Shown here piece after piece: positions 1 to 64,000 of a stretch of 64,000 nt of DNA (the stretch's first letter is position 1; each line of letters starts with the position of its first letter). Source of the DNA: Owenia fusiformis (taxonomy: Eukaryota); NCBI GenBank assembly GCA_903813345.2, contig CAIIXF020000001.1, forward strand, positions 24,490,001 to 24,554,000, written 5' to 3'. The notes under the pieces were generated by a model. It did no database searches. It saw nothing but the letters and a program-made list of their open reading frames with translations, and had not been told where the DNA came from. The translations under genes and the position numbers were made by a program.

Positions 1-3000
1 ATCAGTTGCAGAACGAAAACCATATGGGCAGCTCATTCGCCTGATCTAAATCCCCCAAATTTTTATCTTTGAAGATTTCTCAAAGTCAATTTGTATACTG
101 ACAGGCCCCTAACAATCTTAAGAGGGCATTAACTACCCCAATATTTACCATCCACATTAATGTGTGTAGGTAAGGGTCATTAACAACTTTGTTTGCAGGA
201 TTCGTTTGTGCATAGAGAGGAGAAGTGCCCACTTTGAGCATGTTTTGTAAAGTACTGTAGTTTTTGACTCAACTAATAGATTATTATCAAACTTTCAGAA
301 CAAAATTCACATTGAATGTACTAAATAATTCTGAAATTTCAAGGCAAAATATGCAAAATTGACCGAGTTATTCAACTTTCTTACGGTCCTGTTTTTTTTG
401 GACACCCTGTACATCGAAATAAAGCTGAACTATTAATACTACATATTTTGTTAGTCGCAATAAATCGAAGTTTTCAGATGTAACCAGTGTTCATAGTTAT
501 CATTGTTAAAGGAGTTCGTAATCTGTTTTTTCTGTCATCTTTGATTTATTTCTTGGCCTCCACCTTCAATCAATCTGTTACATATATAATCTAAATGATG
601 ACATGTATATTTAAATTATATTCATTAGGGAAATTTAGTATCAATCTTTATTGATCAAAGTGCAGTGGATATGACCTCCACTTACTGTATAAAAAGGTCT
701 TCAGGGTATTTCGAAGCATCCAAGAAACAAGTATTTAAAGAATATGTCCCATGGCTAGGCTTTATCAGCAACAGTTCATTTCACATTTACAAAAATGAAT
801 GGGTTGCCATCGCTATTATTTGGACAATTCGTAATAACAGTACAATTAATGACCTAAATCTTTAAAACGCTATTAAGTATTCACTGCGTAAATGTTAGGT
901 CAAATGGGAATAACAGTTATCATCAAATCTATCCATCTTTATTGCCATCGTCATCAATTATTTAAACTATGAGATTTTCACTAGCACATATCAGGATTTA
1001 TTCCCAGTGCTATATAAATAAGGACTCATTTTCCTCGTTTAATTGACAACTCATTATATTTAGAAATATCTGTCATGTCTACTTATTTTTGAAACCCGAC
1101 CAACTGCAAATAGTTTGCTTTGGCCATCGAAGACAACGTATAGATTGAATCGTTTTTGCGTATTCTCACTATTTAGAGATATGACTTATAAGATTTTCAG
1201 AACAACATTTCTAAGTACAGCGTATTAATACATCTGGCTCAATTGGGAATAGTATTTACTATCAAATATATCCATCAATATTCCCATCGTCATCAATATT
1301 CAAATTATGCCATATACTAGGGGTTTATGGCATATATGATTGTGATGATGAAGTTTTTTACCTTGACATATGTTGGTACATGTTATTTGGTTTACTCTTT
1401 TTCTATAGTTTGACACGATGGGAGCCAGGACCCATAATGGGTTTAGATGGCAGTTAAATTCTTTGCTCTAGTTGTTTTTTCACACCAGTCCTACCAGTCC
1501 TAAATATGACTTAGTCAAACTTCAAAAACACTTCATAAATCAAATTCATATCACATTTTCTCTTCGGAATTATTTACTAATTATTTATTATGTAGGTTAA
1601 GGTTTTGAATATTTTCAATGAATTTTATGTTTGGAGATTTTTGAAGCAATTTTCACAGATTTAAGTATACGATTAAATCCATTGAGTTCTGTGCCATTTA
1701 TTGACAGTCCTTGAGGCCACTTAAGTAGTAATATATCATATCAAATAAAACTAATAATTGTTTCTTTAATTACTCACCTGTTTTCGACCATTGATTAAAT
1801 AGTTGTAAAAGCTGTTCTCTAAAAATAGAAGCTCTATACAATTCTGGGCATTTCTATTATTCTTGATTTCATTGCAATCGATAAGTGTAATCGTACATTT
1901 TTGAATACGTGCTGTTTGGTGAATTGAAAAGGTAAATTAGAAAATAACTTCGATTCGAAAGGATTGAAATGTTAATCTTGAATCTAACGTGAAAATAACA
2001 GAGCATGGAAATACTTTCAATAAATCCCATATTATAAAGTAATTTCAAAAGGTTTGGTCCTTTGAAGAACGAGAGCAGCATGATATGAAACGCCTTAACA
2101 CATATTCTGAACGTGAACTTTCCTTTCTAAACAGTTGGTATAATGTAGGTAAGTTGTTTTGGTAATATGGTTTTACTGAGAAATAGGATTGACGGGTATC
2201 GTTGATAAGTGTTCAAATCTAATTAGAGTAGTGTTTCCTTAATGGATGAATAGTAAGACCGATGCACTATCTGATAATCATTATGATCATGGTGTTATAT
2301 TAATAGTGATGAATGAGGCGTCATCTGATCATGATAAAGTAAGGATATTTTTAATAGCTTGGTGAATATCTAGTAGGTAATAGTCATTTTGACGAAAAAA
2401 CATGACAGTACTTTACATTTGCGATATAAAACATACAACCGAATTTAGATCTAAACGGTGTAGATCATATTCCCACTGGAGAATATGTAGACCGAATGCC
2501 TAATGGTAGTCATTGTTACTACTTTTACTTTAAGCACTTACTCATTCCAACAGTTTATGCTATTCTCTGAAATCTGTCATGTCTTTTGGAATCTCCAGGC
2601 AAATATTTGACATGAAGTTGCATGACTCTCTCTTTAAATGTGAAAAATAGATCAGGCTATTGTAAAAAATTGTTGAAAAATCCGCCACGAAACAAAGCAG
2701 TGTTTTATGGTAAATGTCGTTCACCACAGGTAAATTGAGCAAGCAATGACTGATCGAGTAATTGTGTTCCCGTAAAAATGTGAACATCTCACGCATGAAA
2801 ATGTCTATTTTTACAGTAGTTCGAACCATGATCCTCCTACGAGCTGTCAGCTTGCTCTTTCAAAAAGCTGGATAATGATTATATGTTTTTGCAGAGTTAT
2901 AAACTAAAAATTAACATCACACTGTGACACAAAAATGCAACCCCCTATTTCGGAAATGATTTCAACATTTGTCTTGAATTTTTAGATAGAGTTTTCCATA

Positions 3001-3925
3001 AGCGAAGTAACAGTGTATAAACATAAAAGGTACGACTTCAATATTTAGAGAAATCATGTTTTCAGTCAAAAAGCCATAATCATGTTAGTTTTTCAATTAA
3101 ATTGGGTAGATAAGATTCTTTATTAAGCAATACAGAAACTACTCAAATAATAAACACGGGATTCCCAAATTTTACAACATAGTAACATTTCTAAGAGATT
3201 TGGGCGATTTTACACAAGGAGGTTCCAGAACGGACCTGTTATTTCTTCAAATAGCAAAATCGTTAATCCACTTTTTCCTACATCGATCTTGATCTTAACA
3301 AGACAGTTCACGTTTTGTAAAAATAGTTAAGTTGTATGAATAGTAATAAGGGATAAAAGTTCTTACATGAGATTTCATTTTACGTCTATGTCAAATTACC
3401 TCCCTTAATACATTTACCATTTAGTACGTTAGAAACATTGATGTTGCTGTTGACAATAAAAAGAACTGTCTTCCAAGAATTGCTAATGTTTTAATGGGAA
3501 TATTGTAAATGGATCTTTCTTGATTAGATTCTAGCTGTTTTCCCACAATCTTCATTGATCAATTGTAATATTAAAGGAAATCTAACAACATTTCAGTAAT
3601 GGGAATCTGAATATAACACATGAAAAGCACTTACTAACAATTCGAATTAGATTCAAACAACATATACTGACTGTAATAATATGAGAAAGTTAAAATAATG
3701 AATTTTTATTTTTCTTGTAGGAAACTTTACGCAATTATATAAGACGATACACCTTGGGAATACTGGCTGAATTATACATAATAAGGTACGTGTATCTAAA
3801 GCAACAGTTTCTCGCTTCTAAACATTAATCAGCTGTACAAAGTATAACACAAATGTATGGAGTATTATAACAATTTATAAGCAATTAGCGAGACATTCCA
3901 GGATATTACAAAATTAGCAAACACA

Positions 3926-4362
3926 ATGGAATCAATCGACGAAGATACAATTGATGTGAACAACGTTACAAACATGAGCAATCCACCTATAGATGAATAT
4001 GGATACTATTATTACCAGAACATAGACGAACTTCAAAAACCCCAATATCTACGAGAAAAAGATCGTTTCATTCTTACAATTGTTATCTACAGCATTGCGT
4101 TTATCATTGGCATTATTGGCAATTTACTTGTCGTGTTTGCCATGTTGGGCGACAAAAAGGCAAGAAGTGTAACCACACTATTTCTGGTCAGTTTAGCGGT
4201 GTCTGACCTCCTCTTCTTACTTATATGTGTGCCTTATGAAACCTCGAGATATTTCTTGGGACATTGGTCAGGAGGAATGGCACTCTGTAAGATATCTGGC
4301 TTCTGTGAAATGTTATCAGCCGTTGCATCCATCCTCAACCTTACTGCAGTCAGTGTAGAGAG
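3926..4362 (+). CDS. GPCR coding exon 1 (N-terminus, TM1-TM3)
   Basis: MESIDED...GIIGNLLV..FLVSLAVSDLLF..ALCK..LTAVSVER. Upstream acceptor ttttcttgtag ends at 3720; donor AG|GTATGT at 4363 (phase 2, inside the R of ERY). Confidence 0.95.
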
Positions 4363-5459
4363 GTATGTATTCTTGCATGTATTCGTTATACAGTTATATC
4401 TTCCCCTGGTAAAGTACCTCATATAACATGATTTTAATATTTACAATCTTGTTTGCTCAAATCAAGTTCTGTTCTAAAAAGTGATGAGCAATGTTTAATT
4501 CAGAAATCACATGAATACCCATAATATATAAAATATGTGGAAGATAGTGATTTTATTCGTCAACAAGGTTCATTATATTCATCTGTGGTTAATTATTGTT
4601 AATTAATGTAAAATAGTATTGGATAGAGAGGTATTTTGTTTATTCGTTTTATGTCACCACCAAAAGTAGTGACCTAATATTCTTTCAAATACTGTTACAA
4701 AATCATTCAATAACATTTAGTGTTCTCATGCCACATGTTCATGTGCAGTGCCTGTCATTATATTTCTTTCGGCATTACTAGTATTAGTGCTATTTATTCA
4801 ACTGATTTCGTTAACTTCGTTTTTTCTTGGACTTCATGTGAGATTCAGCTAGAGGCCTTCTGATTTCAACATAGAAATTGTTTCTGACACATTTTCTACT
4901 ATATCGACGACATAGTTCTATTGGTACTCTAAAATTACAACGTAATACGACTTCAAACCATGCCTGTTAACTGCACATTTAGTTTAATAGCTGCTAAGTA
5001 TTGCCTTATAACGTGGATAGCATTGTTAATCTCAATTTAGTAAAGGGGAGTGCATCTCTCCCATAGAGAATGTAATAAGCCCTAAGTGTGTTTTACAACC
5101 ATTCAAATAATTAACTAATCCCATCCTTTCTTAGTAAGTTTTTTTATTTACTACAATACACGTGTTTCCCCTAGTCACACAAAAATAGTTAGTTGTCCTG
5201 AAAAATCGAAATACGGAATGTGGTCGAGGAGAAATGTTCTAAAATATGATGCTAGTTCGTTTTCAATATACGAACCTATCTAACGTCTAAAAATTATGTT
5301 GTCGCGTCCTTCAGACCTATTTATTATGTTTTGAACGTATCTGCGCGGAATAACAAATAATGACGCAATCCGGTCGACTTTAAAAGGAATCAACGTCATG
5401 ACGAGTTTTGAAAAGGCTTGAAGTTCTGATTTACCTTCCGGTTCAAGTACGTCAATAAA

Positions 5460-6866
5460 ACCCTAACCCCCCTAACTAATTACCAACGGGTTTAAACTGA
5501 TTAAGGACGTATTAAAGACTGCTTATGAACGAGTTAGCAAAACTATAGCTCTCATACCAAACTAGTTGCCACTGTGTTATTCATAATGTTTCCAAACTGG
5601 TTTTAAACTATCTGCGAACGGAATGAACGTAGATGCAACTTGCTACGGTCTACTTACGAACTTAATGGACGTGCTCGGACGGAAAGATGATTTAGAATTT
5701 TGAATCAATTCAAAATTCGATGGCGACAATACCGTTCAATAGTTAGATCCTATGACAACGTCCTTCAAACGAGATGACCTACTAGACTGGGAACGTTATT
5801 GCCGTACTTCGACCCTACTAGCTAGGGAATAGGGATGCGTCAACGATGTTGTGAAATCGGATATAACCCCCATATCACACCAAACTAGTTCTTACCGGTT
5901 CTTGCCAGTCCTACGAAAACGTCGTAAAACGGGCTCAATCTGGCTGTGATCGGGAAATATGTCTAAAATAATTAGCTACTTCGTTCATAAACAGTCTTCA
6001 ATACGTCCATCTCATTCGCAGTTCGTTCAGGTCGCACAACATCGGTGTGCAACGTCGTAAAACGCGTCCCTTAGTCTAGAAGGTCATCATGACCTGATTA
6101 CAGAACGGTATGGTCGCCATCGAATTTTGAATCGATTCAAAATTCTAAAATCACCTTCCCGTCTGAGAACGTTCATCAAGTTCGTAAAAAGACCTTAGAA
6201 AGTTGCAGTTACGTTCATTCCGTTCGTACACAGTTGAAAACCAGTTTTGAAGAACGCAGTGGCAACTTGTTTGGTGTGATAGCCATATTTTTGCTAACTC
6301 GTTCATAAGCAGTCTTAAATACGTTCATAATCAGTTTAAACCTGTTTGCAATTAGTTCAACCTCGTTCTCAATACTAGTACGTCTTCAGACAGTTCAACT
6401 CGTTGTTAAAACGTCCCTAGTAGGATTGATGTAAGACGGTTCCGTTCGTACTACGTCCAGCTCGTCGTTAGTACGTTGTCACTCGTTCAAATTGTAGAAC
6501 GTATCGACCACGAGGATATTTTGAGCATGTTCTAAGTTCTAGAGGACCTACCCGTTCGAGTACGTTCGATGACGTTTGTAAATATACCCCAAACGGTTCG
6601 AAGTACGTCCAGTCCGTTCGTACACAGTTGAAGCCCGTTTTCGAGAACGTAGTGAAAACTAGTTTGGTGTGATAGTAGGGTTAGTTGCAGTACCTGGACA
6701 TACCGACTTGGTGCGACCTGAACGAACTGCGAATGAGATGGACGTATTAAGGACTGTTTATGAACGAAGCAGCTAATTATATTAGACAGTCAGATTAAGC
6801 CTGTTTTTCGACTTTTTGTAAGACTGGAAAGAACGGTTGAGAACTAGTTTAGTTTGATAGTGGGGT
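5460..6866. mobile_element. Older PIF/Harbinger-like non-autonomous element interrupted by an inverted copy of the same family
   Basis: 5490-5800 and 6705-6866 match 43330-43786 in the same orientation; the element ends gatagtgggg|tta. Left boundary is approximate. Confidence 0.6.
5867..6680. mobile_element. PIF/Harbinger-like MITE (TIR CCCYAYTATCACACCAAACTAGTT)
   Basis: TIRs at both ends, flanked by TAA and TTA; reverse-orientation copy of 43002-43786. Confidence 0.75.
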
Positions 6867-7988
6867 TAAAAAGACCTTAAAAAGTTCTCAGTATGTCCAT
6901 TCCGTTTTTCAAGAAAGTAGCATGAACTAAATTTGTGTGACCACAGTTTTATGATAGTACGTTCATAAAACGTCTCCACTTTATGTGGACAACCTTTTAA
7001 GCAATTCAAGCCCGTCCGTAGACAGTTCAAACTAGTTCACATCTAGTTCTACTTGGCTCCGTAAACGTCGTAACACGGACCCTATGTAGTAGGATACGAG
7101 ACTTCTTAGTATATCCATCTCGTGTTAGGTACGTTGCGATGGCACTCGCCCCCCCACCCCATAAAAAGCAATTTCGTATAATTTGTTGAAAAGAAACATT
7201 AAACACATTACGTTTGAAGTGCTTAGAATGCACCATATACAATGTATATTTTTCATCGCCAACTGTGGAGCCAGAGCTATAAATTTCGGGTATGGGCCTA
7301 CCTAGATATGCCACAAAATTGATCTATTTAATCAACACGCAAGCATCCTATTGTACAATGTGGCGAATGGTGTTCTTTTGAAAACTATATATACACAGGT
7401 AGGAATCAAACATCACTCTCCTGCAAAATCCGCACGATCCGGTAAAATCGCACTGTCGAGGTAAAAATCACAAAAAAGAATCTTATGGGTAAGATGAATC
7501 ACAATTTACTGTATAATGTAATGTTATTTTTCTACCCCCGGAATCACTGTCCTGCTCACAATTCACTTTTGCAGGGACCCAATTTCTTTTCGGGATACCT
7601 TTATACTTAATCAACCATGTGAGCAGTACAAATAGAACTAACCCTGACAGTAACAAGACTATAGTTCTACACGTTCGCGTACAAGTTTATTTTAAAAACA
7701 TGTATGTTAATCTCCCGGCCAATTAACTAAGGGGTGTCACCTGGAAAGGTAAATATTGTTATATTAGGTATAATGAACGTCAAGATAATGATTTGAAAAC
7801 ATAGTGTTAATCATGGACTTTTTTCGTGAGTCTCTCTTGAATCCAAACTTAACTTGAATCACTACAGAGTCTAGACTTTGGCAACCTGAAAACAACTTTC
7901 CCGAAGTTATACAAACTAGACTCGACGACTTGGGTACAGTGAAGTCACTAATGTTACGTGCAGTAACTAGTTGGGGAAGAGTAATATA

Positions 7989-8514
7989 CACTGGTGGTCC
8001 GCTCGATTACGCTGGTTACTGAAACGGTTCGTTTTGGTAACAAAATGTCAGAATGTCGAAGCTACGATTTTCTTTTTTTCCTTTAGAAAATGCACATGTT
8101 TGCGGTTAAAAGTGCAGATCTTAACCGTTTTCGAAAACCGTTTATGTAACTTAAGTTAGGAATTAAATCGACGATTCTGTTGTCTTCTGAACTATTTGTT
8201 CGCAAATATGTACATTTTCTTAAACATATGATACTAATACACGTTTGTGAGAAAAAACACAACGCGTGATATAGGAAAAAAAAGAAAAATGTTACATTAG
8301 ATGTTCCGACATTTTGTTACCAAAACGAACCGTTTCGGTAACCAGCGTAATCGAGTGGATCACCAGTGAATATAGTTTCCCGAAGGCTTCGTGGGAATTC
8401 TGCCTACAACGTGTGAAATAAGGAAAAAAGAAAAATGTTACATTAGATGTTCCGACATTTTGTTACCAAAACAAACCGTTTCGGTAACCAGCGTAATCGA
8501 GTGGATCACCAGTG
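7989..8514. mobile_element. MITE with about 65-bp TIRs (CACTGGTG...CACCAGTG) and a tandemly duplicated right end
   Basis: TIR pair 7989/8368 flanked by AATATA on both sides; the right TIR plus flank is repeated 146 bp later (second end at 8514). Confidence 0.75.
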
Positions 8515-11500
8515 AATATAGTTTCCCGATGGCTTCGCATTACCCATGTGTGATGGCATGTTTTACGAGTTTGTGATCTAATTGTGTATCAAGTTATTAA
8601 TCAAGTCTGTAGCTCAATGCCCAATGATCTTTTTTGACCTTGTGTAGACATCCTTGATTGTTCCCCAATTAATGATTTTCTCTCTGACTGTATTTTTTTG
8701 TTTATTGTTTGGCCAGTTCTCAAATTCCTACCATGAGATTAATCTTATCTGCTGGGGTCCAAGCAGGGTATACCTATAGGTATAGGTGGATTAGTGCAGG
8801 GATTATAGTGGATAATTGCATTGTTGATAACTTTAAGGACACGCTTCTGGCATTTATGACCATTAATGTATGCTCTGATTAGGTCTATTTCTAGTAATTA
8901 TGCCACACATTTTGAAAGAGTTTTTCTCAGTTGGAGATCACTCAGATGCATATATGGGAGTCTCATTGAAATGCATATAATCATAACACTGTGTGTTGTA
9001 AAAGATCATATAATTTATTGTATTGCTGCGTACGACTTGTATTCCTTATATCTCTGAAAAATATGTTTAGATGTATTTAGCAACACTTTTTAGCCCTAGA
9101 AAATTGTAGTATTTTATGTAAACTTTTTAGATAAAATATATTAAATATAACTTTTAAATACTGACGCAGCACAAGTGTGCTGCTGTTAAAAAAAACGTTT
9201 GTCAAAATAGATAAAAGATAAATATATTTTGTTACATTTTTGTTTTGTGGTTATATATTGTTTTTTTGCCATCTGAAAGGTTTGTACTGTTTAAAAAATA
9301 GTTGAAATACTCAATTTAAAGTTGTGATAATTGTTTTACTAAAATGAGCGTATATTTTTATCAACACTTCCAAAAGTTATCATGATTTCGTGTGCATACT
9401 CTTTTAACTTTCTAATTACGTTCGTGCATTACATTAATAGTTTCTCGAGCAGTACATTCCACCCACATATTTGACCGGTTGGAAAATGTTTGTTATATTT
9501 ACATGGACGTGGGTAGAATTATTCATTGTGAAGTTTAATCGATTGAAAAAAGTTGAAAATGAAATGCGTGCGAATGTGATGCGCATTGGTACCGCTGATT
9601 AACCTTACTGCAGTTAGACTGAAGAAAAACAATAAAATAAAGTGCCTTGTAGATTACATTATATTGTTTTTTGTTGTTTTGTTACGACCGTATATTACGG
9701 GACATACCCAAGAGGTATTGCTCACCTTCATTGGTGGTAAACAAAATACAATACAATACAATTAGAACCATTGCTGTCTTTGTCAGTTTGTAATACTTGT
9801 TCTGTTTAGAATAAATTCTAGAACATATGATGTCAGACTAAATCGACTCTATCTTATTGTTGCAAGTGGCGTTCGACACCAACTTGCACATTTGGCGCCA
9901 GAATAACTTAGACACACAGCACGTCAAAACTAGCGAGTATGAGCTTGCATATACAATTGAAACGCCATCCAATTATACAGGATAAAAGTCATAACCAAGC
10001 TGAACAATGAAAGATGCTTTAATCCTAGTGCATTAATAGTCTTTTTTAGTATTAACACTACGCACAGCATTCCAAAACGGCGAGACTAAGAGCTCTTACG
10101 AAAATAGTGAGTCAACGCTACTATTTTCAAAACATCCTGCAAAAATATTTTTTGTGTATAAAAATGTCGCTTATAAATCAGAAGATAGCGTCTGTATGTA
10201 TCTGTATATGATGGCCAGTTTCTATATATTAGATACTTTCTTAAGTTACTATTTTTATTATTTGATATAATGCTATATTTAATTTTGATTGACAAAGAAG
10301 CATCAGCATCTCGAACCGTAAAACATATTTGTGTATGCCTTAACAAAATATATGCACAAATACACTCCACAGTGCATTCGGGATCAATTAAATAAACATT
10401 TTTTCTATCAATTGTCATTACATCCTCGATCAAATTTACAGTTTCCCGATGTTGAAATACGGATGTGTCATTTCAAATTGAAATGACAATACATTTCAAC
10501 AATATCCGTTTCTAAGTTTGAAACAATTACGCTATTAAATATTTACAAATTGGATTATATCAATAGAAGCTTGGCCATCGTGAGAACAAAATATGTTATT
10601 TGACACTGCTTTCTTTTCAAGACATGACAGCTCATGTCGGACTTCGAATTCCCTTTTCAATTTAGTTGAAACACACACACTCACTGGAACTACGCCTTGT
10701 CGCACTTAAAATACCATGTTATGCTGATAAATGTTCGAGCAGGATACACAAGAAAGCTTGTCTTTTAAAATAACAAGAAAACTGTTCATTTATTTAACAA
10801 ATTCAAGGTGAACTTCAAGTGCGATATTTGTCACTTGCTTAAATGACACTATAAAAATGTAAAGCTTGATTCTATTTGCGTTTCAATATTTTATTTTGGA
10901 ATTACACAAGGTTTATCTAAAACGTCTTTCATGTACGATAACGTTCATGGGATAAGATGAGCAGAGGTATACATGTTCAAGTATAAGGGCGTTTTGGAAA
11001 AAAAACTTTATCCCACCATCACAATAATACCTCGATTGACAAGATTCACTGGGGATCAACTGGATTAATCGGTTAAACTTCCGGTTGATAGTACTTCTTG
11101 TTTTCTCGACGTTATCACCTTTATCCTTCAAATTTCAACGAAGTATTTGGCCCATATGTAGTGCACAGATTCCGGTTTCGAAGTGTGGTTAAATATATAA
11201 AATACATTAGGTAATTATTTGGATTATTACAAACAACTTCCTCGCTCAGGAAACAAAGACAGTTTATCTGAGAGGGACAGAACATTGGTTTCAGAAGCAT
11301 GAAACTACAGTACAAAACATTTCAATGATATCTTAAGTACATACGTAAATAGGTAACACAAAGTAAAAATGTGCTTTTAAGTGCAAATGTGACCCTTCAT
11401 AGGGATATTTCTACATTGATATATGCACGTAAAAATGTCTTCGTTGCAAATAAAACATGTCTTTGTATCATTGCTATAAAACGGAAAACTGCCTTCGTTT

Positions 11501-11884
11501 CCTAAGCAAGGGGACTAATTTGTAAATAGCGAAATAATTACTTCATCTATTTCTAAGATGTAATCATACCTAGTATTTCAAAACCGGAACCTACGCATTA
11601 TATACTGGCCAAATTCTTCTCCTGGAAATTCGGCCATGCTGGAACGAAGACATTGTGTCTTCGTCTCCAGTTGATCCCCAGTGAGAATATTTATCGCAAC
11701 ACATTAAATTGTGATCGAAAACGAAAAGCATGTACATGTTCACCGATGATGACACAGATAAAGCTTAATTTCAATCAAACATCACATTTTTTAAAATTAA
11801 TTTAGATGTATTTTTTCAGGAAAAGGAGGAAAAACCCGGATAATTCGTTGTATTTCAACCAGACGGGATGACACTTGCCTCGTA

Positions 11885-11996
11885 AAGCCCCAGTCACATT
11901 TGTTCCACGGCAATCTCACATCGAACATAGCTCCATGAAATCAGTAGATTTCTACGGCAGCCATAGGAAAACTACGGCAAATGTGACTTTGGGTTT
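11885..11996. mobile_element. Short Harbinger-like MITE
   Basis: taa|AGCCCCAGTCACATTTG ... CAAATGTGACTTTGGGT; related sequence at 62105-62190 (inverted) and 63530-63672. Confidence 0.55.
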
Positions 11997-12199
11997 CCAT
12001 ACATTATAAAAACAGTTCTCGATTCAATATCCGGATATGGTTTAACAAAAATGTATTTTGTCTGCTTGATGCCAAACACCTGCTTGCTAGTTTAACAATC
12101 TTATGACTCATTAATCACGGTGTTATAGCATGACGGTTACGTCAAGGCGATTTGCAAAATTTTGCGGTAACGATAACAAAAAATGGCGGATGTGAAAGG

Positions 12200-12667
12200 C
12201 AGTATGTCCTCTTTCTCGCCTGTAGGCAATATTCACGAGATTCCTTTGAGGGAGATAGAAGGCATAACTAGTTTTTGTCAAATTTGGAGCACTTATTGAG
12301 CAATTTCAATCAATTTCGGCCTCATAGCTGTTATATTTTTGAGTATATTGTCAAATGGTTAATATGTCGCCACAGACCCCGGAGTTGTCGGAGAAATATG
12401 ATGAAAAAACACTGCTTTTACAGTTGAGAAGGTGTGTAAAATGAACAAAATGTGACGTAAACCGTCATATTTCTCCGACAACTCCGGGGTCTGTGGCGAC
12501 ATGTCAATCAATTGGTAATAAAATCGAAAAATTTAATAGCTATGGGGCTGAAATTGATGTCAGTTATTCCACAATGTTTGTGTAATAAGTGTTCCAAATT
12601 TAACAAAAAACTACCTCTGCCTTATATCTCCCTCAAAATATTCTCATGACATGAGGGACACCCTGTA
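12200..12667. mobile_element. Palindromic Tc1/mariner-type MITE
   Basis: Arms 12245-12400 and 12465-12640 are reverse complements (e.g. gtcgccacagaccccggagttgtcggagaaatatga); right end GACACCCTG|TA. Confidence 0.65.
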
Positions 12668-13579
12668 TATTAGCGACATTACCTTGCTTTTTACTTTCGT
12701 TCGGAAAATGTTCTATGGTAATTCTTAAGTTTGTATTTTCCCTTTAATTCCAAATCCTAATTATAAACTACGACTATATGTTTTGTTTGTTTCATTACGT
12801 TTTAATGTGATTATGTGTTTTTGTCAATCATGTTCAAGAAAGATGTGTATTTCATTAAATATTGATGTGATTTGAATAAGTGATAAGCTCAGTATTGCTA
12901 GGAGACACATCACCAATTAACACTAATCTGCCATATTTCTTGGTTCTAATGAATCCTAATAAGCACTTTCCTTCATAAAACATGCACCAATCCAAGGGAT
13001 GTCTATAGAATACTTTCACTAATGAGAGTTATCCAAACCATTTAACGTGTGAAGGCTAGTAGAATGATAGTATAGGAGAAATAAAACGCAATAGGAACAT
13101 AAACAAGGAATCTAATTGAGACCTATGATGACCACAATCTTCATTTCAGATGAGGTGGAAAGGATGAGACCAATACGCTAAAACATTATTTGAACAAATT
13201 AAATGGAAAGAACACAAGTGTACATGCTTTGAATTTATAGCATTACTTATATTCAACTGTGTGAAATAGTTGCAATGTCTTGTTGCCAAAGCCCACATTT
13301 TGTCTGAAGAGTCTTGTGTATGAGTTTCTAGGTTGTATCTGAATTATTTCCCAGTGCTGTCTCTTCATATACGATTATTTCGTATTGCCTTTGTGTATGC
13401 TGCGAACATTTTGATGCGGCCACTTTGAATATTCAGGAAATGTTGTTTTGGCATATCTTAAGATGGATTTACTTTGAATTTTCAAAGATACCTCTGCATT
13501 TGGTGTCTTCGGAAAATGCAGTCTATTCCATTGAGCATGTGCCGTCCGAACTTGCCGTGAAACATTTTCGTAGGACAAG

Positions 13580-14211
13580 GGCACCATTTTTTATAAAATG
13601 GTATGTTTTATTCTGTATTAATGAAACAAAACGACTAATACGGATAGATATAACACTACCGTGATTATATACCATTTAAAGATAAATCATTTCCTAAAAA
13701 TTTGGCAATATCAAAATGAAAAACCTCTTGTCTAAAATTGACACAAGAGGTGTCATGAGTTACCAAAAAATTATTCACTGCGGACTTCTAAATTATGGAA
13801 AATGGAGAGAAAGTTGAATTTTGGTACCTTCAAAAGAGGTACATTTATACAAGTTTAGTGCAAAATTCACCAACAGTACTTTTTTATTTTTTATTATTAA
13901 TCATCAATTGTGTTACTCTTAAATAATATAAATTTATAATGATTCAGTAAAGCATATTGAGTGCAGCTGTGACTGCAACATGGAGAGAATCTTGTGAATT
14001 CTCATTTTTTGATTTTCGGTTGCTTATGACACCCCTGGTATCAATTTTAGCCTCTAACCCCACAAGAAAACATAGGATTTTAATCGAATGGTGTCATATC
14101 GTTAGAAACTGGCTTATCTTTAAAATGATATAAAATACATGACAAGGTTTAACACATATCACATGAATCATTCATCTTTAAACTTGGGTATTGGTTTTCT
14201 GGAACACCCTG
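13580..14211. mobile_element. Degenerate Tc1/mariner-type foldback MITE
   Basis: Right end GGAACACCCTG|TA; degenerate inverted arms at 13665-13765 and 14018-14135. Left boundary is approximate. Confidence 0.45.
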
Positions 14212-14750
14212 TATAATTGTTTCCAAACTTACTTTACAGCATACTATAAAATTGATCTGTTCAGTCACAATAACATGTGTTCTAAATTTTGGCGTTTTTA
14301 TGTGTGTCTTCTAACCGAATGGCGAATACATCTTACATTTCTACATTTAACAATCTGAAATATTATCACAATGTAACATCCAATTTAATGCTATATATAT
14401 TTCTGTCTTCTAATTCCCCCGATGATGTTTGAAGCTGCTGCAAATTAGGAAATATTCATGTTAATCCAATGGGGAAATTATAATGGCTAGACTACTCTAT
14501 TTGAAATTAAAAACATTTTACAAGGTCACAATGCAACAAAATTAGTGAACGCATATTAGTTAAGTTGACTGTAAGATCTGGCGAGTTCAGAATGGAATAA
14601 ACATGTACACATGTACACCAGTCAATAGCTAAAAATGACAAAATACAGTTCTTACAAAATATTGTACATTGTCAACATCAGCACCCCCTCCTTGAGATTT
14701 TATCTTTCAACTTTTGCGATGTATTGGTTTGATATTGTTTTAGTTTTGGT

Positions 14751-16368
14751 TTTTATGTCACCACCAAAAGTGGTGACATATTGTTATGGTCTCCGTTTTT
14801 TTGCGACGGCGGTTGGCGTCCGGCGGTTGGTGGTTGGCGTCCGGCGGTTGGCGTCCGGCGTCTGTAACAATTTCTTACAACTTCCTATAACATAACAAAT
14901 ACTGTTTAGATTGACTTCAATTTTTTTCTAAATCATCTACATGTTCTCAGAAGTGCAAATCTGACTTTAGATTTGACATTTGACCTTCAATGACCTTCTC
15001 AAGGTCAAAAAGGTCTTTTTTCAACTTGCTTCCCATTGACTAAATTTTTTTTCAAAATCATCTACATGTTCTCAGAAATTCAAATCTGACTTTAGATTTG
15101 ACTTTAGATTTGACATTTGACCTTCAAATCTGACTTTAGATTTGACCTTCAATGACCTTCTCAAGGTCAAAAAGGTCTGTTTTCAACTTGCTTCAAATTG
15201 ACTAAATCTTTTTTTCAAAATCATCTACGTGTTCTCAGAAATTCAAATTTGACTTAAGATTTGACTTAAGATTTGACATTTGACCTTCAATGACCTTCTC
15301 AAGGTCAAAAAAGGTCAAAAAGGTCTGTTTTCAACTTGCTTCAAATTGACTAAAAAAAAATTTCAAAATCATCTACGTGTTCTCAGAAATTCAAATCTGA
15401 CTTTAGATTTGACTTAAGATTTGACATTTGACCTTCAATGACCTTCTCAAAGTCAAAAAAGGTCAAAAAGGTCTTTTTTCAACTTGCTTCAAATTGACTA
15501 AATTTTTTTTTCAAAATCATCTACATGTTATCAGAAATTCAAATTTGACTTTAGATTTGACATTTGACCTTCAATGACCTTCTCAATGTCAAAAAAGGTC
15601 AAAAAGGTATTTTTTCATCTTGCTTCAAATTGACTAAATTTTTTTTTCAAAATCATCTACATGTTCTCAGAAATTCAAATATGACTTAAGATTTGACTTT
15701 AGATTTGACATTTGACCTTCAATGACCTTCCCAAAGTCAAAAAAGGTCAAAAAGGTCTTTTTTCAACTTGCTTCAAATTGACTAATTCTTTTTTTCAAAA
15801 TCATCTACAGGTTCTCAGAAATTCAAATCTGACTTTAGATTTGACATTTCACCTTTAATGACCTTCTCAAGGTCAAAAAAGGTCAAAAAGGTATGTTTTC
15901 AACTTGCTTCAAATTGACCAAATTTTTTTTTCAAAATCATCTACATCTTTTCAGAAGTTCAAATTTGACTTTACAAGTTCTCAGAAGTTCAAATCTGACT
16001 TTAGATTTGACCTTTGACCTTCAAGGTCAAAAAGGTCTTTTTTCAACTTGCTTCAAATTTACTTAATTTTTTTTCAAAATCATCTACATGTTCTCAGAAG
16101 TTCAAATCTGACTTTAGATTTGACATTTGACCTTCAATGACCTTTTCAAGGTCAAAAAGGTCTTTTTTCAACTTGCTTCAAATTTACATAATTTTTTTTT
16201 CAAAATCATCTACATGTTCTCAGAAGTTCAAATCTGACTTTACATTTGACATTTGACCTTCAATGACCTTCTCAATGTCAAAAAAAGTCAAAGAGGTATT
16301 TTTTCAACTTGCTTTAGATTGACCAAATTGTTTTAGGTGGTGACATTTTGTCATGTTAATGCCTTGTT
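14751..16368 (+). mobile_element. Helentron-associated non-autonomous element (HINE/DINE-1-like) with an internal satellite array
   Basis: 5' T-run plus hairpin ATGTCACCAC-caaaa-GTGGTGACAT, (GGCGTCC/GGCGGTT) microsatellite, about 10 tandem 125-160 bp units, 3' subTIR GGTGGTGACAT and terminal ...GCCTTGTT; no TSD. Confidence 0.8.
14925..16330. repeat. Tandem array, about 10 copies of a 125-160 bp unit
   Basis: Unit start AAATCATCTAC near 14931, 15055, 15218, 15366, 15514, 15650, 15798, 15934, 16077 and 16203. Confidence 0.92.
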
Positions 16369-18232
16369 GTAATTTTAGGTGCACACAAAATTTGGATGAT
16401 TAACATGTTTGATAAGTGTTACTTATATATAGGCGTTACATGGTTCAAACTGGATACAAGAACATCACGTACTTATAGCCTACTAGTTCATGGTATGACT
16501 CCGGGATATGAAGAATCCGTAGCAAAATTTGAATCAATATTTAAAGGAGGTCGATATGTTTTGATTCTTTTAAGATTGACCGTTTTCAGAAAAAACGTCG
16601 GGTTTTGGGGTCAAAATATGTCTCTTATTACAAGGGGTCACAAATCGTTAATATATTTATTCGAACTTTTACACATTTAAGAGGGGATGTCTAATAATCT
16701 ATAAGAGACATATGCAATCAAACGCCTTACATTTGTCTTTTGACTTTATTTTTGCATATCCAGTTAGTCAAGGAAAAGCAATGAATCCTCCTTTATTGAT
16801 AGTTGACCCCTGACGATGACAGTCCATATCTCAAAACGTATTATGACAATATCTCCAGTTCTATTCAGTATTTTTACACCAAATTTTGAGATAATGTGAC
16901 AATCCTTACTAAAAATTGTATTTCAGTGATAAAATTCAAGGTATAGGTCCCGGGGTGGAGGTAATTTGCAGTTTTCCCCTCAAAACTGATCTTACTTTTC
17001 CGTCACGAAGGCTAACATTTTCCTCTTATATTCACGTCGGGAAAGGGTTGAAACTATTTACATCACCAAAATTGAAGAAATTCAAAATGTTGATGTGCTG
17101 ATTAAGTAATTTGTTTGTATTTTTAAGAATTTATAGTTGAGAAACCTAAAACATACACTCAAAATTTATTACATGTACTTTTTTGGAGCAATATGTCCTC
17201 CGAATTGTAATAAAAAGCAATACTGGACATGTGTGAGTATGTAAATATTAGGTCAAATATCGATGCGCTATATTATGTAACCAACTCCCTTATTAGGCGT
17301 CCTAGGAATTTCATTCCATAGACTATAATATATCGATGGAAATTGTACATTGAAACGTTCCCATCCTTAAATCAAATCTGTCAATATTAAGGTTAGGAAA
17401 CTAATTTAATTGTAATCGTGTTAAATATACTAATAAGGTATTCTGTTAGAAATTCATCATGTACTTATAAAATGGAAATAAATATAACACAACATAATAC
17501 ATCATTATTTACATAATAATCTCCCAAAGCCACCAGGTCTCATTTATAATTTAACAGCTTGCTGACAGAAGTTTACTTTGAAAATTAATCAAATAACAAA
17601 CTGACACCTACTGTATATTTAGCATGTACCATGGGAATTAATACTCAATATCATAAAAGTCATGGAGATGCAATAATCCGCCGACAATATGATCACATTT
17701 TACCGTGTGTTTTTGTAGTTTTGAAGCGTGTTCTCTTTCTGTTAAATGTTGGCAAGGCATTCCAAATAACTCTGCCCATGGTCAGAGTAGGGCATCATTT
17801 TAATGTTATGATAAATATACTTCTTGAGTTTTTCTCACGAAAATGTATAACATGAAATATGAATATTTTCTACACTATATGAAATTTTTTACATAATATA
17901 ATATGTTATGCGTAAAATACGTATAAAATATCAATTTATTTTGTACAAGGCTCCAGAAGTATGGAGTATGTATCTTAGATCTCCGGAATTAAACCCCATA
18001 TAGGTTGCAACACAATTGAATGATCTGTATTTTATTTCACAGAAATTGCCGAACTGAGGTTAGATCCGATTTCTTGTACTGGCCGATTTTTGGAAATATT
18101 TGGTACCATGCCATTGGATTTGTGGATTTACTCTTTCAACCTGAAATACTATGTGCAATCAGGTGGTGATATAATAGTTATGAACTTCTATGAACAATTT
18201 ACTTTGATTTTAGTACTACAATTGCATTCCAG

Positions 18233-18356
18233 GTACATTGTTATCGTCCACCCAATGCGTTCAAGGTCCTGGTGCACAATAGGTAGTGCAAAGAAGATTA
18301 TTGTGATAGTGTGGATTGCGTCATGTCTCCTGTCTGCTCCAGTTGCTTATGTTACT
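18233..18356 (+). CDS. GPCR coding exon 2 (ICL2, TM4)
   Basis: Acceptor ttgcattccag|G completes ERY, then YIVIVHPMRSRSWCT...VWIASCLLSAPVAYVT; donor GTAAGT at 18357 (phase 0). Confidence 0.93.
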
Positions 18357-19269
18357 GTAAGTTACATTTTTCACACAATAGAGAGATTTCGCAACACACT
18401 TATAGCGTGTTTCTAAATGGCTTTTGTTTATAACTTATAAAGTGTTTGTACCACGTTATCATTTGAGACGCAGTTCTATCCATTCATAAGGAGATATCGC
18501 TTAGAAAAAGGTTGTTTATAAGTGAGTAAATACTTATCTCATTTAGACATAATTCTTGATTTCAACAAATGTTCTGAAATATGAGACACTCGGATCCCTC
18601 TAGGGCCGGTCCAAAGTCCAAACACAACAATGTCCAGGGGGGGGGGCATTATCTGGGAAGTTTGGAGAATGTCCTAAAACCCTTCTGTCCTAATACCTAC
18701 ATATTAACTTGTTGCTGATAATATTGTAGATCATGCCAGATTTGTGACATGATGTGTTGTCCAAGTCAAACATGATTTCTAAAAATTTCACTCTTATGAG
18801 AAGAGGACATTAACAGCAGTTACTGTTAAAACAGACATTTGTAAAATTACGTTACCTTATAATGTGGTTTCGATCATTTGTTCAAAAGAAATCCAATTCT
18901 AAACTTCACAAATTTTACCCTGTCCCGCTATAGCATAATTGAGGTTACCATAGCAATCATAACTTCAGAAATATTCATTACCAGCATCTAAACGTTTTAC
19001 ATTTTTTGAGGGAATAAATGACCCATCAGTTACTCTGAAAATATTGTTGAAAACGAATAATTAACTATTAAGTTAGAGCATTTTTATCAGAACTTCTTGA
19101 TCGGCCCTTGTATATATATTGATCGATGATATATGTACATCTCTACGTATAAGAACATATTTTTGTGAATTTCAGTTCACTTGTACTTATAACGTATATC
19201 ATAAACATAATTTGTGCTTTTGCTTAGCGAAATCTCTCTAATATTTATTATGACAGCATTATTTTTCAC

Positions 19270-19713
19270 AGAGATACCTGCTTATTCCATAGTTAGCATG
19301 ATATTCATTGGATAACATGTGAAAATAAAAACGGTATTTTTGTAATCAGTGGTAAAATATGATATTTTTGACAAATTTTCACTTAACCATAGCATACGGT
19401 TTTTTAGCCATGACATACGACGTCGTATGCGATGGTTAATGGATTTTTGCTACTTCAGACTCAAAACGAGGCTAAGTGTCAACATCGCCGGATCGTTTGG
19501 AAAATTCGAATTAAATGACTTAATTTCCGACAATTCTGATGATGACTTTAACTATGGAATAAAAAGAACATCCTATGATTTACTCGTGATATGATTTTAA
19601 TCCACTCATGGATATTGATATCTGCACTCTCTCGCTACGCTCGCTCGTGCAGATATCATATCCATTCGTGGATAAAAATCATATCACTCATAAATCATAG
19701 GATATCCTCTATT
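19270..19713. mobile_element. Crypton-like non-autonomous element with a long terminal hairpin
   Basis: About 140-bp hairpin at 19570-19710 centred on CTCGCTACGCTCGCTC; the same end occurs at 61797-61900 next to DUF3504-like coding remnants. Left boundary is a guess. Confidence 0.45.
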
Positions 19714-19903
19714 TATCCCATGCATATGCTGATACAAGTGTAATAACCAGCATATTTAAAGTATTGATATCAATGTATAGTAGTATTTCAATGGTATTTA
19801 TCATTCCACGCATCGTACATGAGATTGATATAAACAATTAAGTTTACATATTTCACATTACAACCAGAAAAAACGAATAAAACACCAAACTTATTCGCTG
19901 CAA

Positions 19904-20628
19904 AGGATTGGTATCGATATGAAGAACTGAATTAAACCAATTATTGAAAACCTTCTGTAAAAAAACACGGTCCTTTAATCCTTTATGTAATGTTGACTGA
20001 TTGACAACAATTTAATGCGAAAATAATTTATATATATTCATACTGTTTTTGTTAATATTTTTTTTCGTTTTTTAGTGCAATTGTTTTTTGTTCCTTCTTA
20101 CCGGCCATTTCTTGAGAATGAAAAAAGATATCTTCCCGAAGCTTGTTTGAACAAAATAGCATATACAACATTTTCTTAGACTTCCCAATATTATAGTTGT
20201 ACATAATAGGAAATGTAAGTTGATTTAACAAAAAGTATTCAAAAAATTAAAACTAAAACCCCCGAAATAGATAAAAACTAAGATAAACCTTAAATTTCAT
20301 TAACAAGATACTTCTTTTAAATCAACCAAACTTTCCTTTGTATAATTACAATAGTGAGAGACATGAACACGTTTTGTTTATGTCATTTTGTTCCAATAGA
20401 GATTCGGATAGATGTTTTATTTCATTCCGAACATATGATACCAAGAACAAAAAAGAAGTGCCCGATGTGTTTTCTAAAACAATATACAGAAAAGTATATA
20501 TCAAATTATATTGTTACCATTCAAAAGATTACCATTAAATTGACAATGTGTAAAATGTTCAGAATTTTTTGATGACTGGTTTAAGAGAAACGTGTGTTCA
20601 AAAAGTTCACCATATCGATACCCATCCT
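19904..20628. mobile_element. Kolobok-like non-autonomous DNA transposon (insertion-free copy)
   Basis: TIRs AGGATTGGTATCGATATG.. / ..CATATCGATACCCATCCT; colinear with 40311-42365 once that copy's two inserts are removed. Confidence 0.75.
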
Positions 20629-21890
20629 TTGTAAACATGTTCAAACAATTTCCGACGAATTCAAACTGATCCCAACGGATGTAAACGCCCACAAAACGCA
20701 TCCATACGAACACCACCAACGATGTGCGACGTGCTGTCAAATCCTCATACTAATGGGAACGAATTTGACGCATGGCCTATTCGCAATCATATGAAAGCTG
20801 ACGGGGGACTGGGGCTTTAGTGATCGCATATCTATAAATTCATAGTAACCCGCCTATCAACACTCATCCGCAACACATACCTTGCTGGTATTGATATCAA
20901 CGCGTTAACAAAAATGACAAAATCATGATACTCAATGGATTTATTTTAATCCATTTAATTTGTTTGCCTCATTATATAAATATATTATGACAACTTAATA
21001 TTAATATTAATCAAATATTTGTCAGTTAGTCAGACATGGTTCATGGGCTCTAATTAAAATCTGGGTATTTTGCTAACATACTGAGGATAAGCAATGCAAA
21101 TGTAGTTTCCATATAAATCATTTGAGGCTCCAGCGTAGAAAGAGTGGTTCAATTATTCTTGGAAATGTAACTCGAGTGAAAGATTGTCGGATACAATAGT
21201 CGTGATCATTTATTTCATTTCCAGTTGATGGATAGGCCATAATATGAAAAGCAAGGAAGTAATGTTGAAATATTGATGGAAAATCTCAAACTACATTTAC
21301 CACATTTAATGATATGCAATGAATATTATGTTTGTGCAGTGATCCAAATCTCATAGAAGGGGAGTAAATGCCCTGTTGGCCTATACATTTATTCTTAAGC
21401 GAATGTAATGTAAGGTTTGCTCATTCAGACTATGTCATTTAGATTGCATTTCTTATCTTGATCTATAATTCAAGAATGTCACATTCAAGGTCATTGAAAA
21501 TGTTGATCTGTGGAAAAAAGAACGTTCCGGTCGTTTTAAAAAAACTACAAAAAATCCTACCGATCAGATACTACTTAATGAAAGTGATACATGTATCCCA
21601 TGCCCAAATATAGTTTTTCTTAACCACATATATAAATGCTTCAAATTTTCAGTTTACAATTTGAACGTTTTTGAAGTCGAGCTCTTATGAGCAATTCACA
21701 TTATTTACCTCTAATGTGGCACCTTCGTTATCGATAATGACATTCAGAGCCAAAAAGATCACCAATTTTCAAAAGGGCCATTGCAAAATCAAGTCCAGTC
21801 AATCGGAATTTCCACTCTATTTTTATGGGCCCATTTGAAAATTGAGTGATGATCAGATGTCATATCAACTTTCATAAATTGACCTTTCAG

Positions 21891-22114
21891 GGATTACGAG
21901 AGGATAAATTCTACAATGGCGACCAGAGACTAATAATGGCAGAATGTATTGACAGCTTGATGAACATGGAACGGTACATCTTTGCATGGTACCAATTGAT
22001 TGTAATGTTTGCTGTGCCGACATATATCATGGTATTTTGTTATGCCAGAGTGATATATGTACTCTGGATCAGTACGAAGGAGCTCGCCAAGATGACACAA
22101 AGGTCTCAACAAAG
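21891..22114 (+). CDS. GPCR coding exon 3 (ECL2, TM5)
   Basis: Acceptor gacctttcag|; GLREDKF...AEC...YQLIVMFAVPTYIMVFCYARVIYVLW...SQQ; donor AG|GTACAA at 22115 (phase 2). Confidence 0.9.
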
Positions 22115-22847
22115 GTACAATAACTTAATTATTAATTTTAATATATCTATGTGCATATTACGCATGAACTGACGAGTAAAGAATGTTTAAACCGATATAT
22201 GATTGCACATTCCAACCAAAAACCATCAGTTGTAAGAGTACAACAACAGTACAACTATAACAAGTCCTAGATCCCTGTTGAATCATTTCTGTTTAGAGAG
22301 CAATCCACACTTTATCCCGATCCGTACAATACTCATTTGTGACACCAATTATACATTATACTGCGAAAATCAATGATTATTAATCAATTAAACACAATAA
22401 ACATAATGCTATTAATTTTGATATAGTGTTCTTTCAGACAATGATTCGAGTTAATAATTTAATTGTTTGCTTCCCGTGGCTTTTCATTCTGGCCTTTAAG
22501 TGTTTCATTGCTCTAATATTTAATCATGAACTAGATTTTTAACGACCAAATGAGTTCATTCAAAGTAAAAATATCCCAAATCAAGAAACTGTTTAGTTTG
22601 TAAAACCTTGACCGTTGTCTGGTTTCCTTGTCTTGTTTACCAAAGTTTGACCACTAGGGCGATATCATAGAGGGCTATCCGGAAATACATAAATTGGTAA
22701 GATAGCTTCAAATTCAAAATAGTTTGCAGTGTATTTTTCAGATTCATGCCTCAGAAAGTCAACATGTCTTAGAGGGGACAGGGTTAAACCATAATGGATG
22801 TTGGCATATAGACACCATCCTGTTTGGCCTGAGAAATCTGACAAATA

Positions 22848-24686
22848 CAGGGTGGGCCAAAATAACCCCCCCCCCTAGCCGATATTCCTGATAAATATTT
22901 TAACATGTACACCAACAGTGATATATCATTTTAAAGATAATTTAATTTGCAACAAAATGGTATATAATAGAACAATTTTCAACAACCCTGGCTTGAGATA
23001 TAACCATTTATGTGACATGGGGGTCAAAAAACACCTTTTCAATTTTCGTCGACTTTGCGAACAATAGCCTATTTCTACCAAATTTTACTGTTCAGTTAAA
23101 AATTGCAACATTGTCATGAGTCTTTCATAATTGGATATTATATATTGTTTTCATTCAGTTTTTGAACCATGCATGCTCAATAAACATGAGTATGCTTATA
23201 AAACAAATTAATTTCTTCTTAAGTCTGTCCAAATATGGCTCAATAGACCCACCCCCAGGATCCATCCTCTGATCGGATTATTCGCTAAAGACGCGAAAGC
23301 CATTGGTATAATTGATGGATATCTGCGGAAGTACCATCGAACTCCTAATTATTTATTCTTTCAGTTTGTCTACATCCCTGATAGGCTAGTGATCTTCATA
23401 GACCAACTGTTCTAAATGCCCCAAGTACTATACATGTAATCAACAGGATAGACTCTATATATCAGTAAGCAAAAATAGTAGCATTTGCGATAAAAGGCTA
23501 CTCAAATCGAGATGTCATTTTTCTGAAAGGGTGGCAGTGTCCACTCGGTGTTTCCCAAAAAGGAAAGACCGTACAGGCCCTGTTTTTGTTGAACCAGGAG
23601 CAAAAATATACTCTGAATGTTAATGACATGAGGTGTTAAAAAGGACTCCTCAAAGATATTAAAAACATGTGAAAGAAATTTCATTTTCTGATAGGAAAGT
23701 GCTTCTTCACACAGGCCCAATGCTACCCTGGAGTTTTTGGAGATTCGAAATGACGCCATCTCTAGCCCGGACAAATGGTTTACTGGCAGTCCAGATGCCA
23801 ATAATGTTGATTACCATACCTGGGGGCATTAAGAAGAGTTGATATTTGAAGATACCCAGCCTATCAGGGATGTAGAGGAACTAAAAGAAAGAGTATCTAG
23901 CAGTTGAATGGTACTTCCGCATATATCCATCAATTATGCCATCAACCAATGGCTTCCGCGTCTTAAGCGAATAATCTGATCAGAGGCAGGGGCGGATCTG
24001 GGAACCAACAAGGGGGGGGGGGCCCATATTTCATGTCAGAGAAAAAAACGTCCGCACTTGCGCGGAAAAAAAATTTGGGCCCCTAAAACACAAAAGTGGG
24101 CCCAAATTTTGAAATTTTGAGGCCCATTTTCTTCAATATTTGGCCTGAATTTAAAAAATAAGGCCCAGTAATGATCAAAAAGGCCGACTTTTTGGGGGCC
24201 TTACATTTTTTGGCCCAAAAATTTTTTTGAACCCAATTTTTTTTCTGGGCCCACCCAAAGGGGGGGGGGGTCCCGGGCCCCCAGCCCCCCCCCCCTAATC
24301 CGCCAGTGAGAGGATGGGTCCGGGGGTGGGTCTGTTGAGCCATATTTGGAGAGAATGAAGAAGAAATTAATTTGTTTTATAAGCATATACATATTTATTG
24401 AGCATGCATGGTTCAAAAACTGAATGAAAACAATATATGATATCCAATTATGAAACACTCATGGCAATGTTGCAATTTTCAACCGAACAGTAAAATCTGG
24501 TAGAAATAGGCTATTGTTCGCAAAATCGATGAAAATTGAAAAGGTGTTTTTTGACCCCCATGTCACATAAATGGTTATATCTCAAGCCAGAGTTATATAC
24601 TATTTTTTTGCAAATTAAATTATCTTTAAAATGATATATCGCTGTTGGTGTACATGTTAAAAATGAATATTTTTTGGCCCACCCTG
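22848..24686. mobile_element. Tc1/mariner-type foldback element with about 600-bp inverted arms
   Basis: TA|CAGGGTGGGCCAAAA ... TTTTGGCCCACCCTG|TA; arms 22848-23440 and 23810-24686. Confidence 0.85.
23987..24308. mobile_element. GC-rich hAT-like MITE with a 5-bp TSD, nested in the foldback arm
   Basis: CAGGGGCGGAT ... ATCCGCCAGTG flanked by AGAGG on both sides; the opposite arm (about 23260-23278) retains the empty site. Confidence 0.8.
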
Positions 24687-25264
24687 TATATAAAACCATA
24701 ATTGAATGTGTCTTCAAAGTGAGGACTCATTTGGAAACGTTTAATGTATTGTAACATGTATGTTGGGATTGACTTCGCCATTTCTAGTTAATTTCCAGCA
24801 CACATAAATTAATCAAGGACGTGTGATTACCATCCTTGGCAACTTATCAGCATCACATTCACAATCGGCTTAACAACCTTAGCCTTATAAATGTGAACGT
24901 TAAAAGAGTCATGGTTGTCTCGATTTTGTTGATTAAGTCAACTAGATAAGCTATACAATGTTCATAGAGCAATGGATCCAATTTGAAGTCAGCGATATGA
25001 TTGAATGTGATATGACTATATATTTTATAAATCTTCCCTATTAGAATTTAATTTATAAATGTCTGACAAGTAATTGTGTAATCGATGGATATATACGGTT
25101 ACCTTGTCTTTAATGAGACAGACGACACGTTTTGAGTTAAAATTCTGTGAAATAAATCATTCTAACTCTAGGGAATATTATTTGAGAAAACCATAATTGT
25201 TTAGACAGTAAATGATTCAATGCCTGCCACAACATTGAATATGATGTGCATATTGCCATTATAG

Positions 25265-25376
25265 AGATAGCAGTCATCAAAGGCTTGTTCAGGCATCCAG
25301 TAACCACAGGGACAGTAGTGTCATTAAAAAGGCTGCCAAAGACCATAGTGCAGATATCCAAAATGCCCGTAAACAG
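25265..25376 (+). CDS. GPCR coding exon 4 (ICL3); not shown in the ORF track
   Basis: Acceptor ttgccattatag|A; reads (R)DSSHQRLVQASSNHRDSSVIKKAAKDHSADIQNARKQ; donor CAG|GTACAC at 25377. Phases 2 and 0 bridge exons 3 and 5 exactly and create the basic RKQ-VIKML entry into TM6. Confidence 0.82.
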
Positions 25377-26975
25377 GTACACTATGTGTTTTTCACACGG
25401 ATCTTTCGCCGTAGCAGCTTGCCTTCGTATGGTACTAGAAGACAGGTATTTGGTTTTTTGTGAAGCACGGCGCAGTACCTGGCAAACAAACACAACCACA
25501 CACCAAATGTATGATATCATAGAATATTATCTCTAGCGAATGATATAGTAAACCCTTATATTTGGATTAATGCTTGTATATGTTCCTGATAGATGGTGTA
25601 TAATATCAATACCATCCATAGTGCATGTCAATAGTACTCATTTGATGTAACAGTATATCATGCATATAATAAAGTCTTCATGGGCTTGCTAGAGAGAGGT
25701 CCATGATCTTTTATTTTCTGTATCTTTAATGTTCTAACATTTAACCGACTTAAACGTGAAATAGTAATGTGAACTCTATGTGTATGTAGACGTTTCATTT
25801 GATACATTGATTCTACTATGAAGTCACTATTGTGTTTGTTTACTATGGTATTGTATCCTTTAGCACACTTTTTTATTAGTTTTCTATCTCACTCTATAAC
25901 TAATGCTTAACAACTACATGTTCTATATGTATTGGCATTTCAATAATCTTTTGTTAATTGCGTTCTGTTGAACTTAACTATAGATGCATTCACCTTTTGC
26001 TCACAGCTATTTGTTGCGAAGAATAGTAGCTAATGTTAATAGTTGCTGAACAAATAGTCGAGGGAAGGGTACGATGCTAATAACACTCACTGCTATTTGT
26101 TTTTATTGTTAATTAAGGACTATCAGTGACGATATGGTGACGTTCGGCATTGTTGATCTTATATTTGGAAACTATGTCATGAAATTCTGTTCTGTGTTAT
26201 ACGGATTAAGAGAGTTAAAACACCATATGATAACCATTATCACGGTCTCTCATTGCATTTTCATGAGTCGACGGAAAGAAACATGCACACCTCGACATAA
26301 TTCTAAATTTACTTTTTCTGATTCTACTTGGGTACATAAAAAGATTTTGCGATCTCAAGTTCTACATCGGGATCTGTTTTGAAATTTGGCGCAAAATATG
26401 TACGTATATTTTAAATTTTATATTCCATCATCAATATGATTTATTCACCAAAATTGCAGGTCTTTGTGTATTCATTCCCTTTTCCATGTTTTATTGTGCT
26501 GATGACATCACATACTAAAAATATAGTAATAGTACCAGTAAGACTTATGGATTTATGTCGATTTACACTATGATGTAGACTCTGGGGAGAAATGTGAATT
26601 TTGGCAGCCATTTTGGTTCAAGCTCTAAGTAAATTTTTGCTTTTTTCCAATGGACAGTGACTGATACGGCTAAACCAAGTAAACTTCTGAAATGGAAAAT
26701 ACAGAAACCTTATTGAATGCATGGTGAGCTCACTTATGTGACTTCTTATTCAGTCATATAAATAGGGGATTGAGGGGCATGCGCTTTAAAACCCAGGAGT
26801 ATCTACCCCTGCGTCCGGAGTATGATGTTAATAGCTTAAATTGCTTCCCAGGGAATTGCATATGTTTAACAATACGTCTGAGTCTAGTATAGTGTCACAA
26901 AGTATATGGTCAACAAATTCGAGTTCTCACAACCCAGTCACAGAACATCATTTTTACACAGTTATTACAAGAGTA

Positions 26976-28585
26976 TATATGGGCATCACTAAAACCATCC
27001 ATGCTTCTAGTTGTATCATCATCCTGAATCCTGCTTATCAGAGTAATTAATTAAGATATCATATTGTATATGGTGTTATTATATTTTATGACATTTGCAT
27101 TGATTAATGGGATATTAATCCTCCTATATCCCACTAGTATGTCGATCAATCGCCCAGATTTTGATAAGGTGACAGCACAATATCGTTAATTCTTGATAAA
27201 TCTTGCACCCATTTCAGATTTACAGAGACCTTGTCGGTTGTCTGTTTATCTTGTTTACCATGTTGTAATGTTGAGATTCAGGTTGGGTGTTGACCTTTGG
27301 TATTGGTACATTCGATTCAATTTTATAAACAGGTCTCAATTGCCTTTGGAATTGACCTCAGAATGCTCGCTGTTTTTTTTTTTATTATTCTCTACAAGTT
27401 TCGATCGAGTAACTTAAATAGTATTACCGTGGTTTAGAAGTGATGATGTCGAACTGATGTTAATCTGAAATAAACGCCATCTCGGCACGATTTCAAATTT
27501 TACTTTGCGCATGTGCGAATCTGAGAGAGCACGTGTTCATGATTGCTCATGTGATTATACCCAGCAATTTGATTGGACATAATATACCGATGGGCGTGAT
27601 TCAAATAAATTATGTTCATGAGTACGAAACAATATAATCGTATTGTCAGATTGTGGAAGCTACTTTATCCCGTACTAGGACCATTTTGAAAAATGGCCGC
27701 CATTTTTACGTGTGTTATTTTACATTTTTTACTATAAACAACTTGGCTAGTGAGCAACCATTTTGAAAATGGTGGCCTTTCTTATGTGTGTTATTTTACG
27801 ATATTTGCTATATATTTTGTTTGTAAAATGCCAGCCATTTCTGTTCGATGGGATTCGCTACGCTTTGGCGTTGCCGTTGTTCTGGTTACTAGTGTACGTG
27901 CAGCCATCTTATATACCCATATATGGGCATCAATAAAACCATCCATGCTTCTAGTTGTATCATCATCCTGAATCCTGCTTATCAGAGTAATTAATTAAGA
28001 TATCATATTGTATATGATGTTATTATATTTTATGACATTTGCATTGATTAATGGGATATTAATCCTCCTATATCCCACTAGTATCTTGATCAATCGCCCA
28101 GATTTTGATAAGGTGACAGGACAATATCGTTTATTCATGATAAATCTTGCACCCATATCAGATTTACAGAGACCTTGTCGGTTGTCTGTTTATCTTGTTT
28201 ACCATGTTGTAATGTTGAGATTCGGGGTGGGTGTTGACCTTTGGTATTGGCTCATTCGATAACCAATTTTATAAACAGGTCTCAATTGCCATTGGAATTG
28301 ACCTCAGAATGCTCGCTGTTGTTTTATGATTATTCTTTACAAGTTTGGATCGAGTAACTTAAATAGTATTTCCGTGGTTTAGAAGTGATGATGTCGAACC
28401 GTGATGTTAATCTGAAATAAACGCCATCTCGGCACGATTTCAAATTTTACTTTGCGCATGTGCGGCTCTGAGAGAGTACGTGTTCATGATTGCTCATGTG
28501 ATTATATCCTGCAATTTGATTGGAAATCATATGCGATGGGCGTGATTCAAATGAATTATGTTCATGAGTACGAAAGAATATATAG
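26976..28585. repeat. Direct duplication of about 660 bp (26976-27636 and 27921-28585)
   Basis: Near-identical blocks starting ATATGGGCATCA.TAAAACCATCC and ending TTCATGAGTACGAAA.AATATA, separated by about 285 bp. Confidence 0.9.
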
Positions 28586-28808
28586 TATTATGGGAGCTAC
28601 TCGCTTCTTCTGGTTGAGATTGCAGTGTTTTTTGGTTTTGATTTTTTATCTGTTCCGGATTATTTTGACTTAAATGTTTTTTTTTCAATTTCTGTATTAC
28701 ATATGTTTACTGACTTAGTTTGACTGAGTTGTCGCATGGCTCTTTAAGGTGTGATAAAGATTCTTCATTAAACTAACATTTACATCGTGAGTTTGTAAGT
28801 GTGGGGTG

Positions 28809-29300
28809 TTTTTTTATATGTGGTTACATATTGTTATTGGTTGTCTCCGTTTTTTTGTGGCGGCGGTTGGCGTCTGTAACAAATTCTTAAAACTACCAAT
28901 TACTTACAACAAATACTGTTTCGACTGACTTCAGTTTTTTTTTCAAAATCATCTACACGTTTTCAGGAGTTCAAATCTGACTTTACATTTAAGATTTGTC
29001 CCTCAATGACCTTTCAAGGTCAAAAAGGTTCAGAAACTTCAAAAAGGTATTTCTTTCAACTTGCTTCAAATTTACCATATTTTCAAAAGCCTTTACAGTT
29101 ATCAGAAGTATAGATTCTCAAGGTAAAAAATCTCCTTCAATGACCTTCTCAGGGTCAAAAAAGTTTTTTTAACTTGCTTCAAATTGACCAATTTCTTTTT
29201 TCAAAATCATCTACAGAGTTCTCAGAAATTCAAAACTGATATATCGTGAGCAACTAGGTCGTGACATTTTGTCATGTTAATAATGTGAAATGTCTTGTTT
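28809..29300 (+). mobile_element. Degenerate Helentron-associated element, same family as 14751-16368 (about 2 core units)
   Basis: Shares the GTCTCCGTTTTTT..GGCGGTTGGCGTCTGTAACAA head, the core repeats, and the GTGACATTTTGTCATGTTAAT tail. Confidence 0.75.
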
Positions 29301-29307
29301 ATAATAT

Positions 29308-30563
29308 CACAGGCTGGTATCGAAATATTTGTCCGCTGTGACGGAGCATGCTATTTTTCATAAAAACACTAAGAATACTTCACGATTTATTTTTTAACTC
29401 ATATGTTTCGTTATACCATACAAAATTACTTACTCCATGCAATGGATATATCATTTGCGGGTAAATTTCACTTCTGTTTGAAGTCCAATTACGCTGGGAA
29501 GAAAAGCTATTGAAAATGGCGCCGGAGTATCATACTTCAAAATGTATCATTTCTTGTTTAACTTTCTAATGACACGATACAGTGACACGATAATATTTAC
29601 ACATGGTTTCAGCATAACTATGAAGGTATAAATGAGATGTTGATGTATTTGGTCTTTTTAATTCTTTTATAAAAAATAATGTTTAATTTTTTTGTCCGCT
29701 GTGACGGAGCAGTTGCAAATGTGAACTGTGAAAATGCTCCGTCACAGCGGACAAAAAATATTAACATTATTTTTTGTAAAAAAAATTAAAAAGACCCAAT
29801 GCATTAATATCTCATTAATACATTCAGAGTTATGCTGAAAACATATGTTAATATTATCGTGTCACTATATCATGCCATTAAAAAATTAAAAAAGAAATGG
29901 TACATTTTAGAGTTTGATACTCTGGCGCCGTTTTCAATAGATTTTACTCCTAGCGTTATTGGACTATTGTACAGTTTCTTTTTAAACTTTTTAATGGCAT
30001 GATATAGTGACACAAGAATATTAAAATATGTTTTCAGCATAACTTTGAATGTATTAATGAGATATTAATGCATTGGGTCTTTTTAATTTTTTTATAAAAA
30101 ATTATACTAATATTTTTTGTCCGCTGTGACGGAGCATTTTTACAGTTTACATTTGCAACTGCTCCGTCACAGCGGACAAAAAAATTAAACATTATTTTCT
30201 ATAAAAGAATTAAAAAGACCAAATACATCAACATCTCATTAATACCTTCATAGTAATGCTGAAACCATGTGTAAATATTATCGTGTCACTATATCGTGCC
30301 ATTAGAAAGTTAAACAAGAAATGGTACATTTTGAAGTATGATACTCCAGCGCCATTTTCAATAACTTTTCTTCCCAGCGTAATTGGACTTCAAACAGAAG
30401 TGACAGTTACCCGCAAATGATATATCCATTGCATGGAGTAAGTAATTTTGTATGGTATAACGAAACATATGAGTTAAAAAATAAATCGTGAAGTATTCTT
30501 AGTGTTTTTATGAAAAATAGCATGCTCCGTCACAGCGGACAAATATTTCGATACCAGCCTGTG
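29308..30563. mobile_element. Young foldback DNA transposon with CAC...GTG ends and a 5-bp TSD (Transib-like signature)
   Basis: AATAT|CACAGGCTGGTATCGAAAT ... ATTTCGATACCAGCCTGTG|AATAT; about 580-bp near-identical inverted arms, each internally palindromic. Confidence 0.85.
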
Positions 30564-33254
30564 AATATGAAATTAAAAAAATAATTTTGGATATAAGGCT
30601 ACATCCTTGATTCAAGGGTATTTCAATTTATGCCATGAGCTGGGACAGTGATGCCCGATCTATAAGGATGGTAAGGTTGTATCACTATTGATTATGTCAC
30701 ATATCGAGGAGCATGTAAAACAAGACGCAATACAATCATTTGACAGTTAAGATCTAGACAAGATTAATCGGATGTATACGACAATTATCCTTTTAACGTT
30801 AACGGGAGTTATTGGAAGATCTAATTATAAGCCAATAGAAAACCTGCATATAGCAATAAATAGTAATTAATTGATTGAAAAAATACGTAGGCTTTTTTAG
30901 ATTACATTTAGGTCGTCTATTTAAAATAGAATCAGAGATATAATGGTGTCAAAAGTGCTTACAATCACCGAGTCAACTGTATCACCTCGAATATAAGATT
31001 TCGACGTTATCTGATCAAATGGTCGAGTTCTTGAAGATTTGAATGATGGAGAAATTTATAAAACCATCATCAAAGTATACACATGTTGTATGAATCATTA
31101 GTGATAGACACAGTGATATACCAAAATAATATTATGGCTTGGAGATATATCCGCATTATTTCTATGAAGACAATGTTTCTTTGAATCTTAAGACAAAGTA
31201 TTTCAGATACCTCTAAAGTAATCCTCTAGTTGATGATTTTTAGTAAATCATAAATACAAATTGGAGATACGTGTCTAGAGAAAAGCCAAAATCGTCACTT
31301 TAGTACACGTTCTTTTTTGACGTAAACAAAGCATCAGATTCAGATACATGATACGTACTTGTCAATTTACAAAATTACAAGCAAAGAAACCGGCTTAAAT
31401 GAGAACTAAAGTATTTCTTTGAATGTAATCAGCACACATAAAAAGAAAAAATAAGATGATTTTGAAATATTTTCCGTTTGTATTTGTTGAATTTACACAA
31501 TATGTCACTAGAAAGAAAATTACAGTTTTTAGGTCACCTTGTAATTTTCATTTCAATATTTTGAAAAATGAAAGAAGTTATGAATATCAGACTTAAAACA
31601 TGAATCAAGAAAACGAAATGCCAGTCTTAGAAAAATCCGTTTTTATTAGCTGGAAATAGGGTCAATCTGACCATATCTGTCACTTCAGCAATTCTAAGAT
31701 GTAATTGGAAAGGCATGACGGATCTGCATTTGCCAGTTTGAGGTCATGATTTCATAAGAGTTGACCTACTACATCACAGTGCAATTTTACAACCTGTCTT
31801 AATATAAGGGATAATCCAAATTATTTTGATATGTTATCTTTGATCGATTGATAGATGTTTTTCATGGAATTTGCTTCATTGTTGAATTGATGTTAGTAGC
31901 TACCTATTGCTTCAAATATTTCTTTTGAATTTATTTCTCTTTTTCAACTTTGAAAGTAAAAATAGGCTCGAAAAAGCATTATTGGATTCCGTGGAACACA
32001 AATCATTGTTGGTACATTAGAAATAAAACTAGATTGATGAGATGGCATTTTATATCTTGATGAATCTTCAGGGTTAGACAATCCTATCTCAGATAAGCTT
32101 AAGGATATCATTAATCTGAAAAGAAAGTTGGCATTTTAAGAATAATGTTGTAACGTGGCATATAACAATCGACTATTTGGAACGATTTAATTTGCATAAA
32201 GAATCAGGAATCTGAAACAGGTGAAATGGCACTGTGTAATTTGTTTAAATATAACATGTATCCCAGCTCTATAGCTACTCCTCAATTCAATGTATTGGGT
32301 AAATGAATACATATACTCGATAATCATACAAAATTATTGACCTGGTACTGGTTGTTCTGTATGAATATGTACTTAAATGTTAATTTTCGAATAGAAATCA
32401 ACATTACATTTTTTGTTACAAATATGTAGTTTTTTAAATTTTAAAGATGTTTTATACAAGTGAATACAAAAGTCAGATTTGATTCTTGTATCACACCCGT
32501 TATATAAGTGCATAAGTCATACACTTCATCTCCTACTTCAATATTATGAAATTACTGTATGTGTCCATTTCATTAGCGATGAATGTTATCTTACATTAGC
32601 CGACGAGCCCACAATAGATTTGGTCCTAAAATACGACAAGTCAAGAGAATAATTGTACTGAATGTTCAGCAAAGACATTTGTGATGAGAAGGGTGTCGTT
32701 CTTATTCTCCGAGTTTAACAATTGTTTTTATCTTGAATCAAATAATAATTTGAATGATTCAAATTCTTGAAACGCTCAATAAGTATGCATGACGTATGAA
32801 CAGACAATGCATTAATTTGTCTATTAGTTTCCACATTGATCATCATTTGAAGCTTATTCATGGGGTGAAGTTTTAAGGCCTCAATTCACTCTAATAGCTC
32901 TGCTTATGACTCTGGGAAAAGCTATCGGTTGAAGTAAATGTCGTCTTATGTGACTTGCATTATGTGTCGTTATTACAAAGTTAAGTCGACACAAGATGCA
33001 ATATTTGTTGCGGTATTACTTCTTCTTTAGAGGCATCTTAAGCTTTCTATTGTTGATATATTTTTCGTGATTCAAAGCATGCATAAAATGTCATGGTTAT
33101 ATAATATGTAATAGTACCATTATGGATAATATGAAAAAAGTGTAATATGTTGTATGGAAACACGCCACTTAACTAATTTATTGTATTTTATGAATTTGAT
33201 AAGGTGAATATATTTTCCCAATGGATCCATCTAAATCATTTGTTTTACTTATAG

Positions 33255-33392
33255 GTGATCAAGATGCTCATCACAATCATCCTGGTGTTCTTGATTTGTT
33301 GGGGCCCTAAGCTTATCCTGAGAATCATCAGTCGATATCCCTTTAAAGACCATATGAACAGTTATTGGCGGCAGGATTTTGTTACTTTGAAG
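33255..33392 (+). CDS. GPCR coding exon 5 (TM6, ECL3); not shown in the ORF track
   Basis: Acceptor ttttacttatag|; VIKMLITIILVFLICWGPKLILRIISRYPFKDHMNSYWRQDFVTLK; donor AAG|GTAAAC at 33393 (phase 0). Confidence 0.93.
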
Positions 33393-35362
33393 GTAAACTA
33401 TAATGACAAGTTTTGTACTTGAAAACTGTACATTTCTCCGATTGTCCAACGTAATGCTTGGTCATACATTAAACACCAGTTCAAAGATCATCTTAAAATG
33501 CAAATATGCATTTACAACATAGGCAATTAAAGGCATGACTATATGTTGTGGTCGTTTTGCATTAATTTTTATGACAGCATGGTATGGCCATTTGTGCAAC
33601 AATGCTTTCGATGCTTTAAAGATCATTGCAATAAATGACTATTTTAGTGATAAATAACAATGTTAGCACAATATCTTAATTAAACAGACATTAGGCATCA
33701 TATTTCAAGGCTTGTAGTCAATTATAGGAAGCCACACATGTCACTAAAGAGAAAACCTGTCGGTGATATATATCTGTAGAGAAAGTTGCAAGCAGTTACC
33801 TTGAATCGTTGAAACGACGTAAAAAGCTAGATGTAAATGGAGATTCTAAATGTACTTTTGATTTTTCTGTATACAAGTTTTTTAACTTACACAATATAAC
33901 TGTATAAAAGCTCTTGAATAATTGACTCTTTACTTCTGGTCCATGATTATTTCTTTTAATGTTTAAGAAAAGTTAGATTCTGGTATTGTCTTTTGACTAA
34001 TTGGAAAATTTAAATCTATTTCGCAATCCTGATGAAATGTACAAAACATGTCTAACACATATGGTTGAAAACGTATAAAAAGCTGAACTAATAAATAATC
34101 TCTCAAAACAGGATCAATGCCCTCTATATCTACCTCTGGCACTTGAGTTTGATGTAGCTGCATTGTTATACTTATAAATACATGTAAGTCAGAGTGTGAA
34201 CCCTTTTTCATCAAACAACACATAAGTTTCAGATTTCTCTTTTCTCATACATCTAATTTTATGTACTTATTTGGACATCATCTGAAAATATTAAAACATA
34301 CCGATGTCCCCACAAATCTAGAATTATGTGCATGCAGCAATGCTTCTGTGTTTCATTGTATGTGGTATAATTTCGTAAATGTATTTATATTAGTTTTAAT
34401 TCGGCTTGGTCTTAAACCTTTTCCATCTATACCTTAATTTACAATAATTTATTAAATTCTTGATTTGCTTTTTAAAAACGAGTCGTGAAAACGAGCGGCG
34501 AAAGAGTCACCGGCTTATTCATGAAAGCATTTGCGCAATTGCCATCCATTTTACTATAACGCACTAGATATTGGATCATGAATTTCTAAAAATTGCTTTA
34601 CTATTGCTACTGCACAATAACAGAATAGCTAGCTATATTGTGAAAAAGGCCTCAGATCAATCTTTATGCAAACATGTATGCTTAACATTATGATGGTCCT
34701 TTCTTTGAGATATTAAACACAAGGTTTGCAATCAATTCATTACTTTCCACAAATGTTGAGAGTTATGACTTCTTTCACTCAATCATTGTTTTCTCTCAAC
34801 TCCCTTAATTGGCCCCAAGTATTTTTCATATGTATAATTTTGCAAAGGTGCAGTTTCACTTGTTGCATGAACATGTTCCAGTTTAACTTAGATGATGGTG
34901 GTTTCGAAATCCTGGACCTCAAAAGGCGTGAATCAAATCAAATCTGGAATTAATTCGAACGAAAATACAACAAAATCGAAGAATTCTGTGAGTTTTTATA
35001 TGAATTACGTTGAAAGTGTTTTTACGCACGATTCTTGATCAATTATGTCTGCGTGATATTGACAATGATTGAGATTATCATTTGACATCTGCTGGTGAAC
35101 CTATGGACCACAATCCTCCATGCCATACATACGTTTGATTACATTAGCCTATCAAATTTTCAGATGAACGCAATTTTCAGAATGGTTATTTGAAGCACTC
35201 CTGGTACGGATATTTCTGAGCAACCAATCGCATTTAAGTAAAACAATGACCAAAGTTAATGCCTCCAATGGTAACATGAGAAGACCCTATTCTGGATAAT
35301 TTAAACATTGTTGGGAATACTCGGGACCGAATTCTTGGGTGACCCTGTAGATATAGCAGTAG

Positions 35363-35960
35363 TTACTTCCTGCGAAAGCTATAATGATGTGGATTTTGAT
35401 ACAGCAGCCTTACCACTGCGCACTGGACAGCTGAATAATAGTGGCCTTTAAAACACGAATTAATGTGATCAGCGGCTTACTTTTGGTTTCTAACTGTGTC
35501 ATACATCATTATCATCCATCCGTGCAAGTATTGGAGTGCTGAAGTACTTTTCCGATCAAGACTAAATTGTTCATCGAGTGAATGTTTGCGACCCAATTTT
35601 AATATGGCGGTTTGCTAGGTAGTGAAATTCGCAACGAACGAAATGAATCATGAGATTTAGGTAGGTTCGGACAGCGTCCGGAGATTTACGAAAATGTCCG
35701 TGCAAAAAACGCCATATTGAAATTGGGCAGAAAAACATTCACTCGACTAACAATTACACATCTTGATCGAAAAGGAAGTACTTCAGCGCTCCAATAATTG
35801 CAAGGATGGATTATACTGATGTAGGACACAGTTAGAGAACACAAGTAAGCCGCTGATCACATTACTTCGTGTTTTAAAGGTCACTATTATTCAGCTGCCC
35901 ATTGCTCCGTCGGAGAGCCATAAGTTTCAAAATCGAACATGGCTTTCGAAGTGAGTAAAA
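35363..35960. mobile_element. Palindromic MITE-like element just upstream of exon 6a
   Basis: 35428-35615 is the reverse complement of 35705-35897 (e.g. cagctgaataatagtggcctttaaaacacgaa..aatgtgatcagcggcttac). Confidence 0.7.
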
Positions 35961-36098
35961 TAGTAGTATTTCATCAAAATGTCATCACATAACGCTTAAA
36001 GTGAACTATTTATGCATTTAGTTACTTATATAGTAGGTTTATGTAGACCATACAAGATTAAACATTTCGCACATTTCACTTGGTTTATTCTTTTGTAG

Positions 36099-36347
36099 GT
36101 GGCTTTTAACTTTTTACCTTACATCCAGAGTGCTGCCAACCCAGTCATATATGGAGTCATGTCTAGCAATTTCAGAAAGAGCTTATTCATTGCACTTAAT
36201 GTTCATTGTTTGGGGAGACCTCAGGTTGCGTTGAACAGCTCCATACGTCCTGCATATAGCATGGAGAGAACTCAACACAATAGACCAGACTCAAATAAAC
36301 GTGACATACAATTGAATGCAAATATAGATGACACGCTACTTCAATAG
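36099..36347 (+). CDS. GPCR alternative terminal exon 6a (TM7, helix 8, C-tail A)
   Basis: Acceptor ttattcttttgtag|, phase 0; VAFNFLPYIQSAANPVIYGVMSSNFRKS...DDTLLQ*. Confidence 0.88.
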   Translation: MAFNFLPYIQSAANPVIYGVMSSNFRKSLFIALNVHCLGRPQVALNSSIRPAYSMERTQHNRPDSNKRDIQLNANIDDTLLQ

Positions 36348-39288
36348 ACTGCAGGCACCATTTTGATTCGTTGGCTTATGTTCAATGGTCAAAAGCTACT
36401 AATCAACTATCTACAGTATATTTTGAGGATTCTTGTCCCATCCCTGTCATAAAACGTATTTGTATAAAGCTTTGTGTAAATTGTACCATATGGTATAAAT
36501 GATCAATATTGACAGTTCGACACCAGAATTTATTTTTATTTTAATTGAAACATACTGTAGACTTTTGACTAGCAAGCTGAGCTTCTGTAACATAGATAAT
36601 ATCATGCATTCACCCTCATGATATTACCTCTTATACCCGTTTTATCATCTGCATAATGATCTGTTATAATGTGTACATTTATCATTGCACAACACAGTTT
36701 ATGTAATGCACTCTTTGCAGTTGTATCATATATGTTGGAAAATCTTTCCAATTATTTGATTTTACTATATACTTGTGTTGTACATTCCTGGTAGATTTCT
36801 GGTAGATTTTAAACATATTTAGGATGTCCCAGGGCAAATCTAATCATGTATGTTGACCTATTTTTAAGTTTGGGAGTAAATAATCATACGATATGATCAA
36901 TAATACCATAAATTGAAGTTCCCTTATTTTGGAAGATTCAGATACAGATTCAGTCTGGTACTTGGCATGATGCATCAAAGATAAATTTATTTACCTATAA
37001 ATAACGTAACATTAATTTGCAACATATCAAAATGAAAATATATGTTTTGAGTTGGTGAATTTACCCGTATAAAAAGATAAAGCCTGCAAATAACATTTGC
37101 AATATTGGCAGATAAAGAACTGATTAATGGATTCGTTTGCAAAACAGGCAAATTCCAATTCCTCCTAGAAGTGTAATAGTTTCATATTTGTATATCTGAA
37201 TCATTTCAATTCAATGGGGAGAGAAAATGAATAAGACAAATTGGATCTGATATCTACTTTTATCGAAATATGGGTCACTGAATATTAAAGGCCACGCTCC
37301 GAGTCGTTTACGTCATTGTAAGCAATATATGCACATAATTTTTCTTTGATACATCATTTACTGTTCTCAGCTATTGATATCTACATAAATCAACTTTGCT
37401 TGTCCATCTAAAATGGTCGCATATTTCTTGAAGTTTAATCCACCTCATAAAATTTCAGAATGGCCCATATTTTTTCATATCGATGAAACACTTTGAACTC
37501 ATTGCTAAAAAGGCCATTTTAAATTTCTTTTTTTTAAATGTAGATCTCTTTGCAAAATATTCATTTTATTTATTTTTTATCACACCACTGGTGAAATATG
37601 GTCGTTATGATGGTGACGTGCTCGTGATCTTGGCATTCCGCTTTTGTTATCGAGATTTCAGAAAGCGCATTGTCAGATATTTTCAAAATATTGAAATGGC
37701 TATCACTTGTAATGTTGCCTACGCTCCATTATTATCAATTCCAGTATTGCAGGGCCGGGGTTTGCTCTAGATCATTTCCGGTTCAACATTAATTGTATTA
37801 ACTAAACATTTTATCCAAAATTTGAAGATACAACCGCATGACCCAAGTACCAATGGTGCTGTTTTATTCATTTCCTCTTGGCAATTGTAATCAGTTTATG
37901 CATTGTCACAAAATATTGGTCAAAGAATGCTAAAAGACTTAAAAATGGTAAAGCAATTATTAGATTGTCTTTTCAAATTAAATATAAGATCTCTTTCATC
38001 CAATACAATTCATATCTATTAATAAAAGTTAAGTTAGTTATCCTAATTCGTGGAACAGGGGAGTCAATAATTGTTTATATACGGTGAAGGATGAGATTCA
38101 GAAAAAATTCCAGGGAATGGGATGACTACCTTTACAACAAACACAATTTCTGCCTTTCAACCAGTTTTTCTTTGACTTAATCGTCGAACTTTAGATTCCC
38201 AAATTTTCTAAAATGATGGATTGATGTTATTATTGTAAAATCGTAAGATTTAATATTCATATTCAAGAAATTTAAGATTTTCTAAAACAGTTTTTGGGCA
38301 TATCAAAAATGGAGATGGAACAATTCAATTTCAGGTTAAATTCAAATTTCAGGTTAAAATTGTGATAATATTAAGTCCTAGTCACATGATGTAATTCAAA
38401 CAACTTGATTGGCTAAGATGATGTATAGGCCAAAGATAAATTGTATTTTTGAAATTTTTATGGAGTTTGGACGTTTTGACACTGAATAGCAGGCTGTTGA
38501 GAGGAAATAAAGATAAGGGAGTATCACAGAAAGAAAGATTTAAATAGGGAAAATCTGTGAAAATGTTTTCAAAAAGACACGTAGGACATTATTATTCAGA
38601 TAGGACGACGTGATATTGTAACCATTCTCTTTGTGATTCTTTAATCTTTAGCTGTAATTACTATGTTAAAGACCAAGTGTTGTCTTTCTACTTGTGTAAG
38701 CTTTGATTTAAAGACCTTACTTACTCCTCACGTTTGCCCTTGTTTCTAGAGAGTGTTGGAATAGATGTATAACAGTCCTTTGTAATCGATTAATCAGGAA
38801 AAACTTCTAAGAAAGATTAGCATTTTCTGAAAAAATTATCAAGTAAGTGACATAAAGATACGATATTATGATTAATTCATTATTAGCTTATATTCTAGTA
38901 CATGGTGAATGGTATATCACTGCTCAATCAAACTTGAAAAACAACAAGTATAATTGCTTTATTTATATTTCTTAGTTTAGCATATAAGCGCCAATGTGAG
39001 ATTGTACCATTATGTACCATACATAACAATATACCGGACATTATATTTCTATTTCCATATCCCCCAATCTATAAGTAGACTGCACTGAGAAAATTCAACT
39101 AATCAATCCAAAAAGATAGGATCAATCTTTGGAATAATTGTACAGCCGAGTCCCCGGTCATAAATCAAATGCCACATGCCTTTCGGGAATGACGATACAA
39201 GCAACTAAAATAATTAAAAAAAAGAACTACGATTGACAAATGTGGTATGACACCTGATAATATTGGTAACTGGTAAACCCAACCTTAA

Positions 39289-39764
39289 AGGCCCGCTCTG
39301 CGTATTTTTAATGTTTTGGGCCAAAATAAAGACTTTTATATGAATTCTATGGAATGTCAAATGTATTGATAAGAACCCTATCTTTGATTTGACACCAACA
39401 ACAGCTCAAAACGGACCACATCAAAGCTTGCAATAATTAATTTTCGATCTGTCAAGCTTTATATATCAAGTTTTTATCAATGTCATTGAAAGATGGCGAA
39501 GTTGTTTGTACTACATTATACATTCATTTTCATAGAAGTGTCGCCATCTTTTAAATCAAACGTAATTAAAAACATGCATTTGTTAAGCATGTGCATGCAT
39601 GTATAATGATCTCTGATTCAAATGTTTTTTCTCTGTGACTAATTTTTTTCTTGGTTCAATATTAAAGCAAATCAAACTTTGTGTCAGATTTGAGCGAGTG
39701 TGTGAGTAATATGTTTCAATGATAATATTTTTCTTCTTTCTTCTAAATTAAGTATAGCGGGCCT
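39289..39764. mobile_element. Kolobok-type non-autonomous transposon
   Basis: TTAA|AGGCCCGCT ... AGCGGGCCT|TTAA; inserted into a short ..AAGTCAACTCAACC.. tandem repeat (39270-39860). Confidence 0.8.
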
Positions 39765-40034
39765 TTAAGTCAACTCAACCCAGGTTATCTCAACCCTTAG
39801 TCAACTCAACCAAAGTTATCTTAACCCTAAGTCAATTCAACCCAAAGCCAACTCAACCCCCAAATTTAATAATTCTTTCAATATATAGGAAGACTTCAAT
39901 GAAATGTAATAGTTCCCCTAAATTGGCCATAAAGTTGTTTTAAGATATTGTGCTAATACATACTTTATTATATCAAAAAGCATTTAAATGATTAATTCAT
40001 TTGAGAAAAACATTTGATATGTTGGTTTTTGCAG

Positions 40035-40310
40035 GTTGCAATGAACCTGTTACCCTACATACAGAGTGCAACCAATCCAATTGTATATGGGTTTATGTCC
40101 TCTAGTTTCCGACGGAGTATGATGACAGCCTGTCGTAGTAAAGATAGCATTAGGAGCGTAACAAGGAGTGGGGGTGATATTGAGATGGGGTCAAAGAGTA
40201 TAAATGGGACAACACAGACAGGTTGGCACACCTCCTCTCGTTTCACCCCTTCACCAAGTCGGTCCAAGGAGTTTGGATGCAAAGATGTTGAGAGAGACTG
40301 CGCCCAATAA
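40035..40310 (+). CDS. GPCR alternative terminal exon 6b (TM7, helix 8, C-tail B)
   Basis: Acceptor gtttttgcag|, phase 0; VAMNLLPYIQSATNPIVYGFMSSSFRRS...ERDCAQ*. Confidence 0.9.
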   Translation, partial: VAMNLLPYIQSATNPIVYGFMSSSFRRSMMTACRSKDSIRSVTRSGGDIEMGSKSINGTTQTGWHTSSRFTPSPSRSKEFGCKDVERDCAQ

Positions 40311-40581
40311 AGGATTGGTATCGATATGGCGAACTGAATTCAACATTGTTTTTCTCTTAAACCAATTGAAAACATTCTGTAAAAACACGGTCCTTTATAA
40401 TTATGTAAGGTTGACTGAATGACAACAATTCAATGCTAAAATTATTTAAATAGAATTTTTATAACTGTTTTTGTTAACAGTTTTTGATTTTTAGTGCAAT
40501 TGTTTTTGTTCCTTTTCTACCAATTCTTGAGAATGCAATATAATATCTTTTCGAACCTTGTTGGAACAAAATACCCTATTA

Positions 40582-41487
40582 TGACGTGCACGGACCTGGG
40601 GACAATTCGGGAAATACGGGCTGATCTCAGCTTTGAGCGTTAATCTCTGCCTTATTTAAAAGCTAACGATGTGTTTTATATATCATTTTGAAGTATTTTT
40701 TATTCGCATTTCAGTGAAATTATTTTTCCTTCAAAATGTTGATGAGATCAAACATATTTTTAAAGTTAAATATATCCCGACATCGTCAAATACGCTGTAA
40801 GACGTAACACTTTACGCTTACAGGGCTCGTTGAAATTCGGATAACTTTTGAAATAATGATCAAAATTCCGCTAAAATTTCCAATGTTTTCAATGGAACAT
40901 GTTCATTTATGACGTCACAATTGCTTTACGGCTACAGTTCAAATTATCTTTTATGAACGCTTTTACATTTTTTTAAATTGTGTAAGGTTTTGAAGGCGAA
41001 TGGGACGAGCAATAAGTTTTCCTTCATTTAACCTTCTAATTTAAGTCTGATTGGAAAGAAAAATTAACTGCACAATATTGTCATGGCGAAATTTACAAAA
41101 CAATAACCAGGGTGTTTATTTTGCAAATAATATTAAAATAAGAGCTGGTTTTCGAGACTTTCGAGAAAAATGTGACGCATCGATTTTTTACCACAAATTC
41201 CATACATATCAATTTTTACCAACGCCCGAAGTGGATTTCTTGACCGTTTTTTCAAAATTCAAAAACATTTTAGAAATATTGTCCTCGAGATCTTGCTACC
41301 CTGTAGTTTTGGCATGATTAGATGAGGATAAAGTATTTTATTTTTAGGTTGACTAAACTTGACAAAAATGTGACGCTTGTCGTTTTAGACGTTGTAAGGC
41401 TGTTTGCGCCCTATGTTGCTCATTATTTTGTCTTGGTTTTTTGACGTCATAATGTTACGCTAATTATCCCCAGTTTCGTGCGACGTG
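40582..41487. mobile_element. Nested TIR element (TA-flanked)
   Basis: Imperfect TIR ACGT-GCACGGACCTGGGGACAATT / AATTATCCCCAGTTTCGTGCGACGTG; absent from the 19904-20628 copy. Confidence 0.7.
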
Positions 41488-41904
41488 TAAATACAACATT
41501 TTCTTAGACCTGATATTATAGTTATACAAAAGAAAATTTGATTGATTTAACAAAATGTATTCAAACAATTAAAAAAAATAGATAAAAATTAAAGTAACCC
41601 TCTTATTTCATTAAGAAGATACTTTTTTAAATCAATCAAACTTTCATTTGTACCATTACAATGTTGAGCGACCTGAACACGTTATGTATATGTCGTTTTG
41701 TTCCACTGATTTTCAGATAAATGTTTCGTTTCATTCCGAACATATGATACTAAGAACAAGAGAAGTGTCTGATGTGTTTTCTAAACCAATATAGAGAAAA
41801 GTATATATATATTTTTCAAATTAAACAGTTACCATTCAAAAGATGATCTTTAGATTGACGATGTGTACTATTTTCAGAATTTTGGAATAACATGTGCTCA
41901 ATTA

Positions 41905-42334
41905 CTCAGATGCGAGTAGGTAGTTACCAGTTTCGCCACCAGGTGGCTGGTTCGGGGGAATTAACATGGCAGGGTATTACAAAATTCCCTTAAACTTGAA
42001 TATGCATCAGTTTTAGTGGTTCACTTTTCATATTACCCTTATGTATCTGATGGTTATACAAATTAAAATATGTCCAGTAAAAGAAAATATTATCTGCCCA
42101 ATACAAGAAAAGATATTTCACTTTTTGTGGTTTTACAACATTGGGTCTATGGGGAATCTCCCCGACCTAGAAGTCACATTTTCAAAGAAAATTAAATTTT
42201 CAAAGTTGATAAACTCTATTCAAAACCATATTTCTAAATGTAATTTTACATGTAGATTCCAAATATGACATCAGTTTGACTGAATTGTGAATTTTTAATG
42301 ACGTAAATCAAGATTATTTCTACTCGCATCTGGG
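41905..42334. mobile_element. Nested MITE
   Basis: TIR CTCAGATGCGAGTAG / CTACTCGCATCTGGG; absent from the 19904-20628 copy. Confidence 0.7.
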
Positions 42335-43001
42335 ATATTCAGTTCGCCATATCAATACCAATCCTTAACGTTTTGATTTTGAATATTTTAGGTACACTGT
42401 ATACTTAATTTGGCGACCCGTTTAATTCAAGTGTGAAAAGTGTCATCAATTTAGAATTTGAAATTAAATATGTACCAAAATCTTTGGACATTCCATCAAT
42501 TCGTTGACAAGTTGAAAATGCATAAACTAACGAAATGTGCCAAATCAAATCCCCGGTATTCTTAAAATTGCAATATATCGGGAAGAAGGGCGCCAAATTA
42601 AGTAGAAGTAGCCTTACAGGTTAAGGTTATGAAACTGAAGGATGAAATTAATTATCATATCATCAGCCGTACGCAAAGTATATGTGCAAGATTGGCAACA
42701 CAAGTATTTTACGATGAGTCAAAGCCTTTTAAATGTACAGGGTGTCAAATAAATATATGTTCTCCCCCTTATTTTCAAAAGTATGAACTTTTTTACTTAG
42801 TCAGTTAGTATGAATCTTTTTTATATGCGATTTTCAGTTGTTATACAATTTTCCCATATATTACTCAACTCTTCATTTTTATTAGTTCTTTAAAATTCGG
42901 TATGGCCACCATATGCCGCATGATAGCAATTTACCCAGGGTATGATTCTAGAACATTTTCCAACAGTTCTGTCGCATCTGTCAAACTTCCAAAACATCTT
43001 A

Positions 43002-43786
43002 CCCTACTATCACACCAAACTAGTTCTCACTACGTTCTCGAAAACGGGCTTCAACTGTGTACGAACGGACTGGACGTACTTAGAACCGTTTGGGGTCTAT
43101 TTACAAACTTCATCGAACGTACTCGAACGGGTAGGTCCTCTAGAACTTAGAACATGCTCAAAATGTTATCTTGGTCGTCGCGTTCTACAATTGGAACGAG
43201 TGACAACCTACTAACGACGAGCTGGACGTACTACGAACGGGACGGTTGTACTTCAATCCTACTAGGGACGTTTTTACAACGAGTTGAACTGTCTGAGGAC
43301 GTATTGAGAACGAGGTAGAACTAATTGTAAACGGGTTAAAACTGATAAAGAACTTATTTATCAACGAGTTAGCAAAAATATAGCTATCACACAAAGCAAG
43401 TTGCCACTGCGTTCTTCAAAACTGGTTTTAAACTGAGTGCGAACGGAATGAACGTAGCTACAATGTTTTACGGTCTGTTTACGAACTTCAGACGAGGAAT
43501 GTGATTTAGAATTTTGAATCGATTCAAAATTCTATGGCGACCATACCGTTCTATAATCAAGTCATGATGACCTTCTAGACTAAGGGACGCGTTATACGAC
43601 GTTGCACACCGACGTGGTGCGACCTGAACGAACTGCGAATGAGATGGACGTATTTAAGACTGTTTATGAACGAAGTAGCTAATTATTTTAGACATATTTC
43701 CCGACCACAGCCAGATTGAGCCCGTTTTACGACGTTTTCGTAGGACTGGCAAGAATGGGTAAGAAATAGTTTGGTGTGATAGGGGG
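43002..43786. mobile_element. PIF/Harbinger-like MITE
   Basis: TTA|CCCTACTATCACACCAAACTAGTT ... TAGTTTGGTGTGATAGGGGG|TTA (3-bp TTA TSD); inverted relative of 5867-6680. Confidence 0.8.
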
Positions 43787-45146
43787 TTAGGACTTCCTTG
43801 GAATAACGAGTCCCATCAGATTCTTTGTTTGATACCCAGCATAAAATGTGTAAAAAAAATCAATAAGATATATGCAGAGGCAAGTATTATGATGTAATTT
43901 ACATGAAAAGCTAGTCACCTATTATGAATTGATTTATGTTGCCTTCATAAGTTGAACGATTTAGGTTCATCATAACAAGACGGTATAGCTTTATATTCCA
44001 ATTACTACAAATCAATTTATATTTATGTATATTTAATTAAGTATTCATTATATTTATTATTTGTTTCATAGATTTGCTAATTAGTTTTTTTGTATGTCAC
44101 CATGACATTGGTTTGCAACACTGATCATATAGAGCATTTTCCCTTAAATTGCGATGGCATTAATGTCAAATCTGTCCCAATGATTCAATGGAATGTCGAA
44201 AACAAGAGACGTGTGCCAATATTAAACGAGCCAATCTAGATATCAAGTTGCCATTTTTCTCTTTTTCGTTGATGGCATCAGGTGAAATTTCATTAAAGGC
44301 TATAGTTGATCAAAAGTACGTCTTGATACTCATCACATCCTATTTCTATAACAGACAGTAGTCTCTGGATGAAATTGTTATGGTATACCATGCAATCAAA
44401 AGTCCAGTAACTAAATATAGAGATGCGCTGTTGTCCAGTAATAAACCCAAAATAATGGCCGTCAAAACAAAATAATGGAAATGGGAGATATTTAAGTGCC
44501 CATGTTACTTGAAAATTGACAGAATCAAGATCATTGAACCATTTACATTAAATTGAGAACATGTAATAGATGTCAGAGATATATTAGCCATAGATATATG
44601 ATGTAATATATCACTGTGATTAAAAGTTTAAAATTGACTTTTTCCTAAAACGTTTCATGTTTTTGTATTATTAGGGGATTTTATAAAAACAAAAGTTCAT
44701 GAATATTATGATTTTCAATGAGAATATAACTAGTTTTCTAGTGGACGTGAAAATAACATTATAAATAGTAAATACAAAATATAATAGGTTTGCTAGATAT
44801 CCTGAAACTACAGAATTCACTGTCTTCATGTAATGTATTTCTCAATCATGGAGGGTATTGTAATTTATAGAATGTTGTTTAAGCTTAAACATGTTTGACA
44901 ATATATTGCTTAATCACACAGTGGTGGAACTCTTCAAAATATAGCAGAGGTACGATTTTTCTTTTTCCAAACGTGTGTTTTACAAACGTGTGTCCGCATA
45001 ATGTGTTTGAGAAAAGCTAATAGTTTGAGGCACCAGAATGATGAAAATAATGTTTCACTACTTTTACGCAAACGGCGTAAACGGAACGGTTAAACGTACA
45101 TATGTTAACCGTTTTAACGTGTCGTTTACGTAACAAAAGTGAGTTA

Positions 45147-45692
45147 TTATGTCACCACCAAGAAAAAAACGGTCAGAAATGTACTTGCTTCAAATTTTAC
45201 AAGTTATCAGAAGTTCAAATCTGACTTTAGTTTTGACCTTTATTGACATTCTCAAAAAAGGTCTTTTTCAACTTGCTTCAAATTTCAAAATCATCTACAA
45301 GTTCTCTAGAAAGTTCAAATCATTCTCAAGATCAAAAAAGATTTGACCTTCTAGCTTATTATAAATTCTTAAACTTTCAATAGCTTAACAAATACTGTTT
45401 GGACTGATTTTTTAAAATCATTTACAATTTTCCAGAAGTTCAAATCTGACTTCATATTTAAGATTTGACCTTTCATGGTCAAAAAAGGTTAAAAAAGGTA
45501 TTTTTCAACTTCTCAATTTTAAATTTGAGAGTTCACCTTCAATGACCTTCACGGGGTCAAAATTGGTATTTTTTCAACTTGCTTCAAGTTGACCAATTTA
45601 TTTTTTCAAAATCATCTATACGTTCTTAACACGTTCGTAATATTGTGAGCAACTTGGTGGTGACATTTTGTCATGTTAATTAATGCCTTGTT
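45147..45692 (+). mobile_element. Degenerate Helentron-associated element, same family as 14751-16368
   Basis: TTATGTCACCACCA head, degenerate core repeats, GGTGGTGACATTTTGTCATGTTAAT..GCCTTGTT tail. Confidence 0.75.
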
Positions 45693-45889
45693 ACATGAAC
45701 CATTCGTTAGATTCGATTTCCTTAAACATATGATGCTGACACACGTCTGTGCCAAAAGGTCGCGGGGATTCCACTTACATCTCTTGAAATCACAGAAAAA
45801 GATTGAAGAGTTCCTCCACATCGATTCAATTGGCTGTCTTGCTTTGTAATGGGAGTAATTGCAATATGCATTAATGTGATACAATTATA

Positions 45890-46639
45890 CAGGGTGTCAA
45901 ATAAGTTGCGTCTACCCTGCTACAGAATCGATGGTACCTTGTCCCATGCATCGAATTTTAATTTTGTATCAACCCGTTTCTGTTTTTAATTTGTGATCAA
46001 TGATGCAAAACTTTGCTAGACTTCGTCGTATATGCCCATTTGAAAAATTCAGTTCAAGTAAGGTTCGAACCTGAAACTACTTTTAAATATTTTGTACATG
46101 TCCAATTTGCGACATGGAAATTCAATCGACTGCACCAATAATTTGATACCCGAGCAGTCCGTCGAAAACTCTTTTTTTACATTCCCCTTGTTACAAAAAG
46201 TCGTCACTATCATTACCTTACCCCTCTATTTTCTACACATCTTTCCATAAATTGATTAAATTCACTGCCATAAACATATGTTTTCATCTTGAGCCCCTTG
46301 CTTTTTCTGATGCATAATTCTTAAAATTCTGCCAGATATTAGTACGCCAAATTGCCATTATTCTAGTTCTCTGCGGTTACCTAAACTGATACAATATAAT
46401 GCAGCAATTTGTGACCTTGATTGACAGTCGGGTATCAGACATTCGCAATTAAAGTAACTTTGGCAAATGCTCTTTAAGTCTTGCCAAAATGTTATTATAA
46501 TATTATTAATTAATTTCTGAAATAGAATAAACTATATTTAAAACAAAACTTTGGACGATCTTCCCAACAATATATGACACTTGACACCATATATCTTAGT
46601 TTTGACTGTAGAGGAGAGGGGGACTTATCTGACACCCTG
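45890..46639. mobile_element. Tc1/mariner-type MITE
   Basis: TA|CAGGGTGTCAAATAAGT ... ACTTATCTGACACCCTG|TA. Confidence 0.7.
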
Positions 46640-46804
46640 TATAGTTAATATTATCTCTATTCAAATCAGAGAACATGTATAAATATATGGAGGTTGTTTA
46701 ATTGGAGGTTTTTGATACAAAGTATATCTGAGAGAAATACAATATATCAACCCGAGGGACCACATGGACCGAGGGTTGATGTATTGTAATTACCGAGGGA
46801 TATA

Positions 46805-47795
46805 CAGGGTGTCTCAAAAAAATGTACCCAAAAGTATATCAAGAGCACAGATAAACCAATCAATATTTTCAGACACTTTTTGCATGGTCATGTAGCCAAA
46901 ACATGAAAGTTTTCTCCCCAATACACCATTTTTATTTCAGTCTTGTCTTTTTGATGCTTTAACCCTTTACCTTTTACACCACATAATCGATGTAACCTCA
47001 TGTTTCGATGACAGCCTGTATCCTTACTGCTACATTGTTCATCATATTTGATAATAATTCCGGTGGAATAGTTTGGATTTCTCTTTAGATGTTGCCCTTA
47101 AGTTGTTTTAGGTCTTTTTGCTTGGAAAGAGCATTAAAACACTCTTTCAAATAGCCACAGGGAAAGATGTTTGAGGATGACGATGGCAGACCAAACAAAG
47201 ATAATCAGGTCAATTATCGACAAATGACTCAGAAGTTACCTTCCAGAGTTAGGCAGGCTAGCCTGGAGACCAAATGGTATCCAAATGAAAACACAGTGGT
47301 CTCAAATTGATACACACAACAAAACCTACACTAGAATCCCAACCAATGCAGTTTCTTGAATCTCTGACCTCTCTGTATAAGGGGGCTATAAGACATTGCG
47401 AGGGCCTCCCTATTCACCATATTTGAAGGTCCATACTTTTTTCTCTGAGGCTATTTGAAGGACCATTTTTATGCTAAACCCAAGCTAAGAGACCTAGAAC
47501 AACTTAAGACCAGCATCCGAACAGAAATCAAAACATTCCACCAGAAATATCAAATGTGATGAACAATGTAGTAGTAAGGATACAGACTGTCATCGAAATA
47601 TGAGGTTACATTGAATATGTGGTGTAAAAGGTAACGGGTTATAGTATCAAAAAGGCAAAACTGAATTAAAAACTGTGTATAGGGGAAAAAACTTTCATCT
47701 TTTATCTACAAGACCATGCAAAAAATGTCTGAAAATATTGATTGGTTTGTCTATGATGTTGATATACTTTTGGGTACATTTTTTGAGACACCCTA
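46805..47795 (+). mobile_element. Tc1/mariner derivative with about 280-bp TIRs and a decayed transposase C-terminus
   Basis: TA|CAGGGTGTCTCAAAAAAATGTACCCAAAAG TIRs; 47402-47480 reads (with a frameshift and a stop) PPYSPYL..PYFFL*GYLKDHFYAKP, matching the WPPxSPDLxPxDFFLWGYLK motif of maT/DD37D-type transposases. Confidence 0.8.
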
Positions 47796-48039
47796 TACCC
47801 TCTCACCCGCTCACTTCAGATATCAATTATATTCCTGCATGTTAATTATTTATACTTGTATATAACGCTACTAAGTATGGAATAAATGGCTGTAACATAG
47901 AAATAAAATGGTTATATGTGATTATGTTTCTTTTCATGAATACTTCATCTTTTAGGGGTAGGATAAAACTAAACTACAAGCTAACTAAAATAAATAACAT
48001 ATATGTTCAAAGTTGTTGAATTTCTTTCTCAGAGATATT

Positions 48040-48097
48040 TATTTTTATTTTTGACGTTTCGTAGGATGTCCATCCTACTTCTTCAGAAATAAAATTA
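48040..48097 (-). ncRNA. Minimal type I hammerhead ribozyme (minus-strand copy)
   Basis: Reverse complement of 48053-48086 is CTGAAGA-A-GTAGGATG-GA-CATCCTAC-GAAAC-GTC. Confidence 0.7.
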
Positions 48098-49025
48098 TAT
48101 TTGAATCAAACTGAAATAATTAATTATTACATAACAATGAGACAAATAGCAACCGTTACTATAGAAAACTTCATTGATGTTACAATTGACCTTTTGCGAT
48201 CAGAATTCAGGAATTTTGTTTATGGATACTGTTGTCACGTATTTCGTCTTATTGGTATGACGTCATATAGAAATGATATTAGACATGATGGAATCACGAA
48301 ATGACGGACACGTGGCAGTTTTGAGCTAAAAATATTGTCGTTTCTTATATGAAAACCATGGGTCAGATATTTAACAGGTATGCCAATTTGACTAGATCAT
48401 GAGTATATCTATATATGTGCGAAGTTTGGGTGAAATTCATACTAAACATCGATGCCTTTAAGCGCCCCCCGTTTTTGTCAAAATCGGGGGGCGCTTAACT
48501 GCTATCTAAATCATGTCAGTAAGACCTTAGACTTGATATGTGCTTAGAATGAATGTTGATCTAGTCAAGTCAATAAATCAATAAAGCACGAAATATAGAA
48601 GATAATCTCTCAAAATCAAGCATCTAAAGCTGGGTGACCTAATTGTGACGTCACTAAAAGATAGAATCCATTCGGTGATCGCAAATCATCAATTAAACAA
48701 TTAATTGAGAAAAATAGCAACCGTTACCATAAAAAGCTTCAATGATGTAATATACAATTAAAAACGTTTCTAAGGTAACACAACATACCACCTAGAAACG
48801 ACACTAAGACATTATGAATATGAATAAACTATAACATCTTAAAATAGACGGGATCCAGTGTGTAACCCTGATCCCTGTTTAATTCTGGACTTTTAAGTTT
48901 AATATGGATTGCTTCTTTGATTTTTCTTTTTAACCAGTGTTTTTCATTATCAATAACCGATACACCTGTCCAATTCATTTCATGTTCTTTATTTCATGTT
49001 CTTCTTTCATGTTTTGATTCAAATA

Positions 49026-49084
49026 TAATTTTATTTCTGAAGAAGTAGGATGGACATCCTACGAAACGTCAAAAAATAAAAATA
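49026..49084 (+). ncRNA. Minimal type I hammerhead ribozyme (plus-strand copy)
   Basis: CUGAAGA (49037-49043), extra A, stem II GUAGGAUG/CAUCCUAC, GAAA, palindromic mini stem III ACGU, GUC cleavage triplet ending at 49070, A/U stem I. Confidence 0.72.
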
Positions 49085-50706
49085 AATATCTCTGAGAAAG
49101 AAATTCAACAACTTTGTACATTACTACCAGAGAGATGAACATTCATAGAAACATATATGTTATTTATATTAGTTAGCTTGTAGTTTAGTCATCCTTGACT
49201 GTGTCTTTCGGGATGTTAATAGCCAAATTTTACATAGTTCAATAGAAAAATTAAGCATTTTAACTTCCCATTTGTGATATTCCCAGTAATGTTAGCTTCT
49301 TACAGTCTCTGAGTCTGATGGCCATCTCCAGATATTTACAGCTCAGCTGTAAGAAGGAAAAGGCCCAGATCTAAAACTGAACAAACTTAGTTGCAAAGTT
49401 TCTGTTATTATATACATATATTAGATGGTTCTGGTGGTTCTTCACGTGAGATTGAGTAGATCGTGAGGATCAATCTATGTTTGGATGTGATAAAAAACCT
49501 GGATCTACCTCTGCCCTGTATCCTGCAAAAACCATTTTGATCTTAGCTTGTAATAAACAAATTACGACTGCATAAAATGTACTATATCTAGTATCTGTTC
49601 ATGGGTGTCTCTTAAATTGAATCTGTTGAATTGATCAAACTTCACTTTTTTCATATTCTTCACTTTTCTCTTTTTTCCAAAACTATTTGGATCGTACTTA
49701 TAAATATGTCTTCTACATTTGCATGCATAAAAATGTGTCGGTTTTACTTACTTAGGCGTTCTGTCTGTATAGTTTTGATTTTGAAGATATTCGAGTGATA
49801 GGTTCATCTTTCACAATTGGATTGAGGTATAATTCTGATATTTCATAGATTGAATTAACGAAGCCCCAGATATCAAACAGGACAAACATTAACAAAAATA
49901 GTACAATAACGCCATTTCGAAGGGCAATATAGTGAAATATTGGACCAAGTGAAATTGTCACTACATTTCCCGAAGAAATTACGTTATTAGTGTTATTACC
50001 ACCGTTAATGACCAGGGTTGAAATAGCAAGAAAAGCTTACGCACTGAACGATATATAATTTCCCGGGGAAAATTGCCGGTCATTAATTGCATTATTGACC
50101 GCCATTATGGACTGCCACTATGACGTCACATATTGCTCAGGTCGATATCGTAAAATTAATGCATTCTAAACTAGCACTAAAACCCCTAGAATTGGCCCGG
50201 CAAGGTGGTAATAATAAGAAGTTAAGCTACACGTTTTTAAGAAAACTTGAAGATGAATTTGTAAAGCATGGTCCTCCGAGGATAAGTTCTTCCTTTCCTT
50301 GTAAGTCACAGGTTGAAGGTGCAGATTCAAGATTGAAGTGTTCTACACTACACTAGTATTTTCTGTAATCTTCTACTGAAGCATAAATATCATATTCTAC
50401 ATACATTATTTCAATGTACTCTATTTGATAATTGATTAACTATACTGTGTCCAAGAAGATGTAAAAGCCAGACTTCTGCTTCAGCCAGCATTATCATCTG
50501 CTCTCGAAACGCAACTACAAGGAAAGCAAACAAAAATATGTATATTAAGACTGTTAACAGTTGATTATTCTAATGTATTTGAATTTTGGATATGCAACGA
50601 AATGATAATGAAGTCTTAAGCTATCTTTGATGTCATACATGAACTATTTGTAAATAAGGTGTCAGAAAAAACTAGTTGTAATAATAATATTGTCGAATAC
50701 TAAGAA

Positions 50707-51429
50707 AGGAGCACGTGGGTTATCGCAAACAATTTCAGAAGGTTATATCTTGGATTATGACTATTTTCTGACAATGAAGACAAGTTTATCTTTTAGATCA
50801 ATTCATTATCTCAAAGAAAATTATGCACAGTAATAATAAATTCAAACAAACTCGGAGATATTTAACTAGCAATTAACCCATCAACACACTTTTTGACCCC
50901 ATTTTGAAGATGTTGACCCCATTTTCACCAAAAATGCAATCATTTTTTACAATGTTTAATGCATTACTATTCTTTATTTTGATGTATCAAAAAGTTCTTG
51001 AAAGAAAAACTTAATTACATTAAGATAAGTGTTCCCCATGTTATTTCTCCATTGAAAAATCTCATGCTATCCATTGGTTTCAGTTCATTTTGGTCATCCA
51101 AATTGAATATCTTTAAAGTCCCTTGAGCAATCAAATTTTCCTTTTAGGAAATCGAACATGTCTCAAAGCACATTCTAATTATGCATTCAACAATATTATA
51201 ATAGGTTGCATTTTTGGTGAAAATTAGGTCAACAATTTTGAAAAAGTATGTTGATTGGTCCATTGCCCCTTCAATATCACTTAGGTCTGATTAACTAAAT
51301 TATCATTATATATACTTTTCTTGAAGATAATGAATGGATCTAAAAGATACACCCATGTTCATGATCAAAAAATATTCATAATTCAAGTTAGAATCATTTG
51401 AAATTGTTTGCGATAACCTACGTGCTCCT
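50707..51429. mobile_element. Kolobok-like foldback MITE
   Basis: AGGAGCACGTGGGTTATCGCAAACAATTTCA / TGAAATTGTTTGCGATAACCTACGTGCTCCT, with about 250 bp of degenerate inverted arms. Confidence 0.65.
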
Positions 51430-52192
51430 TTATAAATACTCTTCTGTTGGTGAATATTTACATACAGTGTCAGAACTTCATTCAGTTTAATAAAGGGAGA
51501 CATTCAGAAAGGCATACATTTTCACATACAACCACCCTCTTATGAACTATAGAGAAACAAAGTAACATAATTGGTCGTAGAGAGTGACACAAATATATTC
51601 TTTATACTATAAAATGGAAAGTGAATGAAAAGAGCTGCTGCCTTCAAAGAAAAAAGTTTACATAACAATTAAGGTCAAATATCCTAATTACGAGCGTATA
51701 TACATCTATGTTGCTAAGAACACTTTTTACGTGATTATATATTTCCAAATTGAAAATAAAATTGACATAATTTTCCGAACGAGTGAAAATCATATCATCA
51801 AGCTGACACTCTCGTCACCTTTTCAATGGTGAATTGGGACCTTATAACTATTGAGGGTACAATGCCCTGTCATAAGCAACACTCAATTAAAAGAACAGTT
51901 TATTAACGATGGCGAGTTACATTAAGCATGTTAAGTCCTGCATGAGGCTAAGAACCTCAGTACAAGTTCATAATGTTCTTCTAAGGAAACCTATTAATGC
52001 CATGACAATAACTGGCTTAATTTTTCATTTCTCAGTTTAATATTTCAATCAACATTTGTTTCAAACCATAGGACATTTTTAAGCACATGGCACTAATAAG
52101 TGAAAGTGAGCGAAGAAAATGAGCGAAGCACCGTCCAACCAAATACAGAACACCCCTCATTTAACCCCAATGTCTGCAACGTATTTTTCATA

Positions 52193-53081
52193 CCCTAATG
52201 TGTACAGGGTATGACCTGACCCCCTCCGGATTTTCCCCCGCTACTTCTCTACCAAGGAGGTGTATATTTATATAATCGTAGTAGCTATAGCTACAGATAA
52301 AATACCATTTTTGGTGCAAAAATCGAGGTGACCTACTTTGGCTGAGTTAGGATACAATAAATATATCAGCTGGTTCTATTTCCTTTCTTTTGAATATAGA
52401 CCATATAGAATAGTGACACTTTCTAACAAGCCATATTACAATGTAATATTTTTTTGAGAAAAAATTCTGTCATCTCGAGTGGCTTTATTTATTTTAAAAT
52501 ATTGATTGTATACAAGTGATTCTATGTAATATTTTGATTATGTACCAGTTTTTACGTTTTCGCGACCCGAGATGAACTAAAAACAAATTTTCTCAGCCAA
52601 TGCTCAACCAATATTCACATTTTTACACTATATTATAGCTATGGGTATATAGGAGGTTAATTTAAAAAAATATTATCTCTTAGGTATTTTATGCCTAGGC
52701 TGCGATTTGTCTCCCATCCCCCCATTTTTCGATATTTCATGTCGTCAAATTTTCGACCAAATTACCTCCAGATCTCCGGATCTAGGAAAAGTATTTACCC
52801 ACGTTTTTGCCCTAAAAAGGTAGATACTATAAACATCTATCACATGTAGTACCCCTTTCTGTCTAAAAAACATTATTTGCTGTTTTTAACTGAAAAAGTA
52901 CAATTTACGCGAAAAATGCCCACCCTTATGTTACTTTGACCTCTCTTGACCAAATTTGACCTACTTTCTTTGAGATTTTAATACACCTCCCTCGATAGTT
53001 TGACCTATAATATAATAAAATCTTGAAACTGTCAAAAACCCTGTCAATTAGTTTTATAAAAATAGGTTGTACACATAAAGG
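52193..53081. mobile_element. Degenerate piggyBac-like non-autonomous element
   Basis: CCCTAATGTGTACA / TGTACACATAAAGG termini; flanks only resemble TTAA. Confidence 0.35.
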
Positions 53082-53764
53082 CTAAGTCGCAAGGGGAAGG
53101 GGGGGGGGGGCATTTGAACACTCTCGGTGACTTTTTTTATCACCTGTTTTGATTTCAATAATATTGGTATAGTTGTCAACTTTATTCAATTGCCCCTTCA
53201 GCAAAGAAAATTTTCTGGTGCTAAAAATGCTATATTTTCTAAAATAATAGTCTATTATCTTCCAAAAAGAACTAAAAGCAAGGAAATTAAAGCTTCACTA
53301 CAACTGATTTTATGTTCTTTCAAAGAAAGCAGGTATCGCGAAAACCATTGAAATCAATGGAACACGCAATTGTAAATACTGTAATCAACATTTTCAATTC
53401 AACTTATTTTTGTCTTTAGCATTGATATTCCAAGTTCAAGATGTATCATAAATAGCAGTCAGTGGTTTGTAAGAAAATGAAAGAAAGAAAAATAATTGAC
53501 TTGATATTGTTCCAATTTAAATATTTTGGTTCATGATCTTTGCCCCTCCACTCGCAATCACTGATTTTTACGCCAAAATGTATCGTTTATCTGTGGCTCG
53601 AGCTAGAAAAAATAACGGGAATAAAATCTTGCAAAAAGTAATCACAAAAGGGGAGGTCTATTTAGTAAGTGAGGTGGATCATGCAAGATGATTAATACTA
53701 CGATTTTTAAGGAAAATGGTTTTGTATTTTTATCATAGTATACATAGCCATACATTGGCGAGTC

Positions 53765-54526
53765 CTAGCTGTGTTCCTCGCATCGTCGATGTGAAGTAGT
53801 GGGCGGGGTGTCGTCCAGCTTTTTACTACAGGCTAATCTCATAATACACAATATAACAAAGACAACTCCAATGAATCCACCTACAATGATGGCAGCTATG
53901 ATGTATATGCCCCAATCACGTCCAGTTCTGATGGTAATACAACGTCTATCAAGCGAGCTAAAATCTTCGACTATCATGTGACTAACTTCTCCATTATATG
54001 CGACACACAAACGGTACTCTCCCAAGCTCTGGAGACCGTCTATCATCACGTTTGATTTACAGCCTATCTCTACTTGTTGTATTGGGATGGAAGCATTTGT
54101 TATATTCTCAAAACTGAACATTTGCAACACTAAAACCGTGTAGTTGGAGAGGCAGTGTGGGTCAATAAAGGATACTTTCACATTATAATATATACTTTCA
54201 GTGTCTATTTCGGTGGTTACTTGTAACATATCAACGCTCGTACAAGTGTCGCCGTAAAGGTATTCATAAAAGCACTGACATCTATTTAAAGACGCGTTAT
54301 TATTCTTGTCAATTGTACAATTTGTTCTTGTCCCAAGACAGCTGGTATCACAGTTAGATGCAACTTGTTGAATGCATACCAATAACATTGCAAATGTGAA
54401 TAATGACTGCAACGACCACGAGGGGCCTCTAAAAAATGTATTGCACAGACCACCATTTCCTTTATTTTGTGTTGGATATATTCCAATTGATAGTTCACAC
54501 CTGATCTCGTCTATTGCCTTTGACAT
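53765..54526 (-). CDS. Type I single-pass membrane protein with EGF-like and FN3-like domains (about 253 aa)
   Basis: Acceptor tacactttcag|GAGATG on the minus strand places the ATG at 54526. Hydrophobic signal-like segment (LFTFAMLLVCIQQVAS), 6-Cys EGF-like motif CDTSC-x6-C-x12-CQC-x9-C, FN3-like segment (Y..LV...GL..LGEYRLCV...C.TIRT), TM WGIYIIAAIIVGGFIGVVFVILCIM, short cytosolic tail. Confidence 0.8.
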   Translation of the reverse strand: MSKAIDEIRCELSIGIYPTQNKGNGGLCNTFFRGPSWSLQSLFTFAMLLVCIQQVASNCDTSCLGTRTNCTIDKNNNASLNRCQCFYEYLYGDTCTSVDMLQVTTEIDTESIYYNVKVSFIDPHCLSNYTVLVLQMFSFENITNASIPIQQVEIGCKSNVMIDGLQSLGEYRLCVAYNGEVSHMIVEDFSSLDRRCITIRTGRDWGIYIIAAIIVGGFIGVVFVILCIMRLACSKKLDDTPPTTSHRRCEEHS

Positions 54527-54881
54527 CTCCTGAAAGTGTAATCCGTAGAATGACATGTAATGGCATGTGACATCACTTGGTAAAAATGTTAAAATAATAT
54601 AGAATAAAATGTTTAATATACTGCAAAATAAGTTGCATTAAGAGAGAATCATAGAGAATATTTTTTCCTGTATAATAGGCAGTTATTTTTTGTATTATAG
54701 CGGAAAAAAAATATAATACGTATTTTGAAGAATTATTTTTGATTTAATAATATTATTTGTGTATTATTTAAAGGGAACAACATATAATACCATATAATAT
54801 AGAATAATATTTTTGTCAGGAGCAAATAATATGTTGGCATCTGCAATCAAAAACCGATTATACGCGTTTATTTTCGAGCCG

Positions 54882-57335
54882 TTAATCCCTAATTATTCAA
54901 TTTCTATGAAATGAGTTTCATTCATACTTATACTTAAGTAATTAATCCGTTTGTTATGGTTAATGGATTAATCTCTACAGCTGATGGCTCTAAAAAATTC
55001 CACAAAAATAATTTGCAGAATAAGTTTTTACATATATATTTGATTGTATAATGTCCCTCATGTTATGATTAACATTGTGTTAAATTTTTGATTCAATCAA
55101 TTAATTCATTGTAAAGTTAATTTTTGAATTTTTAATTAATTGGTTTTCCTCACATTTTTATTCCATTGTTTCTCTGTCACATTAGGTTTTTGGCAAACAA
55201 CTCTTAAATCCCCCTCTTACACAGATACAAACAACCACCTGTATTCACATTGCCAACAAAAAACGGTCATGACACAGACTGCTCAATAATTAATAAACAC
55301 ATCACGCATTTTATACAGAACCATACTTAAGGACCCCCCTCCCCGTGGCCAACGATTCTTTCAAATTCATATAGTTTTTCAACATTCACATACATGTATT
55401 GACATTCCAGAGCAATATAATAAGTCAAACTTTAATCCCTAATTATTCAATTTCTATGATTTGAGTTTTGTTCACACCGATAAATAATCTGTTTGTTAGA
55501 GTTAATGGATTAATTTCTACAGCCGATGGTTCTAATTTCAACCAAAAAATAATTTGCAAATTTAGTTTTTCATATTTATTTGATCGTATAATGTCCCTTA
55601 TGTTATAATTAAAATTGTGTTAAAATTTGGATTTAATTGATTGACTCAATGGAAAGTTAATTTTTAATCAATGGCTTTCCTCACACTTTTACTCCATTTG
55701 GTTTCCTCACAATTTAAAACAATAGTTTCTCTGTCAAATTAAGCTTACAACAAACAAGACTTAAAGCCCTCTCTCACACAGACACAAACACCTTTATTCA
55801 CTTCACAAACAACACAAAACATTGATGACACGAAACTGCTATATATCAATACATTACAAATTTGATACAGGTCCATGGCAAGGAAGGGGGGGGGGGGGGT
55901 CGTTGGGTTCGATTAAATCACCCTCCCCTTGCCAAAATTCTTTCAAAATCCTATTATCAATTGTGAACCCTTGGTATGTTTTGAAAATTGATCCGCTTGG
56001 CTAAAACTTATTACAAGCCTGTAATATATTGTATGTTTTGCTCCGATTTTTCTGACAAATCACTGATAATAAATAAGGAAACGTCCATTAGGTTAACCGA
56101 TACAAGTGGTGTTAATCCATGCTAAAACAAAATAAGAACTTGTATTCTCTCACATTTCACAATTCGTGTGTTTTCTGTTATCCATATAATATCTGAGATA
56201 TAAACCGGGGATATCCCGGGAGGGGGGATATAAACATCAGATTAGTACATGATGTTGTACATTTGTTTCTACTAGAATTGGATCATTTCTTTTTATTACA
56301 ACTTTCTTTGTTTTCCATTTCCAAATATATATATTCAAAAGGTGCGAGATTCGGTATGTTTAGTTGTTTGATAATGAAAATAAATAAGTGGGCACAATTT
56401 AATGTTTCATCTGACAAAGCAATGATTACGCTTTTGAGCAAATTGGTGCATGGTAGAACAAACTGATGTAAATAACATATTGACATACAGCATGTCAGAG
56501 CAATATGATAAGTAAAATGTTAATCCCTAATTATTTAATTTTTTTTAATATGAGCTTCATTAACACTGACAACTAATCTGTTTGTTGGAGGCAATGGATT
56601 AATTTCCTACAGCCAACAGTTCTGAGTTCCACAAAAAAATTATTTGAAAATTAAGTTTTTCATATTTATTTGATTGTATAATGCCCCTTATGTTATGATT
56701 AACATTGTGTTAAAATTTGGATTTAATTGATTGACTCAACGGAAAGTTAAGTTTTAATCAATGGGTTTCCACTCCATTGTTTCTCTGCCACATTAAGTTT
56801 ACAACAAACAACATTTAAGGCCCCTTCTTACACAGAGTGAGACACAAACAACCACCTGTATTCACTTTGCCAACCACACTTTGCCTCTGACACAGAACTG
56901 CTCAATTTTCAGTTAAATACAAGTACATTACGCATTTTATACAGGCCCGTACCTATAGAGTAACGATCCCCTCCCCTTGCCAACAATTCTTTCAAAATCA
57001 TGCAGATTTTCACCATTCACATACATGTATTGATTGAGCAATATAAGTAATACCTTAATCCCTAAGTTTTTTCAATTTCTATGAAATGAGTTTTGTTCAC
57101 TGATAACTAATCCGTTTGTTAGAGTTAATGGATTAATATCTAGAACTGATTCTTCTAATTTCCACAAAAAATAATAATTTGCAAATTAAGTTTTTCATAT
57201 TTATTTGATGGTATAGTGTCCCTCTTTCTATGATTAACATTGTGTTAAAATTTGGATTGAATTGATTAACTCATCGGAAAGTTAATTTTTTGATTTCTAA
57301 TTGATGACTTTTCTTCACATGTTTACTCCATTGTT
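54882..57335. repeat. About 550-bp tandem repeat, about 3.5 copies
   Basis: Unit start TTAATCCCTAA.TATT.AATTT near 54882, 55432, 56520 and 57055; about 520 bp of unrelated sequence interrupts unit 2 (about 55950-56470). Confidence 0.85.
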
Positions 57336-57574
57336 AACATTAATTTTAATCAAATTAAATTTATTAATTTCTTCTAAATATTTATTTTGTAAATATGTTT
57401 CAAATAGAAATAGAACAATCAAAATAAAATGTATGTGTGACATTTGTAAGTAATGGAGATGAGAAGGCCAGTAGAACGGTTAATCCTATTAACTGCCATG
57501 CTGTGCATTCTTTGTTTTGTTTGGTTAAGTAATTAACCAGATGGATTGTACATCAAGTTGGGCGAGAATAATAA

Positions 57575-58885
57575 TTGGGAAACCTTTATAACTCCACACT
57601 TTCTGCTGAAGTTAAAGTCTACAAGGCGTGTCAAACTTTACGCTCGAGTTTTGCCAGTTTAGTAGGTGTTGGTGTACACCCCCGTGGACTAAACCCCTTA
57701 ACAGGAGCTAAACTCGCTCGATGCATTTGTATTCCCACAGCCTTATATGGTGCCGAGCTTTGGTATGAAATGACAAAAACACAAACCCTCCAGCTTGAAA
57801 AAGGTCTCAGATTCATCGCTAAAACGCTGCAAGACCAATCCAAATGGACAAGAACAGACTTAACCTTAGGAATGCTCGGTTTAAACAACATTGAATCAAT
57901 GATAGATAGTAAAAAATTACTCTTTTTAGGACGCCTTATACATCTGAAGCACACTCATTTGGCGAAACGTGTGTTTCTTACCAGACTACATTTAAATGAG
58001 ACGTCCCCTTCCCAGAAGGGGTTTATTCCTGATATTCACAGAATATTAAATAAATACAGTCTAGATTCATTACGCGAATACTTAGTTAGTGGGTATTTTC
58101 CGCCACAAAGAATTTGGAAAAACATTGTAAAACATACAATAAATTCAGTACAAAACTCCGAATGGCAAGATAGAACTTCTAATGATGTTAGTTTTAGTCG
58201 ACTGAGACAAATACAAGATTCAATAGAACCGTGTCCACTTTGGAAACACTCAAAGGTCGTCCCTGGTCTGCTAAAGTTTGCCACTGTAGCCTCAAAACTG
58301 TTAACAATCCCATTAAGTAATGATGAAAACCTGTGTGAGCACTGTGGCGTGCTAACTCCGGATTCGGTTTCACATGGACTGTTGGATTGTTCCAAAACTG
58401 AAGATGCTCGCAATGAAATGCTACACAACTTAAGCGATGTCTTGAACCTTAACAGAATTGGGCTTAAGATAGAGTCGTTAAAAAAGGATTTTCGAGAAAA
58501 CCCCTTTTGTGTGTCAGTGAAAGGCCTCTCCAGCTTATATTTTACAGACAATTCAAAAGTCTTGGCAATTCTCCTACCTTTCTTGTGTACTGTTGTAGAA
58601 CTTTTAAATATTGATCTTACCACTCCATTTTAGAGTGATGCAAATATTTTTTAGAAATGTGACTTTCCACCACTGTTTGTGATTTTTTAATATATACTTT
58701 ATTACTTGTCATTGACATTTTAGATGTGGATTGTTCTTGTTGTTTTGTGTGTTTTTTGTTATTGTCTTAAATTTTTAGATGTGTTTTTATGTCGTTGTTT
58801 TTGGTTAATTTTCACTGTTGTGTTAAATGTTTAAATTTTTGTACTCCATGCTAAATGGGAAATAAAGAGATATAATATAATAATC
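57575..58885 (+). mobile_element. 5'-truncated non-LTR retrotransposon (LINE): post-RT region of the ORF, 3' UTR and tail
   Basis: Open frame 57575-58633 with CIPTALYGAELW..LE..F.AK..Q..T..D..LG...IE..ID.KKL.FLG.L (thumb/post-RT region of LINE ORF2) and a C-terminal CxxC..H..C zinc knuckle. GT-rich UTR, AATAAA at about 58861, (TATAA)-type tail; the frame begins abruptly after a TAA. Confidence 0.82.
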
Positions 58886-59891
58886 TCTATATAATAGAGT
58901 ATATTTTGCTGATTATATTTTTTTCCTTCATAATATAATATAATAATTACAATACTGAATGGAAATACTGTATTATTACGCATCTTTTTACACAAATATC
59001 CGAAAATGAAACATCTTTTTATATATTATTTTATTGATTTCACCAAGTGCATGTATCTCAGATAAGTCTCAACATTTATTGCTGGCACTGTTGCAAAAGT
59101 TATGTAAAAAGTATTAACAATTTTGAGACGGACATTTTTCATCACATTCTCAAAACACCTTTTTCAACTTTTCATCGGAAAAAATATGGCTTCAACAAAG
59201 TGAGGACAAAAAAGCTTAAAGGTGAGGGTTTTTGAAAATGTACTAAATAAACGTTGAACATTTAAACATAGAATATAACGTTTGAAAGATAATACAGTAT
59301 ACATGTTTCTTATGTTTCTTGACAAGATGTTTTCCTAAGATCAGTGAATTTTTACCATTAATTTCAAAAACGAGTCGCAATGAGTGTAGGTTTTGTTGAA
59401 ATTTGAACAACAATATAAAAGTTTAACTTCATTCTATAATTCGTTTTGTTATGGAGCAGCATAACTCCTTAATTAAAAACTTTGGGAATATTGGTAATTT
59501 TAGAAGACCCATGAAGTGTACACACTATATTTCATATGACTAATTTGGGAGGTTGTGAGGTTTTGCTGCATTACATTTGAATAATGACTGTCATAGTCAT
59601 TCAACTACAAGTAAATGAATTGTTTACAAATTAGAACCAAAAGTACAAATGTATTCCAAAAGGCACGGCAAGTTGTATTGAATTTGTTGGAGCACATTAA
59701 AAATAGAACCAACTTAAAGATCTGTAACATATTTAGACGACAGGGAAGTCATGGAAGACGAATATCAGTTCTCGGGCAAGGTATTGAATTTGTTGTTTCG
59801 ATGATGAGACTTTTCCCAATAAATGTGTAAGACGCACAAAACTTGAACCTGTGTTTTGATCATTGATTTATAAAGAATAATAGAAACGTAC

Positions 59892-59970
59892 CTGATTTTG
59901 AGCTCATTTATCTTGTTCTTCGGTCAGTCGTAGCAGAAACTTTCGTTCAGAAGACTCAAGTCTCAGAGAT
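59892..59970 (-). other. Candidate upstream (5' UTR) exon of the EGF/FN3 membrane protein gene
   Basis: Strong minus-strand donor CAG|GTACGT at 59891, in non-repetitive sequence upstream of the 54530 acceptor. The 5' boundary is a guess. Confidence 0.3.
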
Positions 59971-60799
59971 ATTAATATTGGCCGATGGAGACAATCAATA
60001 TACAAACCTGAATATGGCATTAAATCAAATTATTTATTGTCTTATCGTCCCAGACGAAATAAACTCAAAGGTCTGTTATATTCATAAATCGTGTATATCC
60101 ATTGCCAAATAAATGCACATTGTCGTCGTATCCCTCATCTTACAATGTGTATAGATTACACAAGGCTGAGATCGACTTGTTCTGAGATATTTCAATTTAT
60201 TCCGTGTTTATCATACTGATACAATGGACATATTTACACTGAAACTTAAGCACTATCAAACGTTTTGTTGATTTTCCACTTATTTTATCTATTGTACACT
60301 GGTCCAAAGCAGGGTAATATTAACTGGAGTTTGTATCATCCAAGATTGTGGACTATATTAGTTTAATATCATAAATCTACGATACCTACTAAACCAAGTA
60401 AAACCTGAATACCAAATATTTCATCATGCAAACGATTAGGCATAAGGTCCCGATTGGAAACGAGAACAAACAATGATCGCGTAATGATAATAACTCAAAT
60501 GGATGATGATTCTGACTGATACAATATTAATTTCACCATTGATGAAAACACGTAACTCAAACAGTTGAGATTTTTAACATATTTTTCCCACAGTCAGTAT
60601 CATCACCCGTTTCAGTTGGTATCATCACTGCCAAAAATGACATGACGAAATAATTACTTAGAATCAAGGATTCACTTGGTTTGTCTGAAATCGAAGGTTG
60701 ACCTATACCGAACGAATTTAGTTTTTTATCTTGCATCATGCTCTTTGCTGTTCATCTTGCTGTTGACCAGTAGTGTTGATTAGCTAACTAAACACTGGA

Positions 60800-61902
60800 G
60801 GTTATTTTACCGGGAGGGATTGAATATGGGTTTTTATTCCATGATTGTGAAATTCCCTACAATCTGATTGGTGCACGTGACTTAAATATATCCTTATTTA
60901 CACGCACATTCCACTAAGCGTTGGATACAGAGTGAAAAAGACGTCAGCGTTGGGATACGGTCTAGTATCTCAACGCCCCAGATTTCCATCCAGGATATGA
61001 CTATTACCGAAAAAAATCAATGGTGATCAGTTTACACCAACGCATGCTAATATTTGCATTTTGCTAGAAATACCTGATTTGAATATCAGGAAATGATACG
61101 GTGATCATCACAATTTATAATTTTAAAATAAAAAACACACATCTGTGAATATAAAAAGATCAATATAAAGCATGCACATTGTTTTCATGAACTAGTAAAA
61201 AATTTTAAAATCCAATATGGCAGACGAAAGTCGAAAAAACGTTTCGCTACACTGCACTTCCAGCTGATGAAATTGAAGAAAAAAGAAAGAAAATCAAATG
61301 TCTCGTATAATACAATTAAAAGCAAACAACAAGGCCATAAAGGTTTTGAAGGAATATCGATGTAAAATATCTCTGAGGTAACTATTTTTAATAGGCCACC
61401 AGAAGTCATAACTCGAAGTTTAAACTTTTTCATTCCTGTGGTCACTATAGAAGCTTACTAGCCAAACTAGACAAACCGTGCGAAAGCCCCAAGGAGGACG
61501 TACGGTTGACTTGCGACTGTCCTTGGTTTTAGTCAAGAAAATTGAACTCGCCGGGCCGCCCTACTCTGGTCGTGCGTCGTCTTTTATCAGCCGTGAGAAT
61601 GTCAATACATTCATAGAAGAACAGGCAAATGGGAACAAAGCAAGGAAAACAAGACTCGACGTCAACATATTCACAGATGTTTTGAAAATAAAATGAAATG
61701 TTTTTTTTGAAATGGTTGGTTGATTGGCACTTAAGATAGTTTAATGAGCGAACTTCGGAGAAAATAGAACATCAAATGTTTTTTCGTTACATTTTCATCC
61801 ACTCATTATCAATATCTGTACTCATTCGTTACGCTCACTCATACATAGATATAATTACTCGTGGAAAAAGGATATCACTCAAAATCATAGGATATCCTAT
61901 AT
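60800..61902 (+). mobile_element. Crypton-like (DUF3504 tyrosine-recombinase type) remnant
   Basis: Two short decayed frames resemble the N-terminus of Crypton/ZMYM-type proteins (..RFA..DEIEEKRK..NTIK.NNKAIKVLKEY at 61217-61360; FIEEQANGNKARKTRLDVNIF at about 61610-61675). The terminal hairpin is shared with 19570-19713. Confidence 0.45.
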
Positions 61903-62230
61903 AAACACTCATTATGCCTATCAAAAAATGGTAAAAAAAGGTAAAAAGATCAAGATATCCAGATATAATCCTTTAAATCTATGGTAGACATTTAAACACA
62001 TATCGACTGAAGTACGGCCATCGTGGAACCTTTATGCGGTTTAGCTACGGCTTGCATTTGTACGGGCTGTAAAAAGTGAATACGCCGCACGGAGACTTCA
62101 AGACAGCCGTAGTTTTCCTACGGTCGCTGTAGAAATTTACCGATTTCAGGGAACTGCGACCGACGTGTGATCGTCACAGAGCAAATGTACTGACGGATGT
62201 TTTAAAGGATACAATAATCAGGATACATAA

Positions 62231-63283
62231 TATACTGACAACCTAAAATGAAAAATTTGCGGGAGATTTTTTGAAAAATTGCGGTACTTTTACGGAAGGC
62301 TTTTTTAAAATCCGGTAGATTTTGCGGGAGTTTTTTTTAATAAGGCGGGAGCTTTAACGGGAAAAAACTAGTTTTACGGTAGATTTTGATAAAAACGGTA
62401 GTTTTACGGTAGATTTTGAATTGCGGTAGTTTTTTACGTTAGCTATTTTAAAAAGGGTAGTTTTCGCAGTAGATTCTAAAAAACGTGAGATTTTCAAAAA
62501 ACGGGAGTCTTTGAGGTAGATTTAAAAACAGGAGTTTTTCCGGTAGGTTCTGAAAATTTAATGCGAATGCGCAAAAACCAAACCTAATAAAAATGGAACC
62601 TTGCCCAAATTGCCCCTAGGGCCAAATCGAGTAGGGATCAGGTCCGGGAATCGGGTTGTGCCCGATTGTGTTCAGTGATTGCATTTGGTGTAATCTCAAG
62701 TTGGAGAAAGTTAGTGGTGTATATTGGTATTTCATTTTGGAAGTGTTTTATAGATTGTGCCTGGATTTGTGTTTTATTGGTTTGTTGTATCAGGTTATGC
62801 GTCCTTCACTGATCATAACAAACTCATTAACCCAATCACGAAAACTATAAACGCTATAAAAAGTAGTTCTAATCATTATTGTCATCAGGTTTTCACTAGT
62901 TTTGTATCATATAATCACGTGAACAATCATGAGCACGTGTGCTTTCCTGCGAAACTGAGAGTAAAAGAAAGAAGTGTGACTCCAATAATCACGGTCACTT
63001 TGAAAATACAGTAGATTTCGACAGCATAAACGGGAGATTTTACGGGAGCTTAACCAAGAATACGAGAGATTTCGCGGGAGATTTCAGAAAAAATACGGGA
63101 GATTTTACGGCCATTTTCACAGGAAAAAACGAGTTGAGAAAAAATAAATTACGGGAGATTTTAGTAGATATACGGTACGGGAGTTTTTACGTGGGTGATA
63201 ACAATACGGGAGTTTGTTATGTTTTACGGAAAAACAAAAAATTACGGGAGATTCCAGTAAAAAATGGGAGGTTGACAGGTCTG
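62231..63283. mobile_element. Non-autonomous TIR element with dense ACGG(G/T)AG subterminal repeats (hAT-like)
   Basis: Termini TATACTGACAACCT / AGGTTGACAGGTCTG; many CGGGAGATTT and CGGTAGATTT units at 62258-62550 and 63010-63270. Confidence 0.6.
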
Positions 63284-63529
63284 TAATATAGTACTTCTAT
63301 TACTGACCACACTTTAGATTAGATATTAAATACAACTGCAGAACTGACTCAAATTAGTCCCATGATCAAGAGTAATAATATCCTTCTATTGATTACTGTA
63401 CATTCCTTCCACAAATGGCAACCGAAAGGCCCTATATTGGGTAGCGTATAAAAGCTTACTTATATTTAAATCTTAATTTTGTCTTGTTGAAAAATGACAT
63501 AAGATGAATTTTCAAACATCTTCATATAA

Positions 63530-63672
63530 GGCCTCGGTCATATTTGCTCTATGGCGGCCGTAGCTTCACAAAATTGATATAGAAAATCTCTATCATACGC
63601 AATGCGTATATTTTATGCTGTATATTTCTCCCGATAAGCAACGGCTGACGAAGATCAAATGTGACTGAGGCA
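63530..63672. mobile_element. Short Harbinger-like MITE
   Basis: TAA|GGCCTCGGTCATATTTG ... CAAATGTGACTGAGGCA|TTA. Confidence 0.65.
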
Positions 63673-64000
63673 TTAGGGACCTTACTTTAACACACGATCA
63701 GAGTGGGGACTTCAGGATGCTAAACTTTTGTGGGAGAATATTTTTAATTTACAAACAATGTCATATATAGATTTAGTGACTGTGAAATATATTTCTGATC
63801 CAATTGTGAAATTTGTACAAGTGAACACTTTTAAAGTAGAGCGAAAGTGAAAATCGTAATCATTTTTGTTATTGACATTTAAAACCGGAACATTGCTCTT
63901 CACTTTGCCATTCAATGCGTGATCCCCGAATTACTCACTTATAAGACAATGGGTATTTAGATAAAAGTTCGGCTAATAGGTGCTTGTATCGAAAGTTCTT

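What the first reader, a model, noticed from the sequence alone, without database searches (positions are those of the whole stretch)
36099..40310. One GPCR, two duplicated terminal exons: swappable TM7 + helix 8 + C-tail modules
Seen: two phase-0 exons with good acceptors both continue exon 5 in frame and both carry PYIQSAxNPxxYGxMSSxFRxS. 20 of the first 28 residues are identical, yet 11 of those 20 identical residues use different codons, and both frames stay open to a stop. I found no TM1-6 exons between them, so they are not a second gene. Inference: an old exon duplication with both copies under purifying selection, giving mutually exclusive isoforms (427 and 436 aa) chosen by alternative splicing/polyadenylation. 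Unlike ordinary tail variants spliced after TM7, the whole of TM7 is exchanged, so both the ligand pocket and the signalling tail can differ.
Basis: partly seen in the sequence, partly recalled or inferred. Interest (0 to 1): 0.85.

Follow-up and report, generated by a model that had tools for sequence, protein, structure and literature searches.

The report
Receptor gene with two last exons
An orphan peptide-receptor gene of a marine worm carries two old, well-preserved copies of its last coding exon, which probably give two receptor forms that differ at their inner end; the arrangement is a known kind and RNA proof is still missing here.

Summary
A class-A peptide GPCR gene on the + strand (exons at 3926, 18233, 21891, 25265 and 33255) is followed by two homologous terminal exons, 7a (36099-36347) and 7b (40035-40310). 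Both have AG acceptors in phase with exon 5. The products are 427 and 436 aa.

Synonymous sites are saturated (pS 0.80) while pN is 0.17. Against 14 outgroup TM7 blocks, 7a has changed about as little as 7b, and it keeps all 7 columns that are invariant in the family. The duplication is therefore old, and 7a has been under purifying selection for most of its history.

Both public gene models (labelled Owenia fusiformis) use 7b, and no database protein carries 7a. None of 36 related loci shows a second TM7 exon, but their flanks are short.

The positions usually taken as pocket-lining are identical in the two exons. The real differences lie in helix 8 and the tail.

Homologous alternative 3' exons in GPCR genes are already known (insect ETHR-A/B, OAMB). 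If real, this is a new member of a known kind, of moderate interest.

The parts
3721..3789 (+). Upstream exon used by the public models (N-terminal extension)
   Evidence: The first 23 residues of P0008 map here at 100% identity. P0023 carries the same stretch.
3926..4362 (+). Coding exon 1: N-terminus and TM1 to TM3, up to the ER of ERY
   Evidence: 7tm_1 match at E 5.8e-24. The GT donor and the only join giving ERYIVIVHP were found.
18233..18356 (+). Coding exon 2: end of TM3, second inner loop, TM4
   Evidence: AG/GT bounds. 100% identical to P0008. 7tm_1 match at E 1.3e-8 on the enclosing ORF.
21891..22114 (+). Coding exon 3: second outer loop and TM5
   Evidence: AG/GT bounds. 100% identical to P0008.
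25265..25376 (+). Coding exon 4: third inner loop
   Evidence: AG/GT bounds. Matches P0008.
33255..33392 (+). Coding exon 5: TM6 (CWGP), third outer loop and the outermost turn of TM7. Phase 0 at both ends.
   Evidence: 7tm_1 match at E 3.6e-4.
36099..36347 (+). Terminal exon 7a (unannotated): TM7 from about 7.36, NPVIY, helix 8, a Cys at residue 37 and a 45-residue tail poor in Ser/Thr; stop codon TAG
   Evidence: 60.2 bits to the TM7 profile.
37284..37289 (+). First poly(A)-signal-like hexamer (ATTAAA) after 7a. The first AATAAA is at 38021.
   Evidence: Pattern scan only. Use not shown.
40035..40310 (+). Terminal exon 7b (used by both public models): TM7, NPIVY, helix 8, a Cys at residue 33, and a Ser/Thr-rich tail with the family motif D.E..S...NGT; stop codon TAA
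   Evidence: 63.4 bits to the TM7 profile.
41132..41137 (+). First poly(A)-signal-like hexamer (ATTAAA) after 7b
   Evidence: Pattern scan only.

Best explanation
This is one gene for an orphan rhodopsin-class peptide receptor whose last coding exon was duplicated in tandem long ago.

The donor of exon 5 (33392|gt) can join either acceptor in phase 0. Joining 36099 and ending the transcript in the 3.7 kb before 7b gives a 427-aa receptor. Skipping 7a and joining 40035 gives the annotated 436-aa form. Because each copy ends in a stop codon and has no need of a donor, the two are mutually exclusive by construction (alternative last exons).

The isoforms share TM1-6 and the outer turn of TM7. They differ at 8 of the first 28 residues of the exon, all conservative. 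They also differ in the second half of helix 8, in the place of the likely palmitoylated Cys (residue 37 in 7a, 33 in 7b), and in the whole tail.

7b keeps the family's acidic-Ser-NGT tail motif and has 29% Ser+Thr. 7a lacks the motif and has 12%. I therefore expect the isoforms to differ in desensitisation, arrestin binding, trafficking or coupling rather than in ligand recognition.

Shown: the duplication, its age, the constraint on both copies, and the intact splice and frame features. Inferred: that 7a is spliced and translated today, which poly(A) site it uses, and the functional difference.
For: - Homology and frame.
- Age and constraint: pS 0.80-0.83 (saturated) against pN 0.17-0.21. 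Gene conversion would have kept synonymous sites alike.
- Rates: against 14 outgroup TM7 blocks, changes in 7a alone number 1-4 and in 7b alone 2-4 over the first 28 residues, with no test below p 0.3. 7a keeps all 7 columns invariant among the outgroups, while 7b departs at one.
- Branch dN is 0.10-0.16 for 7a and 0.04-0.12 for 7b, while every pS is 0.71-1.09. A copy that had been neutral since the duplication would be near saturation at replacement sites too.
- Open frame: 82 codons, where only 0.8% of intron positions stay open that long. The 50-codon tail has a 3% chance.
- Composition: 7a has GC 0.40, like exons 1-5 (0.40-0.45), against 0.31-0.34 for the flanking introns.
- Splice features: an AG acceptor with a pyrimidine tract, in phase 0.
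- No second gene: there are no other TM1-6 exons in the window.
- The intron position before TM7 is shared with 36 of 80 related loci.
- Precedent for the mechanism: ETHR-A/B and OAMB.
Against: - No RNA junction was seen, because the test could not be run.
- Both public models of the gene, P0008 and P0023, use 7b, although they differ at the 5' end. That annotation did record isoforms, yet not this one.
- No protein carrying 7a was found in the word-indexed search of 5.8 billion proteins, in either the longer or the near length class. None of the 14 hits in the representative search is 7a-like.
- The maximum-likelihood branch of 7a is 0.6 against 0.25 for 7b over 34 columns.
- The 7a tail lacks the family motif. 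Its third-position GC is 0.34, which is intron-like and is reached by only 7% of 50-codon windows of the core CDS.
- The first poly(A)-like hexamer lies 937 nt after the 7a stop.
- 0 of 36 related loci with the same intron has a second TM7 exon, although only 9 of them have 4 kb or more on one side.
Confidence: 0.6

Rival explanations
1. 7a is a relic. It was a working alternative exon for a long time, but it is no longer spliced, or only at noise level, and has not yet had time to decay.
For: It is absent from both public models and from all protein searches. Its branch is longer. Its tail has lost the family motif and has intron-like third positions. No relative shows the second exon.
Against: The frame is open for 82 codons and the acceptor is intact. 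All 7 invariant family columns are kept. Branch dN for 7a exceeds that for 7b by only 0.003-0.11 across the eight outgroups, so any neutral period must be short relative to the age of the duplication.
Confidence: 0.27
2. 7a is used, but not to make a second receptor. It would be included as an internal exon with a donor further downstream. Its stop codon would then make the mRNA a target for decay, so it would act as a regulated poison exon.
For: None directly. It is only that no poly(A) hexamer lies within 937 nt of the stop.
Against: A poison exon needs a stop codon, not a conserved TM7, NPxxY, helix 8 and Cys. The amino-acid constraint is not explained by this reading.
Confidence: 0.05
3. 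7a is the last exon of another gene or transcript: either the surviving end of a lost tandem paralogue, or an exon driven by a promoter within the intron.
For: Relatives do occur as tandem paralogues; three Liolophura homologues lie on one contig.
Against: There are no TM1-6 exons anywhere else in the 64 kb window, and none between exon 5 and 7b. A lone TM7 exon would have no function to conserve. Its phase and orientation fit exon 5.
Confidence: 0.05
4. Assembly artefact: the two copies are haplotypes or a collapsed or expanded repeat.
For: None.
Against: The copies are 67% identical over 134 nt of DNA, have saturated synonymous sites and have unrelated tails. Haplotypes would be nearly identical.
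Confidence: 0.01

Closest known systems
Insect ecdysis-triggering-hormone receptor gene, isoforms ETHR-A and ETHR-B (PMC8175484; passages read)
   Same: One GPCR gene has shared 5' exons and two homologous, mutually alternative 3' exons. Each includes transmembrane helices, helix 8 and the tail. The paper says both are conserved across arthropods and that the isoforms differ in sensitivity and in the neurons that express them.
   Different: In ETHR the exchanged part runs from the end of TM4 to the C-terminus, about 60% of the protein, so the pocket really differs. Here only TM7 from about 7.36 onward is exchanged. Both ETHR isoforms are proven in RNA and in assays, whereas 7a is not. ETHR is arthropod, whereas this gene is labelled annelid, and the duplication was not seen in 36 related loci.
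Drosophila octopamine receptor OAMB, isoforms K3 and AS (PMC2650798; passages read)
   Same: [quoted passage not shown] They differ from the third cytoplasmic loop onward and show different second-messenger coupling in cells.
   Different: The exchanged part is larger (loop 3, TM6, TM7 and the tail). OAMB is an amine receptor, not a peptide receptor. Whether its two exons are homologous duplicates was not checked here.
C-terminal tail splice variants of peptide GPCRs, such as PBAN receptor isoforms (PMC10217269 and PMC6488165; search listing only)
   Same: By my reading, the main expected consequence here is also a different tail, and with it different regulation.
   Different: As I recall, those variants splice after TM7, so TM7 and helix 8 are shared. 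Here TM7 and helix 8 are duplicated and have diverged.
Platynereis dumerilii 'Orphan G-protein coupled receptor 23' (P0004) and Liolophura 'allatostatin-A receptor-like' (P0001)
   Same: These are the nearest named proteins. Identity is 200 of 367 aligned residues (P0004) and 203 of 381 (P0001) to the 7b isoform. The TM7 block and the tail motif match 7b.
   Different: Only single protein sequences were available, without gene structure, so it is unknown whether they have a second terminal exon. The names are automatic and no ligand is known from any call here.

Membership tests
Rhodopsin-class (class A) GPCR, Pfam 7tm_1 | Significant match to PF00001 | tested here: met
   Exon 1 scores E 5.8e-24 at 85.4 bits against a cut-off of 30.5. 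The TM4, TM5 and TM6 exons match in the expected profile order. Scanned alone, 7a and 7b gave no family.
Rhodopsin-class (class A) GPCR, Pfam 7tm_1 | Hallmark motifs: E/DRY after TM3, CWxP in TM6, NPxxY in TM7, and F of helix 8 seven residues after that Y | tested here: met
   ERY is formed across the exon 1/2 join. CWGP is in exon 5. NPVIY (7a) and NPIVY (7b) are each followed by F at +7. The motif definitions are recalled, established knowledge.
Rhodopsin-class (class A) GPCR, Pfam 7tm_1 | Seven hydrophobic helices | tested here: inconclusive
   A simple hydropathy scan finds TM1-6. TM7 stays under the threshold in both isoforms.
Homologous alternative 3' exons of one GPCR gene (ETHR-A/B type) | Two homologous exons in tandem, on the same strand, inside one gene, with no second set of upstream exons | tested here: met
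Homologous alternative 3' exons of one GPCR gene (ETHR-A/B type) | Both acceptors compatible in phase with the shared upstream donor, and both frames open to a stop | tested here: met
Homologous alternative 3' exons of one GPCR gene (ETHR-A/B type) | Both copies under purifying selection | tested here: met
   pS 0.80 against pN 0.17. Relative-rate counts are equal within error for all 14 outgroups. Branch dN is 0.10-0.16 and 0.04-0.12. The numbers are small (28-34 codons).
Homologous alternative 3' exons of one GPCR gene (ETHR-A/B type) | Both junctions present in mRNA | not testable with these tools
Only use of 7b is implied, by the public models.
Homologous alternative 3' exons of one GPCR gene (ETHR-A/B type) | Both exon types conserved in related species | tested here: not met
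   0 of 36 related loci with the same intron position has a second TM7 exon; the best second hit scores 11 bits against 59 or more for true exons. This is a weak test: only 9 of 36 loci have 4 kb or more on one side, only 1 on both, and none is a close relative.
Allatostatin-A / galanin receptor family (the names sources give the nearest homologues) | Orthology to a receptor with a known ligand | tested here: inconclusive
   The nearest solved chains to P0004 are cholecystokinin receptor A (E 2.7e-43), then the QRFP receptor and galanin receptors 1 and 2 (E about 1e-37 to 1e-36). No tree with reference receptors was built, so the receptor is treated as orphan.

The most novel reading that the evidence does not exclude
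An annelid orphan peptide receptor uses an ancient duplicated exon, private to its lineage, to swap TM7, helix 8 and the tail as one module. This would give one phospho-rich, motif-bearing isoform and one phospho-poor isoform with a longer helix 8 and different coupling or desensitisation. It would be a spiralian counterpart of arthropod ETHR-A/B that arose independently, and it is missing from the current annotation.
Probability: 0.5. Interest if true: 0.45.

Novelty: new member of a known kind. Interest (0 to 1): 0.35.

Why it matters
If 7a is used, the public annotation of this gene misses a receptor isoform.

The gene would also be a compact natural experiment. The two forms would have the same pocket and the same TM1-6, but two versions of TM7's inner half, helix 8, the palmitoylation site and the tail, kept apart for a very long time. 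That would help to ask which intracellular features set coupling and desensitisation in an invertebrate peptide receptor.

It would also show that exon-duplication isoforms of GPCRs, well studied in insects, arise independently in annelids. It does not open a new principle.

Tried and rejected
- RNA evidence: no RNA holder was listed among the indexed runs. No junction data exist here.
- Whole genome: none is held for this window.
- Protein searches with 7a: nothing among longer proteins or near-length proteins. The full representative scan gave 14 hits at E 1e-3 or better. I fetched 11 of them. Most are TM7-exon fragments or TM6-TM7 pieces of related receptors, P0010 is an unrelated repeat protein, and none is 7a-like.
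- Related loci: 80 were fetched from metagenome contigs, and none has two TM7 exons.
- Tree of 34-column TM7 blocks: unresolved. A 7a+7b clade is neither supported nor rejected (p-AU 0.32), so the duplication could not be dated against the species splits.
- Intron similarity upstream of the two acceptors: marginal and unstable with window length. I make no claim of conserved splicing elements.
- Coding signals in the 7a tail alone (third-position GC, purine at codon position 1): weak.
- Literature: searches found no paper on this gene and none on a TM7-only exon swap in an annelid receptor. Paper supplements were not opened.
- Pfam on four other long ORFs of the window: nothing.
Full report
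**What is there**

The window is AT-rich eukaryotic DNA with GC 0.31-0.40. On the + strand lies a rhodopsin-class GPCR gene. Exon 1 carries TM1-3 (7tm_1, E 5.8e-24). Further exons carry TM4, TM5, the third inner loop and TM6.

With GT-AG bounds at 3926-4362, 18233-18356, 21891-22114, 25265-25376 and 33255-33392, the shared part is 345 codons. Two terminal exons follow: 7a at 36099-36347 and 7b at 40035-40310. Each sits behind an AG with a pyrimidine tract, and each is in phase 0 with the exon 5 donor.

**Identity of the gene**

A protein search with exon 1 returned P0008. Its source names it an unnamed protein product, partial, of Owenia fusiformis. It matches the window's exons at 100% and ends with 7b. 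Its cluster also holds the full-length model P0023 (480 aa), which also ends with 7b and starts 44 residues further upstream.

The nearest other named proteins are a Platynereis 'Orphan GPCR 23' and Liolophura 'allatostatin-A receptor-like' or 'galanin receptor type 1-like' proteins. The nearest solved structures to the Platynereis protein are cholecystokinin receptor A, the QRFP receptor and the galanin receptors. I treat the receptor as an orphan peptide receptor.

- 20 of the first 28 residues are identical, and 11 of those 20 use different codons.
- The exons find each other at E 1.4e-11.
- A profile of TM7 blocks finds only these two places in the window, at 60.2 and 63.4 bits; the next best is 11.4 bits.
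- No other copy of the TM3-4, TM5 or TM6 exons exists in the window.
- None of 73 scanned ORFs between exon 5 and 7b matches 7tm_1. Three ORFs were left out of that scan.

**Is 7a constrained?**

Synonymous sites between the copies are saturated (pS 0.80 over 28 codons, 0.83 over 32), while pN is 0.17-0.21. This rules out haplotypes, recent duplication and gene conversion.

I took 14 outgroup TM7 blocks from the proteins fetched so far. Residues changed only in 7a number 1-4, and only in 7b 2-4, over the first 28 positions. No comparison falls below p 0.3. 7a keeps all 7 columns that are invariant among the outgroups, whereas 7b departs at one.

With eight outgroup loci at the codon level, branch dN is 0.10-0.16 for 7a and 0.04-0.12 for 7b, with every pS between 0.71 and 1.09. 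A copy that had drifted neutrally since the duplication would be close to saturation at replacement sites as well. So 7a was translated and selected for most of its history.

The maximum-likelihood tree is unresolved. It gives 7a the longer branch (0.6 against 0.25), and a 7a+7b clade is not rejected (p-AU 0.32).

Other signs fit an exon:
- Its GC is 0.40, against 0.31-0.34 in the flanking introns.
- The frame is open for 82 codons, where 0.8% of intron positions manage that.

The tail alone gives weak signals.

**What differs between the copies**

Numbering from NPxxY and the helix 8 Phe is my derivation from established convention. On that numbering the exon starts near 7.36. The residues at 7.39, 7.42 and 7.43 are the same in both copies. 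The TM7 changes are F/M, F/L, A/T, V/I, I/V and V/F.

The clear differences begin in the second half of helix 8. The first Cys is at residue 37 in 7a and 33 in 7b. The tails are unrelated in most of their length. 7b shares the motif D.E..S...NGT with orthologue fragments, and 7a does not. Ser+Thr make up 29% of the 7b tail and 12% of the 7a tail.

I therefore expect a difference in regulation and coupling, not in the ligand pocket.

**Relatives**

A scan of metagenome contigs gave 80 loci with related TM7 exons. Of these, 36 share the phase-0 intron just before the block. None has a second TM7 exon. All 45 top-ranked loci that one search printed, out of the 80, score higher to 7b than to 7a, except two tied rows (L018, L022) and two intronless ones of another subfamily (L017, L020).

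The test is weak. Only 9 of the 36 loci have 4 kb or more on one side, and many are near-duplicates of each other. As far as it goes, it points to a duplication private to the window's lineage.

**What could not be done**

No protein with 7a is in the searched collections. So the use of 7a today is inferred, not shown, and the fact that two public models both choose 7b counts against strong expression.

**Comparison with what is known**

Homologous alternative 3' exons in a GPCR gene are established for insect ETHR-A/B, where the exchanged part runs from the end of TM4 to the C-terminus (PMC8175484, passages). Alternative last exons that change everything from the third loop onward are known for OAMB (PMC2650798, passages).

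The present case exchanges less. It would be a new member of that kind, in an annelid. My searches found no report of it.

**Verdict**

The old duplication and the constraint on both copies are supported. Alternative use of 7a is probable (0.6) but unproven. The claim of a changed pocket and of a departure from known cases is overstated. Interest is moderate to low.

Noticed in passing
window 3721-3789 and 4247-4375: The partial public model P0008 joins an upstream exon (3721-3789) directly to the middle of exon 1, skipping TM1-2. The full model P0023 reads on into exon 1 and adds 44 residues before the Met at 3926. The true start codon is therefore open.
   Followed up: partly
window 35415-35549 and 35776-35910: An inverted repeat with 135-nt arms, 89% complementary and 226 nt apart, lies in the intron just upstream of 7a. 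It looks like a small foldback or MITE-type insertion.
   Followed up: no
window 29307-30564 and 26975-28532: Intron 4 holds a large near-palindrome (485-nt arms, 96% complementary) and a two-copy direct repeat with a period of about 945 nt (93-97% identity). These are probably transposon remains.
   Followed up: no
window 15277-16066; also 28880-29172 and 45143-45592: Repeated short ORFs with nearly the same peptide (HLTFNDLLKVKKGQKGLFSTCFKLTK...) recur in tandem and at three places in the window. This is a dispersed repeat family.
   Followed up: no
window 57575-58633 (+) and 53765-54637 (-): Two long ORFs (352 and 290 aa) lie downstream of the receptor gene. Neither matches any Pfam family at E 0.01.
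   Followed up: partly
loci L002, L007, L009-L012; proteins P0012, P0013, P0017, P0020: Orthologue tails in other, unnamed invertebrate contigs end in a shared -[ST]-x-[AV]-[DE]-[VIF] C-terminus and carry the D.E..S...NGT motif. Both window tails lack that C-terminal ending.
   Followed up: partly
loci L024-L029, L035-L047: A subgroup of related TM7 exons ends right after helix 8 in a run of 4-7 Cys codons and then a stop or an exon end. This is an unusual poly-Cys stretch at the expected palmitoylation site.
   Followed up: no
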